From the NCBI GenBank assembly GCA_965215185.1, contig OZ244034.1, positions 2,048,001 to 2,112,000 on the forward strand: a stretch of 64,000 nt of DNA. The letters are read 5' to 3'. The notes beneath the pieces were generated by a model, which worked only from the letters and a program-made list of their open reading frames with translations, did no database searches and had not been told where the DNA came from. Shown here in pieces: positions 1 through 64,000 of this stretch (positions within the stretch are counted from its first letter, which is position 1; each line of letters opens with the position of its first letter). Source of the DNA: Acidimicrobiia bacterium. GTDB taxonomy: Bacteria > Actinomycetota > Acidimicrobiia > Spongiisociales > ZC4RG35. The translations under genes and the position numbers were made by a program.

Positions 1-11
1 ACGGACGGAAG

Positions 12-2294
12 GTGGAGCCGGGGACCGTGACGGCGGTCGCCTACAACAATCGCGCCGCCCTGGAGATGCGACAACGTTTGCAGAGACACGGCCTGCACAT
101 TCGCACCATCCACTCTCTCGGGTGGGCAATCATCCGTGACATCCGTCCTGATGCCACACTGCTTGACGAACGGGGGGTGAGGGCGCGGCTTCGGGGCATG
201 ATCCCCACCGCGCCTCGACCCAACACCGACATAATCGGCCCCTACCTGGAAGGTCTGGGGGAAATCCGGATCGCTCTGCGCAACCCGACCCAGGTTGAGG
301 AAGACCGCGATGATGTGGATGGCTTGGCCGGAATTTTCGACAAGTACCGCTCCTTGCTATCGCAGAGGAACGAGGTCGACTACGACGAGCAAATCTACGG
401 CGCGATCGAAATGCTGCTTGCCGATCCGGACCTGCGGCACAAATGGCAGAAGCGCTGCCGCCATCTGCTGGTCGACGAATTCCAGGACCTGACCCCCGCC
501 TATCTTCTCCTGCTGCGGCTGCTGTCCTCACCCGAATTGAATGTGTTCGCAGTGGGAGATGATGATCAGACCATCTACGGCTATGTGGGGGCCGACCCGA
601 GGTACCTGATCGACTTCGACCGTCTCTTCCCCGGCGCCGGCGCCAGCGCGCTCACCGTGAACTACCGATGTCCCAGCCAAGTCGTGACGGGCGCCTCGCG
701 GTTGCTGTCATATAACCGGCGGCGGATTCCCAAGGAGATCAAGGCGGCTGCCAACCCCCAGCCAGACACCTTTCGGATCATTGCGCCCGGCCAGTCTCAG
801 ATGGCGACCGAGGCGGCGAAGATCATCACCAAATGGCGAAAAGAAGGCGTCCCTGCCGAGGAGATGGCGGTGCTGGCCAGGGTCAACTCGGCGCTGCTGC
901 CGATACTGGCGGCGTTAGACGAGACCGAAACGTTGTCTCATTCACAACTGGACACGGGCCTATTGAACCGGACCACCATGCGGGCGACTCTGGCCTGGAT
1001 CCGGCTGGCGCTCAACACCGAATTCATGAGTCGGACAGATCTCATGGAAGCGGTGCGCAGACCCGCCCGACGGATCAACCGACTAGCTTCCGAACTGATC
1101 CCCCACCGAGACGACATCTCGCTGGATCAGCTTTCCGCCCTTGCCGGTAAGTTGGACGATCGGAAGGCCCAGACCTGGAAGCGGTTCGTCGATGCTATCG
1201 AAGAGGCCTCGCACGTCGCTCGACAAGGAAACTCCGGCGCCCTTTTGGACTTTCTATCCCTGGAAATCGGACTGGGCAGAGTCGCCCAAAAGCTGGACTC
1301 CAGTCGCAGCAGAGCTGATCGCTCCACACACACCGACGACCTGGTGGCGCTGCGTCGCACGGCTGCCATCTATCGGGACCTGCCGAGCTTCGAAGTCCGG
1401 CTTCGTCGCTTGCTGGGACGAAAGACCCCAGAGTCAGGAGTAACCGTAACCACCATCCACCGGGTGAAGGGCTTGGAATGGGACCGGGTGGTCGTCTTCG
1501 GAGTGGATCAAGGGCTGGTACCCCATGTGCTCAGCGAAGACGTAGAGGAGGAACGCCGGGTGCTCCATGTGGCGATCACCAGATGCCGCCAAAAGGCCGT
1601 AGTAGTGGCCGAGGCGGGAAAGGAGTCGCCTTTTCTCACTGAATTGACGAAGGGGATCGGCGAGAGTCGAGGGGGCGCAATTCGGTCGGCTACACCCACT
1701 GGGCGACCGGCCGCCAGAGGAGACCGAAGATCCGGGACGCAGCCCGATGGCGCTCTGCACGAGACGCTGCTGGAGTGGCGCCGGCAGACCGCCCGCCAAG
1801 AGGCACTCCCTGCCTACATAATCGTGAACAATCGAGCATTGGAGGAGATCGCCCGCACCCGGCCCCACACCAAGGCGGATCTTCTCCAGATACCCGGCAT
1901 CGGCCCGGGCAAACTGGAGCGTTACGGACAAGCACTCCTCGATCTGATCGCCTCCCACCCCACCCAGCAGTCAGACCAAGACAAAGCGCCCAGCATCCAG
2001 ATGACGACCCGACTCGCTCCACCGGTCCAGGCCAAAAGGCCGCCGGCGTCCGAACCAACCACCCCTGAGGACACCGTCCTGTTCGAAGCGCTCCGAGAGT
2101 GGCGCCTGCAGGAGGCTCGCAAGAACAATGTTCCCGCTTACACCATCCTCGGCAATCGGACATTGCAGGAAATCGTCCTCGCCCGACCCCGCAACACCGC
2201 AGAGCTACTCCAAATCCATGGCATAGGCCCCAAGAAACTCGACCAGTACGGGCAGGACGTCCTCAATGTGGTGAAATCCGAGCCATTTGCCTGA
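12..2294 (+). CDS. UvrD/PcrA-family SF1A DNA helicase with two C-terminal HRDC domains (5'-truncated by window edge)
   Basis: Motifs LLVDEFQD, AVGDDDQTIY, NYRC, TTIHRVKGLEW, EERRVLHVAITR. Two HRDC repeats (LxEWR...PAY.I...L.EI...P.....LLQI.GIGP.KL..YG). Walker A is not in the ORF, so the real start lies upstream of the window. Confidence 0.92.
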   Translation: MEPGTVTAVAYNNRAALEMRQRLQRHGLHIRTIHSLGWAIIRDIRPDATLLDERGVRARLRGMIPTAPRPNTDIIGPYLEGLGEIRIALRNPTQVEEDRDDVDGLAGIFDKYRSLLSQRNEVDYDEQIYGAIEMLLADPDLRHKWQKRCRHLLVDEFQDLTPAYLLLLRLLSSPELNVFAVGDDDQTIYGYVGADPRYLIDFDRLFPGAGASALTVNYRCPSQVVTGASRLLSYNRRRIPKEIKAAANPQPDTFRIIAPGQSQMATEAAKIITKWRKEGVPAEEMAVLARVNSALLPILAALDETETLSHSQLDTGLLNRTTMRATLAWIRLALNTEFMSRTDLMEAVRRPARRINRLASELIPHRDDISLDQLSALAGKLDDRKAQTWKRFVDAIEEASHVARQGNSGALLDFLSLEIGLGRVAQKLDSSRSRADRSTHTDDLVALRRTAAIYRDLPSFEVRLRRLLGRKTPESGVTVTTIHRVKGLEWDRVVVFGVDQGLVPHVLSEDVEEERRVLHVAITRCRQKAVVVAEAGKESPFLTELTKGIGESRGGAIRSATPTGRPAARGDRRSGTQPDGALHETLLEWRRQTARQEALPAYIIVNNRALEEIARTRPHTKADLLQIPGIGPGKLERYGQALLDLIASHPTQQSDQDKAPSIQMTTRLAPPVQAKRPPASEPTTPEDTVLFEALREWRLQEARKNNVPAYTILGNRTLQEIVLARPRNTAELLQIHGIGPKKLDQYGQDVLNVVKSEPFA

Positions 2295-2450
2295 ACGAAA
2301 GCTGTTCGGACAGCCGAAACACCTGGGCGCGGTAAACATCCCGTTCTAGGAAACCCTTCTTTTCGAACGCGGGCCCCGAATCCGACAAACCTGACCTCGG
2401 AACATCCCTAGCCTTCCCCTCACAGCAGTCCAGCCGGAGGAGATCAAACC

Positions 2451-2864
2451 ATGCACGACTACAAAACCTGGAATATAGAGGTAATCGAAGAATTCCGGGC
2501 CAATGGCGGATGGGCGGGCGGCAGGCTGGAGGGAATGCCGCTGTTGCTGCTTTTTAACGTCGGCGCCAAGACCGGCGAAATGCGGATCAACCCACTGGCC
2601 TATCTGGCAGTCGACGGCGGTTACGGCATTTTCGGCTCCAAGGGTGGAGGTCCCACCAATCCCGACTGGTACCACAACCTGGTAGCCAACCCCGACGTGA
2701 CGGTGGAGATCGGTGAGGAGACCATCTCGTGCCGGGCCCGTGTCACGCAAGGAGAAGAGCGGGACCGGATCTGGAGCCAACAGAAACAGGAATTCCCGCA
2801 GTTCGCCGACTACGAGACCAACACCACCCGCCAGATACCGGTCATACTGCTGGAACCCATGTAG
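2451..2864 (+). CDS. Deazaflavin (F420)-dependent nitroreductase family protein (Ddn-like)
   Basis: N..VIEEFRANGG, GAKTG..R.NPL, GSKGG.P.NPDWYHNL.ANP, F.DYE..T.RQIPV. RBS GGAGGAG upstream. Confidence 0.92.
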   Translation: MHDYKTWNIEVIEEFRANGGWAGGRLEGMPLLLLFNVGAKTGEMRINPLAYLAVDGGYGIFGSKGGGPTNPDWYHNLVANPDVTVEIGEETISCRARVTQGEERDRIWSQQKQEFPQFADYETNTTRQIPVILLEPM

Positions 2865-2897
2865 GTCCCCTGTCGAAGCGTTCCGGGGACTGACCGT

Positions 2898-4520
2898 ATG
2901 TACAGACACCCGATCCGCTGGGAATCGAGACGCTCGCCGATCCTGTCGACCAGGGGGATCGTCGCTTCCAGCCAACCCCTGGCAACCATGGCCGGCATCA
3001 CCGTTTTGCAGGACGGAGGCAACGCCGCAGACGCGGCGGTGGCCACGGCCGCCGCGCTGGCGGTCACCGAACCGGGCTCCACCGGGATCGGCGGGGACTG
3101 CTTCGCTCTGTTCTACCGATCTTCGGACGGAGTGGTCGAAGCGGTTAACGGCAGCGGACGCAGCCCGGAGGAGGTAACGCTTGATGTGGCCGGTGGCGCA
3201 CAAGGGTTCGATTCCCAGGGACCCCACTCGGTGACGGTGCCCGGCACGATCGCCGGGTGGGCCGACACAGTGGAACGCTTCGGCAAGATGCCCTTGGCCG
3301 AGGTGCTGAAGCCCGCCATCGCCTTGGCCGAGGACGGTTTCCCGGTAACGCCCATCATCAGCCGCGGCTGGCAGGGTCAAGAGACAATGCTGAGGAGGAA
3401 GGGTCCCGCAGGACAGGACCTGCTTTTGAACGGTCGGGCGCCACGGGCCGGTGAAGTCTGGCTCAACCCACCCATCGCCAGCGTTATGCGCTCCGTCGCC
3501 GAGGGCGGCCCACAGGCCTTCTACCAGGGCGCTCCTGCCCGGGCGATCATTGAAGCCTTGGACCGGCACGGCGGATGCATGACGATGCAGGATCTGAGCA
3601 GCCACCACTCCACCTTTGAAGCTCCCATCTCCACCACCTATCGCGACCACACCATCTATGAATGCCCACCCAACGGCCAGGGCATCACGGCACTGCTGGC
3701 TCTCAACATCCTGGAAGGATGTGACCTGCCCTCGACGCGCCCCCGCTCGGTAGAAGCCCTACACCCGATGATTGAGGCGGTTCGGCTCGCCTTCGCCGAC
3801 GCTCGCGCCTACCTGGCCGACCCCGCCCGTGCCCACGTTCCGGTCGCCACGATGCTCAGCAAGCAATACGCGGCCCAGCGGCGCAACCTGATCTCCCCCG
3901 ACACCGCCATCACCATGGCCACGGCTGGCGACTTGCCGGGGGGCTCTGACACGGTGTATCTGTGCACCGTGGACCGCGATGGAAACGCCTGCTCCTTCAT
4001 CAACAGCAATTACCAGGGTTTTGGCAGTGGCATCGTGCCCCGCCACTGTGGCTTCAGCCTGCAGAACCGCGGAGCGGGATTCGCACTCGACCCGCGTCAC
4101 CCGAACGCGCTGGCGGGAGGCAAGCGGCCCTACCACACCATCATGCCGGCCATTCTCACTCGGCCTGACGGGTCGCTGTTCGCCCCCTTCGGCGTGATGG
4201 GCGGTTGGAACCAGCCCCAAGGACACACCCAGGTGGTGATCAATCTGATCGACCGCGGGATGGATCCGCAGGCCGCTATCGACGAACCCCGCTTTTCGAT
4301 CTTCACCGACCCTCCCAACGGTGACATCTGGGTGGAGGACGGCATTCCCTCGGCAACGATCCGAGATCTCGCCCGACTCGGGCATCCCGTTCGTCCCGCC
4401 TCGGGCGCCCTCCGCGCCAGCGCCGTGGGGCAAGGTCAGATCATCGTTCGCGATCCGGACACCGGAGTCTTGTGGGCCGGTTCAGATCCCCGGGGCGACG
4501 GTAACGCTATTGGCCTTTAG
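2898..4520 (+). CDS. ggt: Gamma-glutamyltransferase family protein
   Basis: GGNAADAAVA, GIGGDCF, PPNGQG, nucleophile Thr in GSDTVY, LQNRG, KRPYHTIMP, GSDPRGDG. Confidence 0.93.
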   Translation: MYRHPIRWESRRSPILSTRGIVASSQPLATMAGITVLQDGGNAADAAVATAAALAVTEPGSTGIGGDCFALFYRSSDGVVEAVNGSGRSPEEVTLDVAGGAQGFDSQGPHSVTVPGTIAGWADTVERFGKMPLAEVLKPAIALAEDGFPVTPIISRGWQGQETMLRRKGPAGQDLLLNGRAPRAGEVWLNPPIASVMRSVAEGGPQAFYQGAPARAIIEALDRHGGCMTMQDLSSHHSTFEAPISTTYRDHTIYECPPNGQGITALLALNILEGCDLPSTRPRSVEALHPMIEAVRLAFADARAYLADPARAHVPVATMLSKQYAAQRRNLISPDTAITMATAGDLPGGSDTVYLCTVDRDGNACSFINSNYQGFGSGIVPRHCGFSLQNRGAGFALDPRHPNALAGGKRPYHTIMPAILTRPDGSLFAPFGVMGGWNQPQGHTQVVINLIDRGMDPQAAIDEPRFSIFTDPPNGDIWVEDGIPSATIRDLARLGHPVRPASGALRASAVGQGQIIVRDPDTGVLWAGSDPRGDGNAIGL

Positions 4521-4637
4521 CGGACCCTTGGACCATGATCCGAAGACAAGTCGGAGTCTTGAACATCGCCCGTGTACTGACACACGGCAGGACGCCGCCT
4601 TGGAGTAGCGCTCCCTGTCGGCTCTGAGATCGGTTGG

Positions 4638-6119
4638 CTAATCGCTGCCGGTCTCGCAGGACTGGACTAAAACACAGGGGTGAACCTCGATGATCGCCCT
4701 CAGAGGTGAGTATCGGACACCCCACAGCTGGACGGTTTGTTTTCCTCCCTGGTTGATAGTGCGACTGATCCTCACCGTCCAGCCGTCGATCGCGGGCTGG
4801 AGGTATTTTGTCTGGCCGGTCCTTAACTGAGAATTGGGGCGATATAAGGGTTTGGGCGGGGTGGTCCTGTTGATACGCCTGGAAACATCAGCCGTCACCA
4901 CTCTCGCCTGATCCCCTCCATCAGCGATAACTTCCAGGTGTCCTTCTCCATCTTTCCACTCTCCAATCACCACCCGCCCGTCGTTGTCACCAAAGAATGT
5001 CACCGTCAGAGAAGTGCTGGTGTACTCAGATCGGATCAACACGTTTCGCGAAGAGGTATTGCGAAAGATCACATCCAGGCCTGGCCAGTCGAGGGTGGCT
5101 TCAATGCCTTCGGGATAGCGGGAGAAATAGCGGCTGTGAGGTTTATGGGCTATGTCCTGGTACCCGCCCCAGAACACCGCGTTGTAGAAGGTGGTAGCAA
5201 ATTGGCTCACTCCCCCTCCCACGGTGTGGACCAACTCTCCGTTCATCAAAGTGCCTGCCTGCAAGAAGCCCTTCTCGACAGTGCGTTCCCCCACCTGCCT
5301 ATTGAGGCTGAAATTCTCTCCCGGGCGGACGATCACACCATCGACTTTGTCGGCAAACAACTGTATGTTTGTTACCCGGTCAGCGCAGCATGGATGATAG
5401 GTTGTGTACTGCGATACCAGATGAAGAAGACTCTGACCGTCGACATCCTGCAAGTATTCCACGGTAGGAACCAGCTTCAGGGCTCTGGCCAAAAAGGTCG
5501 CCATCTCAGCTCGTGTGACTGACCGGGCGGGACAGTACCGAAGGGGGTTGGTGGCACATCCGATAGTAATACTCGAGACTGCCAACACATTGATATCGCG
5601 GGCGTGCGTATTGCCTTCGGTGTCGGTGAACCGGATAGCACTGGTGCCCTCCAACTCAAGGGCGCGGACCAACCCGGCTAGGTTGAACGCCCTAGTCAAG
5701 AAACTTGCCATTTGCGCCCGGGTGACCGGTTGGTGTGGGCAAAATAGAGCCGGATTGACCCCACAACCCTTGGTGATCCCCAACTCCGCAAGTCGTTCCA
5801 CATATCCCGCCCACCAGACATCACTCTCAACATCTGCGAAGACAGTGGCGTCAACTGCGGGCGGCTCCTCCTCTCCTAGCGCCCTCACAATCCAGACCGC
5901 CATCACCCAGCGGGGTAGCGGCTCGTCGGGACAGAAGCCTCCGGTATCACATTCGGTCCCGGTGAGAATCCCCGCCGCCTCCAGGGCTTCGATGGCAATC
6001 CTGTGCGCCCCTGTTTCGGCGATATCGTCATATTCCAACGCAACCACCGGTGAGGTGGCGGGCGCCAAAGCCGCTACCACCACCAGAGCGAGCAGAATTG
6101 GGATACGAAAGCGAAACAT
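4638..6119 (-). CDS. Secreted SLH-domain protein with VanW domain
   Basis: Signal peptide; three SLH-like repeats (FCP..P.TRAQMA.FL.RA); VanW motifs FSLN..VG.R..EKGF, GGGVSQFATT.YNA, HS.Y..RYP.G.EAT. Confidence 0.85.
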   Translation of the reverse strand: MFRFRIPILLALVVVAALAPATSPVVALEYDDIAETGAHRIAIEALEAAGILTGTECDTGGFCPDEPLPRWVMAVWIVRALGEEEPPAVDATVFADVESDVWWAGYVERLAELGITKGCGVNPALFCPHQPVTRAQMASFLTRAFNLAGLVRALELEGTSAIRFTDTEGNTHARDINVLAVSSITIGCATNPLRYCPARSVTRAEMATFLARALKLVPTVEYLQDVDGQSLLHLVSQYTTYHPCCADRVTNIQLFADKVDGVIVRPGENFSLNRQVGERTVEKGFLQAGTLMNGELVHTVGGGVSQFATTFYNAVFWGGYQDIAHKPHSRYFSRYPEGIEATLDWPGLDVIFRNTSSRNVLIRSEYTSTSLTVTFFGDNDGRVVIGEWKDGEGHLEVIADGGDQARVVTADVSRRINRTTPPKPLYRPNSQLRTGQTKYLQPAIDGWTVRISRTINQGGKQTVQLWGVRYSPLRAIIEVHPCVLVQSCETGSD

Positions 6120-6516
6120 ATACAGACTTCAACTAGAGGTTGACATTCCTCACTAAACCAGAGGCTTGCTGTTGAAGGCTATTGGCAGCCTGCAACACAA
6201 CAAAGGCTTTCCGGTCTGCCACCCATCTCCTTGCCTTGGCTGCAGGCTGATTCATTGACCGCAGGCCGACAGAGGATGGCGAGAATTCCCCTTTACTGAA
6301 GCTGGACTTTCCCGTGACACATCCACCTGCCTGTGAACCCGAACGCAGTTGGGACGTCGGAGAATTCCAGATAGCATCAAAGCGCAGTTCAAATCGGAGC
6401 AACCATCAAGAATCCATACTTCCCTCTCCATAGGAGTGTTTCCCGGTTGCCCTTCCAGAACCTCCCACCCATACTCACGTTGGCGCTCACCCTGACTCGA
6501 ATTTGACTACCGGACC

Positions 6517-7764
6517 ATGAAACCCTCCCGACAGAAGACACCCCCCTTTGTTTCCTCCGAAGCCCCTATTCCCTGGGCAGTGGTGGTGGCCGGCGCCGCC
6601 ATCGCCTTCCTGGTGATGGGAACTCGTCAAACATTTGGAATTTTTCTAACACCGGTAACCGACGAATTGGGGTCGGGGCGGGAGCCGTATAGCCTGGCCG
6701 TTGCCATCCTCAGCTTGATCATGGGGTTGCCGGTCGGAGCCTATCTGGCCGACCGTTTCAATCCGCGGCAGGTGCTATTTTCGTCAGCGCTTATCTTCGT
6801 CGTTGCCATGTTCGGGGTGTCGCGTCTTTCCTCCGCGGCGGGTCTTCTGTTCTATTTGGGAATCCTGGGTGGAATCGGATTCAGCGGCGTATCCCTGGCG
6901 CTGGTGATGGGGGCAGTGGGCAGACTGGTACCGGCCGAGCGGCGGTCATCGATTCTGGGAGTAATAACAGCCGGCGCCTCGCTGGGAATGTTCCTGACCG
7001 TGCCGGCGGCGCAATTCGGAGTGGAGAGGATCGGCTGGCGGTGGAGCTACGGCCTGATTGCCGTTGGCGGTCTGCTCATCGCGGCCTTGGCTTTTTTGTT
7101 CCCCGGCGGGGGCGAGAAGGGGAATGGGAGCAAGGACACCATCGATGAGCCGTTCGTTGAGACTCTCCGGACGGCCCGGCGCAACCGCAGCTACCTGCTG
7201 CTCACCTCCGGGTTCTTCGTCTGCGGATTCCATGTGGGTTTCATCGCTATCCATCTGCCCGCCTTCCTGACCGACGGTGGCCTGAGCGGCAGGGTGGCTT
7301 CAATCTCCTTGGCCATGATCGGTCTATTCAACATCTTCGGTTCTTCGCTGTTCGGGCGCCTGGGAGACACCTATCGCAAACGCACCTTGCTCTCCCTGCT
7401 TTACGGCATCCGGGGGGTGTTGATGGTGGCTCTACTGCTGGCGCCTCTCACCCCGGTCACAGCCATTCTGTTCGGCGCCGCCATGGGAACGGTGTGGCTG
7501 GGAACGGTGCCGCTCACCTCGGCCACCGTTGCCCAACTGCTCGGGGCCCGCTATCTCACCACCATGTTCGGATTGGTGTTTTTGTCCCATCAAATGGGAG
7601 GGTTCTTGGGAGTCTGGCTGGGTGGGCGGGTGTTCGACGCCACCGGATCCTACGTCCCGATCTGGCTGATCGCCATCGGACTGTCGGTGGCGGCGGTGCT
7701 GGTGCACCTCCCCATCCAGGATCAACGGCAAACAGAGCCGGTCACGGCGGAAGGGAAAACGTGA
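6517..7764 (+). CDS. MFS transporter
   Basis: About 12 hydrophobic segments; G.LADRF, FFVCGFH, G.LGD, SHQ.GGFLG.WLGG..FD.TGSY. Confidence 0.9.
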   Translation: MKPSRQKTPPFVSSEAPIPWAVVVAGAAIAFLVMGTRQTFGIFLTPVTDELGSGREPYSLAVAILSLIMGLPVGAYLADRFNPRQVLFSSALIFVVAMFGVSRLSSAAGLLFYLGILGGIGFSGVSLALVMGAVGRLVPAERRSSILGVITAGASLGMFLTVPAAQFGVERIGWRWSYGLIAVGGLLIAALAFLFPGGGEKGNGSKDTIDEPFVETLRTARRNRSYLLLTSGFFVCGFHVGFIAIHLPAFLTDGGLSGRVASISLAMIGLFNIFGSSLFGRLGDTYRKRTLLSLLYGIRGVLMVALLLAPLTPVTAILFGAAMGTVWLGTVPLTSATVAQLLGARYLTTMFGLVFLSHQMGGFLGVWLGGRVFDATGSYVPIWLIAIGLSVAAVLVHLPIQDQRQTEPVTAEGKT

Positions 7765-7768
7765 GAGG

Positions 7769-9016
7769 GTGACCGTCCCTTTCTCTGAGGCCGAGGAAAA
7801 TACTGACAGGGTCCTCGGAGCTCCTTCCCCATCACGGGTTCCCTGGGCGATAGTGCTGGCCGGGGCCGCCATCGGCCTGTTGTCGATGGGGATCCGACAG
7901 TCATTGGGAGTATTTCTACTGGCGGTAAGCGAAGACCTGGGACCGGGACGGGAACCGTTCAGCCTGGCCGTGGCGGTGCTGAGCCTGCTCATGGGCCTAC
8001 CGGTCGCCGGTTATCTGGCTGATCGCTTCGACCACCGAAGAGTCCTGCTGGCCAGTGCCCTCACCTACGGCTTCGCCCTGATTATGGTGTCCCAGCTTCA
8101 ATCCTCGACCGGTTTGGTGCTGTATCTGGGAGTGGTGGCCGGCCTGGGCACCAGCGGACTGTCATTCGGGGTGTTGATGGGCGCGATCGGGAGGCTGGTC
8201 CCCTTCGAACGACGCTCGGCGATGATGGGAATGGTGGCCGCCGGGACTTCTCTGGGAATGGTGATAGTGGCGCCTACCGCTCAGTGGGGTCTGGAGGCAT
8301 TCGGCTGGCGACCCTCCTTCGCCACGATGGGTGCAGTAGCTCTGGCGATGAGCGCCCTTGCCTTTCTGTTTCCCAACAAGGCCACCATGAGCGAACAAAG
8401 AAAAGGGGTGGTGGACGAACCGTTCACCGAAACGCTGTCAACAGCCCGCCGCAACCGCAGCTACTTGCTGCTCACCGCCGGGTTCTTTGTCAACGGTTTC
8501 CACATCGGGATGATCGTCACCCACCTGCCCGCCTATCTGATCGACGGCGGGGTCACCGGGGCAATGGCTTCCCTCACTCTGGCGGTGATCGGAGGGATCA
8601 ACATCTATAGCTCACAGCTGTTTGGACGGCTGGGAGACACCCACCGCAAACGCAACCTTCTCATGCTGATCTATGGGACCCGGGCCCCGCTTATCGCCGG
8701 CCTCTTGCTGCTGCCGACCAGTACGACTACCGCTCTTCTCTTTGGAGTATGCATCGGGATTGTGTGGATGGGGCCGGTGGCCCTTACCTCAGCCACGGTC
8801 GCCCACCTGCTCGGCGCCCGGTACCTTTCGGCGCTGTTCGGAGTGGTGTTCTTCTCCCACCAGATCGGAGCTTCCCTGGGCGGATGGCTACCCGGCCGGG
8901 TGTTCGACGCCACCGGCTCCTACCTGCCCGTCTGGTTGGTGGCGATCGGATTGGCGGTGGCGGCCGTCTTCATCCACCTCCCCATCCAGGACCAAGGCGA
9001 AGCAGTCGGGAACTGA
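7769..9016 (+). CDS. MFS transporter (tandem paralog of upstream gene)
   Basis: Same length (415 aa) and colinear motifs with 6517..7764 (GREP.SLAVA.LSL.MGLP, DEPF.ETL.TARRNRSYLLLT, FDATGSY.P.WL.AIGL). Confidence 0.9.
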   Translation: MTVPFSEAEENTDRVLGAPSPSRVPWAIVLAGAAIGLLSMGIRQSLGVFLLAVSEDLGPGREPFSLAVAVLSLLMGLPVAGYLADRFDHRRVLLASALTYGFALIMVSQLQSSTGLVLYLGVVAGLGTSGLSFGVLMGAIGRLVPFERRSAMMGMVAAGTSLGMVIVAPTAQWGLEAFGWRPSFATMGAVALAMSALAFLFPNKATMSEQRKGVVDEPFTETLSTARRNRSYLLLTAGFFVNGFHIGMIVTHLPAYLIDGGVTGAMASLTLAVIGGINIYSSQLFGRLGDTHRKRNLLMLIYGTRAPLIAGLLLLPTSTTTALLFGVCIGIVWMGPVALTSATVAHLLGARYLSALFGVVFFSHQIGASLGGWLPGRVFDATGSYLPVWLVAIGLAVAAVFIHLPIQDQGEAVGN

Positions 9017-9107
9017 GCCTCGACAGGACCCCTGGACTTACTCGGCGGGGGGAAGCCCAACTAACCGGACCGTCAACTCACAGCTTCGGGTCATCTGACG
9101 GAGTTGC

Positions 9108-9974
9108 TCATTCCTCAGCTACCACCGGGTTGCGGAGGACGCCCAATCCGTCGATTTCCACCTCGGTCACGTCGCCGGGCCGAAGCCAGCGAGGAGGAGT
9201 ACGGGCCATTCCCACCCCCGGCGGGGTGCCGGTGGCGATCACATCCCCGGTCTGCAGCGTCATCACCGAACTGAGTTCGGCAATGAGTGTGGGGATATCG
9301 AAGATCATGTCCCTGGTGTTGGCATCTTGGAGCGTCTCCCCACTGACCCGGCAGCGAATACCCAGATTGTGCGGGTCGGGGATTTCGTCAGCAGTCACCA
9401 GGGCCGGCCCCATCGGCGAAAAGGTGTCAAAATTCTTACCCAGGGTCCATTGGGTGGTGCGCAACTGGTAGTCACGGGCCGACACGTCGTGGAAGGGCAC
9501 ATACCCGACCACGTGTTCATAGGCGCGCTCAGGTGGGATGTTCCGCCCTCCAGCGCCGATCACCAACCCCAGTTCCGCCTCGTAGTCCACCTTCTTGCTG
9601 ATCTTGGGCAACACAATGGGCGCGTCCGGCCCGATGATGGTGGTGGAATACTTGGCGAACACCACTACGTTCTCGGGAGGCTGGCTCCCGGTTTCAACCG
9701 CGTGGGCAGCATAGTTCTCTCCGATTCCGAACATTTTGGGAGGGTTGAGAATGGGTGCAAGCAGTTCGATCTCGGCATCCGACCATGGTCTTCCTCCAAA
9801 GCCGGCCACTGCCTCGGCGGCCCGCTCCAAGAGTTGCGGTCCACCAGACAGCAACTCCATCATGTCGGTGGGCAACGCCGAATCGGCCTGGTGGAGATCC
9901 ACCACACCCTCATCGGTCTGTGCCCCGATCCTGATCCTTCCTGCTTGTTTGAATGTCACTAAACGCATGGCCAC
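9108..9974 (-). CDS. Fumarylacetoacetate hydrolase (FAH) family protein
   Basis: IG.NY..H, VDYEAEL, DVSARD.Q, GKNFDTF.PMGP, GDVIATGTP.GVG. Confidence 0.93.
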   Translation of the reverse strand: MAMRLVTFKQAGRIRIGAQTDEGVVDLHQADSALPTDMMELLSGGPQLLERAAEAVAGFGGRPWSDAEIELLAPILNPPKMFGIGENYAAHAVETGSQPPENVVVFAKYSTTIIGPDAPIVLPKISKKVDYEAELGLVIGAGGRNIPPERAYEHVVGYVPFHDVSARDYQLRTTQWTLGKNFDTFSPMGPALVTADEIPDPHNLGIRCRVSGETLQDANTRDMIFDIPTLIAELSSVMTLQTGDVIATGTPPGVGMARTPPRWLRPGDVTEVEIDGLGVLRNPVVAEE

Positions 9975-10077
9975 TCACTTTACAGCCCGGGAAAACCTCT
10001 CCCACCCGCCCGTTCGTCCACCAACCCGCAGGGTCGCCCTGCCCGGCAAGCAAGCAGATCGGATAAGATACACCGTC

Positions 10078-11106
10078 ATGTCTGGGATGCGTTCCTTACT
10101 TTTCCACGGCCCCGAGCAACCCCCCGAGCGACGGTTCACCGTCGAGCACGTCCCGATGCCGGACCCCGGACCGGGCGAAGTACGTATCAGGGTGGCCGAG
10201 GTTGGTCTGTGCGGAAGCGACCTCCACGGCTATACCGGCGAGTCGGGCCGCAGAGTCGCGGGAATGGTGATGGGACATGAAGCCAGCGGCTGGATCGACA
10301 CGCTGGGCGACGGTGTGTCGGGACCGGCGCCGGGAACCCTGGTCACCTTCAACCCAGCACTGCCGTGCGACGGGTCATGCGGACATGTAATCGAGAGTCG
10401 ATGTGAACTACTGGAGGTGGTGGGTGTAACCCCTCATATCGTTGGCGCCTTCGCTGACTACCTGGTGATCAGAGCCGATCGGATTGTTCCGATACCCGAT
10501 CTGACCCCCACCCAGGGTGCGGTGATCGAGCCCCTGGCGGTGGGATTGCATGCCGCTATGCAGCTCGGCGCCCAGGCGGATGACCGGGTGCTGGTGGTGG
10601 GAGGGGGAATGATCGGTCAGTGCACAGCCCATGCCATCCGTTCCCTCGGCGCTGGTGAGATAGTGATTTCCGAGCCCCATCCCCGACGGCGTTCGATAGC
10701 GGAAGCGGCGGGATTCACCACTCTTCATCCGGACGAAGTCCAAGCAGCAGCTCCATTCGACCGAGCGATGGATGCGGTGGCGATCTCGGCCACGGTGAAA
10801 GCAGCCCTCGACGCCGTCCCCAAGGGAGGGGTGGTGTGCATAGTCGGGCTGGGTATGCCCCAGGTGACGGTTCCTCTCTTCTCGATCGTGGTCGGCGAAC
10901 GAATCGTGGTCGGCTCCTACTGCTACTCTGACGCCACTTTCATCGACGCCGCCCGCAGACTCGCCGAAGGAAGCCTGGATCCCAGTGCCCTGATCGGACC
11001 GACCGTCAGCATGGAGGACTTCCCGCAAGCCTTCGAGGACCTGGCCACCGGGACTCTCTCGGAGGTAAAAGTGCTGATGACCACCGAAGAACCCAACGGC
11101 GGATAG
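10078..11106 (+). CDS. Zn-dependent alcohol/sugar dehydrogenase (MDR family)
   Basis: GLCGSDLH, GHE.SG, EPLAV, V.GGG.IG. Start moved to ATG 10078 because the track extension overlaps the FAH gene. Confidence 0.88.
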   Translation: MSGMRSLLFHGPEQPPERRFTVEHVPMPDPGPGEVRIRVAEVGLCGSDLHGYTGESGRRVAGMVMGHEASGWIDTLGDGVSGPAPGTLVTFNPALPCDGSCGHVIESRCELLEVVGVTPHIVGAFADYLVIRADRIVPIPDLTPTQGAVIEPLAVGLHAAMQLGAQADDRVLVVGGGMIGQCTAHAIRSLGAGEIVISEPHPRRRSIAEAAGFTTLHPDEVQAAAPFDRAMDAVAISATVKAALDAVPKGGVVCIVGLGMPQVTVPLFSIVVGERIVVGSYCYSDATFIDAARRLAEGSLDPSALIGPTVSMEDFPQAFEDLATGTLSEVKVLMTTEEPNGG

Positions 11107-11107
11107 C

Positions 11108-11932
11108 ATGCCCTTTGCCACTCTCCCAACCGGGATAGAGATGTTCTACCAGGTGGAGGGAACTGGCGAGCCTCTCCTGCTGATAATGGGCACCGCGGCA
11201 GACCACACTCCCTGGGCCCGGCAAGTGGAAGATTACCAGGATCATTTCACCGTTATCACCTACGATGCCCGCGGGACGGGCCGCTCGACACATCCGCCCG
11301 ACCCTCGCACCTACTCCATGCGAGTCTTGGCGGATGACGCGGCGGCGCTCCTGGATCATCTGGATATGGGGCCCGCCCACATCTCCGGGCTGTCACTCGG
11401 CAGCGCCACCGCCCAGGAAATTGCCATCAACCACCAAGAAAAGGTGAAATCGGTCCAATTGCACTGCACTTGGGGATACTCCGATCAGTGGTTTTGCCGG
11501 ATGATCGACTCCATGGAATTCATGGTGGCCAACAATGATTTCGAGGCCTACATCCGCTGCGCATTGATGTGGGTGGCCAGTCCTGACTTCATCAACAATC
11601 GGCCCGAGGATGTGCAGGCGTTTGAAACCGGGTTCATCCTGGAGAATCCCTATCCGCCCTCCAAGGAGGGGATGATGGGGCACTTTTGGGCCGACAAGAC
11701 CCACAACACCCTTGATCGGCTCTCGCTCATCACCGTCCCCACCCTGATCACCTCGGGGGAGATGGATCATCAGGTCCCCACCCGTTACGGACGCCAGGTG
11801 GCGGATCGCATCCCCCACTCCACACTGCACATCTTCAAGGGTGAACGCTCCAGCCACATCGCCTTCCACGAGATGCCCGAAGAGTGGAACGCCTACACCC
11901 TGGACTGGATGAAACGTCACACCGACCAATGA
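11108..11932 (+). CDS. Alpha/beta hydrolase
   Basis: YD.RG.GRS, GLSLG nucleophile elbow, G..D, SSH; starts 1 nt after the upstream stop. Confidence 0.9.
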   Translation: MPFATLPTGIEMFYQVEGTGEPLLLIMGTAADHTPWARQVEDYQDHFTVITYDARGTGRSTHPPDPRTYSMRVLADDAAALLDHLDMGPAHISGLSLGSATAQEIAINHQEKVKSVQLHCTWGYSDQWFCRMIDSMEFMVANNDFEAYIRCALMWVASPDFINNRPEDVQAFETGFILENPYPPSKEGMMGHFWADKTHNTLDRLSLITVPTLITSGEMDHQVPTRYGRQVADRIPHSTLHIFKGERSSHIAFHEMPEEWNAYTLDWMKRHTDQ

Positions 11933-12227
11933 GACACCCGGCCAATCGACCTTCTCACCCACCAGAGGACACCCTGGGTAGATGAGAGCCGACGCCGCAC
12001 ACGGGGCACAACTTTTCTTTCGCCAACCTCCGGTATTTGACAAAAGAAAAGTTTCGGCAGTGAGACTCTCCCATTCGGGCCGATGCCCCACCTCCACCTT
12101 GCCATGGGTCAGGGGAAGCCGCGTCCAGCCGCAACCGGGTTGGATTCTTCGGACAGTCTTAATCCCTCGAAACGGTCCGAACGACGCCGGAACGGACCGT
12201 TTTGGTGTTTAGGTCCCTGTCAACTTA

Positions 12228-12241
12228 GGTATATAAGTCCC
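12228..12241 (-). repeat. Solo IS1595-like terminal inverted repeat end
   Basis: Minus strand reads GGGACTTATATACC, similar to the cassette ends GGGCTTATATAC and GGGACCTATATAC. No partner end found. Confidence 0.4.
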
Positions 12242-12285
12242 TATTGAAACGCACCTGCGGTAGCGTGCGAGATGACGTGCTCCAA

Positions 12286-13173
12286 ATGGCCAAGACCCGG
12301 ATAAGCGACTCTGTGGCGGGGCTGTTCGCTCACGGCGAGCGACCCCTTCAGGACACGGCCCATTTCGCCGGAGACCCCGGCCTATGCGGTCCTGGCTCGG
12401 TGAGTTGGAAGGTCGTTGGAGACATCTCTGCCTTCCTGGGGGGAATCCGGGCCCTGCTCATTCAATCCGCCCATCCCGAGGTTGTTGCCGGTGTGGAGGA
12501 TCACAGCCGTTACCGGGAAGATCCACTGGGACGGCTCAACCGCACCTCCTTTTTCGTTACCACCGCCACCTTCGGCGCCATGCCGGAGGTTGACAGGGCC
12601 GTCAATCGGGTCCGCGCCGTCCATCAAGGTGTAACGGGCCTGTCGTCTCGGAACCGTCCCTACAACGCTTCCATGCCGGACTTGGCGGCGTGGGTGCACA
12701 ACACCCTCACCGAATCCTTTCTAGTGGCGTACCAGGAGTTCGGTCCAGGACTCACCACTGCCCAAGCGGACCGGTTTGTAGCGGAGCAGACCCGAATCGG
12801 GGCGATAATGGGCGCCGACCCTCTCCCCGAGACCGCCGCCGAACTCATAGAGTGGGTCCGATTTCATCCGACGCTCGAGCCCAGTCCCGGAATGGATGGC
12901 GCAGTGAGTTTTCTGCGTCAGCCTCCCATCCCGACACCCCAAAGATGGGGTTATCACGTGTTGATGCAGGGAGCGATCACCACCATCCCTCCGGAGATTC
13001 GGAAGGTCCTCGGTCTGAAGGCCAGATCCGGTGCCCGGCGGAGTGCGGTCGCCCTGAGCGGGGGGCTTCGGTGGGCGATGCGCAACAGCCCGGCGTGGAG
13101 AGCATCGCTTGAGCGTTGCGGCGAGTCATACGATCCGAACAAGTTCCGCCGATTCCCGGTCACAACCCGTTGA
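12286..13173 (+). CDS. Oxygenase MpaB / DUF2236 family protein
   Basis: GDPGL.GPGSVSW.V, GG.RALL.Q.AHP.V.AGV.DHS.YR.DP.GRL.RT, WVH. Start uncertain (12244-12286). Confidence 0.85.
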   Translation: MAKTRISDSVAGLFAHGERPLQDTAHFAGDPGLCGPGSVSWKVVGDISAFLGGIRALLIQSAHPEVVAGVEDHSRYREDPLGRLNRTSFFVTTATFGAMPEVDRAVNRVRAVHQGVTGLSSRNRPYNASMPDLAAWVHNTLTESFLVAYQEFGPGLTTAQADRFVAEQTRIGAIMGADPLPETAAELIEWVRFHPTLEPSPGMDGAVSFLRQPPIPTPQRWGYHVLMQGAITTIPPEIRKVLGLKARSGARRSAVALSGGLRWAMRNSPAWRASLERCGESYDPNKFRRFPVTTR

Positions 13174-13373
13174 TCCGACCGCGACATTCTGGCGACCCGG
13201 CGTCTTCCGGCCATTGAAAGACATCTGGCCAAGGTCATGTCCTCGACGCTGCATCTGAACACAGATTCGCACCCCGTGCAAGTGACCAATCTGGAGCAAA
13301 CTAAAATATCGCCACAGCTAAGGGCGTTTTTGCTCTTTCTGACCAAGTTCTCTAAGAAAGATCACAGCTGACA

Positions 13374-14249
13374 GTGAAATACCGAGCACCGACCACCATC
13401 AAGGATGCCGTGGCATTGTTGGCTTCCAATCCCGCCGCCCGGGTGTTTGCCGGCGCCACGGACCTGATCCCCCAGTTCCAAGGCGGTCGTCCTGAGCCGT
13501 CGATGATGGTGGACATCAAGCGGATTCCCAAGACCACCCTGCTTGAGAGTCAGGACGGCATTTGGCGGGTGGGAGCGGCCGTCCCCGCGGTTCGCCTGAC
13601 CTCCCACCCGGCACTGGCCGCGGCATTCCCCGGTCTGGTCGAGGGAGCGGGTCTGATCGGATCCGACCAGATCCAGGGACGCGCAACCTTGGGTGGAAAC
13701 CTTTGCAACGCCTCCCCCGCCGCCGATTCCGTTCCCACCTTGGTCGCTCTTCGAGCGGAGGCGGTCATCGTCGGCCCGGGAGGGGAACGTTCCGTTCCGG
13801 TGTCAGAAGTGGTAATCGGCCCGGGAGCCACCTCCCTCAATCAGGCCGAGTTCATCATCGAATTTCGGATCCCCGCTCCCGTTCGGGGGTCCTCCGACGC
13901 CTACGAAAGGTTCATCCCCCGCACCGAAATGGACATCGCGGTGGTGGGGGCGGCGGCCCGGATCCGATTGGATGCCGACGGCAAGTGCCGGGAAGCGACG
14001 GTGGTGCTGGGAGCGGTGGCCCCCACCGTGGTGGAGATGACCGCCGCTACTGAGATCCTGAAGGGACTGGAAATCCCCGAGGACTCTCCGGATGACCCGA
14101 TCTGGACCCAACTGGGCGATGCGGCGGTCTCATGTTGCAACCCGATCGACGACAAGCGCGGCACTGCCGAGTTCCGGCGCCGGGTAGCAGGAGTTCTGGC
14201 GCGCAGGACAGTCATTACTGCCAGCAAGCGCGCCAAGGAGGCCTCATGA
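13374..14249 (+). CDS. Molybdenum hydroxylase FAD-binding subunit (CoxM/XdhB-like)
   Basis: AGATDL, QI..RAT.GGNLCNASPAAD, PIDDKRGT.EFRR. Confidence 0.92.
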   Translation: MKYRAPTTIKDAVALLASNPAARVFAGATDLIPQFQGGRPEPSMMVDIKRIPKTTLLESQDGIWRVGAAVPAVRLTSHPALAAAFPGLVEGAGLIGSDQIQGRATLGGNLCNASPAADSVPTLVALRAEAVIVGPGGERSVPVSEVVIGPGATSLNQAEFIIEFRIPAPVRGSSDAYERFIPRTEMDIAVVGAAARIRLDADGKCREATVVLGAVAPTVVEMTAATEILKGLEIPEDSPDDPIWTQLGDAAVSCCNPIDDKRGTAEFRRRVAGVLARRTVITASKRAKEAS

Positions 14250-14743
14250 GCAGGACTTACGTCACATGCATGGTCAACGAAGACCCTATCGACTTTCTGT
14301 GCCACGACAGCCAGACCCTGCTCAGCGCCCTCCGCGACGAGTTGGGGATGACCGGCACCAAGGAGGGCTGTGGAACAGGAGACTGCGGCGCCTGTTCGGT
14401 GATCCTCGATGGGCAACTGGTTTGCTCCTGTTTGGTGTTCGCCCCCGAGGTGGAGGGCCGCACTGTCGAGACCATTGAAGGCCTGGCAAGAAGGGACCGC
14501 CTTCACCCGCTGCAAGATGGTTTTCTGGAAGGAGCGGCTCTGCAATGTGGCGTGTGCACCCCTGGGTTCCTCATGGCTGCCAAGGCCTTGTTGGACCGCA
14601 ACCCTTCTCCCACCGAGACCGAGGTGCGCTACGGGGTGGCCGGGAACCTGTGCCGCTGTACCGGATACGACAAAATCGTCCGCTCCATTCTGGATGCCGC
14701 CGCCCGGATGAGAGAACAACACACCCAAGAGGAGAACACATGA
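14246..14743 (+). CDS. Molybdenum hydroxylase [2Fe-2S] subunit (CoxS-like)
   Basis: GC.TGDCGAC, QCG.CTPG, GNLCRCTGY; ATGA overlap with RBS AAGGAGG. Confidence 0.93.
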   Translation: MSRTYVTCMVNEDPIDFLCHDSQTLLSALRDELGMTGTKEGCGTGDCGACSVILDGQLVCSCLVFAPEVEGRTVETIEGLARRDRLHPLQDGFLEGAALQCGVCTPGFLMAAKALLDRNPSPTETEVRYGVAGNLCRCTGYDKIVRSILDAAARMREQHTQEENT

Positions 14744-16992
14744 CCACCAAAACCGGTTACAAATGGGTGGGAACTCGCCCGATACGTCATGACGGGCTCG
14801 ACAAGGTCACCGGACGGGCCCGGTTCGGAGCAGACTTCGCCATAGCCGGGATGCTTCACGGAGCGGTGCTGCGCAGTCCCCACGCCCATGCCCGCATCCT
14901 CTCGATCGACTTGTCCGAAGCGTTGACTCTCCCCGGGGTGAAAGCGATCATCACCGGAAGCGACCTGCCCGACCTCGGCGACGAGAAGGTCGAGGGTGGT
15001 GAGGGTGACGCGACCTACCGGGACCTATCTCGCAATATTCTGGCGCGCGACAAAGTGCTCTACGAGGGACACCCGGTGGCGGCGGTGGCGGCGGTCACCC
15101 TCCGCATCGCCAAACAAGCCGCCCAGCTCATTCAGGTGAGGTACGAGGTTCTGCCTCCCGTGCTTTCCCTGGGGGAGGCTATGGCGGAAGGCGCTCTTCC
15201 GATACATGACGATCTGTTCACGTCCGGACTCGACTCACCTCCCGAACAGGCCTCCAACATCGCCGCTCGCCACGTGATCAGCCGCGGGGACCTCGCAACC
15301 GGTTGGGCCGACGCCGAGGTGATCGTGGAACAGGAATACTCGACCAAAGCAGTGCATCAGGGCTACATAGAGCCTCATGCCGTTGTTGCCCAGGTAAACG
15401 AGGACGGAAGGTCGACGCTGTGGTGCTCCTCACAGGGGCATTTCGTAATACGCGCCCTCACCGCCAAGGTGCTGGGCTGGGAAACCGGCGACATGAAAGT
15501 GATCCCGGCCGAGATCGGGGGAGGCTTTGGGGGAAAAACCACCGTGTACCTGGAGCCCTTGGCCGCATTGCTGTCACGCCGGGCTGGCCGGCCGGTGAAG
15601 ATGGTGATGACCCGAGACGAGGTGTTCCGGGCCACGGGCCCCACCTCCGGGGCGGTGATGAGAATCAAGATGGGCGCCCGTCGCGACGGTAAGCTGGTGG
15701 CCGCCACCGCCTGGATGGCCTACGAGGCAGGCGCTTTCCCGGGATCGCCGATCGGACCGGGCGTTATGACTGTTTTTGCTCCCTACGACATCCCCAACGT
15801 ACTGATCGAGGGCTTTGACGTGGTTCTCAACAAGCCGAAGGTTGCCGCCTACCGAGCGCCGGGAGCTCCCATGGCAGCATTCGCCGCCGAATCGGTGATA
15901 GACGAATTGGCCGAGCAACTGGATATCGATCCCTTGGAGTTGCGGCTGCGGAACGCAGTCACCGAGGGGGTGCGGGCAGTGTACGGACCCAGGTACCGAA
16001 AGATCGGGCTGGTGGAGACTCTTGAGGCGGCGCGGGATCATCCTCACTACGCCGCGCCGCTCGGCCCTTGGCAGGGACGGGGAGTGGCTACCGGGTATTG
16101 GTTCAATTACGGAGGGGAGACCACCGCCACGGTGAGCATCAACCTGGACGGCACGGCAGTGGTCATGTCAGGTTGCCCTGACATCGGCGGCTCACGAGCC
16201 TCGCTGGCACTGATGGCCGCCGAGGAACTGGGGATCGACGTTTATCGTATCGAACCGGTGGTGGCCGACACCCACTCCATCGGATACAACGACCTGACCG
16301 GAGGGAGCCGGGTTACATTTGCGGTGGGCATTGCGGTGGTGCAGGCCGCCCGCCAGTTGATCGATGACATGTGCAGTCGGGCCGCCCGGATGTGGGATGT
16401 TCCACGGGAAGAAGTGGAGTGGGTGGACGGGCGAGCTCAGAGCGTCACCGGCGGTTTCCCGCCCCTCACCCTGGAAGAACTGGCCGCTGGATCGGCGGGC
16501 ACCGGAGGGCCGCTGTCGGCCACCAAGACGGTGAACCCCCGGGGGGTGGGGGTGGCGTTCTCCACCCAGATCTGTGATGTGGAGGTTGATCCCGACACCG
16601 GAAGGGTGACCGTCCTTCGCTACACGGTGACCCAGGACGCCGGGCGCGCTATCCATCCCGACTATGTGGAAGGGCAGATGCAGGGTGGAGCGGTGCAGGG
16701 CATCGGCTGGGCCCTGAACGAGGAGTACATTTTCGATCGGAAGGGGGTGATGGAAAACCCCGGTTTCTTGGATTATCGGATGCCGGTCGCCTCCGACTTG
16801 CCCATGATCGACACGGTGATCGTGGAAGTGCCCAATCCCGATCACCCTTACGGGGTGCGCGGAGTGGGCGAAGTCGGGATCGTCCCTCCCCTGGCGGCGG
16901 TGGCCAACGCCATCTATGCCGCCACCGGCAAGCGATTTCGGGAACTCCCTATGTCTCCGATAAGAGTGCTGGAGGCGTTATCTTCGGACTGA
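14740..16992 (+). CDS. Xanthine dehydrogenase-family molybdopterin-binding subunit
   Basis: DKVTG.A.F, RSPHAHA, GGGFGGK, AYRAPG, GGSR, GQ.QGG..QG.G.AL, GVGE...P..A.ANA. The loop is not the CO dehydrogenase AYRCSFR. Confidence 0.93.
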   Translation: MTTKTGYKWVGTRPIRHDGLDKVTGRARFGADFAIAGMLHGAVLRSPHAHARILSIDLSEALTLPGVKAIITGSDLPDLGDEKVEGGEGDATYRDLSRNILARDKVLYEGHPVAAVAAVTLRIAKQAAQLIQVRYEVLPPVLSLGEAMAEGALPIHDDLFTSGLDSPPEQASNIAARHVISRGDLATGWADAEVIVEQEYSTKAVHQGYIEPHAVVAQVNEDGRSTLWCSSQGHFVIRALTAKVLGWETGDMKVIPAEIGGGFGGKTTVYLEPLAALLSRRAGRPVKMVMTRDEVFRATGPTSGAVMRIKMGARRDGKLVAATAWMAYEAGAFPGSPIGPGVMTVFAPYDIPNVLIEGFDVVLNKPKVAAYRAPGAPMAAFAAESVIDELAEQLDIDPLELRLRNAVTEGVRAVYGPRYRKIGLVETLEAARDHPHYAAPLGPWQGRGVATGYWFNYGGETTATVSINLDGTAVVMSGCPDIGGSRASLALMAAEELGIDVYRIEPVVADTHSIGYNDLTGGSRVTFAVGIAVVQAARQLIDDMCSRAARMWDVPREEVEWVDGRAQSVTGGFPPLTLEELAAGSAGTGGPLSATKTVNPRGVGVAFSTQICDVEVDPDTGRVTVLRYTVTQDAGRAIHPDYVEGQMQGGAVQGIGWALNEEYIFDRKGVMENPGFLDYRMPVASDLPMIDTVIVEVPNPDHPYGVRGVGEVGIVPPLAAVANAIYAATGKRFRELPMSPIRVLEALSSD

Positions 16993-17234
16993 TGGCCCAG
17001 GTCTTCTTTCCCACCGCCCTGCGACAACTCACCGCCGGGGTGAAGGAGTGTGAAGTGGAGGCCTCCACGATGAGGGAACTCGCTACCCGCTTGGAGGAAC
17101 GCTACCCCGGCATCGGCGTGCAACTGAGGTCGGCGGCGGTGGTCATCGACGGCGACATTGTCCCGGGCGCTTGGCTGGAGAGGCTGGAACCGGACAGCGA
17201 GATTCATTTCCTCCCAGCCCTCAGCGGGGGCTAG
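16992..17234 (+). CDS. MoaD/ThiS family sulfur carrier
   Basis: 80 aa ubiquitin-like, ends FLPALSGG. Confidence 0.88.
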   Translation: MAQVFFPTALRQLTAGVKECEVEASTMRELATRLEERYPGIGVQLRSAAVVIDGDIVPGAWLERLEPDSEIHFLPALSGG

Positions 17235-17243
17235 GCAACCGGG

Positions 17244-18251
17244 GTGGAAAAGCCTTCCCTCCTGGTGTATGGGGACGCTTCGGTCGATATCAGCCTCCGC
17301 ATCGCATACCTTCCCGCCGCCGGACTGGATAGCCCGGCTAGTGACCCGCTGGTGACCGTTGGAGGAGCGGCGGCCAACCCTGCGGCGGTGGCCGCTCGGC
17401 TGGGCGCCCGGGTGAACCTGGTGGCCCGGGTGGGTAACGACCTCTTCACGGACCTCATCACTGAAGACCTGGTTTGGCATGGGGTGGGAATTTCGGGGGT
17501 GCAGATCACCGAAGGGCCATCGGCTCTGGTCGTGGCGCTGATCGATCCTGGCGGACAGCGCACCTTCGTCTCTTCCCGCGGGCCGGCTCGTGGCCTGGTC
17601 GCTTCCGACACCTATCTTCCCCTTCTCGACGAAGCAAGCATGGTCCACCTGATCGGCTACTGCTTCCAAGACTCAGGCTCCCGGTCGACTGCCCTCCATC
17701 TGCGAGACGAGGCCCGCAGCAGGGGAATCCCCATATCCCTCGACCCCTCCGCACTCTTTGCTGAGCGCTATCGGACGGAACTCGACTGGCTGGAAGACAT
17801 TGATTACCTGTTCCCCAGCCTCCAGGAGGCAACCGCCCTCACCGGCCTGACGTCCCCAAGAGATGCGGCCCTGCAACTTCTGGGTTTGGGAGTAAAGACG
17901 GTGGTGATAACAATGGGGGCGAAAGGGTGTTTGATTCAGGACAGAAAGGGCGCCTCGCTCATCCCGGCGGTCACCGATTTTCCGGTGGTGGACACCAACG
18001 GCGCCGGAGACGCTTTTGTCGGCGGGTTTTTGGGGGTGTTGCTGGCCGGAGGCTCTCCCGGCCAAGCCGCCAGAGTGGGCGCCTTGGTGGCCGCCCGGAT
18101 CATCACCGAGGCGGGCGCACACACGACCAGCCCATCCGTGGAGGAATTGCAGCGCCTGGCCGAGACCCTGGAGGATGAGAAGATGATAAAGGCTGTGGAG
18201 ATCCTGGCGGCGCCCCAGGACGCGGCGATGATGAAAGAGGTTGGAGGTTGA
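17244..18251 (+). CDS. PfkB-family carbohydrate kinase (putative pseudouridine kinase)
   Basis: GGAAAN.A..AARLG, VG.D..., T.G.KG, VDT.GAGDAF; overlaps psuG. Confidence 0.85.
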   Translation: MEKPSLLVYGDASVDISLRIAYLPAAGLDSPASDPLVTVGGAAANPAAVAARLGARVNLVARVGNDLFTDLITEDLVWHGVGISGVQITEGPSALVVALIDPGGQRTFVSSRGPARGLVASDTYLPLLDEASMVHLIGYCFQDSGSRSTALHLRDEARSRGIPISLDPSALFAERYRTELDWLEDIDYLFPSLQEATALTGLTSPRDAALQLLGLGVKTVVITMGAKGCLIQDRKGASLIPAVTDFPVVDTNGAGDAFVGGFLGVLLAGGSPGQAARVGALVAARIITEAGAHTTSPSVEELQRLAETLEDEKMIKAVEILAAPQDAAMMKEVGG

Positions 18252-19162
18252 TGGAAGCTCCTATCCGTTTGGGGGAAGAGGTCCGAGAGACGCTTCGGGC
18301 GGGGGGACCGGTGGTGGCGCTTGAGACCAGCATCGTCACCCAGGGTATGCCCTATCCCACCAATCTGGAGACCGCTCGGGCCACCCAGGATGCTGTGCGC
18401 CGTGGCGGCGCCGTGCCCGCCCTGATCGGGGTGTTGGGGGGAGAATTGGTGTGCGGGTTGACCGAGGACGAGTTGGAACGCCTGGGAACTTCCCCGAAGG
18501 CCGTCAAGGTCCAGAAGAGAGACTTGCCCCGCATCATCGCCGAAGGAGGGGACGGAGGGGTGACGGTGGGCGCCTCCCTGTTCGCGGCCGCCCACTGCGG
18601 GATCGAAGTGTTCGTGACAGGAGGCATCGGGGGGGTATCCCCGGGAGCGGGGACCTCGTTCGATATCTCCGCCGACCTCTGGGCGATCGCCTCCCATCCA
18701 TGCATCACGGTATGCGCCGGGACCAAAGCGTTCATGGATGTGGCGGCAACCTTGGAATACCTGGAAACGATCTCTGTGCCGGTGGCGGTGTGGAGGTCCC
18801 GCAGCTTCCCCTGGTTCTACAGCACCGACAGCGGGGTCGAAGTGGAGTGGAGGGTGGATGAGACTCTCCAGTTGGCCCGCGCCTTTCGGGTAGGCCGGCA
18901 GATGGGATGGAAGGGAGGAACCCTGCTGGGCGTTCCGATCCCCCCAGAGCACGCCTTGGACCCACAGACCACCCGGGATGCGGTGGCATACGCCTTGGGG
19001 GAACTGGAGAGACGGAAGATCTCAGGCAAGGAGGTAACTCCGTTCCTGCTTCAGGCCGTATTCGAGTACACCAGTGGCGCTTCTCTGGCAGCCAACACCG
19101 CCTTGATCCAAAACAATGCCATGGTCGGGGGCAAACTAGCCTTAGCTCTGGCCGGTTGCTGA
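18248..19162 (+). CDS. psuG: Pseudouridine-5'-phosphate glycosidase
   Basis: PVVALETSI...GMPYP.N, FVTGGIGGV, DISADL, TLEYLET, GKEVTPFLL, SL.AN.AL..NNA. Confidence 0.92.
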   Translation: MMEAPIRLGEEVRETLRAGGPVVALETSIVTQGMPYPTNLETARATQDAVRRGGAVPALIGVLGGELVCGLTEDELERLGTSPKAVKVQKRDLPRIIAEGGDGGVTVGASLFAAAHCGIEVFVTGGIGGVSPGAGTSFDISADLWAIASHPCITVCAGTKAFMDVAATLEYLETISVPVAVWRSRSFPWFYSTDSGVEVEWRVDETLQLARAFRVGRQMGWKGGTLLGVPIPPEHALDPQTTRDAVAYALGELERRKISGKEVTPFLLQAVFEYTSGASLAANTALIQNNAMVGGKLALALAGC

Positions 19163-19185
19163 CACCTGGAAGACTTCCTTCGTCT

Positions 19186-20535
19186 ATGACCAGATCACGT
19201 TTTGCAAGCCTGTGCATCGCATTGCTTGTCCTGGCGGCCGGATGCGGAGGCAACGGCGGTGAGGCAGTTGTCTCACCCACCGGGTCCCCGGAAGGGACAG
19301 TTACTCAGACCACTGCCGGTGGCCCCGACACCTCAGATGAACAGGCATCTGCATCCAGCCTGGATCCCGCCGGCCCGACCGACACCCAGCCGGAAACCCC
19401 CGGAGACACCCAGCCCCAAACAACCACCACCTTGGCGCCGCTTCGGGGTCTGCGCTACGAGCCGGTCTTCTCTGATGTCCGGAACGTACTGGATCATGAA
19501 TTCGCGATGCCGGTCCAAATCACCGGGCGTCCCGGGGGGGAGCACACTTACATGATCACCCGGGAGGGAAGGGTGTGGATAGTCGAGGAAGGCACCTTTT
19601 CCAATCCGCCTGTCCTGGATTTGAGGGACACCATCCTGATCGGATCGGAAACCGGAATGCTGGGCATTGCCCTTCACCCCTCGGATCCTCAGCGGATGTT
19701 TCTCTACTACACCGATCTCGAGTTCGACATAAACATTGCTGAATACCGGCTGGATGAAACTCTACGAACCGCCATTCCATCCAGCGCCAAGACCCTGATC
19801 AAGATACTCACCCGAAGCGACTTACACAAGGGAGGAATGATCGCCTTCGGACCGGACGGGTACCTGTACATCGGGGTCGGGGACGACGGGTCCTACTTCA
19901 ACGGACAAGACCCCTCGACCATGTTCGCGTCGATTCTTCGCATCGACGTGGACCGTGGCGACCCCTACGCCATCCCCGACGACCATCCTCCCCTCACCCC
20001 GGACACTCCCGAAGTGTACGTCTACGGTGTCCGCAACCCCTGGCGGTTCTGGATAGACCCGGCAACCAATCTCATCTACATTGGCGATGTCGGTTCTGAC
20101 GCTTTCGAAGAGATCGACATAACCTCCCTCGACGCACCCGGCGCCAATTTCGGGTGGTCGATCCTGGAGGGTCATGAGTGGGGGCCCTTCAAGAAAGGCA
20201 TCAGATGCAAGGAGAACCCGGGAACATGCGACACCAGCAGCTTCATTCTTCCGGCCCTTGCTCTGGGGCATGGCCCGGACATCTGCGCGGTGGTGGGTGG
20301 TGTGGTGTACCGGGGACCAGCCATCCCGGAACTGCACGGCCACTACTTCTATTCGGATCTTTGCGGAGGCTTTCTCCGTAGCTTCCGATGGGACGAATCG
20401 CTGGCCGTGGACCTCCGTGATTGGACTCCGGACGTGGGCCGGCTGGTCCAGCTGTTCTCCTTCGGTGTTGACGCCCGTGGGGAGATGTATGTACTCACCG
20501 CTGACGATGTCTTCCGGATAGCCCCGGTGCGCTGA
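19186..20535 (+). CDS. PQQ-dependent sugar/sorbosone dehydrogenase family lipoprotein
   Basis: Lipobox LAAGC, Thr/Pro-rich linker, GMLGIALHP, H.GG.IAFGPDGYLYIG.GD, GVRNPWR, DVG....EEI. Confidence 0.88.
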   Translation: MTRSRFASLCIALLVLAAGCGGNGGEAVVSPTGSPEGTVTQTTAGGPDTSDEQASASSLDPAGPTDTQPETPGDTQPQTTTTLAPLRGLRYEPVFSDVRNVLDHEFAMPVQITGRPGGEHTYMITREGRVWIVEEGTFSNPPVLDLRDTILIGSETGMLGIALHPSDPQRMFLYYTDLEFDINIAEYRLDETLRTAIPSSAKTLIKILTRSDLHKGGMIAFGPDGYLYIGVGDDGSYFNGQDPSTMFASILRIDVDRGDPYAIPDDHPPLTPDTPEVYVYGVRNPWRFWIDPATNLIYIGDVGSDAFEEIDITSLDAPGANFGWSILEGHEWGPFKKGIRCKENPGTCDTSSFILPALALGHGPDICAVVGGVVYRGPAIPELHGHYFYSDLCGGFLRSFRWDESLAVDLRDWTPDVGRLVQLFSFGVDARGEMYVLTADDVFRIAPVR

Positions 20536-20823
20536 TCCCAACCGACCCAGGTCAGTTGGGGACGGCTCACCTGACCCCATCCGCGGTATCACTATCCGAC
20601 ATCCACAGACTTCCGACCCTGCTAAGGTTTTCTGTGGTAGGCGCCTCACCCGTGGCGTGCCGTAACCCAGCCAAGGGCGGATTTGCTGAAAAAAGTCAGG
20701 TTGCCATTGATACGGGCCAGTATGAGTTCTTGGGTCGAGGGGACATGCACGTTGCTTTCTCAGACCTCGGGCAAGAGAACTGACGAAGCTAGGGGACTGG
20801 CTGAAGTCGAGGCCCCACCCACC

Positions 20824-23800
20824 ATGCGTAACAATTCCTTCCGCGCTCCCCGCCTTTTCACTCGCCTTACCATCTCCGTCTCCCTGCTGGCGGTGCTGGC
20901 TGTTCTCGGTTCAGGGATTGGCTTCGCACAGGATGCAACGCCGCCGGCGTTGAGCAGCGCCACCGTTGTTGGCTCGACGCTCACGGTCACCTACGACAGA
21001 GCCATGGACCCGGGCGCCAGACCCCAAGCGACGGCGTTCAACGTAATGGTGGAGGGCGCCGATCGCCAGGTCGCGGCAGTGGACATCTACCAAAGCACGG
21101 TGACGTTGATTCTCCAGGCGCCGGTCTCGCCCGGTGAGGCGGTGAGGCTGAGTTACAACAAGCCGGCAATGCGGGCCATGCAGGACCTTGGCGGAACCAA
21201 GGCGGAGGGATTCGGCGAGTTGGCGGTAGCCAATGGAACCCGGGCCGCCGCCCCCCGCCTGTGGGCGGCTCATGTGGAAAGTGAGGGGATGGTCCTGACC
21301 TACAGCCGACATCTCGATGATGAATCCATGCCCTCTAGCGAAGACTTCAAAGTCGCCGCCGCTTCTTCAGGCCCGCCGCGGGACGTGGGGGTGAGCGCCG
21401 TCGCCATCAATGGATCGCGGCTGCTGTTGACATTGACGGCCGCGGTGGCCTCCGATGAGGCGGTGTTGGTGAGCTATGCGCCCGGTGACTCACCCATTCG
21501 GGATCTTGACGGCGTTACGGCGGCGGCAATCAGCGGTTACCCGGTGACGGTCGCCACTGCGCCGCTGACCTCCCTGGCGCAGCTGGAAGTGACCGAAGCC
21601 GACCTCGCCACCCCTCGAGCCATGTACCCGGCGTTTCATCCGGATATCCACCACTACGCGGTGCGCTGCACGGAGGGTGACGCCATCACCCTGAGTTTGT
21701 CCAGGCAGGCCGACCGGACGAGTCTCACAGTAGACGGTCTCAGTTACTCGGGGATTCACTCCCGGCATCGGGCCACCGGCCTTTCCGAAGACACGGACTT
21801 GGTGATCACGCTCACTGACCTCGGCAGGTCGTCCACCTATGTGGTGCACTGCATCCCCGAACACTTCCCGTTCGTCACCGCCAACGTCCATGCTGGCGCT
21901 TCCGACTCGCTGATCACGTTCAGCGTAAGCGTAAGGAACGCCAAAAATGAACTCGTGTACCTCTACGGGATACTCGACAACAACGGAGTCCCTCGGTTCC
22001 ATCGGGAGAACAAAAAGCGAGTGGTGCATTTCCGGCCCCATCCCAACGGCGCCTACCCGTACGCCTTCTTAGAGAATTCCGGTGTGATCCCCCGTCCCTC
22101 CGGATACAACCGGCCTCAGACATATGAGGCTGTGATATTGGACAAGGACTTCAACGAGGTGGACCGTGCTACAACCACGCCCGACATCCTGCACACCGAC
22201 CCCCACGACTTCATCATCAAGGAGGACGGCGACTACGTGCTCCTGGCCTATGAGACCGCATATCGCGACCTGAGTTCCTTGACCAAACCTGATGGGACCT
22301 ACTGGGGCGACAACGTACCCGTAGATGACTCGATCGTCCAGGTAGTCACCCCCGGCACTGAGCCGATGGCCGACGGTCAATCCGTGCTCCTTTGGAATTC
22401 CATTGACCATGTGGAACTGGGAGACTGCAAGCAGCATTTCTTCCCGCACGATTACGCCCATGTGAATTCGCTGCAGGTTCTGGACAACGGAGACATTCTC
22501 GCCTCGTTCCGAGGCTGTTCGCAGATATACCTGATCAACGGCGAGACCGGCGAGGTGATTTGGAAGGTCGGCCGCAGCAACTCGACATCCCCCGAATGGA
22601 GAGCGAACCTGCTCACCGTCACCGGTGACCCTTTCGGCGAGTTCTGCGGACAGCACGCCGCCAACTTGCTCGACAACGGCAACCTCCTGCTATTTGACAA
22701 CGGGACGGCTTGCCAAGTCGATGAAACAACCTTCCTCTCCCAGCGCCCCAGTTCACAATTCAGCCGGGTGGTGGAGTACTCGATCGACACCACCGCCAAG
22801 CAGGCGACCTTCGTACGCGACCATTCCTACCGAAACGGCTATGACACCTGGTCCAGCTCCGCTGGTCTGGTGGCGCCGCTGGAAAACGGGAACTGGCTGA
22901 TCAGTTGGGGCTCGATGAGAAACCTGGACAACAACCTTGCCACCCCTCCACCCCCGGGCGAAACTCTCACCGAGGTCGATCCTGACACCAACGAAGAAGT
23001 GTTCTCCCTGCGGATGGCCAGCCAGGGAGACCTGCTCACCACCAGGGCCTACCGCGTTCCCTACGACGCCGTGCAGCATCACACCGTCGACGTCACCGGC
23101 CCCGCGGTCAGCTTCGCCACCGTCGATGGCAACATCGTGGAACTCACATTCGAAGAAGATCTCGACGAGACATCCAATCCGGAGCAGGGCGATTTCGCCG
23201 TCCTGGTGAACGGCGACTCTGTTCCCCTCTCCGGGGACCCCATGGTGGCCGGACTAAAAGTACGGTTCAATCTGGAAACAGCGCCTTCCCCCGGCGACAC
23301 CGTAACCGTTGCCTACACCGGCGCCGCCCTAGAGGACACGGCGGCCGATCCCAACCCGGTGGCTTCGTTCGGACCCCTTGTAGCAACCAAGGTCTTCTCC
23401 GACATCGCCGGCCATAGCCTGGCCAGGGAGATCATGTGGCTCACCGCGCAGGGAATCACTCGCGGCTGCGCTCCCGACCGATACTGCCCCGACCAAACCG
23501 TCACCCGAGAACAAATGGCCACCTTCCTGGCCCGAGCCCTCAACCTCCCCGCCACCAACACCGACCACTTCACCGACGACAACAACTCAAGCCACCAAAA
23601 CGACATCAACCGCCTAGCCCAAACCAACATCGCCCTCGGGTGCGCCCCCAACCGATACTGCCCCGACCAAACCGTCACCCGAGAACAAATGGCCGCCTTC
23701 CTGGCCCGAGCCCTCAACCTCCCCGCCACCAACACCGACCACTTCACCGACGACAACAACTCAAGCCACCAAAACGACATCAACCGCCTAGCCCAAACCA

Positions 23801-23925
23801 ACATCGCCCTCGGGTGCGCCCCCAACCGATACTGCCCCGACCAAACCGTCACCCGAGAACAAATGGCCGCCGTCCTCTACCGGGCCAGGGACCTCATCGC
23901 CACAGTTCAACATCAACCTCAATAG
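20824..23925 (+). CDS. Large surface protein: SwmB-like repeats, beta-sandwich, arylsulfotransferase (ASST) domain, SwmB-like repeat, 3 SLH
   Basis: Signal peptide; PP.L.SATV.G.TL..TY...D repeats; ASST motifs DPHDF, AHVNS, S.R....IY.I...TG.V.W, QH.A, LFDNG, NGNWLISWG; C-terminal SLH repeats. Confidence 0.82.
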   Translation: MRNNSFRAPRLFTRLTISVSLLAVLAVLGSGIGFAQDATPPALSSATVVGSTLTVTYDRAMDPGARPQATAFNVMVEGADRQVAAVDIYQSTVTLILQAPVSPGEAVRLSYNKPAMRAMQDLGGTKAEGFGELAVANGTRAAAPRLWAAHVESEGMVLTYSRHLDDESMPSSEDFKVAAASSGPPRDVGVSAVAINGSRLLLTLTAAVASDEAVLVSYAPGDSPIRDLDGVTAAAISGYPVTVATAPLTSLAQLEVTEADLATPRAMYPAFHPDIHHYAVRCTEGDAITLSLSRQADRTSLTVDGLSYSGIHSRHRATGLSEDTDLVITLTDLGRSSTYVVHCIPEHFPFVTANVHAGASDSLITFSVSVRNAKNELVYLYGILDNNGVPRFHRENKKRVVHFRPHPNGAYPYAFLENSGVIPRPSGYNRPQTYEAVILDKDFNEVDRATTTPDILHTDPHDFIIKEDGDYVLLAYETAYRDLSSLTKPDGTYWGDNVPVDDSIVQVVTPGTEPMADGQSVLLWNSIDHVELGDCKQHFFPHDYAHVNSLQVLDNGDILASFRGCSQIYLINGETGEVIWKVGRSNSTSPEWRANLLTVTGDPFGEFCGQHAANLLDNGNLLLFDNGTACQVDETTFLSQRPSSQFSRVVEYSIDTTAKQATFVRDHSYRNGYDTWSSSAGLVAPLENGNWLISWGSMRNLDNNLATPPPPGETLTEVDPDTNEEVFSLRMASQGDLLTTRAYRVPYDAVQHHTVDVTGPAVSFATVDGNIVELTFEEDLDETSNPEQGDFAVLVNGDSVPLSGDPMVAGLKVRFNLETAPSPGDTVTVAYTGAALEDTAADPNPVASFGPLVATKVFSDIAGHSLAREIMWLTAQGITRGCAPDRYCPDQTVTREQMATFLARALNLPATNTDHFTDDNNSSHQNDINRLAQTNIALGCAPNRYCPDQTVTREQMAAFLARALNLPATNTDHFTDDNNSSHQNDINRLAQTNIALGCAPNRYCPDQTVTREQMAAVLYRARDLIATVQHQPQ
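23478..23870 (+). repeat. Near-perfect 174-bp tandem repeat encoding SLH units
   Basis: CCGATACTGCCCCGACCAAACCGTCACCCGAGAACAAATGGCC starts at 23478, 23652 and 23826 (period 174 nt = 58 aa). Confidence 0.95.
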
Positions 23926-24282
23926 GCCTTGATAAAACAAAGGCACCCTCGCAATAGGAAGAGCGCACAGGCTGAATCCGACATCTCACACGTCACTGTC
24001 CGCGGCTACACCATCAAAGATGGTCTCCAGCACCTCCTTTGAGCGACACGGTCACAATCACCAAAGCCGGGGGTCCATAGCTCACAGATTCGGCGTAAAC
24101 CGGCACTTCGGAAGAGAGTGGGGAGTTGGGAATCCGTCGATTGGGAGGTCGCGGGTATAGACGCGGTGCTGCGACGCCGTGGTGGCACCGCTCGCCGGTG
24201 CCGAGTTGAACGAGTGGCCACCGTAACTCGCAGTGACCATCCACTTGGCGGGCCGCAGCCTCTGGTAATAGGCTGATTTCGC

Positions 24283-24942
24283 ATGAGCGCCACACTGGAG
24301 AACACTCCCGACGGCCAAACTTGGGCGGCGACCCGAACGGTGGACATTTGGCGAAACGTTGCACAAACAACACCGATTGTCCAGTTCTTTACCGGCATGT
24401 TCGACGTTATCGGTGTCACGATCGAAGAAACCGGTGAGGAACTGACCATAAGAACAACTGGGGACAGGATCGAAATCGAGGAGGGTATGCCCGACACGTA
24501 CGATTTTTTGGTGCCCCTAAAAGTGGAGAACGTTACGAACATGGTGTCCCATGCCGCTAAAGGAACCTTGGACAGTTTCGCTACGTGGCGAGTGGCCTCC
24601 GTTCTGTTCACACCATTGACGCGGGAAACCTTGAAGAACCCCATTATGTCAAACGGGGCGTTGAGGGTGCTGGGCCGAGTGGAAGACCTTATACATGTCA
24701 AACTGGTCGGACCCGACGATGAACATGTGGCCGAGCACACCCTCGTTTTCGCCGGCAAGCAATGGCTGGTCGTGGAAGGGGCACACGGGCAGCCACGGAG
24801 AGTGTTCCGTCTTACCGGGGAGCAATGTGTCGAATACCAAAAGCAGGTGTTCAAAGCTATGAAGGCCAACACGGTCAGAGGCTGGTGGCGTTTCGGGCGT
24901 TGGTATAACACCTGGCGCGCCGGAGTGTCTGTCCGAACCTAA
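24283..24942 (+). CDS. Hypothetical protein
   Basis: 219-aa ORF with globular-protein composition; no family recognised. Confidence 0.65.
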   Translation: MSATLENTPDGQTWAATRTVDIWRNVAQTTPIVQFFTGMFDVIGVTIEETGEELTIRTTGDRIEIEEGMPDTYDFLVPLKVENVTNMVSHAAKGTLDSFATWRVASVLFTPLTRETLKNPIMSNGALRVLGRVEDLIHVKLVGPDDEHVAEHTLVFAGKQWLVVEGAHGQPRRVFRLTGEQCVEYQKQVFKAMKANTVRGWWRFGRWYNTWRAGVSVRT

Positions 24943-24994
24943 CGCTGAGAATGGAAGGGGACCTATATCCCTGAAGGGACCTACATCCTTAACG

Positions 24995-25660
24995 GGGTCA
25001 TCGAAGTTGGTGGGGAGTGGTGGTGAGTAGGTTCCAGTTGGGTTTTCCGGCGTAGAGGAGTGCTCGGATTCTGTAGTTGCCGAAGTTGCGGAACCCGAAC
25101 GCTGCTCGTTTGATGCGCTTGATCAGGTTGTTCATGGCTTCGATGGGTCCATTGGTTACCGCTGACAGATGCCGATTGGTGATCTGGGTAGCCCAGCGGG
25201 CGATAGTGGGTCCGAGGCGGTTCATCTCATGGGGCAGTGACCGGTTCTTGGAGGTCGCCCGCTAGCTGGGTGGTGAACTCTGTGGCCAGTTTCGGGCAGC
25301 CTATTCGGTAGATGTCCCGGACGCTTTCCTTGGCGTGCCCGGCATTGCGGACTTCTCCGTAAGGGTCACCAGCTTAAAGGAGGCCTTTGATACGATCTTC
25401 ACCGCGGGTGTCGAGCCGTTCTTAGGCCATGGTCAACAGTCGTCTCGTCCGGGAGAGAGGATCGCCTTTTCGACCTCGATGACCCAACGTCTCGTTCTGA
25501 ACACGGCGCGGACCTCTTCTAGTCGCTGCTTCACCAAGCGTGTCACATGGAAAGGATCGGCTACCTGCAAAGCCAGAGCCCGTAAACCGCGCGCTCCGAT
25601 TGTCACCTCAGCGGACCCACCACAGGTCGTTGTCGATGTGGTCGGTGTCCCGGCCACATC
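24995..25660 (-). pseudogene. ISL3-family transposase remnant
   Basis: Fragments in different frames: QVADPFHV.RL and TNGPIEAMNNLIKRIKRAAFGFRNF.NYRIRALLYAGKPNW. Frameshifted and deleted. Confidence 0.88.
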
Positions 25661-25688
25661 CCCACTTGGAGTTTCGGGTTGGAAAGCT

Positions 25689-26696
25689 TCAGGGAACGAG
25701 GACGGCCCGACCCGTGATGCGGCCCGAGGCCAGATCGGAGAGCGCCTGGTTGGCCTGGTCGAGGGGGTATCTGGTTACCCGGGGAACCAGCTTGCCCGAT
25801 AGCGCCAGGTCGGTTACCTCCACCAGATCGCGATAGCTTCCCACATAGGCCCCTTCGATCTTCTTCTCGCCTCCCACCAGATCGAAGATGGGGACCCGAA
25901 GGGTTCCACCCACGCCCACCGCCACGTAGTGGCCGCCGAATCCCAGCAGATTGATACCGGCCGCCGCCGTCTCATCCGAGCCGACGAAGTCCAGCACCGC
26001 TGCCGGTTGACTCTTCCCCAGCAAGCAAGTGAGCTTCTCAGGTTGCACCCCCGCTGCGGCGCCACACTCCTCGGCGAGAGCCAGGGCGTCTGCTCTCACG
26101 TCGGTAGCCACCACCCTGGCCGGGGAGATCGCCGCCAGGATCTGTATGGCCAGATGCCCGAGTCCCCCCGCTCCAAAGACCACCACGGTGTCCCCGGGCC
26201 GAAGGTCCAGCTTGGCACAGGCGCGGTAGGCGGCCAGACCGGCGTCGGTGAGAGGTGCCAGGTCGGTGGGATCTACCCCATCCGGCAACTTGACCATGGC
26301 CCGCTCGTGGGAGAGCAGGTGGGTGGCGAATCCTCCCGGAGCGTTTATGCCGGGAGTGACTCGATCGGGCGCCCACTGGTCGAGGCCGTCTCGCTCAGGG
26401 TCGCTCCGACCGTCCGAGATGAAGGGATAGCACAGCACCGGATCGCCGGCTTTCACCGTTGCGACCCGGCTCCCCACCGCCTCCACGAAACCGGCGTTTT
26501 CGTGGCCCAGCACATGGGGAAGATCCACTGTGATCTCACCAGCCAGAATGTGCAACTCCGTGCGGCAAACCCCGGCGCCGGCCATCCGGACCACCACATC
26601 GTGAGGTCCCTCTGGCTCGGGTCGAGGCACTTCAGCCATTTCTACAAGGTCCCCGGCAAGATCGGGAACCAGCCTGCGCATCAGGGCCGCTCGCAT
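25689..26696 (-). CDS. NAD(P)-dependent Zn alcohol dehydrogenase
   Basis: GAGVCRTELH, LGHENAG, APL.DAG..AY, GAGGLGH, G...GRAVLVP; RBS GGGGGAAGG before ATG 26696. Confidence 0.88.
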   Translation of the reverse strand: MRAALMRRLVPDLAGDLVEMAEVPRPEPEGPHDVVVRMAGAGVCRTELHILAGEITVDLPHVLGHENAGFVEAVGSRVATVKAGDPVLCYPFISDGRSDPERDGLDQWAPDRVTPGINAPGGFATHLLSHERAMVKLPDGVDPTDLAPLTDAGLAAYRACAKLDLRPGDTVVVFGAGGLGHLAIQILAAISPARVVATDVRADALALAEECGAAAGVQPEKLTCLLGKSQPAAVLDFVGSDETAAAGINLLGFGGHYVAVGVGGTLRVPIFDLVGGEKKIEGAYVGSYRDLVEVTDLALSGKLVPRVTRYPLDQANQALSDLASGRITGRAVLVP

Positions 26697-26855
26697 CAAA
26701 CCTTCCCCCTTATTAAAGGGCTTATATACGATCCTACACACCCTAGAACGCCTTAACTGCGCCGACATCCGCACCAGACATCGGAGGCGCAAAGGCAAGC
26801 CGGGAAGGATCACCAGACGCAAACAGGGACGGTCGCCGGGTATTGACAGGGGGAG

Positions 26856-26877
26856 TGTCACAGGGCAGGTGTATCTT
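26856..26877 (+). promoter_or_regulatory. Putative promoter TGTCAC-N10-TATCTT upstream of jetC (PafBC/RecA-NDp-like)
   Basis: TGTCAC at 26856-61, TATCTT at 26872-77, ATG 10 nt later; also a TGACA-N7-TGTCA dyad at 26844-26860. Confidence 0.45.
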
Positions 26878-26887
26878 GCAGAAGTGA

Positions 26888-29800
26888 ATGACAACAGCAA
26901 CACTAATTGAACAGAAGCCTCGAATCCTTTCAGTAAAGGGACACGACCCAACCCCTCCGAATAGGTGGCAACTGAACCGCGGCGGGATTCTCAATGTGTA
27001 CCAGTACGGCGATGAGGTGCTCCAATTCGGCGGCGGGCGCTTGTTACTCCGCGGCACCAACGGTGCGGGGAAAACCATGGCTATGAACATGCTCCTGCCA
27101 TTCCTGCTCGTAGCCCAACTGCGGGGCCTCGATGCCGCAGGAGAGCAGAGCGGCACTCAGGTGCTCAGGTCGTGGATGCTGGACGGGAAGGAGCGCCGGC
27201 AGCCGGGCGGGTATCTGTGGTTGGAGTTTCGCAGGGGCAACGACTTTTTCACATGCGGGTGTGGCCTCAAAGCAAGCAAGTCCACGGGGACAGTGAATCA
27301 CTGGTGGTTTGCCGTAGACCAACGGCCGATATTGGATTTCCCCCTCCAAAAAGACAGCGTACCCCTGTCGGAGGGGCAACTGCGTTCCCTCTTGGAAGGA
27401 GGGCAGGTTTTCAGCGAGCGGCAACGGCCCGACTATCGCCGCCTGATCAACAAGAGGCTGTTCGGAGGTGTGTCCACCGAACAGCACTTTCGGTTGCTCA
27501 ACAGGGTGCGGAACCCACGCGTCGGGGACCGTATAGATATTGAGATACCCCAGTTGCTGAAAGATGCCCTGCCTCAGCTTCGGGATCGGATACTGGATAC
27601 AGTGGCGCGCTCTCTCGATGATTTGGAGGAACGGCGCCGCGAAGTGGTCGGGTTAGAGCAGACGTCGGAGGCGTTGGAGGGCGTGCTGGATGTATACCGC
27701 TCGTACTGCTTCTCGTGGATCGGAGATGCCAGAGACAGGGGGATGTCTCACATTAAGGAGGTGGCCCGCATCGCCAGAGAGCAGGATCGGCGCCAAAGGG
27801 AGGTGGAGGGTGCCATCCGCGAAGTGGAGAAGTTGGAACTGAGTATCGCGGACCTCGACTCGAGCATACTGAACTTATCTTCGACCATCGAGGCATTGAT
27901 GTCCTCCCACGCCTATCGGGGCATCCAAGAACTCGACACCAGGCGCCAACTCGTAGCAAACCACCGCCGAAGGGTCGGGGACGCCGAAATCCGCGTTGAG
28001 AGCGCCGAGGATCGGGTGCAGGGCGACGCTTCTACCCTAAAGGATCGGGAAACCGATGCGCGCCAGGACCTGAATCGGGTCAACCACGGGATCGATGGGA
28101 TAGCGACTATCGGGCAGCGACACGGGGTGGATGGCGATCCTCCAAGTCGGATTCTTCTCCCGAACGCCGGTGCGGAACTTGCTGCCGGGCGCATCTCTGA
28201 AGGTATCGACCGGTTTGACACTGGCATCCAAGCGAGGAAGCGCGGGGTGTCTGAGGTGCGCGCCGAGTTGGAGCGAGTGCGAAAACTCGAAGCGGAAATG
28301 TGCGACATCGAACAGATGTTGCAGGATCGCAAGGCCCAGGCTGAGGAGGCATGGCAACATGCTCGCGGGAGGGCAGAGGAACTCGAAGTCGCCGCTCTGG
28401 AATGGGTGGAACACTCCCGATCATGGAGTAGCCAAGTGGTCGCCGTTCTCGGAGACGCCTCCCCGTGGTCTACCGAACCCGCAAAGGGGGCATCCTCGAT
28501 CTCCACCTTGGAAGAGGTGGATGCCGAAAGGAAGATGCTGGCGGGAGCGATCAACGACTCGATAACAACTCTCCGGAAGGAACTGTCGCTGCTGGAGCGA
28601 GAGTTGTCCGACATCAGGAGATCCAAGAGAGAGGCGCAGGCACTCGCTGACAAGTGGGCCAACCTCACCGAACCCGAACTCCCTCATCCGGCGTGGCAAT
28701 CATCCTCCGATTACTGCTTGGCCGACCTTATTGACTTCTCCCCCTCCCTGTCACCCGCCGAGCAAGCAGGAGTCGAGGCGGCACTCGAGGCATCGGGGCT
28801 ACTCTTTGCCCGGCCGGATGCCCACTCGGTCATCCTCGCCAACGGAGAATTGGTGGCCATCCCATCCACTCCGTCGCCCCGACCACTTAGCCAACTCCTC
28901 TCTGTGCGGATATCCGCACGACTGCGGGATGCGGTAAAGGTCGATGACTTGGAGAATCTCTTGGGATCGCTGTCCACAGATCCATCGGACACCGGCGCAG
29001 CGGCGATCATATCCGCCGATGGCACCTTCCAGGTCGGCTCACTGAGAGGTCGGCACTTCAAGGAATACCCCGAGTTCATCGGCGAGACGACCCGACAAAG
29101 AACCCTTGAGCGAGAAAGGATGGATGCGAACGCTCGCCTTAGGGATATCGAGGCGGAGTTCGCCAAATCAAGGGGCCTCTCGGATAGCCATAAAGATATG
29201 GTGCGCCGACTCGAGGGTATCCGACAGGATCTGCCCGTCAACACCGAGGTTGCGGAGGCCAGTGCTCGTCTTGGTGAGGCGGAGGTAGGGGCGGAGACGA
29301 AAGAGAACCGTCTATCAGAGCAGTCTGAGAGGATGGAGCAGTCCCGGCGGGTGACAGGGGCGGCGCGGGACCGGCTTCGGGCCACCGCTCAAGGATTGTC
29401 GCTTCCCGATGACCCCAAGGGCCTTGATCAGGTGTGGGGCGACTTGGAACTGGCGAACGAGCATCTGAGGGAGGTGCGCCAGTTGTTGGAGAGGCTGGAG
29501 AGAAGCGTGGCTATCAGGAACGACGCCGTGGGCCGCAAGGCTGACTCGGAGAGAGATATGGGCGATGCCCATGATGCTCTGGCTCAGCATCAGGAGGACT
29601 TGCGATCACAGGAGGGTCAACTGTCCACCTTGGAAGAGAGTATCGGAGTGGATGCGAGGGAGATCGCAGACCGGCACCGCCGCCACCAGGATGACCTGGA
29701 AGCCAAGAAATTGAAGATGCGGCAAACAAGGAAGGCTCTAACCGATGCGTTTAGGCGGCGGGCGGATGCGAAGGCTGGCGCCAGCGCCGCCTCGGTCGAG

Positions 29801-30952
29801 AGGGGCCGTCTGGATGAACAGGGTGAGAATCTGGCGCGCACCTTATCGGAGGCGCTGAGTACCCCGGGATTGTGGAAATCTCTCACTGAAGATGCCTATC
29901 CCGCGGAGCAGATGGCCCCACCGATGGGGATACAACGGGTGCTCGCCACCTTGGATGAATATCTCCCCGCCCACTCGGGGGAGCGTGTCGGCGCCGGAGG
30001 GGTCTCCATGTCGGTCATGCGTCGCCGAGACCGGCTCGGGGGTGGATGGGATGTGGAGACCCGGTCGCCGGATGATGCGAACCTTCCCCTCTTGGTTGAG
30101 GTGAACGGTCCGTCAGGGAGGACCACGTTGGCCCGGGCGGTAACCACGGTGCGCCGAGAATACGAGATGGCATCTAGTGCATTGGGGACCGGGCAGGAAG
30201 CGCAGTTGCGCGACCTCCTTCAGGGAGCCATAGCCAAGGAGGTGGCTGAAAGGTCGCATGCCGCCAAGGAATTAGTAGCCAAGATGAGGCGGCACATCCA
30301 GGAACTATCCACCGGCAGTCAGATAGGGGTGGATATCCGGTGGCACATAGACCCGTCCCTTGACGCCGACACCAAGCGCATGGTGGAACTGATGTCTATG
30401 CTCCCTGACACCCGCACCGACGCGGACCATAAGCATCTAACGCTACTACTCAACCAGCACTTGGAGCGGTCCCGGGTCGAATACCCGGAGATCGGATACA
30501 AGCAGGCATTGAGTGAAGCCCTCGACTATAGGAACTGGCACCGCCTGCAAGTGAAGGTCAGGAGGGAGAACGAGCCATACAAGGTACTCGGTCGAAAGAA
30601 CGATCTGTCGGAGGGGGAGAAGAAGTTCGTCACCTACCTCCCACTCTTCGCCGCGGTGGCGGCCTCCTGCGACTCCATCTCGGAGACTTCCGAAGAATAC
30701 GGCATATCCCGTTTCATTCTCCTTGACGACGCCTTCGCCAAGGTTTCGGAGGACAACCACGCTCAATTGTTCGGACTGCTGACGGACCTGGACCTGGACT
30801 GGATAGCCACTAGTGAACGGCTGTGGGGCAACCACGCCACCATTCCCGAATTGGAGATCGTAGAGGTGGTCCGCGACCCCGACTTGAGGACCATCCTCCT
30901 AGAGAAAAACCGGTGGAACGGACGCTCCATAGGTGTACCGTATTATGACTAG
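26888..30952 (+). CDS. jetC: Wadjet type II SMC/MukB-like ATPase JetC (TIGR02680-like)
   Basis: RW...R.G..N..QY, GRLLLRG.NGAGKT (Walker A), long coiled coils around a hinge-like region (EAALEASGLL), LSEGEK signature, FILLDDAF (Walker B), DLD.I.TSE.LWG. Confidence 0.88.
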   Translation: MTTATLIEQKPRILSVKGHDPTPPNRWQLNRGGILNVYQYGDEVLQFGGGRLLLRGTNGAGKTMAMNMLLPFLLVAQLRGLDAAGEQSGTQVLRSWMLDGKERRQPGGYLWLEFRRGNDFFTCGCGLKASKSTGTVNHWWFAVDQRPILDFPLQKDSVPLSEGQLRSLLEGGQVFSERQRPDYRRLINKRLFGGVSTEQHFRLLNRVRNPRVGDRIDIEIPQLLKDALPQLRDRILDTVARSLDDLEERRREVVGLEQTSEALEGVLDVYRSYCFSWIGDARDRGMSHIKEVARIAREQDRRQREVEGAIREVEKLELSIADLDSSILNLSSTIEALMSSHAYRGIQELDTRRQLVANHRRRVGDAEIRVESAEDRVQGDASTLKDRETDARQDLNRVNHGIDGIATIGQRHGVDGDPPSRILLPNAGAELAAGRISEGIDRFDTGIQARKRGVSEVRAELERVRKLEAEMCDIEQMLQDRKAQAEEAWQHARGRAEELEVAALEWVEHSRSWSSQVVAVLGDASPWSTEPAKGASSISTLEEVDAERKMLAGAINDSITTLRKELSLLERELSDIRRSKREAQALADKWANLTEPELPHPAWQSSSDYCLADLIDFSPSLSPAEQAGVEAALEASGLLFARPDAHSVILANGELVAIPSTPSPRPLSQLLSVRISARLRDAVKVDDLENLLGSLSTDPSDTGAAAIISADGTFQVGSLRGRHFKEYPEFIGETTRQRTLERERMDANARLRDIEAEFAKSRGLSDSHKDMVRRLEGIRQDLPVNTEVAEASARLGEAEVGAETKENRLSEQSERMEQSRRVTGAARDRLRATAQGLSLPDDPKGLDQVWGDLELANEHLREVRQLLERLERSVAIRNDAVGRKADSERDMGDAHDALAQHQEDLRSQEGQLSTLEESIGVDAREIADRHRRHQDDLEAKKLKMRQTRKALTDAFRRRADAKAGASAASVERGRLDEQGENLARTLSEALSTPGLWKSLTEDAYPAEQMAPPMGIQRVLATLDEYLPAHSGERVGAGGVSMSVMRRRDRLGGGWDVETRSPDDANLPLLVEVNGPSGRTTLARAVTTVRREYEMASSALGTGQEAQLRDLLQGAIAKEVAERSHAAKELVAKMRRHIQELSTGSQIGVDIRWHIDPSLDADTKRMVELMSMLPDTRTDADHKHLTLLLNQHLERSRVEYPEIGYKQALSEALDYRNWHRLQVKVRRENEPYKVLGRKNDLSEGEKKFVTYLPLFAAVAASCDSISETSEEYGISRFILLDDAFAKVSEDNHAQLFGLLTDLDLDWIATSERLWGNHATIPELEIVEVVRDPDLRTILLEKNRWNGRSIGVPYYD

Positions 30953-32390
30953 CCCCAACCGTGCCAGGGACCTGCTGCGGTACATGACCTCCTCCAAGTG
31001 GGAGGAGTACCGCTCCATCCTCGCGGTGTTCGTAGACCGTCCGGTGCCCGAATTCACTCCAGAGGACATATCTTTGAGGACGGGCATAGACCCAGACACT
31101 GCCCAAGCGAGAATGCAAAACCTCCGAGGATGGGGCAATCTCGCCGAAGCAACTTCCACAAAGAACCCCACCAGTCTCGAAGACTATTATCGCCGGAGCA
31201 GGACCTACCTGATCACCACCTCCGGGCAGGACACCTTTGCGGCGGTCGAAAATGTGCTCGCCAAGGTCGGACGGGTCGATGACCTGCAGCCCGGACGACT
31301 CCGCACCCTGCGAGTCCACTTGGAGAATCTGATCTCGGAATTGGAGAGGGGTGCTGATCCATCCGACACCGTACAGGCTGTATTCGACACGCACCTCCTG
31401 TTCGCCGGCCAACTCAGGAACTTTTCAGCGGAACTCAATGTCTGGCAGAGGCGTTACGACCTCGATGTGGAAGAGGTGCCCATTTTGGCGGACGTGCTGA
31501 TCGGTTACTTCACCCAGCGACTTCAGGAGATTGACCGCGAGGTGCCGCGGGTTTCGCAGAAACTGGAACACCTACAGCCCTTCTTGCCGAAACTGGTGGC
31601 CCGGATGGGGCGGTCCGGCCTGGCGGCGCGGGTGGCCAGCGCCGGATTGGAAAGCGAGATATCCGTGCAGAGGAGGAGGGGCACGAAGATCGAGGATTGG
31701 ATGGACTTGCGATCATGGTTCGTGTCCTCGCGCCGATCTTCGGAGATGGGTCGCATCACCGACCAGGCCTTATTGGCGGTCAATACCCTCACCGCCAACC
31801 TGATTCGCTTCTCTCGAAGCGGCTCGGCGGAGGCCTCGCGCCGCGCTGATTTCCTGCGCCTTGCGGGATTCTTCCACCACTCGGCCACTGATGATCAGGC
31901 TCACTACATAGCGGGAGCGGCTTTCGGCTTGGGTTCGTGCAGGCATCTGGGCTATCCGTCGTCGGACATCGATGACCCCTGCCCGATCACCACTCCTTGG
32001 AGAGATGCCCCCAAGGCCGCGGTCCCTGTGTCCCTGCGGAAGCGGGGCGACATCACCCAGCGGGGTGGCATGTCCCGGATAAGAGACCGCAAGGAAGAGC
32101 AGCGACACATGAGGGATATCCGGCAAAGGGCTCACGCCTCCCGCCAGAAGGCGATCTCCGAACTGACCGATATGGCCGATAGCGGGGATTTGGCTGGGCG
32201 CAGCCTTTCCACAGAAGCCTCCCAACTGCTACTCAACATGATCTCCAACGCGACCTCGGGGAGTTACGCCGACTACGGCATCCGGTGCGAAATCCGCAGG
32301 GACAGCAACTCCCGAACGACCATCGAAACCACCGAGGGGTGGATGATCATCCGGGATCGGACGGTGGCGCTGGTCAGTGAGGAGGCATGA
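30945..32390 (+). CDS. jetA: Wadjet type II kleisin JetA (TIGR02677/DUF2397-like)
   Basis: L.RY......EYR.I..VF, L..WGNL, DYYRR...Y..T..G, W..L..WF, SRR.DF.RLA.FF, AFGL...RHL, W..AP...VPVSLR..G; overlaps the jetC stop. Confidence 0.82.
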   Translation: MTSPNRARDLLRYMTSSKWEEYRSILAVFVDRPVPEFTPEDISLRTGIDPDTAQARMQNLRGWGNLAEATSTKNPTSLEDYYRRSRTYLITTSGQDTFAAVENVLAKVGRVDDLQPGRLRTLRVHLENLISELERGADPSDTVQAVFDTHLLFAGQLRNFSAELNVWQRRYDLDVEEVPILADVLIGYFTQRLQEIDREVPRVSQKLEHLQPFLPKLVARMGRSGLAARVASAGLESEISVQRRRGTKIEDWMDLRSWFVSSRRSSEMGRITDQALLAVNTLTANLIRFSRSGSAEASRRADFLRLAGFFHHSATDDQAHYIAGAAFGLGSCRHLGYPSSDIDDPCPITTPWRDAPKAAVPVSLRKRGDITQRGGMSRIRDRKEEQRHMRDIRQRAHASRQKAISELTDMADSGDLAGRSLSTEASQLLLNMISNATSGSYADYGIRCEIRRDSNSRTTIETTEGWMIIRDRTVALVSEEA

Positions 32391-33484
32391 CCAACGCTCG
32401 GGTATCCGAACTGAGAGAGGTCGCCCGCCATCTAGTGCGGCATCCTCTGGTCAACATCGAGGATGACCCTGACATGTTCACTCTGATCCGCCGACACGCC
32501 CAGGAACTGAATCGGAGCTTCAGTCAGCGCTTCGGCTACCGGCTGGTGGTGAACCTGGACACCGCCCGTCTCTACAAGTCCACGGTGGTCACCCGCAGGC
32601 CCTTCACCGCAGGAGCAAACAAGAGGGATTTCAAGCCCCGGGAATACACGATGCTGGCACTGGGACTGGCTGTCATGACATCCGGACAGAAGGTGATCAG
32701 CCTCCAGGAACTGGTGGGCGACATGCGATCAGCGGCTGTCGAGGCCGAGGTTGACCAAATAGATGACTCCCATTCAGACCGGAGCGCGGTGGTGGCGGCG
32801 CTGCGGTGGCTGATATCCCGCGGCGTGGTGGAGGAGAGCCATAAGAGCGTGGGGGGCTATATCGGAGATTCTTCCGCTGATGCGATACTGACGATCCACT
32901 ACGACCGGGGCAAGCTCCTGCCCCTACTGGCGCTCTCATCCTCCGAGTCGGTGGGCCAACTGCTGGACAGGTCCGGCCAGAGTCCGAAGGCGCGAGTGCG
33001 GTCCTTTCTCCTGGAGGAGCCTGCGGTATACCGCGAGGATCTCACCGAGTCCGAGTGGCGGGAGTATCGGCACTACCGCTATCGGGAGGAGCCGATTTTC
33101 GAGGAGATGTTCGGCATGACCATCGAGACCCGCGCTGAGGGCATGGTGGCCATAGATGAGGATGGGGGGATGACGGATGAACACTTCCCTCGTGGCGGAG
33201 GAACGATACCCCAGGCCGCTTTACTCCTAGTCAGCCAACTCGCCGGTACCGACCGAGAAGATTTCGAGTGGAAAGAGATCGTGGAGACGGTGCGCCACCT
33301 CGCCAAACAACACCGGCACTACTGGTCGGCACTGGCCCGCGAACCCGAACAGTTGGCCCACCGCGCCGTAAAGGTACTCGCGGGTCACAGACTGGTTGAA
33401 AGCGCTGGCGGCACGGTGCGACTCCAGCCTGCCGCGTGGAGATATGCGGTTGAAGTCGCCTGTGAGCAAACCCCTCTGCTATGA
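32387..33484 (+). CDS. jetB: Wadjet type II JetB (TIGR02678/DUF2398-like)
   Basis: ARHL...P, F.L.RRH...L...F...GYRL.V....ARL.K, R.A.V.ALRWL...GV, L.E.P.VY..DL, E.RAEG...ID....TD..FP, P...RY; ATGA overlap. Confidence 0.82.
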   Translation: MTNARVSELREVARHLVRHPLVNIEDDPDMFTLIRRHAQELNRSFSQRFGYRLVVNLDTARLYKSTVVTRRPFTAGANKRDFKPREYTMLALGLAVMTSGQKVISLQELVGDMRSAAVEAEVDQIDDSHSDRSAVVAALRWLISRGVVEESHKSVGGYIGDSSADAILTIHYDRGKLLPLLALSSSESVGQLLDRSGQSPKARVRSFLLEEPAVYREDLTESEWREYRHYRYREEPIFEEMFGMTIETRAEGMVAIDEDGGMTDEHFPRGGGTIPQAALLLVSQLAGTDREDFEWKEIVETVRHLAKQHRHYWSALAREPEQLAHRAVKVLAGHRLVESAGGTVRLQPAAWRYAVEVACEQTPLL

Positions 33485-34716
33485 TCCCCGACTCGTTGCG
33501 GGACCCTCAAATGTCGCCGGTATGGGCAGCGGCCCGGGCGCGACTCGACCGGGACGATCAGGTTCAGAGCCGGTTCATTCAACCCGAACTCAATCCCCAC
33601 AACCGCCACTGCCTCACCGGACTGCTCGGCCGGGAACCGACCAAGAGAATCGCCCTCGCGGCCATCGAGAGTGCCCTGGTTGAGCGTGGAATCGGGCACG
33701 ACCTAGACGAGGCGCTCAGTCGGCTCGGATATCCTCCCTCTCCAAAGGCGGTCGAGAGGATGGCCGAGAATGCTCGCATCTCCGGGGTCCGGGATGCGAT
33801 CAATACCCAAACCGCCTCATGGCCAGAACCGTGGGGCGGACAGTGGGCCAAAACCGTCATGAGGTCGGGGTTGCTGTCGGATGTTGGGGGAGAGGAAACC
33901 TCGCGTCTGGCCCATCGCGTGCGGATGATCCTCGATCTCCTCGATGACAACCCCGATGCTGTTTTTAGTCGTTGCGAGTTGGCTGCTCGCCTGTACGGGT
34001 CCTCGCATGCCCTAGATGGAAACCAAAAACTCTACCGTCTTGTGGAGCACGCTTTGAGGTTGCGATCCGAACGGACGGATCTAAGCGGACGAAAACTGTT
34101 TGAGCATGTCGGCATCGAGCACTCCTTGGTTGGAGCCCCCGTGCTGACATGGGCAGTCCCCGCGATCGGGGACACCCCGTTGGACAGGCAGATACGCGTA
34201 GCCAACCAAGGGGGTACCCCGCTTCACATCAACCTGTACACCTTGCGAAAATATAGAGTGAGCGTCCCCTCGGGTACAAAGGTATTGGTCGTAGAGAATC
34301 CCCGCTTAGTTGAAGCCGCCGCACAGAGACACCTCTCCGCATGCGTAATAGCGTCTAGCGGAACGCCGACCACCGCGGTCACCACGCTGTTGCGACAGAT
34401 AGCCGATTCCGATGCTGGAATATGGTTTCATACCGACTTCGACAAGGGGGGATTCCGGATAGGCAATTTCTGGCATGCGAGTGGATACGAACCCTGGATG
34501 ATGGCGCACACCGACTACCTCAGTGCAGTGAGCGCATCTGCGAGAGCGGGGCTAAACCTTCCCGTTGACACCACCCCAGAATCGTGTGGAGAACCCGCAT
34601 GGGACCGGAGTCTACGACCCGCCTACCAGGTCGAGTGCTTGGAGGTACACGAGGAAGTCGTTTCCGATGCCGTACTTGACGGGTTTGCTGATCACTTCCC
34701 TGCCGTTCCTTTTTAG
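33481..34716 (+). CDS. jetD: Wadjet type II TOPRIM nuclease JetD (TIGR02679/DUF2399-like)
   Basis: ELAA...G.SHALD, V.VVENP...EAAA, H.DFD..G..I (TOPRIM DxD), PW.M...DY, WD..L.......HEE; ATGA overlap. Confidence 0.85.
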   Translation: MIPDSLRDPQMSPVWAAARARLDRDDQVQSRFIQPELNPHNRHCLTGLLGREPTKRIALAAIESALVERGIGHDLDEALSRLGYPPSPKAVERMAENARISGVRDAINTQTASWPEPWGGQWAKTVMRSGLLSDVGGEETSRLAHRVRMILDLLDDNPDAVFSRCELAARLYGSSHALDGNQKLYRLVEHALRLRSERTDLSGRKLFEHVGIEHSLVGAPVLTWAVPAIGDTPLDRQIRVANQGGTPLHINLYTLRKYRVSVPSGTKVLVVENPRLVEAAAQRHLSACVIASSGTPTTAVTTLLRQIADSDAGIWFHTDFDKGGFRIGNFWHASGYEPWMMAHTDYLSAVSASARAGLNLPVDTTPESCGEPAWDRSLRPAYQVECLEVHEEVVSDAVLDGFADHFPAVPF

Positions 34717-34730
34717 ATAGATGGTTATTC

Positions 34731-34949
34731 CTATCCCCAGCGTCCCGAACGATCCTGAACGCCTGTACTTCCCACCACTCCGGGTTCCGCCCAGACGGTC
34801 ATAACGCCCACATGTGAACACTCGCGCCGGTCGCGTGCGCTGTGACTGACCGCTTCATGGTCATAGTTGTCCATGTTGTCATACGCCGCGTTCCCATCGG
34901 TAAACACGGAGGCTCCCCCTTTCACCCATGATCGCACAAATCCCTGCAA
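34731..34949 (-). pseudogene. IS1595-family transposase fragment
   Basis: LQGFV...V..GA.VFTDG.AAY..M..Y.HEAVSHS matches the ISXO2-like DDE segment (TD...Y...H..V.HS); rest deleted. Confidence 0.8.
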
Positions 34950-35042
34950 AGTACGGGTGGTCGGGACAAATCCAAGTTCAAATCCGTGTGTAGGATCGTA
35001 TATAGGTCCCTTATTAAAGACTTACGAATAACTGTGAGAACC

Positions 35043-37484
35043 CTAGCCGCGGGTGCGGGGAGTGTAGAAGGACCTGAGCGAGGCGGTAGCGGGAATCCGC
35101 ACCCCTGCCACTTCGATCTCGTACTCCCCGGCCTCGAGCCAGGCCTTGTCGATGCCGTCGGGGTGCACCAGGTATCCCATGGCCAGGCACCGATCCTCGA
35201 TATAGCTCCACATGCCCGAGGTGGTGCGACCTAGGATCTCTCCGTTCCGGAAGATGGGCTCGTCGTGATAGAGGAGTCGGTCTGGGTCCTCCAGGCGGAA
35301 CTGGATCAAGCGCTTGGAGAGGCGGCGTCCCCGCTGGGATTCCAGGGCCTCCTTGCCGCAGAACCCGCTGGGCTTGCTCCAGTCCACCGCGAATCCGAGG
35401 CCGGCCTCCAGCGGAGTGTCCTCGTCGGTGATGTCATGTCCCCAGTGGCGGTAGCCCGCCTCCAACCGGAGGGAGTTCATGGCGTGGAAACCAGCGTGGC
35501 GAAGCCCGTGGACGGCGCCTTCAGCCACAACCGCGTCGTGGAGCGCTACCGCCCCGTCCTCGGGAACGTACAACTCCCAACCCAACTCGCCCACGTAGCT
35601 CACCCGCATGGCCAGCACCCGGTGACCGGCCACCTTGATCTCCTGGTAAGTGCCGAAAGGAAAGGCCTCGTCCGAAAGATCGGCCTCGGTGAGAGCCGAC
35701 AGGAGGTCTCTCGACCGGGGACCCATGACTCCCAGGACCGTCAAGGCAGCCGTGACGTCACGGATCTTCACGGCGTGGCTCCGGGCGGCCCGGCGGAGGT
35801 GCGCCCAGTCCCGGGTGGGCGCGCCGGAGCCGGAAACCACCAGGAAGCGTTCTTCGGAGAGCCTGGTAACCGTCAGATCGGCCTCTATCCCGCCGCGAGG
35901 ATTCAGCCACTGCGTGTAGACAACTTTGCCCCGGGGACCGGGGACCCGGCCGGCCGAGATCCAGCCCAACAGCCGGGCGGCGTCGGGACCCTCCACCTCG
36001 TACTTGACAAAGGACGTCTGATCGAAGAGGCCGACCGCCCGGCGAACGGCCAAGCACTCCTCGCCCGACGCCTCCCACCAGTTCTGCTTGCCATAGGAGT
36101 AGCGGTAGCGACGCTCCATGCCTTCGGTGGCATACCAGTTGGGCCGCTCCCAGCCGGACATCTCCCCGAAGACCGCTCCGGCCCCGGCCAGCCGATCGTG
36201 GAGTGGCGAGCGCTTCACATCCCGGGCACTCTCGTACTGGAAGAATGGCCAGTGCATGGCATAGAGAAGACCCAGGCTCTCCGATATCCGCTCTTTCAAG
36301 AATCCCGGGTCGGTCTGATGGGGCTGGGCTCGGCGAATATCCACCGGCCAAAGGTCACGGGGAGGATGGCCGTCTATGATCCAATCAGCCAAAACCCACC
36401 CCACTCCTCCGGCCGATTGAATGCCAACCGAGTTGAATCCGGCCGCCACGAAACACCGGTCCACCTCGGGAGACTCCCCCAGGTAGTAGACCCCATCGGG
36501 CGTGAAAGCCTCCGGGCCGTTGAAGAAGAGCTGTATCCCCACCTCACCCAGGGCGGGGACCCGGTGGATGGAACGCTCAAAGATCGGCCCCACATGCTCC
36601 CAGTCCTCGGGAAGCCGCCCGAAGCTGAAGTCTCGGGGGACCTCGTTGAGATTCCAAACCTTGCCACGCGGTTCGAAGAAACCGGCCATGATTTTGCCGG
36701 TCTCCTCCTTGAAATACGTGTAGTTGGTGGGATCCCGTAAGGTGGGCATCCCTGGCGGCACTCCATCGAGAGGCTCGGTCACCAAGTAGAAGTGCTCACA
36801 GGCCTGTAGCGGCACCCGCACCCCGGCGGTAGCGGCCAACTGGCGGGTCCAGATTCCCGCCGCCAGCACCACTGCCTCGCACTCCACATACCCTTGCTCG
36901 GTCTCCACTCCCACCACCCGCCCGTTCCTGACCCGCAGCGATTCCACCGCCACCCCCTCTCTGATCCGAACTCCCCGATCTTTGGCGCCCTTGGCTAGGG
37001 ACATGGTGGTGTCCACCGGACTGGTCTGCCCGTCATGGGGAATCCAAGCCGCCCCCACCAGATCGTCGGTGCGTACCAGCGGCCATCGTTCCCGCAGTTC
37101 GTCGAAGTCCATCTGGCGCATCTCCACTCCCACAGTTCGGGCCATGGAGAGCCCCCGCATGATCTCCTCCCACCGTTGGTGGTCAGACGCCACCGATATG
37201 GAACCCACCGCCCGGTAACCGGTGGCCTGCCCAGTTTCGGCTTCCAGTTCTTGAAAGAGTCGCGCCGAGTAGGTAGCCAAGCGGGTGAGGCTGTGGGATG
37301 ATTTCAGTTGGCTGACCAGCCCAGCCGCATGCCAAGTGGTCCCACCGGTGAGTTTTCCCTGCTCCATCAGCAGCACATCGGTCACCCCGCGGCGGGCCAG
37401 ATGATAGGCGACGCTGCATCCAACGATCCCCCCGCCCACTACCACCACTTGGGCCCGGGAGGGCAGCACACCGGCGCCCGCCAT
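35043..37484 (-). CDS. GcvT-family FAD-dependent amine dehydrogenase (sarcosine/dimethylglycine dehydrogenase-like)
   Basis: GGG..G.S.AYHL, GTTWHAAG, NGPE.FTPD, GWERPNW, SYVGELGWEL, SLRLE.GYR.WG.DI. Confidence 0.92.
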   Translation of the reverse strand: MAGAGVLPSRAQVVVVGGGIVGCSVAYHLARRGVTDVLLMEQGKLTGGTTWHAAGLVSQLKSSHSLTRLATYSARLFQELEAETGQATGYRAVGSISVASDHQRWEEIMRGLSMARTVGVEMRQMDFDELRERWPLVRTDDLVGAAWIPHDGQTSPVDTTMSLAKGAKDRGVRIREGVAVESLRVRNGRVVGVETEQGYVECEAVVLAAGIWTRQLAATAGVRVPLQACEHFYLVTEPLDGVPPGMPTLRDPTNYTYFKEETGKIMAGFFEPRGKVWNLNEVPRDFSFGRLPEDWEHVGPIFERSIHRVPALGEVGIQLFFNGPEAFTPDGVYYLGESPEVDRCFVAAGFNSVGIQSAGGVGWVLADWIIDGHPPRDLWPVDIRRAQPHQTDPGFLKERISESLGLLYAMHWPFFQYESARDVKRSPLHDRLAGAGAVFGEMSGWERPNWYATEGMERRYRYSYGKQNWWEASGEECLAVRRAVGLFDQTSFVKYEVEGPDAARLLGWISAGRVPGPRGKVVYTQWLNPRGGIEADLTVTRLSEERFLVVSGSGAPTRDWAHLRRAARSHAVKIRDVTAALTVLGVMGPRSRDLLSALTEADLSDEAFPFGTYQEIKVAGHRVLAMRVSYVGELGWELYVPEDGAVALHDAVVAEGAVHGLRHAGFHAMNSLRLEAGYRHWGHDITDEDTPLEAGLGFAVDWSKPSGFCGKEALESQRGRRLSKRLIQFRLEDPDRLLYHDEPIFRNGEILGRTTSGMWSYIEDRCLAMGYLVHPDGIDKAWLEAGEYEIEVAGVRIPATASLRSFYTPRTRG

Positions 37485-37501
37485 GGGCTCCGGGGGCGAA
37501 A

Positions 37502-39052
37502 TCAGCCGCCCCTCACCGATTCGACCGGAAGCCTGATGGGAAACCGCTCTCTCAACATCTCGTCCACCTCGGGGGGGACGTGACTGGGAAAGTGGCTGGC
37601 CAGCGTCTCAATGACGTATTCATGCGCGCGGTCGGAGGCCGAAAGTTTGCCTGCGTCGCTCCAGTCGTCGGGGCTGAGTCGGTCCCCTATCTTCGGGTAC
37701 AGGTACTCCCGTTGCATCACCCGAAGCGTCTGTTCGTGTCCGAGAAAATGCCCCTCTCCGGAAATCACCTCCTTGACCACCTGGGTGGCCAAGCTGTCCG
37801 GGTTGACCTCTATGCCCCGAACCGTCCGGTTGACCGCCCCCAGCAAATCGTTGTCGACCACCATCATCTCCAGTGAACAGGCCAGAAGCGAAGCCATCAT
37901 CCCCGCCGATTCGTAAACCAGATTGGCCCCGGCCAGAGCGGCCAAGGCCACAGTGAGGCCCTTTTCGTGTCCGGCTTGGGCGTCGACCAGCTTAGAGTCG
38001 CTCATCCCCGCCGGAACCCCCGAGGGAAGTCCCAGCCAATTGGCGAGTTGCGCTCCGCCCGCGGACAGCACCGCCTCCTCCCCACTGCCTCCGGTCATGG
38101 CGCCGGTGCGCAGATCGGAGACGAATGGCCACAGCCCCATAACGCAGGGGTGTCCCGGCGACATCATGTTGATGCAGGTCAGGGCGGCCAGGCACTCCGC
38201 CAAGGCTTGGACCAGCGACCCGGCTAGCGTGGCAGGGGAAGTTGCCCCGGCCTGACCGGCGGACAACAGATTGATGGGCATTCCGGTCCTCACCTGCGCC
38301 ACCATGCCTTCCGCCGTCTCCTTGGCAAACCGCAGCGGAGGAACCACAAAGGTGCTGTTGGCCACAATGAAGGGGCGCTTCCGGAACTCACCGGGTCCGC
38401 CCATCACCATGTCACACATCTCGACCACCTCATAGACGTGAGCGGCTTGGAAGAACGAGGTCCCGATCGGCTTGGTAGTGCCCATCATGGTGGCATAGGC
38501 GGTGTTGATGTCCACCTCCCTGGCCCCGTCCACTTCGCGGGTGACAACCGGTCGCACGAAAAAGTGGATGTGTTCGAGGGTGTCGGCCAGGCGAGACAGA
38601 TCGTAGAGGTCCTGAGTAGTGGAATGCCGATACGACTGGGTTAGATGGTCGAGAATGAGAACCGCGGCCCCCGCGGTCCCAAAATGCACCTTCTGGTCAG
38701 AAAGCTCAATGGAGCGACTCTCATCGAGGCCGTGCCATACCCACGACTTGGCGGCCACCTCGATCGCTCGTTCCACCAGCGACCTCGGAAACCGCAGCCG
38801 TCCATCGTCGTCAACCCACCCGCCGTTGGCCACCACCGCCTCTATGAACTCAGGGATCGGATCACCCATCCCCACCTCCTCCAACAGATCCAAGGAGGCC
38901 CCGTATACGCTCTCCATATCCGATTGGGACAGCGGTTGGTAAGCGCCACCCGACTGGCCCGGCCTCACCGGACGATCAACCTTCTTCAGCCCAGCGGCGC
39001 GGGCGGCGACCCGAGCCGCCCTTCCTCCTGACCGGCGACTGCCCCGCCCCAT
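37502..39052 (-). CDS. Trimethylamine methyltransferase (MttB superfamily), non-pyrrolysine
   Basis: FGTAGAAV, SP/PLRF region, AGATSPATLAG.LVQ..AE, SDLRTG...GG..E, DSK..DAQAG.E, GHFLG..QT; no in-frame amber. Confidence 0.9.
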   Translation of the reverse strand: MGRGSRRSGGRAARVAARAAGLKKVDRPVRPGQSGGAYQPLSQSDMESVYGASLDLLEEVGMGDPIPEFIEAVVANGGWVDDDGRLRFPRSLVERAIEVAAKSWVWHGLDESRSIELSDQKVHFGTAGAAVLILDHLTQSYRHSTTQDLYDLSRLADTLEHIHFFVRPVVTREVDGAREVDINTAYATMMGTTKPIGTSFFQAAHVYEVVEMCDMVMGGPGEFRKRPFIVANSTFVVPPLRFAKETAEGMVAQVRTGMPINLLSAGQAGATSPATLAGSLVQALAECLAALTCINMMSPGHPCVMGLWPFVSDLRTGAMTGGSGEEAVLSAGGAQLANWLGLPSGVPAGMSDSKLVDAQAGHEKGLTVALAALAGANLVYESAGMMASLLACSLEMMVVDNDLLGAVNRTVRGIEVNPDSLATQVVKEVISGEGHFLGHEQTLRVMQREYLYPKIGDRLSPDDWSDAGKLSASDRAHEYVIETLASHFPSHVPPEVDEMLRERFPIRLPVESVRGG

Positions 39053-41487
39053 CAGGCCCGCAACCTTTGACTACGGGGATCCCAGGCCGGCCCGGCCAAT
39101 ACCCGGGCCGGGCGGCGGGATCCCATCACCCGGATCTGGAACTGCGAGCCGGGTGCGCGATAGTCGGGGTGAACATAGGCGAAGAACAGACTCTTGCCCA
39201 CCGAATACCCGTAAGCGCCGGAAGTGGTGAGCCCCATCATCTTTCCTCCCCCGTAAACCGGTTCATTTCCCCGGCAGTCGGCATCGACGGCATCCATCTC
39301 ACCATATACACACACCCAGGCAAGCTCGGATTCCCGCCGGGCCAGGGACGCGGCTTTCCCTTGGAACTCCTTGTTGTAATCGATGAATCGCTCGATATCC
39401 GCCTCCACCGGTGTGATTTCGGTAGTCAACTCCAACCCGTGAGCCTTGTAGGCCTTTTCAATGCGCATCACGTTCATGGCGTAACTTCCGAAGTCGCTCA
39501 ACCCCAGCCCCTCGCCCGCTTTCTGTATGGCGGCGTACAGCCTGGTCATCTCCTCCAAGGGGTGGTGTAGCTCCCAGCCTAGCTCGCCCACATAGCTCAC
39601 CCTCAACGCCAGACAAGGCACTCCCGCCACATTGATCTCCTGTCCGGTGAGCCAGGGAAACCGCTTAGTGGTGAGGGCGGCGCCGGTGAGTTGTTCCAGA
39701 AGTTCCCTTGACCGAGGGCCTGTCACTGCCAGGATCCCCCGCTCGTTGGTGACATCGGTGACGGTCACCTGCTCGCCGGGCAGAACATGGTGGCGGAGCC
39801 AGTCCTGGTCATGCTGCTCGGCCATTATCGAAGAGTTAAGGTAGAAGCGGTCGTCAGCCAACCGGGTGATAGTCACCTCCCCCTCGATGCCTCCCAGAGT
39901 GGTCAGCAGGTGCGCCAACCGCACGCCACCCTGTCGCAGGGGAAGACGGTTGGCGGCCAGCCGATCCAGTAGAGCCCCCGCGTCGGGCCCGGTCACTTCC
40001 AGTTTGGTAAAGGCAGTGAGGTCGGCGACGCCCACCCGGTTGCGAACCCCCGCCACCTCTTCTCCAACAGGCCCGAACGCCGAGGACCGCCGGAAGGAAT
40101 ACTCCTCCGGAAGCCCGTCTGATGAGAAATACCGGGCCCGTTCCCAGCCGTAGATTTCCTGGAACTGGGCGCCCTTTCGGGCCAGCGTTTCATAGAGCGG
40201 AGTCCGTTTGACGGGCCTCCCCGCCTCTCGGTATTCGCCCGGCATGCGGACCTGATACATCTCGTGATATTCGTCAAGCGATTTTGCCAGGGTGAAATCT
40301 CCGGGTGCGTGGGGCCCGAAGCGCCGGGGGTCCATTTCGGCCACATTGATCTCGGTCTGGCCATGTACCATCCACTGCGCCAAGTACTTGCCGGCGCCCG
40401 GACCCTGAGTGACGCCGATGGAAGTCCCCACGCACATCCAATAGTTTTTCAAACCGGGGGCGGGACCCATCAGATAACCGGAGTCGGGAGTGTGGGTGAT
40501 CGGGCCGGACACCACCCGTTTGATGCCGGCCTCGCCAAAGGCGGGGATTCGACGAGCGGCCAGATCCAGCCAAGGAAGGAGCTTCTCCACATCGGGCGGA
40601 AGCAGATGGAAAGTGAGGTCCCAGTCGATTCCCTCCAGCCCGTAGGGCAAAGCGCCATCCGTCTCGTAGGGGCCGATCACCAGCCCGTCGTGCTCCTGGC
40701 GGTAGTAGCAGGAGGCCCGGGGATCGCGCACCACGGGGAGTTCGAAGTCCACAGCAGCCACCGCCGGGATCGCCTCGGTGACAATGTATTGGTGAATCAC
40801 CGAGACAATCGGCGTCTCCAACCCGACCATGGCAGCCAGCTGCGGCCCAAAGTGACCGGCGGCGTTCACCACATGTTCGGAGACGATGCGTCCTTGCTCG
40901 GTGATGGTCTCCCAGCGCCCGTCCGGCATCCGGTTCATGCCGAGCACCCGATTGCGCCGTACTATCTCGGCGCCCAGTTGGCGGGCGCCAGCAGCCATGG
41001 CGTTAGTGGCCGAGGATGGATCCGTCCACCCGTCGTGAGGGGTGTGGAGCCCCAGCACCACCCCTTCGGTGTCCAAGAGTGGATGCAACCCGAGGATCTC
41101 GGTGGGGCTCACCAAGTGCGATTCGACCCCCACTAATTCCAGGACTCCTTGTACATAGTGGAACCAGTCGGCTTCGTTGGAGTTGGTGGCCAGGCGCACC
41201 GCGCCGCAGCCGTGCCAGCCGGTGTGCAGACCGGTCTCTTCTTCAAGCCGGCGGTAAAGATCGGTACCGTGAGCGTGAACCTTGGCCATGTTGAGGCTGC
41301 CTATGAAGTGCGGTACCAGGCCAGCGGCATGCCATGTGGAGCCCGATCCCAGTTCGTCCTTTTCCACCAGCACCGTGTCTGTCCATCCCTCGTGCGCCAA
41401 GTGATACAGCAACCCGACCCCCATCGCTCCTCCACCCACGATTACACAGCGCGCCTCTTCTCTCATGCCGCGGCCTCCATGATCCAC
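39052..41487 (-). CDS. Dimethylglycine dehydrogenase-like GcvT-family flavoprotein
   Basis: GGG..G..LLYHL, SGSTWHAAG, GPITHTPD, YLAQWMVHG, GWER..YF, SYVGELGWELH. Start may be ATG 41466. Confidence 0.92.
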   Translation of the reverse strand: MDHGGRGMREEARCVIVGGGAMGVGLLYHLAHEGWTDTVLVEKDELGSGSTWHAAGLVPHFIGSLNMAKVHAHGTDLYRRLEEETGLHTGWHGCGAVRLATNSNEADWFHYVQGVLELVGVESHLVSPTEILGLHPLLDTEGVVLGLHTPHDGWTDPSSATNAMAAGARQLGAEIVRRNRVLGMNRMPDGRWETITEQGRIVSEHVVNAAGHFGPQLAAMVGLETPIVSVIHQYIVTEAIPAVAAVDFELPVVRDPRASCYYRQEHDGLVIGPYETDGALPYGLEGIDWDLTFHLLPPDVEKLLPWLDLAARRIPAFGEAGIKRVVSGPITHTPDSGYLMGPAPGLKNYWMCVGTSIGVTQGPGAGKYLAQWMVHGQTEINVAEMDPRRFGPHAPGDFTLAKSLDEYHEMYQVRMPGEYREAGRPVKRTPLYETLARKGAQFQEIYGWERARYFSSDGLPEEYSFRRSSAFGPVGEEVAGVRNRVGVADLTAFTKLEVTGPDAGALLDRLAANRLPLRQGGVRLAHLLTTLGGIEGEVTITRLADDRFYLNSSIMAEQHDQDWLRHHVLPGEQVTVTDVTNERGILAVTGPRSRELLEQLTGAALTTKRFPWLTGQEINVAGVPCLALRVSYVGELGWELHHPLEEMTRLYAAIQKAGEGLGLSDFGSYAMNVMRIEKAYKAHGLELTTEITPVEADIERFIDYNKEFQGKAASLARRESELAWVCVYGEMDAVDADCRGNEPVYGGGKMMGLTTSGAYGYSVGKSLFFAYVHPDYRAPGSQFQIRVMGSRRPARVLAGPAWDPRSQRLRA

Positions 41488-41595
41488 GCGGTGCCAACAG
41501 AAACGACATTATATCTGTTTTTTTCTCCCAGGTAGTTCCAAACACTGGAATATTCCAACTAATGATATGATGGCCCTATCTCAGATCTCGGAGGC

Positions 41596-42378
41596 TTGGA
41601 TATGAAAACAAACCTTGCCACTTGGGCGGGGGGAAGCGGCGAGTACGCCGCCGAACCCTCTTTCGACAGTATGGAAGAACTCCGCCTTCACCGCCAACGG
41701 CAAACCGCTTTATCGTATCGTCTGTTCGGAGCCTTTGGTTGGGGCTCATTGGGGGACGGTCACATCACCGCTCGGGATCCCGAGCGAACCGATTGTTTTT
41801 GGTTGCTCCGATACGGGGTGTCATTCCGACAAGCCAAAGTCAAGGACTTGGTGTTGGTAGGACCGGGCGGCGAGATAGTAGAGGGTGAAGGTCCCATCAA
41901 CATGACCGCCTACTACATTCATGGACCGATCCACGAGGCCCGCCCCGAGTCGGTCTCCGTGGCCCACACCCATACACCCTACGCCACACCCTGGGTGGCA
42001 AATGTGCGTCCGTTTCGGATGATCTGCCAGGAAGCCACCGCCTTCTTCAGATCACAAGCGATCTTCGAGGGGGAGGAGGTGCAGGTGATGGACGCCGATA
42101 CCGGAAAACACATCGCCACCGCCCTGGAGGAAGCCAAGCTGGTGTTCCTGCGCAACCATGGACCCGTGACCGTGGGACGGTCGGTAGAAGAGACCATCGG
42201 CTGGTTTCTCCTGGCCGAAAGAGTGGCCGAGGTCCATATCAAGGCGCCTGATGCTCGGGAGATCTCCGACGAGGCCGCCTTTGTCGCCGCCACCGAGATC
42301 GGCCATCCCAGCAACGCTCTGGCCGCCTACGAGTACGCAATCATGTCCTATATACCCGACCCCGCGGTGGTGGACTGA
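41596..42378 (+). CDS. Class II aldolase/adducin family protein
   Basis: GHITARDP, IH..IH.ARP, AHTHT, LRNHG..TVG. Confidence 0.9.
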   Translation: MDMKTNLATWAGGSGEYAAEPSFDSMEELRLHRQRQTALSYRLFGAFGWGSLGDGHITARDPERTDCFWLLRYGVSFRQAKVKDLVLVGPGGEIVEGEGPINMTAYYIHGPIHEARPESVSVAHTHTPYATPWVANVRPFRMICQEATAFFRSQAIFEGEEVQVMDADTGKHIATALEEAKLVFLRNHGPVTVGRSVEETIGWFLLAERVAEVHIKAPDAREISDEAAFVAATEIGHPSNALAAYEYAIMSYIPDPAVVD

Positions 42379-42578
42379 TCATCCAACCTGCGGCAAGCGC
42401 GACCGACAGGTAGCGCTTGCTTGTTCATCGTGGTTGACATGACCCACCGCACTGAGGCGCAGGTTGGTCATCCCTTCGCGAGTGCTGGATCCAGCTTTCT
42501 CAATTGATCTTGGTCAGGACTTGATGCCCAACTCGCCTGTTGGTACAACGAGCGAACGTCGAGAGGAAAAGATCCCCT

Positions 42579-43115
42579 TTAGGTGTTGACCTGTTCGTAG
42601 CTGGGGCCGCCGGTGCCTTCTACCCAGTAGCGCCGGGCCCAGGCCACACCTTGCCAAGTACGCACCTTGTCGGGGACCACCTTGATCAGCCAGCGGGGCT
42701 GGTTCAGGGTGGGCACCAGGTAACTGGGGCCGTTGGGACCCAGATAGCGCAAAGACATCTCCTCGGCAACTGCCACCCACTGGCCGCCGATGTTGGGCTC
42801 TTCCACAACCTCAGCCCGGCCCTCCACAAACACCTTGGGGATCTCCGCCGACCTGCCCGAATCGTCCGGAGGGCTGTGCGCCGCATCGATTACCACGCAA
42901 ACCCGGGGATCATTGACCACAAAGTCACACCACCGCGCTCTCTGCCGACCCACGAAGTAGAGAGCTTCGCCATCCCACTGGTACCACAGCGGGATAACAT
43001 ACGGGGCTCCGTCCGGCTTGAGGCAGGCGAAACGCGCCAATGCGTTGGTAGCCAAAAAGGCCTCAACCTCCTTGCTGCTTAGCGCACCGATTTTGCCGCG
43101 GAAGTCCTCGGACAT
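42579..43115 (-). CDS. Pyridoxamine 5'-phosphate oxidase-like (F420/FMN split-barrel) protein
   Basis: DG.PYVIP.WY.WDG, DPRV...ID, V..EGRAE; RBS AAGGAG. Confidence 0.82.
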
Positions 43116-43241
43116 TGTTCTTCTCCTTGCATCTCGACGACTTGGGTTATCACGATAATAAAGACGCTCGATGAAGACCGCATTCTGAGACGATAAGCTA
43201 TCTGGTTGGAAGACAGCCCCACCCGGCACCTACGGAGAGCC

Positions 43242-44291
43242 ATGAATCTGACGGACGCCACAACCCTGACCATTGACTCTGACATCGCCGTCTCCGTACG
43301 CAACCTGGTGAAGACTTTTGAAGTGGGAGGGGGCATTTTCAGCAGCCGACCGCGAGGGGTGGTCTCGGCCGTATCGGGAATCTCCTTCGATATTCCGCGG
43401 GGAACCACCCTGGGTCTGGTTGGCGAATCGGGTTGTGGCAAGTCCACCGCCGCCCGGTGCATATTGCGGCTCATCGAACCCACATCCGGAAATGTGCTTC
43501 TGCGGCGGGAAATCGATGGTGATGACGGGTCGGAGGTTATCGACATCACCGCCGCCGACCGCAACACGCTGCGTCGCCTGCGTCGGGAAATGCAGATAGT
43601 CTTCCAGGACCCTTACGCCTCCCTGAATCCCCGGATGCGCATCGGGGAAGCCATCGGCGAGCAGTTGGCAGTACACACCGACATGAATCGCGAACAGCAG
43701 CGGCAGCGGGTGGGGGAACTGTTGGAAATGGTGGGACTCAACCCTCGTTATGCCCGTCGATTTCCCCATGAGTTCTCAGGGGGTCAGCGGCAGCGGGTGG
43801 GCGTGGCCAGGGCCCTTTCCCTTCATCCCAGCTTCGTGGTCTGCGACGAACCGGTCTCCGCCCTTGATGTCTCCATCCAGGCCCAGGTGCTCAACCTTTT
43901 GCGGGACTTGCAGGACGACTTGGGTTTGACCTATCTGTTCATCGCCCATGATCTGGCAGTAGTCCGCCACATCTCCGAACGGATTGCAGTGATGTATCTG
44001 GGCAAAGTGGTCGAATTGGCCGATTCCGAACAACTATTCACACAGCCACTTCATCATTACACCAACGCCCTCCTATCGGCTGCTCCACTCCCTGATCCTG
44101 TTTCGGAGAGACAACGCACCCGAATCCTTTTGGAGGGTGAGGTTCCCTCCCCGATCAACCCACCCACGGGATGTCGTTTTCATCCCCGATGCGCGGTGGG
44201 CCGATCCCAGGACATCTGTCGCACCAAGGAACCTATGTTGGAGGAAAAACTTCCGGGACACCTGACCGCCTGCCACTTCCCGTTGGCATGA
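43242..44291 (+). CDS. Oligopeptide/dipeptide ABC transporter ATP-binding protein (OppF/DppF-like)
   Basis: [43 protein letters not shown]...C...CH. Confidence 0.93.
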
Positions 44292-45439
44292 TGCCCAATC
44301 CTTCCCGCACAATACGATCCATGCCGCGATCGGGTATCCGGGAGATCAACGATCTCTCCTCCCAGTTTCCCGATGCCATCCACTTGGAGATCGGCCAACC
44401 CAATTTCGCCACTCCCACGCACATCAGCCAGGCAGCCGGCGAGGCGGCGGTGAACGGATTCACCAGCTACACCCCCAACGCGGGAATCCCTGAACTTCGC
44501 GAAGAGTTGGCCAACAAACTGAATCGATTTAACGGGATACCAGCCGGTCCCGAGAACGTGGTTGTCACCACTGGCGGCAGCGGGGCGCTCTTCACTTCGC
44601 TTTTGACCCTGTGCGACCCCGGAGATGCGATCCTGCTTTCGGATCCGACCTGGCCCAACTACGGAATGATGGCTGCCCTCCAAGGTCTGCAGGTCCGGCA
44701 CTACACGCTGCGACCCGAAGAAGGCTGGCTTCCCAACCCCGATGAGATCGAGAGACAAATCACCCCCAACTGCCGAGTCTTGCTGCTGGTCTCCCCCTCC
44801 AATCCCACCGGAACCATGATCGGCGAAGACTTGATGCGCGAACTGTTGGATGTCGCCCGTCGCCACGACCTGTGGGTGCTCTCCGACGAAGTGTATGACG
44901 CTATCACCTTCGGCCAGCCCGCCTATTCGGCTTACCATGTCGACCCCGAGCGAGTGATCTCGGTTTTCAGTTTCTCCAAGACCTACGCCATGACCGGTTG
45001 GAGGGTGGGATACACCCTCTCTCGGCCTGACGTTGCCATGCAACTCAGCAAGTGCCAGGAGCCGGTGACTTCCTGTGTCAACAGTCCCGCCCAGATAGGG
45101 GCGTTGACCGCCCTGCGGGGACCCCAGGACGAGGTCTGGAGAATGAGAGACGCCTATTGGAAACGGCGGGACAAGGTTATTGACCTGCTTTCGGCAGCGG
45201 ACTTAGCCTATGCCCGGCCCGAGGGCGCCTTCTATATGTGGATCGACATCTCCCAAAGCCGGATGTCCGACAGTGAGTTCGCCCGCCGGATGGTCACCGA
45301 TTACCGGGTAGCACTAGTGCCCGGCACTGTGTTTGGACCAAATGGGGGCAGCCATGTAAGAATCTCCCTGGCCACTGACACAGAACTCCTCCTCGAAGGG
45401 GTGGCCAGATTGATCAATGCGGTGCGGTCCGGCAGCTGA
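44288..45439 (+). CDS. PLP-dependent class I/II aminotransferase
   Basis: [36 protein letters not shown]; ATGA overlap. Confidence 0.92.
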
Positions 45440-45629
45440 CCACCCCGACCAACCACACCGTCGGGCGGAAGTACACCTCAACTCTCCCCGCGCCCTATCA
45501 GTTTGAGAATGTTTGGACTATTCCACTTTGAGTTGGTTTTACTTCACCCCCATAGGCGACGTTGACCGTTGTCAAACAAGCGGGCGGGCAATCAAAGCAA
45601 ACACAGTGGAGATGGCCAAGCGGGCTGTT

Positions 45630-45735
45630 TTGCGCCAGGACCTACGTCATGACCGGCTGGAGGATGGGCTACGTGGTCTCTTGCCCCGATGTCGCCAAAC
45701 AACTCAGCAAGTCCCAGGAACCCACCACCTTGCTG
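45630..45735 (+). pseudogene. Diverged fragment of an aminotransferase paralog
   Basis: RTYVMTGWRMGYVVSCPDVAKQLSKSQEP versus [29 protein letters not shown] in the adjacent gene (about 44978-45065). Confidence 0.8.
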
Positions 45736-45762
45736 GTTTTACTGCCGGCGATGACTCACCCG

Positions 45763-46506
45763 CTATGAACCCAGGGTTCCATTGAACCCATAGGGCATCT
45801 CCAAGCGATGGCGGCCCAACAGTTGGGCATCAGCGAGCATGTGGGCCGTCTCTCCGTCCGCCACTATGCGGCCATGGTCCATGATCACCGAGCGCTCACA
45901 CAACTCCAATGCCAGAGGCAGGTCATGGGTGATCAGCAGCAGTGTCACTGGCAACCTTTGGAGCGTGGAGATCAACTCCCGGCGGCTGGCGGGGTCGAGC
46001 CCCGTTCCCGGTTCGTCCAGCACCAGCAAGTCCGGACGCATGGCCAGGACGGTGGCGATCGCCACGCGTCGCCGCTCTCCGCTGCTGAGGTGATGAGGCG
46101 CTCGCTCCCTGGTGTACGAAGCGTTCACCGCCGCTAAAGCCTCCTTCACCCTCTCTTCCAAATCGGGACCGCGCAATCCCAGATTGGCCGGCCCGAAGGC
46201 GACGTCATCGGCGACCGTGGGCATGAACAATTGATCGTTGGAGTCTTGGAACACCATCCCCACCCTTCGGCGTATTTCGGGTAGAGTCGATTCCTCCACT
46301 GGCATTCCACCGACCCAAACGGTTCCCTCCGGCGGTTGGTGAATGCCGTTCAGGTGAAGGGCTAAAGTGGTCTTTCCGGCTCCGTTGGCTCCGAGCAGTG
46401 CCAAGCGCTGGCGTTTGTCAACCACCAGATCGACTCCTTGCAACGCCTCACGACCGTCCGGATATGTGAAGCGGAGGCCGTCTACCTTCAACGCTGTTCG
46501 TCTCAT
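45763..46506 (-). CDS. cbiO: ECF Co/Ni transporter ATPase
   Basis: GANGAGKTT, VFQD..DQLFMPTV..DVAFGP.N, LSSGERRR, LDEP. Confidence 0.9.
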   Translation of the reverse strand: MRRTALKVDGLRFTYPDGREALQGVDLVVDKRQRLALLGANGAGKTTLALHLNGIHQPPEGTVWVGGMPVEESTLPEIRRRVGMVFQDSNDQLFMPTVADDVAFGPANLGLRGPDLEERVKEALAAVNASYTRERAPHHLSSGERRRVAIATVLAMRPDLLVLDEPGTGLDPASRRELISTLQRLPVTLLLITHDLPLALELCERSVIMDHGRIVADGETAHMLADAQLLGRHRLEMPYGFNGTLGS

Positions 46507-47267
46507 GGCGCCGACAGAGCAATAGCCACTATCAACACCCCCACCAGCGGAAGTACACCCGCTTTCATCCATTCAACACTGGTCGCCGGAGCGCCACCCA
46601 CATCTGGCATGACTCCGGTGTATCCCCGCGCCAACATCGCGGCATGCACCCTTTCCGCTCGCTCATAAGATCGGATGAACATCGAACCGGCTGCCGAAGC
46701 GATGGGTCGCGCCTGCCAAAGCCAGCGGGGACGATAGCCGCGGGCGGTCATGGCGGTCCGCATCCGTCCCAGATCTTTGACGATCAATTCCATATAACGG
46801 ACCATGAAAGAGGTGATGGAAATGAAAATGGTCGGCACCCGGAGTCGCGCCATTCCTTTGAGCAGTTCCGGGACCTCAGTGGTGGCGGCGAGAAGCACGC
46901 TGACCGTAGCCCCGAGTAAGGCTTTGGCCATGATGCTCCACATTGCCCTCACACCCTCCGCCGACACACTCACCCCCAACACATCAACGCGTTCGCCCGT
47001 GGCCACAAACGGCATCAAAACGGCAAAGGCCATGAAAGGCAACAACACTGTCAGACGAACAAGCAGGAGACGGACCGGGATGCTGGCGATGAGCAGGACC
47101 GCCAACAGCGCCACAGCGTAGGCCAAGAACGCCCAAACCGACCGCCGGGGAGTGAGAGCCACACAAGAGACGAAGACAAACGCGGCGGCTACCTTGGTCT
47201 CCGGCGCCAAGCGATGCACCGGGCTGTGTCCATGCACATAAAGAGCATGATGCTGACCGGCGCCCAT
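46503..47267 (-). CDS. cbiQ: ECF Co/Ni transporter T component
   Basis: SPVHRL.P..K, LAATT...LL.G..RL..P, RY, AM.ARG twice, RSYERAERV. Confidence 0.9.
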   Translation of the reverse strand: MGAGQHHALYVHGHSPVHRLAPETKVAAAFVFVSCVALTPRRSVWAFLAYAVALLAVLLIASIPVRLLLVRLTVLLPFMAFAVLMPFVATGERVDVLGVSVSAEGVRAMWSIMAKALLGATVSVLLAATTEVPELLKGMARLRVPTIFISITSFMVRYMELIVKDLGRMRTAMTARGYRPRWLWQARPIASAAGSMFIRSYERAERVHAAMLARGYTGVMPDVGGAPATSVEWMKAGVLPLVGVLIVAIALSAP

Positions 47268-47269
47268 AA

Positions 47270-48253
47270 CTAGGGAACCGCCTTGGCTCGCCTGCCACGG
47301 CGAAGCGCGGCGAACAGACCGAAACCGACCGCCAAGGTAACGAGTACTCCCGCCACACCGGCTATCGCCAGGCTGAGTGTCTCGTTACCCACGCCCACCA
47401 TCGCGTATTCGGCGAACACCCCCCTTCCCAGGAGATGATCCTGTGCCTGATCGACCAGTCCGGTGTCCAGAGCCACCCGCTCCAATCCGTCAGGCCCATC
47501 GACAGCAAACTGACTCACGGCCGCCGCGACAAACAGAGCCACCACCATACCGGCGAGGACAAAGGTCCGCTTCAGTACCGGAGACCGACCTGACAGGGAC
47601 GCGGCAGACAAGTCTCTGGCGCCGTAAACCAGATCCGGCCTGGCGGCCAGGACCGCGCTTATCATGAGAGCGCTTATAACGCCTTCTCCAATCCCTATCA
47701 CAGAATGCACCCCCACCATGGCGCCGAACAGGGTGTCGAAGGGGATCGGAGCGGTGGCGCCGAACAACCACTCGAGGGAAAAGGCAGCGGAAGCGAAAAC
47801 CACCGAGATAAGACCGGCCAAACCGGTGGCAGCGACCACTCCTGGGCGGTTAGCGGGAAAGAACCTGCGAAACAGTATGAATACCGCGTAGCCTCCGAAT
47901 GCGGGCACGATCGCCATATTGAGGATGTTGTAGCCAAGGGCGGTCAGTCCCCCGTCGGCGAAGATCAGAGCCTGGACCACCACCACTACCGTCACCACCA
48001 CCGATCCGACGGCCGGGCCCAACAGCACTGCCGCAACCGCCCCTCCCAACAGATGCCCGGTTGTACCCGCCCCCACCGGGAAGTTGAACATCTGAGCAGC
48101 GAAGATAAAGGCCGCAATGACCCCTGCCAGTGGCGCCTGGCTCTCCCTTAGCTTCCCACCGATGTGCCGCAAGGTCGCCGCTATGGCGCCTGCGCTGACA
48201 ACACCGGTGGCCAACGCTGTGCCAAGGTTGAGAAAACCGTCTGGAGCGTGCAT
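47270..48253 (-). CDS. cbiM: ECF Co/Ni transporter S component CbiM/NikM fused to PDGLE domain
   Basis: N-terminal MHAPDGF, FIFAAQM.NFP...GT.GHLLG, QAL.FADGG.TALG.N, PDGLE motif. Confidence 0.9.
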   Translation of the reverse strand: MHAPDGFLNLGTALATGVVSAGAIAATLRHIGGKLRESQAPLAGVIAAFIFAAQMFNFPVGAGTTGHLLGGAVAAVLLGPAVGSVVVTVVVVVQALIFADGGLTALGYNILNMAIVPAFGGYAVFILFRRFFPANRPGVVAATGLAGLISVVFASAAFSLEWLFGATAPIPFDTLFGAMVGVHSVIGIGEGVISALMISAVLAARPDLVYGARDLSAASLSGRSPVLKRTFVLAGMVVALFVAAAVSQFAVDGPDGLERVALDTGLVDQAQDHLLGRGVFAEYAMVGVGNETLSLAIAGVAGVLVTLAVGFGLFAALRRGRRAKAVP

Positions 48254-48344
48254 CATACCTCCATCTTTAGTGTCAATACCCCACAACAATGCGACGCTAT
48301 CGCAATATTTACGAGGTTCTTTTCATTTATCAAATATTCTGGCA

Positions 48345-48769
48345 GGATCCAGGATTTTGAGTTGGACAGTTTCTTGCGGGCTCAGGGCTATCGACTTACC
48401 AGCCAGCGGCGCCCGGTACGGAGGGCATTAGCAGTGGCGGAGCCACCTTACAGCCACAGGAGTCACCGAACACTCCCAGCAGCAAGACCCCACTATTGAC
48501 CGAGCCTCGGTCTAGCGAACTCTGGCTCTCTTCGCCGAACTGGGCTTGGCCCGTGAGTCCAATCTCGGCCGAGGGGACGCGGCCTCTTGGGAACTGGCCC
48601 ATCCCGACGACCAATCCCACCTGACCTGCGACTCATGTGGAGAGGTGAGGCGCCACACTTGCGACCTGGCGCAAAAGGCACGTGCCCACCTTTGCAACGA
48701 TCATGGATTGTCGGCGACCCGATCGACCTGCACGTATTTGGAGTGTGCGGCCGCTGTTCAAAGCAGTAA
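48345..48769 (+). pseudogene. Fur-family metalloregulator pseudogene (Nur/Zur-like)
   Basis: LRAQGYRLTSQR, frameshift, HLTA...IDRASV*RTLALFAELGL (TAG at 48513-48515 replacing Tyr of SVYRTL), HLTCDSCG, frameshift, VFGVCGRC. Confidence 0.85.
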
Positions 48770-48907
48770 TTGCCGACGCCAGCGTCCGGCAGTTCAGTGA
48801 GGTTGGGTTACCTTCTTGCCAGCTCGCATAGATCCTGAAATCCTCGGGAACTGTCGCAGGCGCCAGGTGGGGAAATGCCCTAACAACAAAACATCTAAAG
48901 ACTCTTG

Positions 48908-49714
48908 TTAGGCTCGCTTCACCGCTCTTTGGTAACGACGCGTCGCCAGTGGCGCGAAGATCGCGATGATCAGCAGCGCCCACAGCAAGGTATAGACCAC
49001 CGGATGCTGAAGCGGCAACGCAGTGGGCTCGGGGGCTCCCAAGGGAATGTTCCCGAACAGTTCCCGCACGGCCTGGGTCAAAGCTGAGATAGGATTCCAC
49101 TCGGCAAATGCCCGCAGAACGGTGGGAAGGTTCTCCACCGGGACGAAGGTATTGGCGATGAAGGTGAGTGGAAAGATAACCATGAAACTGGCATTGTTGA
49201 TGACCTCGACACTTGGCACGAGCAGTCCGATATATCCCATGACCCATGAGAAGGCATAGGCGAAGGCCAGAAGCAATCCGAATCCAGCCAGGCCGCTCCA
49301 GAAACCATTGTGAATCCGCCAACCCACTAACAGGCCGGTGAGCCCCATAATCATGAGAGTCAGCACGTTGTAGACCACATCGCTGGCGGTGCGGCCCACC
49401 AGCACCGCGGCCTGGGACATGGGAAGTGAACGAAAGCGGTCGATGATCCCTTTCTGCATATCCTCCGCCAACCCGGCGCCGGTGAAGGTAGCGCCGAACA
49501 CGACCGTCTGAGCGAAGATGCCAGCGATCAGAAACTCCCGGTAGGAACCGCCCGGTATGTTGATGGAGCCGCCGAACACATAGGCGAATAGCAACACGAA
49601 CATGATCGGCGATATCAGAACGAACACCATCACCTCCGGCACCCGTTTGATCTTGATGATGTTGCGTTTGGCAATGACCGCCGAGTCGGCAAACAGATAG
49701 AAAACGCCTCTCAT
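48908..49714 (-). CDS. ABC-2 type (DrrB-like) exporter permease
   Basis: P.MF.LLF.YVFGG, G..DRFRSLPM, PL.F..N.FVP, WNP. Confidence 0.9.
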   Translation of the reverse strand: MRGVFYLFADSAVIAKRNIIKIKRVPEVMVFVLISPIMFVLLFAYVFGGSINIPGGSYREFLIAGIFAQTVVFGATFTGAGLAEDMQKGIIDRFRSLPMSQAAVLVGRTASDVVYNVLTLMIMGLTGLLVGWRIHNGFWSGLAGFGLLLAFAYAFSWVMGYIGLLVPSVEVINNASFMVIFPLTFIANTFVPVENLPTVLRAFAEWNPISALTQAVRELFGNIPLGAPEPTALPLQHPVVYTLLWALLIIAIFAPLATRRYQRAVKRA

Positions 49715-50712
49715 GATCGTGCGCCTTTCCTGGCGTCCAACCCTCCCTGCGGTTGTTTGTGATTCCCGTTGGGCTCGGCTGCGTGTCCGGTCAAAGTGAG
49801 GAACACATCGTTGAGGGTGGGACGCCTCAGACCGACATCGTGCAAAGCGATTTCTGCCCGATCCAAGGCCCGGAGAGCCTCGGTCAACACCGCGGCGCCG
49901 CCCGAGACGGGAACTGTAACTTTGCGATTCCGTTCTTGGCATACCAGGTCACCCACCGCAAACCGCTCCATCACCTCCCGGGTTCTGGGAAGGTCATGGG
50001 AAGAGGCGACGGTGATTTCGATTCGTTCGCCACCCACCATTGTCTTGAGTTCATCGGGGGTCCCTTGGGCGATCTCACAGCCCCGGTCGATGACCATGAT
50101 CCGGTCCGCCAGATGGTCGGCCTCCTCCAGATATTGGGTGGTGAGGAGCAAAGTGGACCCCCGCGCCACCAATTCACGTATAACACCCCACAACTCGATA
50201 CGACTGCGTGGATCCAGACCGGTGGTGGGCTCGTCCAGGAAAAGCACGGGCGGCGAAGCCACCAACGCACCCGCCAGATCCAGCCGACGCCTCATTCCCC
50301 CCGAGTAGGTCTTGACAGGCCGGTTGGCCGCCTCGGTCAAATCGAATATCTCCAGCAACTCCTTTGCCCGAGCCCGCGACTTGGAGCGTCCCAGCCGGTA
50401 CAGGCGTCCTATCATGTCCAAGTTTTCGAAACCGGAGAGATGCTCGTCCAACGCCGCGTACTGGCCCGAAAGCCCAATGCGCTCCCGCACCTGCTTCGGA
50501 GCTTTAATTACATCAGCGCCTGCCACCCGCCCCGATCCCTCATCGGGAAGAATCAAGGTGGTCAGGATCGAGACCGCCGTGGTCTTACCAGCGCCATTGG
50601 GTCCTAGGAGACCGTAAATCGATCCCTCCTCCACGGCCAAGTCCAGCCCGTCCAGAGCCACCACCTCTCCATACCGCTTTACTAGCCCCGAAGCCTCTAT
50701 CACATAGCTCAT
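49711..50712 (-). CDS. DrrA-family ABC exporter ATP-binding protein
   Basis: GPNGAGKTT, GQYAA.DE, YSGGMRRRLD, LDEPTTGLD, TTQYLEEAD, PTL.DVFL.LTG. Confidence 0.93.
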   Translation of the reverse strand: MSYVIEASGLVKRYGEVVALDGLDLAVEEGSIYGLLGPNGAGKTTAVSILTTLILPDEGSGRVAGADVIKAPKQVRERIGLSGQYAALDEHLSGFENLDMIGRLYRLGRSKSRARAKELLEIFDLTEAANRPVKTYSGGMRRRLDLAGALVASPPVLFLDEPTTGLDPRSRIELWGVIRELVARGSTLLLTTQYLEEADHLADRIMVIDRGCEIAQGTPDELKTMVGGERIEITVASSHDLPRTREVMERFAVGDLVCQERNRKVTVPVSGGAAVLTEALRALDRAEIALHDVGLRRPTLNDVFLTLTGHAAEPNGNHKQPQGGLDARKGARS

Positions 50713-51161
50713 AAGCCTCCGATTCGTCAACAGCGGGCTTGCCCGGCCCTACCAAAAGCCAAAGGCTATACCACTCCCGCGACCTACCCCAAAACGCCAC
50801 CACGCTGGCGAACTATCAAGAAAGGGGAGGGATACCAATGCGGCAAGGCCAACGACCCGGCCCGCAGGCATTGTGTTACCAATCGAGAAGAATCGCAGTG
50901 GTCTCCTGGCGGTGCCCACTTGCCTGCGGCAAACATTGATGAGCTTGGATGGCCGACGGTGACGGTTCCCATCGCGTCAGTTGTCCGAGACAGTGCTGCG
51001 TATTGGGGGTCTCCGGCGTTGCCCGCATAACCTGATAGGTGCTCTTGGTTCAATGGGTTTGCGGTGTAGGTCCTAAGAGCGTCGTCTCGTGATGACTTTG
51101 CCTTATACCAGCACGGGGGGCTTGGCCACTACTGCAAGATCGGATCCATCGGCGCCTTTGG

Positions 51162-51884
51162 TCAGGACAGGCGGGATATCCGAACTTGTGCCTCGGCCAT
51201 GTGAAGGGATGCCACCACCGGATCAATACAGAACGCATCAATCAGGTGAGCGACCTCCCCGACCATACCTCCCCAGAGGGTGCATCCGAAGAAGATGGCC
51301 TCCACCTGATCCTGTTCGATCATGGCTCGGGCAGTCGAAACGCCCTCCGCGTGAAGCTGGCGGCGGAACTGCTCCTCGACCATTTCCGCGGTGACATCGG
51401 TGTTGCCAACCAGCGACGCTTCGCCCTCCACATGCATGGGCATGAATGCGACGGAACTGAAGGCCTCTGAAAGCCCGTAGGCTCGCAGCAAGCGATGAGT
51501 CACGTTGGCGATCCTGCGCCGGCCGTGTTCGTCGGGGGACAGCATGCCGACGTTGGCGCCTCGGGCGGCCGCCAATGCGACAGCGGCCTGCAGTGGACCG
51601 ATAACCGGGATCTTGACGCATCGCTGCGCCTCCATCAACGCCGGATCCGCGCAGCATCCGATGATGGCGGCGTCGGCGCCCTCGCGTTCGGCCTGGAGCA
51701 CCGCGGAGATCAATTCATTTATGTAAAGGGGCTCGAGGGGAAGCATGGGTCCGGCGAGTTCGGGGGGTAGTTCCAAGTGGCGCACCTCGATAGACACACC
51801 GCTCGAGGCGTGCTTCTCGAGGACGGACAACATGCGTTTGGAGTGCAGGTCACTCCCTATAGGTTCTATGAACCGAATTCTCAT
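51162..51884 (-). CDS. Asp/Glu/hydantoin racemase family protein
   Basis: IIGCCADP, IPV.GP..A, FGCT, IDPV. Confidence 0.85.
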   Translation of the reverse strand: MRIRFIEPIGSDLHSKRMLSVLEKHASSGVSIEVRHLELPPELAGPMLPLEPLYINELISAVLQAEREGADAAIIGCCADPALMEAQRCVKIPVIGPLQAAVALAAARGANVGMLSPDEHGRRRIANVTHRLLRAYGLSEAFSSVAFMPMHVEGEASLVGNTDVTAEMVEEQFRRQLHAEGVSTARAMIEQDQVEAIFFGCTLWGGMVGEVAHLIDAFCIDPVVASLHMAEAQVRISRLS

Positions 51885-52036
51885 ATGCTCCTCCTGGGCT
51901 CGGCGCCCCGGAAGTCGTCGATACGCGACACAGGGCTAGCCAAATTATATAGGCGGCGGCTCCGGTGGTCCCTTTGATAGCCCGTTTGCTTTAAACGAAA
52001 AGCGTGCTCGGGAAACGAAATCGAGGGAAGGAACTG

Positions 52037-52100
52037 ATGGAGAACCTCTACAGGAAAGTGACCCTCGTGACCAGGGCATCCCGTGGCATCGGCTCAAGAT
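52037..52100 (+). pseudogene. N-terminal stub of a short-chain dehydrogenase
   Basis: RBS GAGGGAAGGA then MENLYRKVTLVTRASRGIG (degenerate KvalVTGASRGIG); similarity ends where the opposite-strand gene ends. Confidence 0.6.
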
Positions 52101-52106
52101 CGCCCC

Positions 52107-52895
52107 TCAGCGCAGGTGGGCGGGGTAGTCACCGGGGGCGGCGGCATGTTGGGACGGCTCGGGAGAGGCCCGGATCAGCAGCATGGCCACCGTGGGGGTG
52201 CCGGTCAGTGTTCCGCCGTGCCAGACACCGGCCGGTCGATGGAAATAACCGTCCTTACGAAGCTCAGCGACCTCCATCTCATCCCGGCGTTGAGACGCCT
52301 GCTGCCAGACCCCCTCCAACACAAACACCTCGACAGGACCCTCATCCACATACCAACGGTCGAAACGAAGATCCACCGCGGCGGTCTGCCAGAATCGCCC
52401 TCCCCGCAGGGATGGCGCCAGGTCCCGTTGGCGGGAGTCCGGAGGAGCGCCGGGCATCTGTATCCAGTCCCGTTCACCGGCCACCACCGGCGCCGGCCGG
52501 CCTGGGTCTTCTTCGCCCTCACCCGCCACGAAGCGCAAGGGCGCCCCGGAAAAGAGCAACAGGGTGGCCCCCTCGGAGCTGCCCAACCCATTCACCATCG
52601 TCCCGGACCGGGCCCCCCACAAGGTATGGAAACCGAGCAGGTGACCGTCCGCCTCCACCTGACCGGAGACCACGAACACCTCCACATCACCGCTGAACGA
52701 GCCGCTCTGGGTTGTCCCCCATCCAGGAGGTACTTCCAGAAGCCGGGTGGAAGGTCCTGATCCGTCCCGGCTCAGGGTCCAGGTGGCGGGGCGACCATAC
52801 AACCCATGGATGGTCATTGGCCTGGACAGAAAACTCCGCGGGTCGGGAAGGGTTACCGGCTGGAAGCGCCGGTCGGCTACGCCGGGATCATCCAC
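52107..52895 (-). CDS. Double-cupin (ChrR-like/DUF4437-like) protein
   Basis: Two cupin halves: LS.D....T.L...PPGW...EVFV.SG and EVFVLEG...YF.RPAG.WHG. True start may be slightly upstream. Confidence 0.65.
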   Translation of the reverse strand: MDDPGVADRRFQPVTLPDPRSFLSRPMTIHGLYGRPATWTLSRDGSGPSTRLLEVPPGWGTTQSGSFSGDVEVFVVSGQVEADGHLLGFHTLWGARSGTMVNGLGSSEGATLLLFSGAPLRFVAGEGEEDPGRPAPVVAGERDWIQMPGAPPDSRQRDLAPSLRGGRFWQTAAVDLRFDRWYVDEGPVEVFVLEGVWQQASQRRDEMEVAELRKDGYFHRPAGVWHGGTLTGTPTVAMLLIRASPEPSQHAAAPGDYPAHLR

Positions 52896-52913
52896 TTCCT
52901 GCCGGGCCGCTGC

Positions 52914-53783
52914 CTAGGCGAAGTCGAACAGTCGCATGGCGTTCCCACCCCGGATTGCGTCCCTGTCCGCCTCCGACAGGTTGGGCAGATAGTGATCCAC
53001 TAACGCCAACTGTTCGGGATAACCGGGCTCCACCGCGATCCACGGGTAGTCGGAGGCCCACAGCATCCGCTCCGCCCCGAAAATTCCATAGATGGCGTCC
53101 ACCACCGGCTGCAGATCGGGATGGGGATACGGCTCTTGGGTGAAGGCGTACTGTCCGGACAAGTGAACATACACGTTGGGACGAGCGGCGATCACTTCTA
53201 TAGTCTTCAGCGACTCGGGCGGAAGCGCCAGGCTGAACCGGGGACGGCCCCACTCGTCAGCTCTGATCTCATCCCAGATGCTCGGACAGAACCCCAGGTG
53301 GTTGATGACCACCGTCAGATCGGGAAGATGCTCCAGCACCCGATCCAGCAGCAAGACCTGCTCTTCCGTCGCATAGAACCACAATTTCACCCCGTCGGCG
53401 GCCATTTGCTCCAGGACAGGAAACATCTCGATCTGATCGGCGGGTTGGGTGGGATCGGGATCGAGATTGAAGAGCCGAAACCCCTGGAAAGGCGTGGCCT
53501 GGCGTCGCTCCCGGTAGTTGGCAAGTTGATCTCCAGCGGAGACATCCTGCACTCCAACTATGGCAAACGAGTCTGGACGGGTGGCCACCACTTCCCGCAG
53601 GTATTCGTCGTGATGGGAGATCCCCACGATTGCCGCCTTGTCAACTCCGGCCCGCTCCATATGTCCAAAGTATTCGTCCATCGGCGCCCGGCGTTCGGGT
53701 GGGGTCAGACCCGGAAACACATCACGGGGATATTGCTCGGAAATCGATTCGAACAGATGGAGGTGGGCATCGACCACCGTCAT
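52914..53783 (-). CDS. Amidohydrolase family (Amidohydro_2) protein
   Basis: DAHLH, V.INHLG, PNVYV.LSG, FGAERM.W.SDYP, GGNA.RLF; RBS AAGGAG. Confidence 0.9.
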   Translation of the reverse strand: MTVVDAHLHLFESISEQYPRDVFPGLTPPERRAPMDEYFGHMERAGVDKAAIVGISHHDEYLREVVATRPDSFAIVGVQDVSAGDQLANYRERRQATPFQGFRLFNLDPDPTQPADQIEMFPVLEQMAADGVKLWFYATEEQVLLLDRVLEHLPDLTVVINHLGFCPSIWDEIRADEWGRPRFSLALPPESLKTIEVIAARPNVYVHLSGQYAFTQEPYPHPDLQPVVDAIYGIFGAERMLWASDYPWIAVEPGYPEQLALVDHYLPNLSEADRDAIRGGNAMRLFDFA

Positions 53784-54082
53784 AGGACAACTCCTTTCAA
53801 AGACCGTTAGGGATATCGTAACCCCAAAGCAAACGCCGTCACGCAGGCGGACAGGTGCTTAGGGCACACCACCCAAACAGACAGGGCTCGAGCGGCAGAC
53901 GTCATCCGGGCTTCGCAGGTAACACCGCCACCACCCCCTTTCTCTTTCGTCGGCCTGGGCGCCATGATGTTAACTGGCGCATATCCCGGCCTCATTGTTG
54001 GGTCTAGGACGGACTCGGTCTCCCTTGAGGGAGCCCCCGTGCGGCTGGGTAGTATCCGCGTTGAGCACACAACAGTCCAGAG

Positions 54083-55369
54083 GTGGCCGATTTGGGATCC
54101 GTGGCCAGAAGGGATAGGGCTTCGTTCTGGTTGTCTGTAGCCCTATTAATAGCCCTAGCCCTCCTTTTTGCTCTATCCATTGTGAAAAGCAGGAGCGTTG
54201 CTTTGGAGGCGCGACCGGCGGTGGCTTTGAATGCTTTGTACGGAGAGGACCCGCTGAGGCTGATCGCCGGATACGACCTGACCACTTACTACACCCTGGA
54301 CGAGGACCTCTGGGACGTATGGATCTGCGAGGTGGCCGAAGGAAACTTGGATTTAGCTCCTGAAGAAGTGGTCGGCTTGCTGGAATCAGAAATCACGCCT
54401 TACTTCGATTGGCTCTCTGGGGGCCGCTATCGCCCAGTTTTCCGGGTGGGCGGGACAATGGAAGCCGCTTCTTTCGACAATCGGGGCGACTGCATCCGCT
54501 CGGTATGGAAGGCCTCTGCGAAGATACCGCCAGAAAACAGAGCGGAGGGCGCAATTTTGATCGTCAACAATGTGTCCTACGCAAGCTTTGGCAGCCTGGG
54601 TCCCATATCCTATATCTCGCCGGTTGAGGCGACATTGCGCGCAACTACCTTCCCGAGAAACAGCCGCTTTGTATACCTTGACGGTAGATCAGTGGTCGAC
54701 CCAGGCAGTTTGTCATCACATCCGGCTGCTGGGTTCACACAGCCAAGTTTGTTCACGGTTGCCCACGAACTTGGACATGCTGTCGGTTTCCCTCACTCCT
54801 ATCGGTTCACTCGCTATGACAACCCGATGGAAGTCATGGGCGACACCGATGCTGTCTCGGGCCTGCAAATAGGCACCATCGCTATCAACAGATACGCAGC
54901 CGGATGGATGGACCCCGAAGAGGTGGCGATCTATACAGGAGGTGGGATTGCCCGACACACACTCAGTCCGCTTGGCGACAACGGCACCCAAATGCTGGTG
55001 CTCAGATCGGATGAGAATATTTTTGTCACGCTGGGGGCACGGATCAGAAAGGGGTATGACTCTGGATTGCCCAAAGAAGGCGTTGAATCATATGTCATTG
55101 AACAGCATCCCCCGATCTGTTTCCACTATCCAGGTTACGAGGCCTGCCTTGGTACCTCAAGACCCACCCGAGCAATCATTACCGACTCGACGAGCCCCAT
55201 CGACGAAAGCGATCCCGTTACGCATGTGATGGGCATAGGTGATGGTTACACGTGGGGAGATATGACCGTCACCGTTATAGAGCGAATCGGTGACGATTTC
55301 GTAGTGGAAGTGAACGACAGTTGGCCCACCGATGACGACTCCTTGCAAGCCAATGATCCTCCCCGGTGA
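54083..55369 (+). CDS. Secreted/membrane-anchored zincin metalloprotease (M6-like domain)
   Basis: N-terminal TM; AHELGHAVGFPHS (HExxHxxxxxH), YDNP..VM (Met-turn-like), NRY.AGW. Confidence 0.75.
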   Translation: MADLGSVARRDRASFWLSVALLIALALLFALSIVKSRSVALEARPAVALNALYGEDPLRLIAGYDLTTYYTLDEDLWDVWICEVAEGNLDLAPEEVVGLLESEITPYFDWLSGGRYRPVFRVGGTMEAASFDNRGDCIRSVWKASAKIPPENRAEGAILIVNNVSYASFGSLGPISYISPVEATLRATTFPRNSRFVYLDGRSVVDPGSLSSHPAAGFTQPSLFTVAHELGHAVGFPHSYRFTRYDNPMEVMGDTDAVSGLQIGTIAINRYAAGWMDPEEVAIYTGGGIARHTLSPLGDNGTQMLVLRSDENIFVTLGARIRKGYDSGLPKEGVESYVIEQHPPICFHYPGYEACLGTSRPTRAIITDSTSPIDESDPVTHVMGIGDGYTWGDMTVTVIERIGDDFVVEVNDSWPTDDDSLQANDPPR

Positions 55370-55695
55370 TAGACCCGCAGAAGTTGAAAGGCAATCGCTT
55401 CACCACTGATGACGGAAAACATGCACGAAGAGACCTCGAAATTGTTGCCGCTATGGGCATCCCCAAGGGATGCAACTCTCCCGAGAACCGGACGACCGCC
55501 CCAGGGAGCCCGGCACCTGGGATAAGCGGAGCGCCCTAGCGGCAGGCATGCCAAGAGGCTATTCCCTCGAAGCACCCTACCGCCCTCATGATCAAATCCT
55601 GCCAGACCCAGATGGCCCATTCTTCGCTCCCGTTTTGACGAAATAGCTATACCACGGCCTGAGACTTTCCTTTGGGAAACTCCGAGGATGGTATC

Positions 55696-55717
55696 TGTTA
55701 CACCCTGCATCTACTAT
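55696..55717 (+). promoter_or_regulatory. Putative promoter TGTTAC-N10-TACTAT
   Basis: Same geometry as the motif before jetC; RBS GAGGAG follows before ATG 55742. Confidence 0.4.
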
Positions 55718-55741
55718 CCGCTACTTGCGAGAGGAGTATGA

Positions 55742-58150
55742 ATGGGCATGCGTAGCGAAGTCATCGACATGTTGGCGGCCAAGAAAGTCGATGATGCGAC
55801 TCGGCAACTGGTGGTAGCGGCCTGGTTGGGACCGGATATGGTGGACAAGGTTCTCTCTGGAGAGCAGGCTGACCCGGTTACTGATCCCGCAGAAACCGAC
55901 AAGGGTCAGGTTCCCTCGGTCTATTTGGAAAGCCTCACCGTCAACGGGTTCCGCGGCATCGGCCCCGAAGCGACCCTACAACTCAACCCACAGCCTGGGC
56001 TGACCGTAGTGGCGGGACGAAACGGATCAGGCAAATCCAGCTTCTTCGATGCTCTTGAGGTACTGCTCACCGATGACAGCTACCGCTGGAAGGGCAAGCC
56101 GAAAGTATGGCAAGGAGGGTGGCGAAACCTGCATCAAGCCACCGGACCGCGGGTCATGGCACGCTTCCAAGTGGAAGGCGTAGCCGGAGATACCGTGGTG
56201 GAGAAGACTTGGGACGATGGCGCCAAAGATGTGGGCGACGCCTCCACCACCGCTCAGCACCATGGACAAAAGCGGAGTGATCTGATCGGGCTCGGTTGGA
56301 CCGAGCCCCTGGAGTTATATCGGCCCCTCCTTTCCCATCCGGAACTCGGAACCATCGCGTCAAAGCCTTCCGGGCTCTACGACACCCTCAGCAAGGTGCT
56401 GGGCTTGGAAGACATGGCCAGCTCAATCCAAGTGCTGTCTAAAGCCCGGAGCGAACGGGAAGGGTTGAACAGAGATGTCAGTGCGCGACTCGGCAGAGAA
56501 CTACTCCCGGCCTTGAAAGCCATAGATGACGACCGTGCTGCCGTTGCGCTCGGGGTTCTTTCCAAGATACCTTGGGAACTCGACATAATAGACCGCCTTC
56601 TGACCGGTGGAGACACGCCTTCAACGCAACCGTTGCGAGTGCTTGCTCGACTAACCCTCCCCACCCTCGAGCAGGTGATGACGGTAGCTGAGCAGGTGGA
56701 GATGGCAGTTCTGGCTGTGGAGGATCTCGCAGGAACCGACATGCAACGTTTCAGCAACATCGCAGACTTGTTGGAAAACGCCCTCAATCACCACCGTCTT
56801 CACGGCGACGAATTCTGCCCGGTGTGCGGCGAAGGACGATTGGACGACCAATGGCAAAGCTCAGCCCGATCCCGGATCAAGGAACTCCGGAAGGAGGCAT
56901 CACGTTACCGAGCAGCAGAGCACAAACTCAAAGAGGAGCTGCACAACGCTCAACTCCTGGCAAGCCCCAGACCCTTACCAGAGGGCACACTGGTGGATAT
57001 CTCTGAGCTTCGAGAGTCGTGGGAACGATGGAATGCGCTCCCCAAGAGCCCCTCGAAAGTTCCCCAGCATCTCATAGACCATTGCGAAGTGGTTACAAAA
57101 GCGGCCCAGTCAGTTGTTCGACAGGCCCAGGAATGGCACTCCGAACGCGAAGCCTTATGGGCCCCGGTTAGGGATTTGCTTTTGGCCTGGATACCCGACG
57201 CTAGGAGGGCCGAAAAGGGGCGACACGACTCCAAATTGATCAAGGACGCGGAAACGGCCCTCAAGGAGATATCTGAAGAACTGCGCAGCAGTCGGTGGGA
57301 GCCAATCGAAAAGGAGGCGCTGGGACTTTGGCGCAATCTGCGGCTGCAAAGCACCATTGATTTGGAGTCCATTGGATTAACGGGCACAGGGACCAGGCGG
57401 CGGGTAGATCTCAAGGTCAAAGTTAATGGTAAAGAAGTCGCTGCTTTGGGTGTGGCGAGCCAAGGGGAGATCAACTGTCTGGCGCTCTCCCTCTTCTTCC
57501 CGCGCGGCACGCTACCCGAGAGCCCGTTTCGTTTTCTCGTAATCGACGATCCGGTCCAAGCAATGGACCCCGCCCGTGTCGATGGCTTAGCAAGGGTTTT
57601 CCACCATATCGCCACTGAACGTCAGTTAGTGGTATTCACTCACGATGACCGCCTCCCCGAAGCATTACGTCGTCTTCGCTTGCCGTGCAGCATCACAGAG
57701 GTAACTCGCCTACCGGGTTCGGTCGTTACAGTGCGGAACGCTCTCGACCCTGTTGAGCAGTACTTTGAAGATGCTAGAGCGCTGGCGAGTGACAGGAGAC
57801 TCCCCTCCGATGTTGCCATCCAATCGGTGCCAGGTATTTGCCGACAGGGCTTGGAAGCAGCTTGTATGGAGAGAATCCGCCGCAGGAGGATAGGACGAGG
57901 GCAGACGCATGCTCAGGTAGAAGAACACATCGCGAAAGCCAGTACCTTGAAGCCGCTGGCGGCGTTGGCCCTATTAGAAGATCTCAGCAAGACTTCTCAG
58001 GTGGTCACTTTGATATCCCAACGGTGGGGCCCGGACCTGGCTGATGTCTTCCAGGTCTGCAATAGGCGGGTGCATGAGGGTTATTCCGGCAATCTCACTG
58101 ACTTCATCAACCAGTGCACGAGACTTGCCAAGAGGATAAAGGGTGACTGA
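55742..58150 (+). CDS. Rad50/SbcC/RloC-like ABC ATPase with zinc hook and C-terminal HEPN-like domain
   Basis: L..L.V.GFRGIG, GRNGSGKSS, coiled coil with central CPVC, ASQGE signature, LVIDDPVQAMD, FTHD; tail CRQGLE...CNRRVH. Confidence 0.8.
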   Translation: MGMRSEVIDMLAAKKVDDATRQLVVAAWLGPDMVDKVLSGEQADPVTDPAETDKGQVPSVYLESLTVNGFRGIGPEATLQLNPQPGLTVVAGRNGSGKSSFFDALEVLLTDDSYRWKGKPKVWQGGWRNLHQATGPRVMARFQVEGVAGDTVVEKTWDDGAKDVGDASTTAQHHGQKRSDLIGLGWTEPLELYRPLLSHPELGTIASKPSGLYDTLSKVLGLEDMASSIQVLSKARSEREGLNRDVSARLGRELLPALKAIDDDRAAVALGVLSKIPWELDIIDRLLTGGDTPSTQPLRVLARLTLPTLEQVMTVAEQVEMAVLAVEDLAGTDMQRFSNIADLLENALNHHRLHGDEFCPVCGEGRLDDQWQSSARSRIKELRKEASRYRAAEHKLKEELHNAQLLASPRPLPEGTLVDISELRESWERWNALPKSPSKVPQHLIDHCEVVTKAAQSVVRQAQEWHSEREALWAPVRDLLLAWIPDARRAEKGRHDSKLIKDAETALKEISEELRSSRWEPIEKEALGLWRNLRLQSTIDLESIGLTGTGTRRRVDLKVKVNGKEVAALGVASQGEINCLALSLFFPRGTLPESPFRFLVIDDPVQAMDPARVDGLARVFHHIATERQLVVFTHDDRLPEALRRLRLPCSITEVTRLPGSVVTVRNALDPVEQYFEDARALASDRRLPSDVAIQSVPGICRQGLEAACMERIRRRRIGRGQTHAQVEEHIAKASTLKPLAALALLEDLSKTSQVVTLISQRWGPDLADVFQVCNRRVHEGYSGNLTDFINQCTRLAKRIKGD

Positions 58151-58496
58151 AAAGCTGTTGGAACTGGCTCGCCGACTCTTGAACGAGCCGGGTATGGGAC
58201 CGGAGGGCACGGGGCCGCGGGTGGCTGCGTTTCTAGCTCGCCGGGCACTGGAGTCAGCCTTGGCGGAGCTGTGGAAGAAACAAATGCCTGGGGTAGAGCA
58301 CGCTAGCTTCCGCAGTCAACTCATCTGCCTTCCTCTGGTCTTGGACAACAAAGGACTCGTGGCCGACACCCGGGCGGCCTGGCATTTCCTCAGTCGGGCA
58401 TGCCACCATCACCAGTACGAACTGGCGCCCGTCGCCCAAGAGCTGGAGGTCTGGATCGGCCAGGTGGAACGGCTGCTAACCATCTTGGATACCTAG
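58143..58496 (+). CDS. Small HEPN-like protein
   Basis: Helical 117 aa; AAFLARRALE and LSRACHHH (Rx4H); 8-nt overlap with the ATPase stop. Confidence 0.65.
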   Translation: MTEKLLELARRLLNEPGMGPEGTGPRVAAFLARRALESALAELWKKQMPGVEHASFRSQLICLPLVLDNKGLVADTRAAWHFLSRACHHHQYELAPVAQELEVWIGQVERLLTILDT

Positions 58497-58583
58497 TTGA
58501 GAACCAGGCCGCCGCGTCACTCTTCGTAGCCCCACCACCCGCAAACCCTGCGCAACAGAGATCACCAAATGTCGGAAGAGGCC

Positions 58584-59216
58584 ATGAGCACAGCCAGAGG
58601 GGTTTACGCGTCCACCAAATTGCTTGGAAGAGGGATATATGACCTTGTCGAGGCGGCGCGGATGATCCGAAGGGATCCCTACACCGTCGCTAGATGGACA
58701 CAAGGGGAACATCCCTTACATGTTGTTCCCAACTCTCCCCGCTTTACATTTCTGGACGTAATCAGCCTGTACGTGATCTCGGAACTACGTCGGCGGAACG
58801 TATCGATGGAAGACATCCGCAAAGGTGGTGAATACCTAGCCGAAAAACGGCACATCCCTTACCCTTTTGCGCACCAGCAACTGGCCACCGCCGGTAGAGC
58901 ATTCTTGGGCAACGTTGGAGAGTGGCGAGACGTGGGCAAGCGAGGCCAAGGCACCTTCGAAATAATTATCCAAGATGTCTTGCGCCCCATTGAATTCGGC
59001 AGCGACGAACTGGCGGCGGTTTGGAGACCAGCCGAGGGCGTTTGGGTGAATCCCCTCATCCAAGCCGGCGCACCTTGTATCGACGGGACCAGAGTGCCAA
59101 CCCGGTTAATATCCGATTTGGCAGCCGTTGGGGAAAGACTCTCGGACATCTCCGAGGACCTTGCCCTCGATATCTCTCAACTCAAAGCAGCTGTTGACTA
59201 TGAAGACGCTGCATAA
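58584..59216 (+). CDS. DUF433-domain antitoxin (MerR-like HTH + DUF433)
   Basis: G.Y...EAAR.....V.RW, F.D...L....LR...S...IR, YPFA, V..NP..Q.G.PCI.GTRVP...I..D..L...Q..AA..YE. Confidence 0.85.
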   Translation: MSTARGVYASTKLLGRGIYDLVEAARMIRRDPYTVARWTQGEHPLHVVPNSPRFTFLDVISLYVISELRRRNVSMEDIRKGGEYLAEKRHIPYPFAHQQLATAGRAFLGNVGEWRDVGKRGQGTFEIIIQDVLRPIEFGSDELAAVWRPAEGVWVNPLIQAGAPCIDGTRVPTRLISDLAAVGERLSDISEDLALDISQLKAAVDYEDAA

Positions 59217-59227
59217 GAGTTACACCC

Positions 59228-59723
59228 GTGAAGCCACGGTCGCCCTTGCGTCTGATTTTTGACGAGCTACTTCCCTGGCGAGTGGCCGCCGCCCTACGCA
59301 TCCTTGGATATGACGTCAGTTGGGTGGGGCACAAAGACACCAACTCTCCTGCCCGAGGCGCCCCTGACGAAGAGGTGCTCCACTTTGCAACTAAAACCAA
59401 TAGAAAGATCGTTACTTCCAACCATGACATGATTCTTCTCTGTAATGAGCAAGAACAATCCGCGATTTGGGATTGATCCCCGAGGTAGACAACTCAAAAA
59501 GGAAGAGATGGTCGTCTTAGCCTTCCGGTCCATCACAACATGGGATGAACTCCTCGAGACAAGTTGTACTGTGTGCATCCGGGCTTTACGAACCAAAAAT
59601 GAAGTCCTCCCGCTTGAGGAGGCCGCTCGGTTGGTGAAGCAGCGCATGAGGCGTTTGAGCGCGCGGAAAAAGCGAAGTGAGACCGTTGCTAACTCCAAAG
59701 GCACGCTGTTCCCATCGGAATGA
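59228..59723 (+). pseudogene. DUF5615/PIN-like toxin split by a +1 frameshift
   Basis: LIFDELLP..VA.AL...GYD, PDEE.L, VT.NHD. An extra G at GGG 59469-59471 separates ...SAIW from IDPRGRQL... Confidence 0.75.
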
Positions 59724-59892
59724 GCCCACATGTTTGTGTCTAGTTGGGGGAAGGGAATCGCGCGATGCGTCCACTAGGTGGACTGCTTGGTAGTCACAGG
59801 CTGGTTGTGAGAGCCCAGGCTGACAGCGACGGAAGCCAAGCGGGCGAAACCTTCCCTCTAAAAGGTTTTCAGGTCCGTAGACTCACTGAATC

Positions 59893-60213
59893 GTGTTGCT
59901 TTCCACCACCTCTGAAGTCCCCGGCCACACCATCACCGGCTACAAGGGCATAGTTATCTCTCAGGTCTCGGCCGGTCGACATATCGGTAAGGATGTCTTG
60001 GCAGGCGTTCGAGACGTGTTCGGCGGTCGAAGCAAATCCCTGGAGAAGGATTTGGAGGCTTCCCGCCACCAGGCACTGTCGGAGTTGGCAGCCAAGGCAG
60101 AGCAGATTGGCGCCAACGCGGTGATAGGCATTCGGCTCGACATGGAAAATGTGGGCGGTACCATGCTGCTCTTTGTCGGCCAGGGCACCGCAGTGACCGC
60201 TACCAAGAGCTAA
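59893..60213 (+). CDS. YbjQ/UPF0145 family protein
   Basis: STT..V.G..I..Y.GIV, D..A..RD.FGGRS, A...GANAVIG.R.D, GTAV. Confidence 0.92.
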   Translation: MLLSTTSEVPGHTITGYKGIVISQVSAGRHIGKDVLAGVRDVFGGRSKSLEKDLEASRHQALSELAAKAEQIGANAVIGIRLDMENVGGTMLLFVGQGTAVTATKS

Positions 60214-60286
60214 CGCCTAAACCGATCCGCCTGCCCTGGCTTCCATGTGATGTCTTAAGCTGCCTGCGGGGTGGGGGGAACTCCGA

Positions 60287-60637
60287 CTACGAGCGGCGTA
60301 GCTGCGAAACGCAATAGGGAAAAGCGATAAGAGGAACAACCGCGAAGATCAGGGGCAGCAACCAGTCACCCTTGGTCACGCCGGTTCCGATGGCCAGGGC
60401 GAGTAACACATCCGCAACGATGTTGAGCGCTAGAAAAGCGACGGTAACCGCCACCAGTTTCTTTTGTGGAGCGGCGCGGATGACCAGGATCAATAGCAAC
60501 ACGGCTGCCACCGGGTGGACACCGACCACAACCAGCCGTTCCCACCATTGACCACCGTTCGCAAAGCTACCAACCATTCCCGTGAAAACAGAAAACAGGA
60601 CTTGGAGGGAGGCCAGGATTCGAAGTGTTTTTTTCAT
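60287..60637 (-). CDS. Hypothetical membrane protein (about 4 TM)
   Basis: 116 aa with alternating hydrophobic segments. Confidence 0.7.
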   Translation of the reverse strand: MKKTLRILASLQVLFSVFTGMVGSFANGGQWWERLVVVGVHPVAAVLLLILVIRAAPQKKLVAVTVAFLALNIVADVLLALAIGTGVTKGDWLLPLIFAVVPLIAFPYCVSQLRRS

Positions 60638-60825
60638 ACTGTTAACCCAGGTTAACCACAGATGCCCTCAACAGCAGGGACTTATCGATTTACGGCCGCG
60701 CCACTCCGTGTGGCGCCACATAAATCGGCCCGATCACTTCGCCGATCGGGTGGTGGCCGCCACAGCCCGGGCGGCTTACTCCCACCTTGCGGGCTGCTGC
60801 GACGGTTCGGACCTGGACAGGGTCT

Positions 60826-61554
60826 CTAACTCAATGCTGCGGTGGCGAAGACCACATGGAAAGGTACGCAGTAGATCACCACGGTGACTTCCTCGGGGAT
60901 TTGATAATCGGCGGGGAAATCGTAGTTTTGCGAGCCGATGTTTCCTTTCAGGGATCCGAGGTCAATGTATCCGGCCGCCTGCAAGGCATCACGGTTCGAA
61001 ATCCCATGAGCCGGAGCGACAATGACATGGAGGTCGGGACCATTGGTCACCTCGATGTCTTCCAGGCGCAGGACATGGGAACCGTCCTCCAAGCGGTATA
61101 CGGTCACCTCGCCTGATCCCTTGTGAAAGGAGTCGGCATCCATGAAGGCTCCGGTGGCTACAGCCACTGGTCCGGTGGCTTCGGGTTCTTCGCCCTGAGA
61201 TTCGGTGGCCTGGGTGGTGGTCGACTCGGTCGGCGCCATAGTGGTCTCGGTCATCTCCGTGGCGGCCTCGGTGGTCTCCTCAGCCGTCACGGTGACAGCA
61301 GACACCATCATTTCCGGCATACTCTCGTAGACCGGCGTATCAACTGCCGAGGCTTCCATCATCACTTCCTCGACCTCGGCGGCGGTCATGTCGTCGGGGA
61401 CCACCGCCATCGCCGCCCTGGGAAAGGGTTCATCAACCACTTTGTCGAAAAAGAGGGGCGAGATCAGCCACCATGTCACAGCTAGGCCGCCGAGGGCCAT
61501 GATCGCCGCTGCGACCTGCACTGATCTCCGCTTGTAGAAGGGGGGACTGTTCGT
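60826..61554 (-). CDS. DM13-domain membrane-anchored protein
   Basis: TM, Thr/Glu linker, then G.F...D..H.GSG, LRLE...TNGPDLHV, LG.LKGN.G.QNY, IYC..F...FA.A. Start is either ACG 61554 (after AGGAGG) or GTG 61521. Confidence 0.88.
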   Translation of the reverse strand, partial: TNSPPFYKRRSVQVAAAIMALGGLAVTWWLISPLFFDKVVDEPFPRAAMAVVPDDMTAAEVEEVMMEASAVDTPVYESMPEMMVSAVTVTAEETTEAATEMTETTMAPTESTTTQATESQGEEPEATGPVAVATGAFMDADSFHKGSGEVTVYRLEDGSHVLRLEDIEVTNGPDLHVIVAPAHGISNRDALQAAGYIDLGSLKGNIGSQNYDFPADYQIPEEVTVVIYCVPFHVVFATAALS

Positions 61555-61739
61555 TGTATACCTCCTTGGTCTATCCCGAATCTAGGAGGAAACCGTTTCT
61601 TGTGCTGGGAGGCTGCCGTATCGGCCTTTCTACGCCCGATTCGCGCCATGATTGATAGTGGCAAGAAGTTACCGCAAGAACCAGTTCATGACCTCGGGTA
61701 TAGAGGGCGCAAGCCTGCCAGCCAGACGCCAGCCTCCGC

Positions 61740-62075
61740 CGATCCGGAGCCTAGAGGATACGGCTCGACCGTCTCGGCAACTGTCGTCTCGGTCGTCTCC
61801 AGGATCTTCTCGGTCGCTTCCATGTTGGCGCCGGCGGCCCGGGAAAACTCGGGTTGATCGCCAAGGCTATCAATACCGACATTCTCTCATAAGCCGGAGC
61901 GGCAAACGCCGACTCCACCATCACTCCCTCGATCCCAGCGGGGATGACATCACCGGGGATCAACGCCCTGCCGAAGGGCTCGTTTACCACTCTTTCGAAA
62001 GGGAGAGCCGAAGAGAAACTGTTCGTAATACACCTCCTATGGTCTTAATCCCGAATCTAGGGGACATTTGGTTTT
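61740..62075 (-). pseudogene. Degenerate partial duplicate of the DM13 gene 5' region and its leader
   Basis: VVNEPFGRA..P.D...AGIEGVM.E aligns with VVDEPFPRA...P.DMTAAEVEEVMME. A leader of about 70 bp is duplicated (61546-61612 versus 62018-62086). Confidence 0.75.
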
Positions 62076-62078
62076 GTG

Positions 62079-62750
62079 CTAGGAGGTTTCGGTCGCCCGG
62101 GCTTCGCCTTGGGCTTCCCGGCGACTGATCCACGCCATGTTGACGGGCGCCAGATATTGACGAAAGAACTGGGCCATGTCGGCCAGAATGGACGGGCGCA
62201 ACCCGGCCAGAGCCGCTCCCCGTTTGGTAGTGCCCGACACGGTCATCAGGAGACGTTGGCCGGGAAGATGGTCATAAACACTCTTGGCGGCGGCATGGCC
62301 CTCCTGGTCGCTTCCCCCGGCCATGATGATCCGCATTGCCTTCTCCCCACCCTTCAAGTACTCCATCTCCATCTGCGGGGGCGAGATGTAAATATGAACC
62401 GGGGCGCCACTGGACGACCCCACCCTCACCGCTGCCCTGACGCTCTCCCCACAGGCAACCAAACCCAACGGACCCCAAACCTTGGCAGTCTGGGTCACCA
62501 TCGCCTTGACATCACGAAAGACCGAATCGAGATCCGGTTCGCCATCGGAAAGACCATGACCGGACAGCTCCAGACTCACCACCCGGTATCCCGCCGCCGC
62601 CAAACCCCCGGTGAGTGGTCCCCACTGGTCCAGATCCTCCCCATAGTCGTGAACGAAGATCACCGGAGGCCCAAGCGTGGGCCACTCCAGTCCTCTGAGC
62701 CTTACCCCATCTTCCCCTACTACCTCAACCGGGATTGGCGCCTGGCTCAC
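62079..62750 (-). CDS. Alpha/beta hydrolase-fold protein with degenerate active site
   Basis: DGV.LRG.EW, FVH.Y..DLD.W, L.GHG.SDG; elbow reads ACGES; GTGA overlap with oppD. Confidence 0.7.
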   Translation of the reverse strand: MSQAPIPVEVVGEDGVRLRGLEWPTLGPPVIFVHDYGEDLDQWGPLTGGLAAAGYRVVSLELSGHGLSDGEPDLDSVFRDVKAMVTQTAKVWGPLGLVACGESVRAAVRVGSSSGAPVHIYISPPQMEMEYLKGGEKAMRIIMAGGSDQEGHAAAKSVYDHLPGQRLLMTVSGTTKRGAALAGLRPSILADMAQFFRQYLAPVNMAWISRREAQGEARATETS

Positions 62751-63730
62751 GTCAAAACCAGGGGCTGGGGATTGAAACAGCGAAGGTCCCGCCTGTCGTC
62801 GGAGACCAACTCCGGGTGTTCCTCCCAGCAGCGGAGCAGCGCCTGCGGGCAACGGGGACTGAATGGACATCCGGGGGGAACGAACTGAGGCGGAGGAACC
62901 CGCCCGGGAATGGTATGCAGTGCGCCGCGTTGGTGGCGGGTTTGAGGAAGAGCTTGCAGGAGGCCTTGCGTATAGGGATGCTGTGGATCGGCGAAGAGCT
63001 GATCGACAGACGCCTGCTCCACGATTTCGCCCGAATACATGACTGCAACCCGATCCGCCACCGCCGCCACCACCCCCAAATCATGGGTGATCAGCAGCAT
63101 CGACATATCCCGACGGCGCTGCTGGCCCACCAACCGGTCGAGGATCTGAGCCTGCACGGTCACGTCCAAGGCGGTGGTCGGCTCGTCGGCGATCAGGATG
63201 TCGGGATCGAGCATGAGCGCCATGGCAATCATCACCCGCTGCCGCATCCCACCTGACAACTGGTGTGGATAATGATCCATCCGGGTCTCGGGATCCGAAA
63301 GCTCCACTTCCACCAGAGCCTGAAGAGCCATTGCCTTCGCCTCCGAGCGGGACACCGAGCGATGGCGACGAATCACCTCGGTAAGCAGGCGACCGACGGT
63401 GAACATCGGGTCCAGGGAGGTGAGAGGATCTTGAAAGATCATGGAGATGTCATCACCTCGCACCTCTCTCATCTCCCGCTCGGACAAGCTAACCAGATCT
63501 TTGTCCCGGAAATGAACCGTCCCACCGGTGATGCGGGCGGCTGGGGCGGGTATCAACCCCATCAACGACAGGGCCGTCATGGTCTTGCCACAACCCGACT
63601 CTCCCACCAGCCCCAGAATCTCGTTCGGGTAGAGGTCGAAAGATATCCCCCTCACCACTTTGAATTCGATGCCCTCGGCGCGGATCACCGTGGTGAGGTC
63701 CCGAACGGAAAGAATCGGGGTAGCCATCAC
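62747..63730 (-). CDS. Oligopeptide/dipeptide ABC transporter ATP-binding protein (OppD/DppD-like)
   Basis: [44 protein letters not shown]. Confidence 0.93.
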
Positions 63731-64000
63731 ACCTTCCGAAGACGAGGATTGGCGGCTAGATAACCCAGATCGGCCAGCCAGTTGCCCAACACCACTAGGA
63801 CCACCAGCACCAACGAGAAAAACTGCGCCACTGGATAGTCACGGCGCAGCACCGCGTTAACCAGCACTTGACCCAACCCCGGCCACCCGAAGATGACTTC
63901 CACAATGAGCGCGTAGCCTACGATCTGGCCGATGCGAAGGCCGGCCAGGGAGATGATGGGGATGAGGGCGTTGCGGAACACATGCTTGCCAACCACTCTG
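63727..64000 (-). CDS. Oligopeptide ABC permease (OppB-like), 5'-truncated by window edge
   Basis: H..RNALIP, E.IF.WPGLG, RDYP, AD..Y...NPR. Confidence 0.88.
   Translation of the reverse strand, partial: RVVGKHVFRNALIPIISLAGLRIGQIVGYALIVEVIFGWPGLGQVLVNAVLRRDYPVAQFFSLVLVVLVVLGNWLADLGYLAANPRLRKV

What the first reader, a model, noticed from the sequence alone, without database searches (positions are those of the whole stretch)
26710..35018. Wadjet anti-plasmid system packaged in a non-autonomous IS1595-type transposon
Seen: 8293 bp bounded by inverted repeats sharing a 19-bp perfect core (TATATACGATCCTACACAC) and GGG termini, flanked by an exact TTATTAAA duplication. An alternative reading is 24-bp ends with a 9-bp CTTATTAAA duplication. 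Inside are four intact overlapping jet genes and only a short IS1595 transposase fragment. Known: IS1595 elements typically make 8-bp duplications and have passenger-carrying derivatives (tIS/MIC); type II Wadjet is DUF2397/2398/SMC/2399 and cleaves small circular DNA. Inference: a mobile defence cassette moved in trans. I know of no described case for Wadjet. If the element forms a circular intermediate, its own cargo could target it.
Basis: partly seen in the sequence, partly recalled or inferred. Interest (0 to 1): 0.88.

Follow-up and report, generated by a model that had tools for sequence, protein, structure and literature searches.

The report
Wadjet defence operon in transposase-less IS1595 cassette
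An intact four-gene anti-plasmid (Wadjet) operon sits inside an 8.3-kb cassette that keeps the ends but not the enzyme of an IS1595-type jumping gene, and some cells in natural samples have the same site cleanly empty, so the whole cassette has moved as one piece.

Summary
An 8,293-bp element (26718-35010) has 24/25-bp terminal inverted repeats with a perfect 19-bp core and is flanked by an exact TTATTAAA duplication. No 19-mer inverted pair arose in 100 shuffles. It carries a complete type II Wadjet operon in the order jetC-jetA-jetB-jetD.

The decisive new result came from laying four public runs. In two runs, from two studies, a contig joins 26706 directly to 35008. It skips 8,301 bp, which is the element plus one repeat copy, so it is an exact empty site beside the occupied one.

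The genome holds no IS1595 transposase and no other copy of these ends, so the cassette is stranded here. The ends were found nowhere else, so mobilisation in trans is inferred, not shown.

Wadjet as transposon cargo is already reported for Tn7-like elements. This is a new variant of a known kind, of moderate interest.

The parts
26710..26717 (.). Left copy of the target-site duplication TTATTAAA. It can be read as 8, 9 or 10 bp because CCCTTATTAAAG is shared on both sides.
   Evidence: The joint has 12 letters that fit on both sides.
26718..26741 (+). Left terminal inverted repeat: GGGCT plus a 19-bp core identical to the right end.
   Evidence: pair I1. Unique in the genome. 0 of 100 shuffles gave a 19-mer inverted pair.
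26752..26823 (+). 72-bp internal fragment of the large TnpB-like accessory gene of an IS607-type element, in sense orientation.
   Evidence: 76% identity to G000 C1:1422004-1422074 on the opposite strand. The translation resembles the resident protein.
26888..30952 (+). jetC, type II: an SMC-like ATPase of 1354 aa.
   Evidence: PADLOC JetC2 846 bits over residues 20-1347. PF13558. Walker A, signature and Walker B stretches are conserved with the G006 homologue.
30933..32390 (+). jetA, type II: DUF2397, 485 aa.
   Evidence: PF09660 276 bits. PADLOC JetA2 339 bits.
32387..33484 (+). jetB, type II: DUF2398, 365 aa.
   Evidence: PF09661 244 bits. PADLOC JetB2 283 bits.
33481..34716 (+). jetD, type II: DUF3323+DUF2399 Toprim nuclease, 411 aa. 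Its last roughly 6 residues and its stop codon are supplied by the IS607-type terminus.
   Evidence: VVENP and DFD stretches are conserved with G006. The C-terminus differs from G006 after LDGFA(D/N)H.
34703..34833 (-). 131-bp terminal remnant of an IS607-type element (the end distal to tnpA). 34703 is the exact element terminus.
   Evidence: 82-86% identity to three resident copies, which are 91-95.5% alike among themselves. The resident copies carry an IS607 TnpA, NF033518 at 164.6 bits.
34836..34961 (-). IS1595-family transposase fragment of 42 residues, corresponding to about residues 193-237 of a 314-aa enzyme. It includes the TDG...H..V.HS part of the DDE domain.
   Evidence: PF12762 29.2 bits. 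90% identity to the full-length P0122. P0122 scores 186 bits on NF033547, IS1595 family transposase.
34986..35010 (-). Right terminal inverted repeat: as reverse complement, GGGACC plus the same 19-bp core.
35011..35018 (.). Right copy of the target-site duplication TTATTAAA.

Best explanation
This is a non-autonomous derivative of an IS1595-family insertion sequence, in the sense of a mobile insertion cassette (MIC). It keeps both terminal inverted repeats but only 42 codons of the transposase, and it carries a complete type II Wadjet operon (jetCABD).

The cassette was assembled elsewhere. An IS607-type element had landed at the very end of jetD, another lay upstream of jetC, and deletions then fused these to IS1595 ends.

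The finished 8.3-kb unit then inserted between the FAD-oxidoreductase/GcvT gene and the alcohol dehydrogenase gene. It duplicated TTATTAAA and used a cognate IS1595 transposase supplied in trans.

In the present genome no such transposase exists, so the cassette is stranded.

The cargo, by homology, is an SMC loop-extruding sensor (JetABC) with a Toprim nuclease (JetD) that cleaves small circular DNA such as plasmids.

Shown: the anatomy, the gene identities, the exact empty site, and the absence of a transposase and of other copies.

Inferred: the order of assembly, the trans mobilisation, and the activity of the Wadjet system.
For: 1. Terminal inverted repeats of 24/25 bp with a perfect 19-bp core, plus an exact 8-bp duplication. 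This matches the 25-bp repeats and 8-bp duplications reported for the IS1595-family elements MTnSag1 and tISCpe8 (PMC5704250, passages).

2. An IS1595 DDE fragment lies about 25 bp inside the right end. It is 90% identical to a full-length IS1595 transposase.

3. Exact empty site. A contig joins 26706 to 35008, skipping 8,301 bp with 12 ambiguous letters, in 2 of the 4 runs laid: X1 at depth 2.5 and X2 at depth 6. These come from two studies.
- In X2 the occupied form is one 8,362-nt contig at depth 13.6, and the flanks are at 15.1 and 21.8.
- X4 has one contig spanning the occupied site. In X5 one contig crosses the left boundary.
- No joint to an IS-only or partly filled state was listed.

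4. The two flanking genes are adjacent in 6 of 16 other species of the genus. In the closest (G010) the spacer is 46 nt. The window's spacer is 45 nt once the element and one repeat copy are removed (counted by eye).

5. The IS607-type remnant in the cassette is only 82-86% identical to the three resident copies, which are 91-95.5% alike. It did not come recently from this genome's own copies. That fits assembly elsewhere followed by arrival as a unit.

6. This Wadjet clade is patchy: 2 of 201 genomes of the family. The only other one (G006, 54-64% aa identity) lies at another locus, and its JetD keeps a different C-terminus that does not come from an IS607-type end.

7. The Wadjet genes are full length against the PADLOC profiles, and their ATPase and Toprim stretches are conserved.
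Against: - There is only one copy of these ends anywhere. None was found in 400 other genomes of the order with up to 2 mismatches. The genome contigs and metagenome-contig scans gave 3 single, unpaired matches in low-GC organisms, consistent with chance. The viral-contig scan gave none. Repeated transposition is therefore not shown.
- No cognate transposase is in this genome. The closest found in 201 genomes of the family is 61% identical. Plasmid records reach at most 46% and viral contigs at most 54%.
- I could not obtain DNA of the 90%-identical transposase P0122, so it is not shown that such an enzyme's own element has these repeats.
- The empty allele could be an older lineage that never received the IS. 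It is known only from 61-nt contigs (22 nt on the left, 39 nt on the right, 1 other letter).
- Base composition is host-like: GC 60.1% against 60.7%, and 13.8% of 188 genome windows are at least as deviant in tetranucleotides. Composition gives no sign of foreign origin.
- No sigma-70-like promoter was found upstream of jetC, and expression is untested.
Confidence: 0.65

Rival explanations
1. Assembly in place. An ordinary IS1595 element inserted at TTATTAAA and made the duplication. Later, IS607-type insertions, recombination and deletions brought the Wadjet operon into it and destroyed the transposase. On this reading the repeats and the duplication are relics of the IS alone, and the Wadjet genes were never transposed by them.
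For: - It needs one step fewer than the best explanation, because cargo capture must have happened somewhere in either case.
- This genome and genus are rich in IS607-type and ISL3 elements. An ISL3 relic lies about 0.5 kb beyond the alcohol dehydrogenase gene.
- Only one copy of the cassette is known.
- Composition is host-like.
Against: - In the four runs laid, only the full and the exactly empty states are seen at this site. No intermediate joint was listed (though 96 loose ends and 197 pieces were not shown).
- The IS607-type remnant differs by 14-18% from the resident copies, which differ from each other by 4.5-9%. It is therefore not a recent product of this genome, whereas the presence/absence polymorphism within one population suggests a recent event.
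- No IS1595 transposase or other IS1595 relic exists in this genome.
Confidence: 0.2
2. The cassette is old at this site and the empty allele is secondary. It would arise by precise deletion between the two copies of the duplication (slippage helped by the inverted repeats) or by recombination with an empty-site strain. The polymorphism would then say nothing about recent insertion.
For: - The 8-12 nt direct repeat next to 24-bp inverted repeats is the substrate for precise excision known from Tn5 and Tn10 (recalled, not from a call).
- A 94%-identical JetA exists in another assembly. Alcohol dehydrogenase homologues of 95-96% identity also exist, so a sister lineage might carry the cassette at the same site.
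Against: - Precise excision of this kind is rare (recalled). Yet the empty form is about 30% of the summed depth in X2 (6 of 19.6) and is present in two studies.
- The 6 other species of the genus in which the two genes are adjacent all lack any insertion there, so empty is the ancestral state.
- This rival does not change what the element is.
Confidence: 0.1
3. The repeats belong to another IS family that makes 8-bp duplications, such as the ISL3 elements abundant in this genome, and the IS1595 fragment is an unrelated passenger relic.
For: ISL3 transposase genes are present in this genome, including one open 451-aa frame. That ISL3 elements also make 8-bp duplications is recalled, not from a call.
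Against: - The resident ISL3 copy ends in GGCTCTTCGGA-type repeats that do not resemble the cassette's ends.
- The IS1595 fragment starts about 25 bp from the right repeat, in the orientation expected of that IS's own left end.
Confidence: 0.04

Closest known systems
Mobile insertion cassettes (MICs), such as MIC231 derived from IS231 in Bacillus cereus (De Palmenaer et al. 2004, cited in PMC3129680; passages read)
   Same: IS-type terminal inverted repeats flank passenger genes with no transposase. [quoted passage not shown]
   Different: The parent family here is IS1595, not IS231. The cargo is a four-gene, 7.8-kb defence operon. No cognate IS is in the genome and trans mobilisation is not demonstrated. 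The typical small size of MIC231 is recalled, not taken from a call.
IS1595-family elements with passenger genes: tISCpe8 and MTnSag1 (PMC5704250, passages read) and the 'transporter IS' of Siguier et al. 2009 (cited in PMC3129680; paper itself not read)
   Same: 25-bp terminal inverted repeats, an 8-bp target duplication, an IS1595 DDE transposase lineage, and carriage of genes unrelated to transposition.
   Different: Those elements encode their own transposase and carry lincomycin resistance and mobilisation functions. This one has lost its transposase and carries Wadjet.
Tn7-like transposons with defence cargo (Benler et al. 2021, PMC8649781; table passage read)
   Same: Wadjet, marked by JetD, is listed as cargo in 34 Tn7-like transposons, so Wadjet riding on a transposon is already in print.
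   Different: Tn7-like elements are autonomous, multi-gene, site-targeting transposons. This is a minimal, enzyme-less IS derivative with a short AT-rich target.
Type II Wadjet, for example Neobacillus vireti (10.1101/2025.03.10.642339, abstract and passages read); type I JetABCD size-limited cleavage of circles (10.1101/2022.10.04.510915, abstract in listing)
   Same: The same four families (DUF2397, DUF2398, SMC-like ATPase, DUF3323/DUF2399 Toprim), with full-length matches to the PADLOC type II profiles.
   Different: The gene order here and in G006 is jetC-A-B-D. I did not establish the order in the reference system. The JetD C-terminus is rebuilt by an IS end. Activity is untested.

Membership tests
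Wadjet type II (JetA2/B2/C2/D2) | JetA with DUF2397 (TIGR02677-type kleisin-like subunit) | tested here: met
   PF09660 276 bits over residues 16-475. PADLOC JetA2 339 bits.
Wadjet type II (JetA2/B2/C2/D2) | JetB with DUF2398 (KITE-like subunit) | tested here: met
   PF09661 244 bits. PADLOC JetB2 283 bits.
Wadjet type II (JetA2/B2/C2/D2) | JetC, a long SMC-like ATPase with Walker A and Walker B | tested here: met
   PADLOC JetC2 846 bits over 20-1347 of 1354 aa. GTNGAGKT at residue 56, LSEGEKK at 1240 and ILLDDAF at 1277, all conserved in G006. The motif names are recalled.
Wadjet type II (JetA2/B2/C2/D2) | JetD with DUF3323 plus a DUF2399 Toprim nuclease | tested here: met
   PF11796 75.7 bits and PF09664 82.8 bits. 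PADLOC JetD2 262 bits. VVENP and DFD are conserved. The last roughly 6 residues are replaced by IS-derived sequence.
Wadjet type II (JetA2/B2/C2/D2) | Restricts small circular DNA or plasmids | not testable with these tools
   Inferred from homology only.
IS1595-family derivative (MIC / transporter IS) | Terminal inverted repeats of about 25 bp | tested here: met
   24/25 bp with a perfect 19-bp core. 0 of 100 shuffles gave a 19-mer inverted pair.
IS1595-family derivative (MIC / transporter IS) | 8-bp target-site duplication | tested here: met
   TTATTAAA on both sides, also readable as 9 or 10 bp. The joint that skips 8,301 bp leaves one copy.
IS1595-family derivative (MIC / transporter IS) | IS1595 DDE transposase, or a remnant of it, next to an end | tested here: met
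   A 42-residue remnant only: PF12762 29.2 bits, 90% identity to the full-length P0122. There is no intact gene, so the element is non-autonomous.
IS1595-family derivative (MIC / transporter IS) | The same ends occur on an intact IS1595 element (cognate partner) | tested here: inconclusive
   The ends were found nowhere else. Relatives 52-61% identical to P0122 in the genus gave no recognisable end repeats with my quick search.
IS1595-family derivative (MIC / transporter IS) | Empty target site exists | tested here: met
   An exact joint in 2 of the 4 runs laid. The flanking genes are adjacent in 6 of 16 other species of the genus.
IS1595-family derivative (MIC / transporter IS) | Mobilised in trans: several copies, or a cognate transposase in the same cell | tested here: not met
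   There is a single copy and no IS1595 transposase in the 3.12-Mb genome. This lowers 'active MIC here', not 'arrived as a MIC'.

The most novel reading that the evidence does not exclude
The cassette is a defence module that spreads within natural populations by borrowing an IS1595 transposase. IS1595-family elements can form double-stranded circles (MTnSag1). An 8.3-kb circle would be the preferred substrate of the cassette's own cargo. Wadjet would then police the mobility of its own carrier, so that transposition succeeds only from or into cells where Wadjet is silent, or only by a route that avoids a free circle. The loss of the transposase could then be a selected outcome of that conflict rather than mere decay.
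Probability: 0.1. Interest if true: 0.8.

Novelty: new variant of a known kind. Interest (0 to 1): 0.5.

Why it matters
Defence systems are known to travel on large mobile elements such as prophages, integrative elements and Tn7-like transposons. Here a complete SMC-type anti-plasmid system sits in the smallest possible vehicle: two IS ends and no enzyme. Both the occupied and the cleanly empty site occur in the same natural populations.

If such cassettes are common, annotation pipelines that look for transposases next to defence islands will miss them. IS ends alone would then be a route by which defence operons move between chromosomal sites.

The finding also sets up a concrete test of a conflict between an anti-circular-DNA system and a carrier whose family can pass through a circular form.

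On the ordinary side, each ingredient (MIC, IS1595 passenger carriage, Wadjet on transposons) is already described. This instance is single-copy and currently immobile.

Tried and rejected
**Searches for a second copy of the ends**
- Own genome, with up to 4 mismatches: only two unrelated 4-mismatch hits.
- 400 other genomes of the order, with up to 2 mismatches: none.
- Genome contigs: 2 hits. Metagenome contigs: 1 hit. All are single, unpaired and in roughly 37% GC DNA, and two are the same Amoebophilus-like sequence. I read them as chance.
- Viral contigs: none.

**Searches for the cognate IS**
- PF12762 in the genus gave intact IS1595-family genes in several species. They are only about 50% identical to the fragment and 52-61% identical to P0122.
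- My two attempts to find their terminal repeats gave nothing convincing, and I dropped the line.
- Plasmid records reach at most 46% identity and viral contigs at most 54%.

**Literal empty site in other species.** The intergenic spacer is too diverged to show TTATTAAA itself. Only gene adjacency and spacer length could be compared.

**Trying to place the 94%-identical JetA relative (P0001, on a 59,803-bp contig).** I asked whether any alcohol dehydrogenase homologue lies on a contig of that length. None of 25 does. However, the tool lists only the longest contig of each 90% cluster, so this is inconclusive.

**Other negatives**
- Composition as a sign of foreign origin: not distinctive.
- Rfam over 24000-38000: nothing in the element.
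- Promoter and terminator scan of 26600-27000: nothing.
- ISL3 as owner of the ends: rejected.
- G006 Wadjet flanks: 8 of the 10 flanking ORFs had no Pfam match. One had an HTH_21 match, from an IS-type gene fragment about 1 kb downstream, and one a DUF2442 match. No IS1595 transposase match was among them, and the 19-mer core does not occur in G006.
- Further joints have 22-26-nt sides and low depth, and I do not interpret them: 25981 to 32533 in X4, an 81-bp skip in jetC in X5, and a 296-bp skip in the GcvT gene.
- No structure, complex or atlas job was run, because every protein has a clear family.
- Supplements of papers were closed. Benler et al.'s supplementary lists might name Wadjet-carrying transposons in more detail.

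Full report
**1. What is in the sequence**

The element runs from 26718 to 35010 (8,293 bp).
- Its left end reads GGGCT followed by TATATACGATCCTACACAC. Its right end, as reverse complement, reads GGGACC followed by the same 19 letters (pair I1).
- TTATTAAA flanks it on both sides (26710-26717 and 35011-35018). The flanks and the element termini happen to share more letters (CCCTTATTAAAG on both sides), so the duplication can be read as 8, 9 or 10 bp. Eight is the figure reported for the IS1595 family (PMC5704250 and PMC10045372, passages read).
- A 19-mer inverted pair never arose in 100 shuffles of the region.
- The 19-mer occurs only at these two places in the 3.12-Mb single-contig genome, even with 3 mismatches.

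**2. The cargo**

Four co-directional, overlapping genes fill 26888-34716.
- Pfam and PADLOC identify them as a complete type II Wadjet, each matched over nearly the whole profile: JetC2 (1354 aa, 846 bits), JetA2 (485 aa, DUF2397), JetB2 (365 aa, DUF2398) and JetD2 (411 aa, DUF3323+DUF2399).
- The ATPase stretches of JetC and the Toprim stretches of JetD are conserved with a 54-64% identical homologue in another species of the genus, G006.
- The order is jetC-A-B-D both here and in G006.
- By homology, the system is an SMC loop-extruding sensor with a Toprim nuclease that cuts small circular DNA. [quoted passage not shown] Type I is reported to restrict circles up to about 100 kb (10.1101/2022.10.04.510915, abstract in the listing).
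- Activity here is inferred, not shown.

**3. What else lies between the ends**

The 294 bp between jetD and the right repeat are two fused relics.
- Positions 34836-34961 (minus strand) encode 42 residues of an IS1595 DDE transposase. They are 90% identical to a full-length 314-aa transposase from a metagenome, P0122, and correspond to about its residues 193-237. P0122 itself scores 186 bits on NCBIfam's IS1595 model. About 190 codons between this piece and the right repeat, and about 77 codons after it, are gone.
- Positions 34703-34833 are the terminal 131 bp of an IS607-type element. Three resident copies in this genome share this end, starting at exactly the same letter. The resident elements encode an IS607 TnpA (NF033518, 164.6 bits) and a 547-aa protein with only sub-threshold TnpB-like matches.
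- That terminus overlaps jetD and supplies its last roughly 6 codons and its stop. G006's JetD ends differently after the shared LDGFA(D/N)H.
- At the other side, 10 bp inside the left repeat, lies a 72-bp internal fragment of the same kind of accessory gene, pointing towards jetC.

The Wadjet operon was thus once bracketed by two IS607-type elements in inverted orientation. Deletions later fused these to IS1595 ends.

**4. Did the whole unit move?**

This is the central question, and the sequence alone cannot answer it. An IS that inserted first and was later filled with cargo would leave the same repeats and duplication. Three results bear on it.

(a) Seven public runs from four studies hold the stretch. 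I laid one run from each study.
- In two of the four (X1 and X2, different studies), a contig joins 26706 to 35008. It skips 8,301 bp with 12 letters that fit either side. That is exactly the element plus one copy of the duplication.
- In X2 the occupied form is a single 8,362-nt contig at depth 13.6 and the empty joint is at depth 6. The flanks are at 15.1 and 21.8.
- X4 has one contig through the occupied site. X5 has a contig crossing the left boundary.
- No joint to an IS-only or half-filled state was listed. The tool did not show 96 loose ends and 197 pieces, and contigs drop rare variants.
- The empty allele is known only from 61-nt contigs (22 plus 39 nt, one other letter). That is still far closer than any other species of the genus, whose spacers are unalignable.

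(b) In 6 of 16 other species of the genus the two flanking genes are adjacent. In the closest, the spacer is 46 nt. The window's spacer is 45 nt without the element and one repeat. Empty is therefore the ancestral state.

(c) The cassette's IS607-type remnant is 82-86% identical to the resident copies, which are 91-95.5% identical to each other. It is not a recent product of this genome's own elements. This sits badly with a recent build-up in place but well with assembly elsewhere and arrival as a finished unit.

Together these favour transposition of the unit. I put it at about 0.65, with assembly in place at about 0.2.

**5. What argues for caution**

- The ends occur nowhere else. This covers 400 genomes of the order, one genome per species of the prokaryote collection and the JGI metagenome collection (three unpaired, low-GC chance matches), and viral contigs.
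- This genome has no IS1595 transposase.
- The nearest full-length relatives that I could reach as DNA are 61% identical or less, and I could not define their ends.
- The link between these repeats and an IS1595 enzyme therefore rests on the remnant lying about 25 bp inside the right repeat, in the expected orientation, and on the family-typical repeat length and duplication.
- The resident ISL3 elements, which I recall also make 8-bp duplications, have different GGCTCTT-type ends.
- Composition is host-like. The donor was probably a relative, or the cassette is old in the lineage.
- A 94%-identical JetA exists in another assembly.

**6. Consequences at the site**

- The insertion lies 13 nt upstream of the alcohol dehydrogenase start codon and 24 nt downstream of the stop of the 813-aa FAD-oxidoreductase/GcvT gene. 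Both genes are on the minus strand.
- It therefore separates the dehydrogenase from whatever transcription came from upstream. Whether that gene is still expressed is unknown.

**7. Comparison with what is known**

- The architecture is that of a mobile insertion cassette, meaning IS ends around passenger genes with no transposase. This is described for IS231/MIC231 and listed among IS derivatives that a cognate transposase can activate (PMC3129680, passages).
- The IS1595 family is the one for which passenger-carrying 'transporter IS' were defined (Siguier et al. 2009, seen only as a citation). Its members tISCpe8 and MTnSag1 have 25-bp repeats and 8-bp duplications, and MTnSag1 forms a circular form (PMC5704250).
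- Wadjet as transposon cargo is in print for Tn7-like elements, with 34 cases marked by JetD (PMC8649781).
- Three full-text searches found no Wadjet, or any defence operon, in a transposase-less IS derivative. I judged those listings by titles and abstracts, plus passages of four papers. That is a limited search, not proof of absence.

**8. Verdict**

- 'Moved in trans' remains an inference, and the claim of no precedent needs narrowing.
- This is a new variant of known kinds: an IS1595-derived, enzyme-less cassette with a defence operon as cargo.
- The self-conflict idea is legitimate but untested. It holds that an anti-circle system rides an element whose family can form circles.
- Interest is moderate at 0.5. 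The find is a neat, well-bounded and testable example, but each ingredient is known and this copy is single and stranded.

Noticed in passing
window 37906-38000 (-), inside ORF 37502-39052 (-): Rfam PYLIS_3 (the pyrrolysine insertion sequence of mttB) matches at 49.2 bits against a gathering score of 38. The match is cut off by the end of my search range. The gene is a 516-aa MttB-family frame with no internal stop (PF06253, 355 bits). It therefore looks like a non-pyrrolysine MttB homologue whose coding sequence still hits the PYLIS model.
   Followed up: partly
window 24998-25567: A relic of an ISL3 element lies here. A C-terminal transposase fragment at 24998-25225 (-) matches PF01610 at 58.5 bits. 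The adjacent 25200-25567 is a multi-copy repeat, with 4-7 copies in several genomes of the genus. It lies just beyond the 3' end of the alcohol dehydrogenase gene, so this neighbourhood has been hit by at least three IS families.
   Followed up: partly
G000 C1:1421553-1423250, C1:2413786-2416050 and C1:1650993-1651101 (outside the window): These are resident IS607-type elements. Their second gene encodes a roughly 540-aa protein with no Pfam match and only sub-threshold TnpB/Cas12f-like matches in residues 380-456. It may be an unusually long, divergent TnpB relative.
   Followed up: partly
L023 (G006:C1:2241000-2258000), about 4664-12573: A second species of the genus has a 54-64% identical type II Wadjet in the same jetC-A-B-D order, at an unrelated locus. 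The 19-mer core of the cassette's ends does not occur in that genome. 8 of the 10 flanking ORFs tested have no Pfam match. This Wadjet clade was found in only 2 of 201 genomes of the family.
   Followed up: partly
window 27276-27358 (in jetC): One low-depth contig in run X5 skips 81 bp, an in-frame length, inside jetC (depth 2.3, side 23). It may be a deletion variant or come from another organism, and the support is too weak to interpret.
   Followed up: no
window 35043-39052 (-): An 813-aa FAD oxidoreductase fused to a GcvT domain (dimethylglycine/sarcosine dehydrogenase-like) lies next to an MttB-family methyltransferase. This suggests a methylated-amine or glycine-betaine catabolic cluster, whose downstream alcohol dehydrogenase gene is now separated from it by the cassette.
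   Followed up: no
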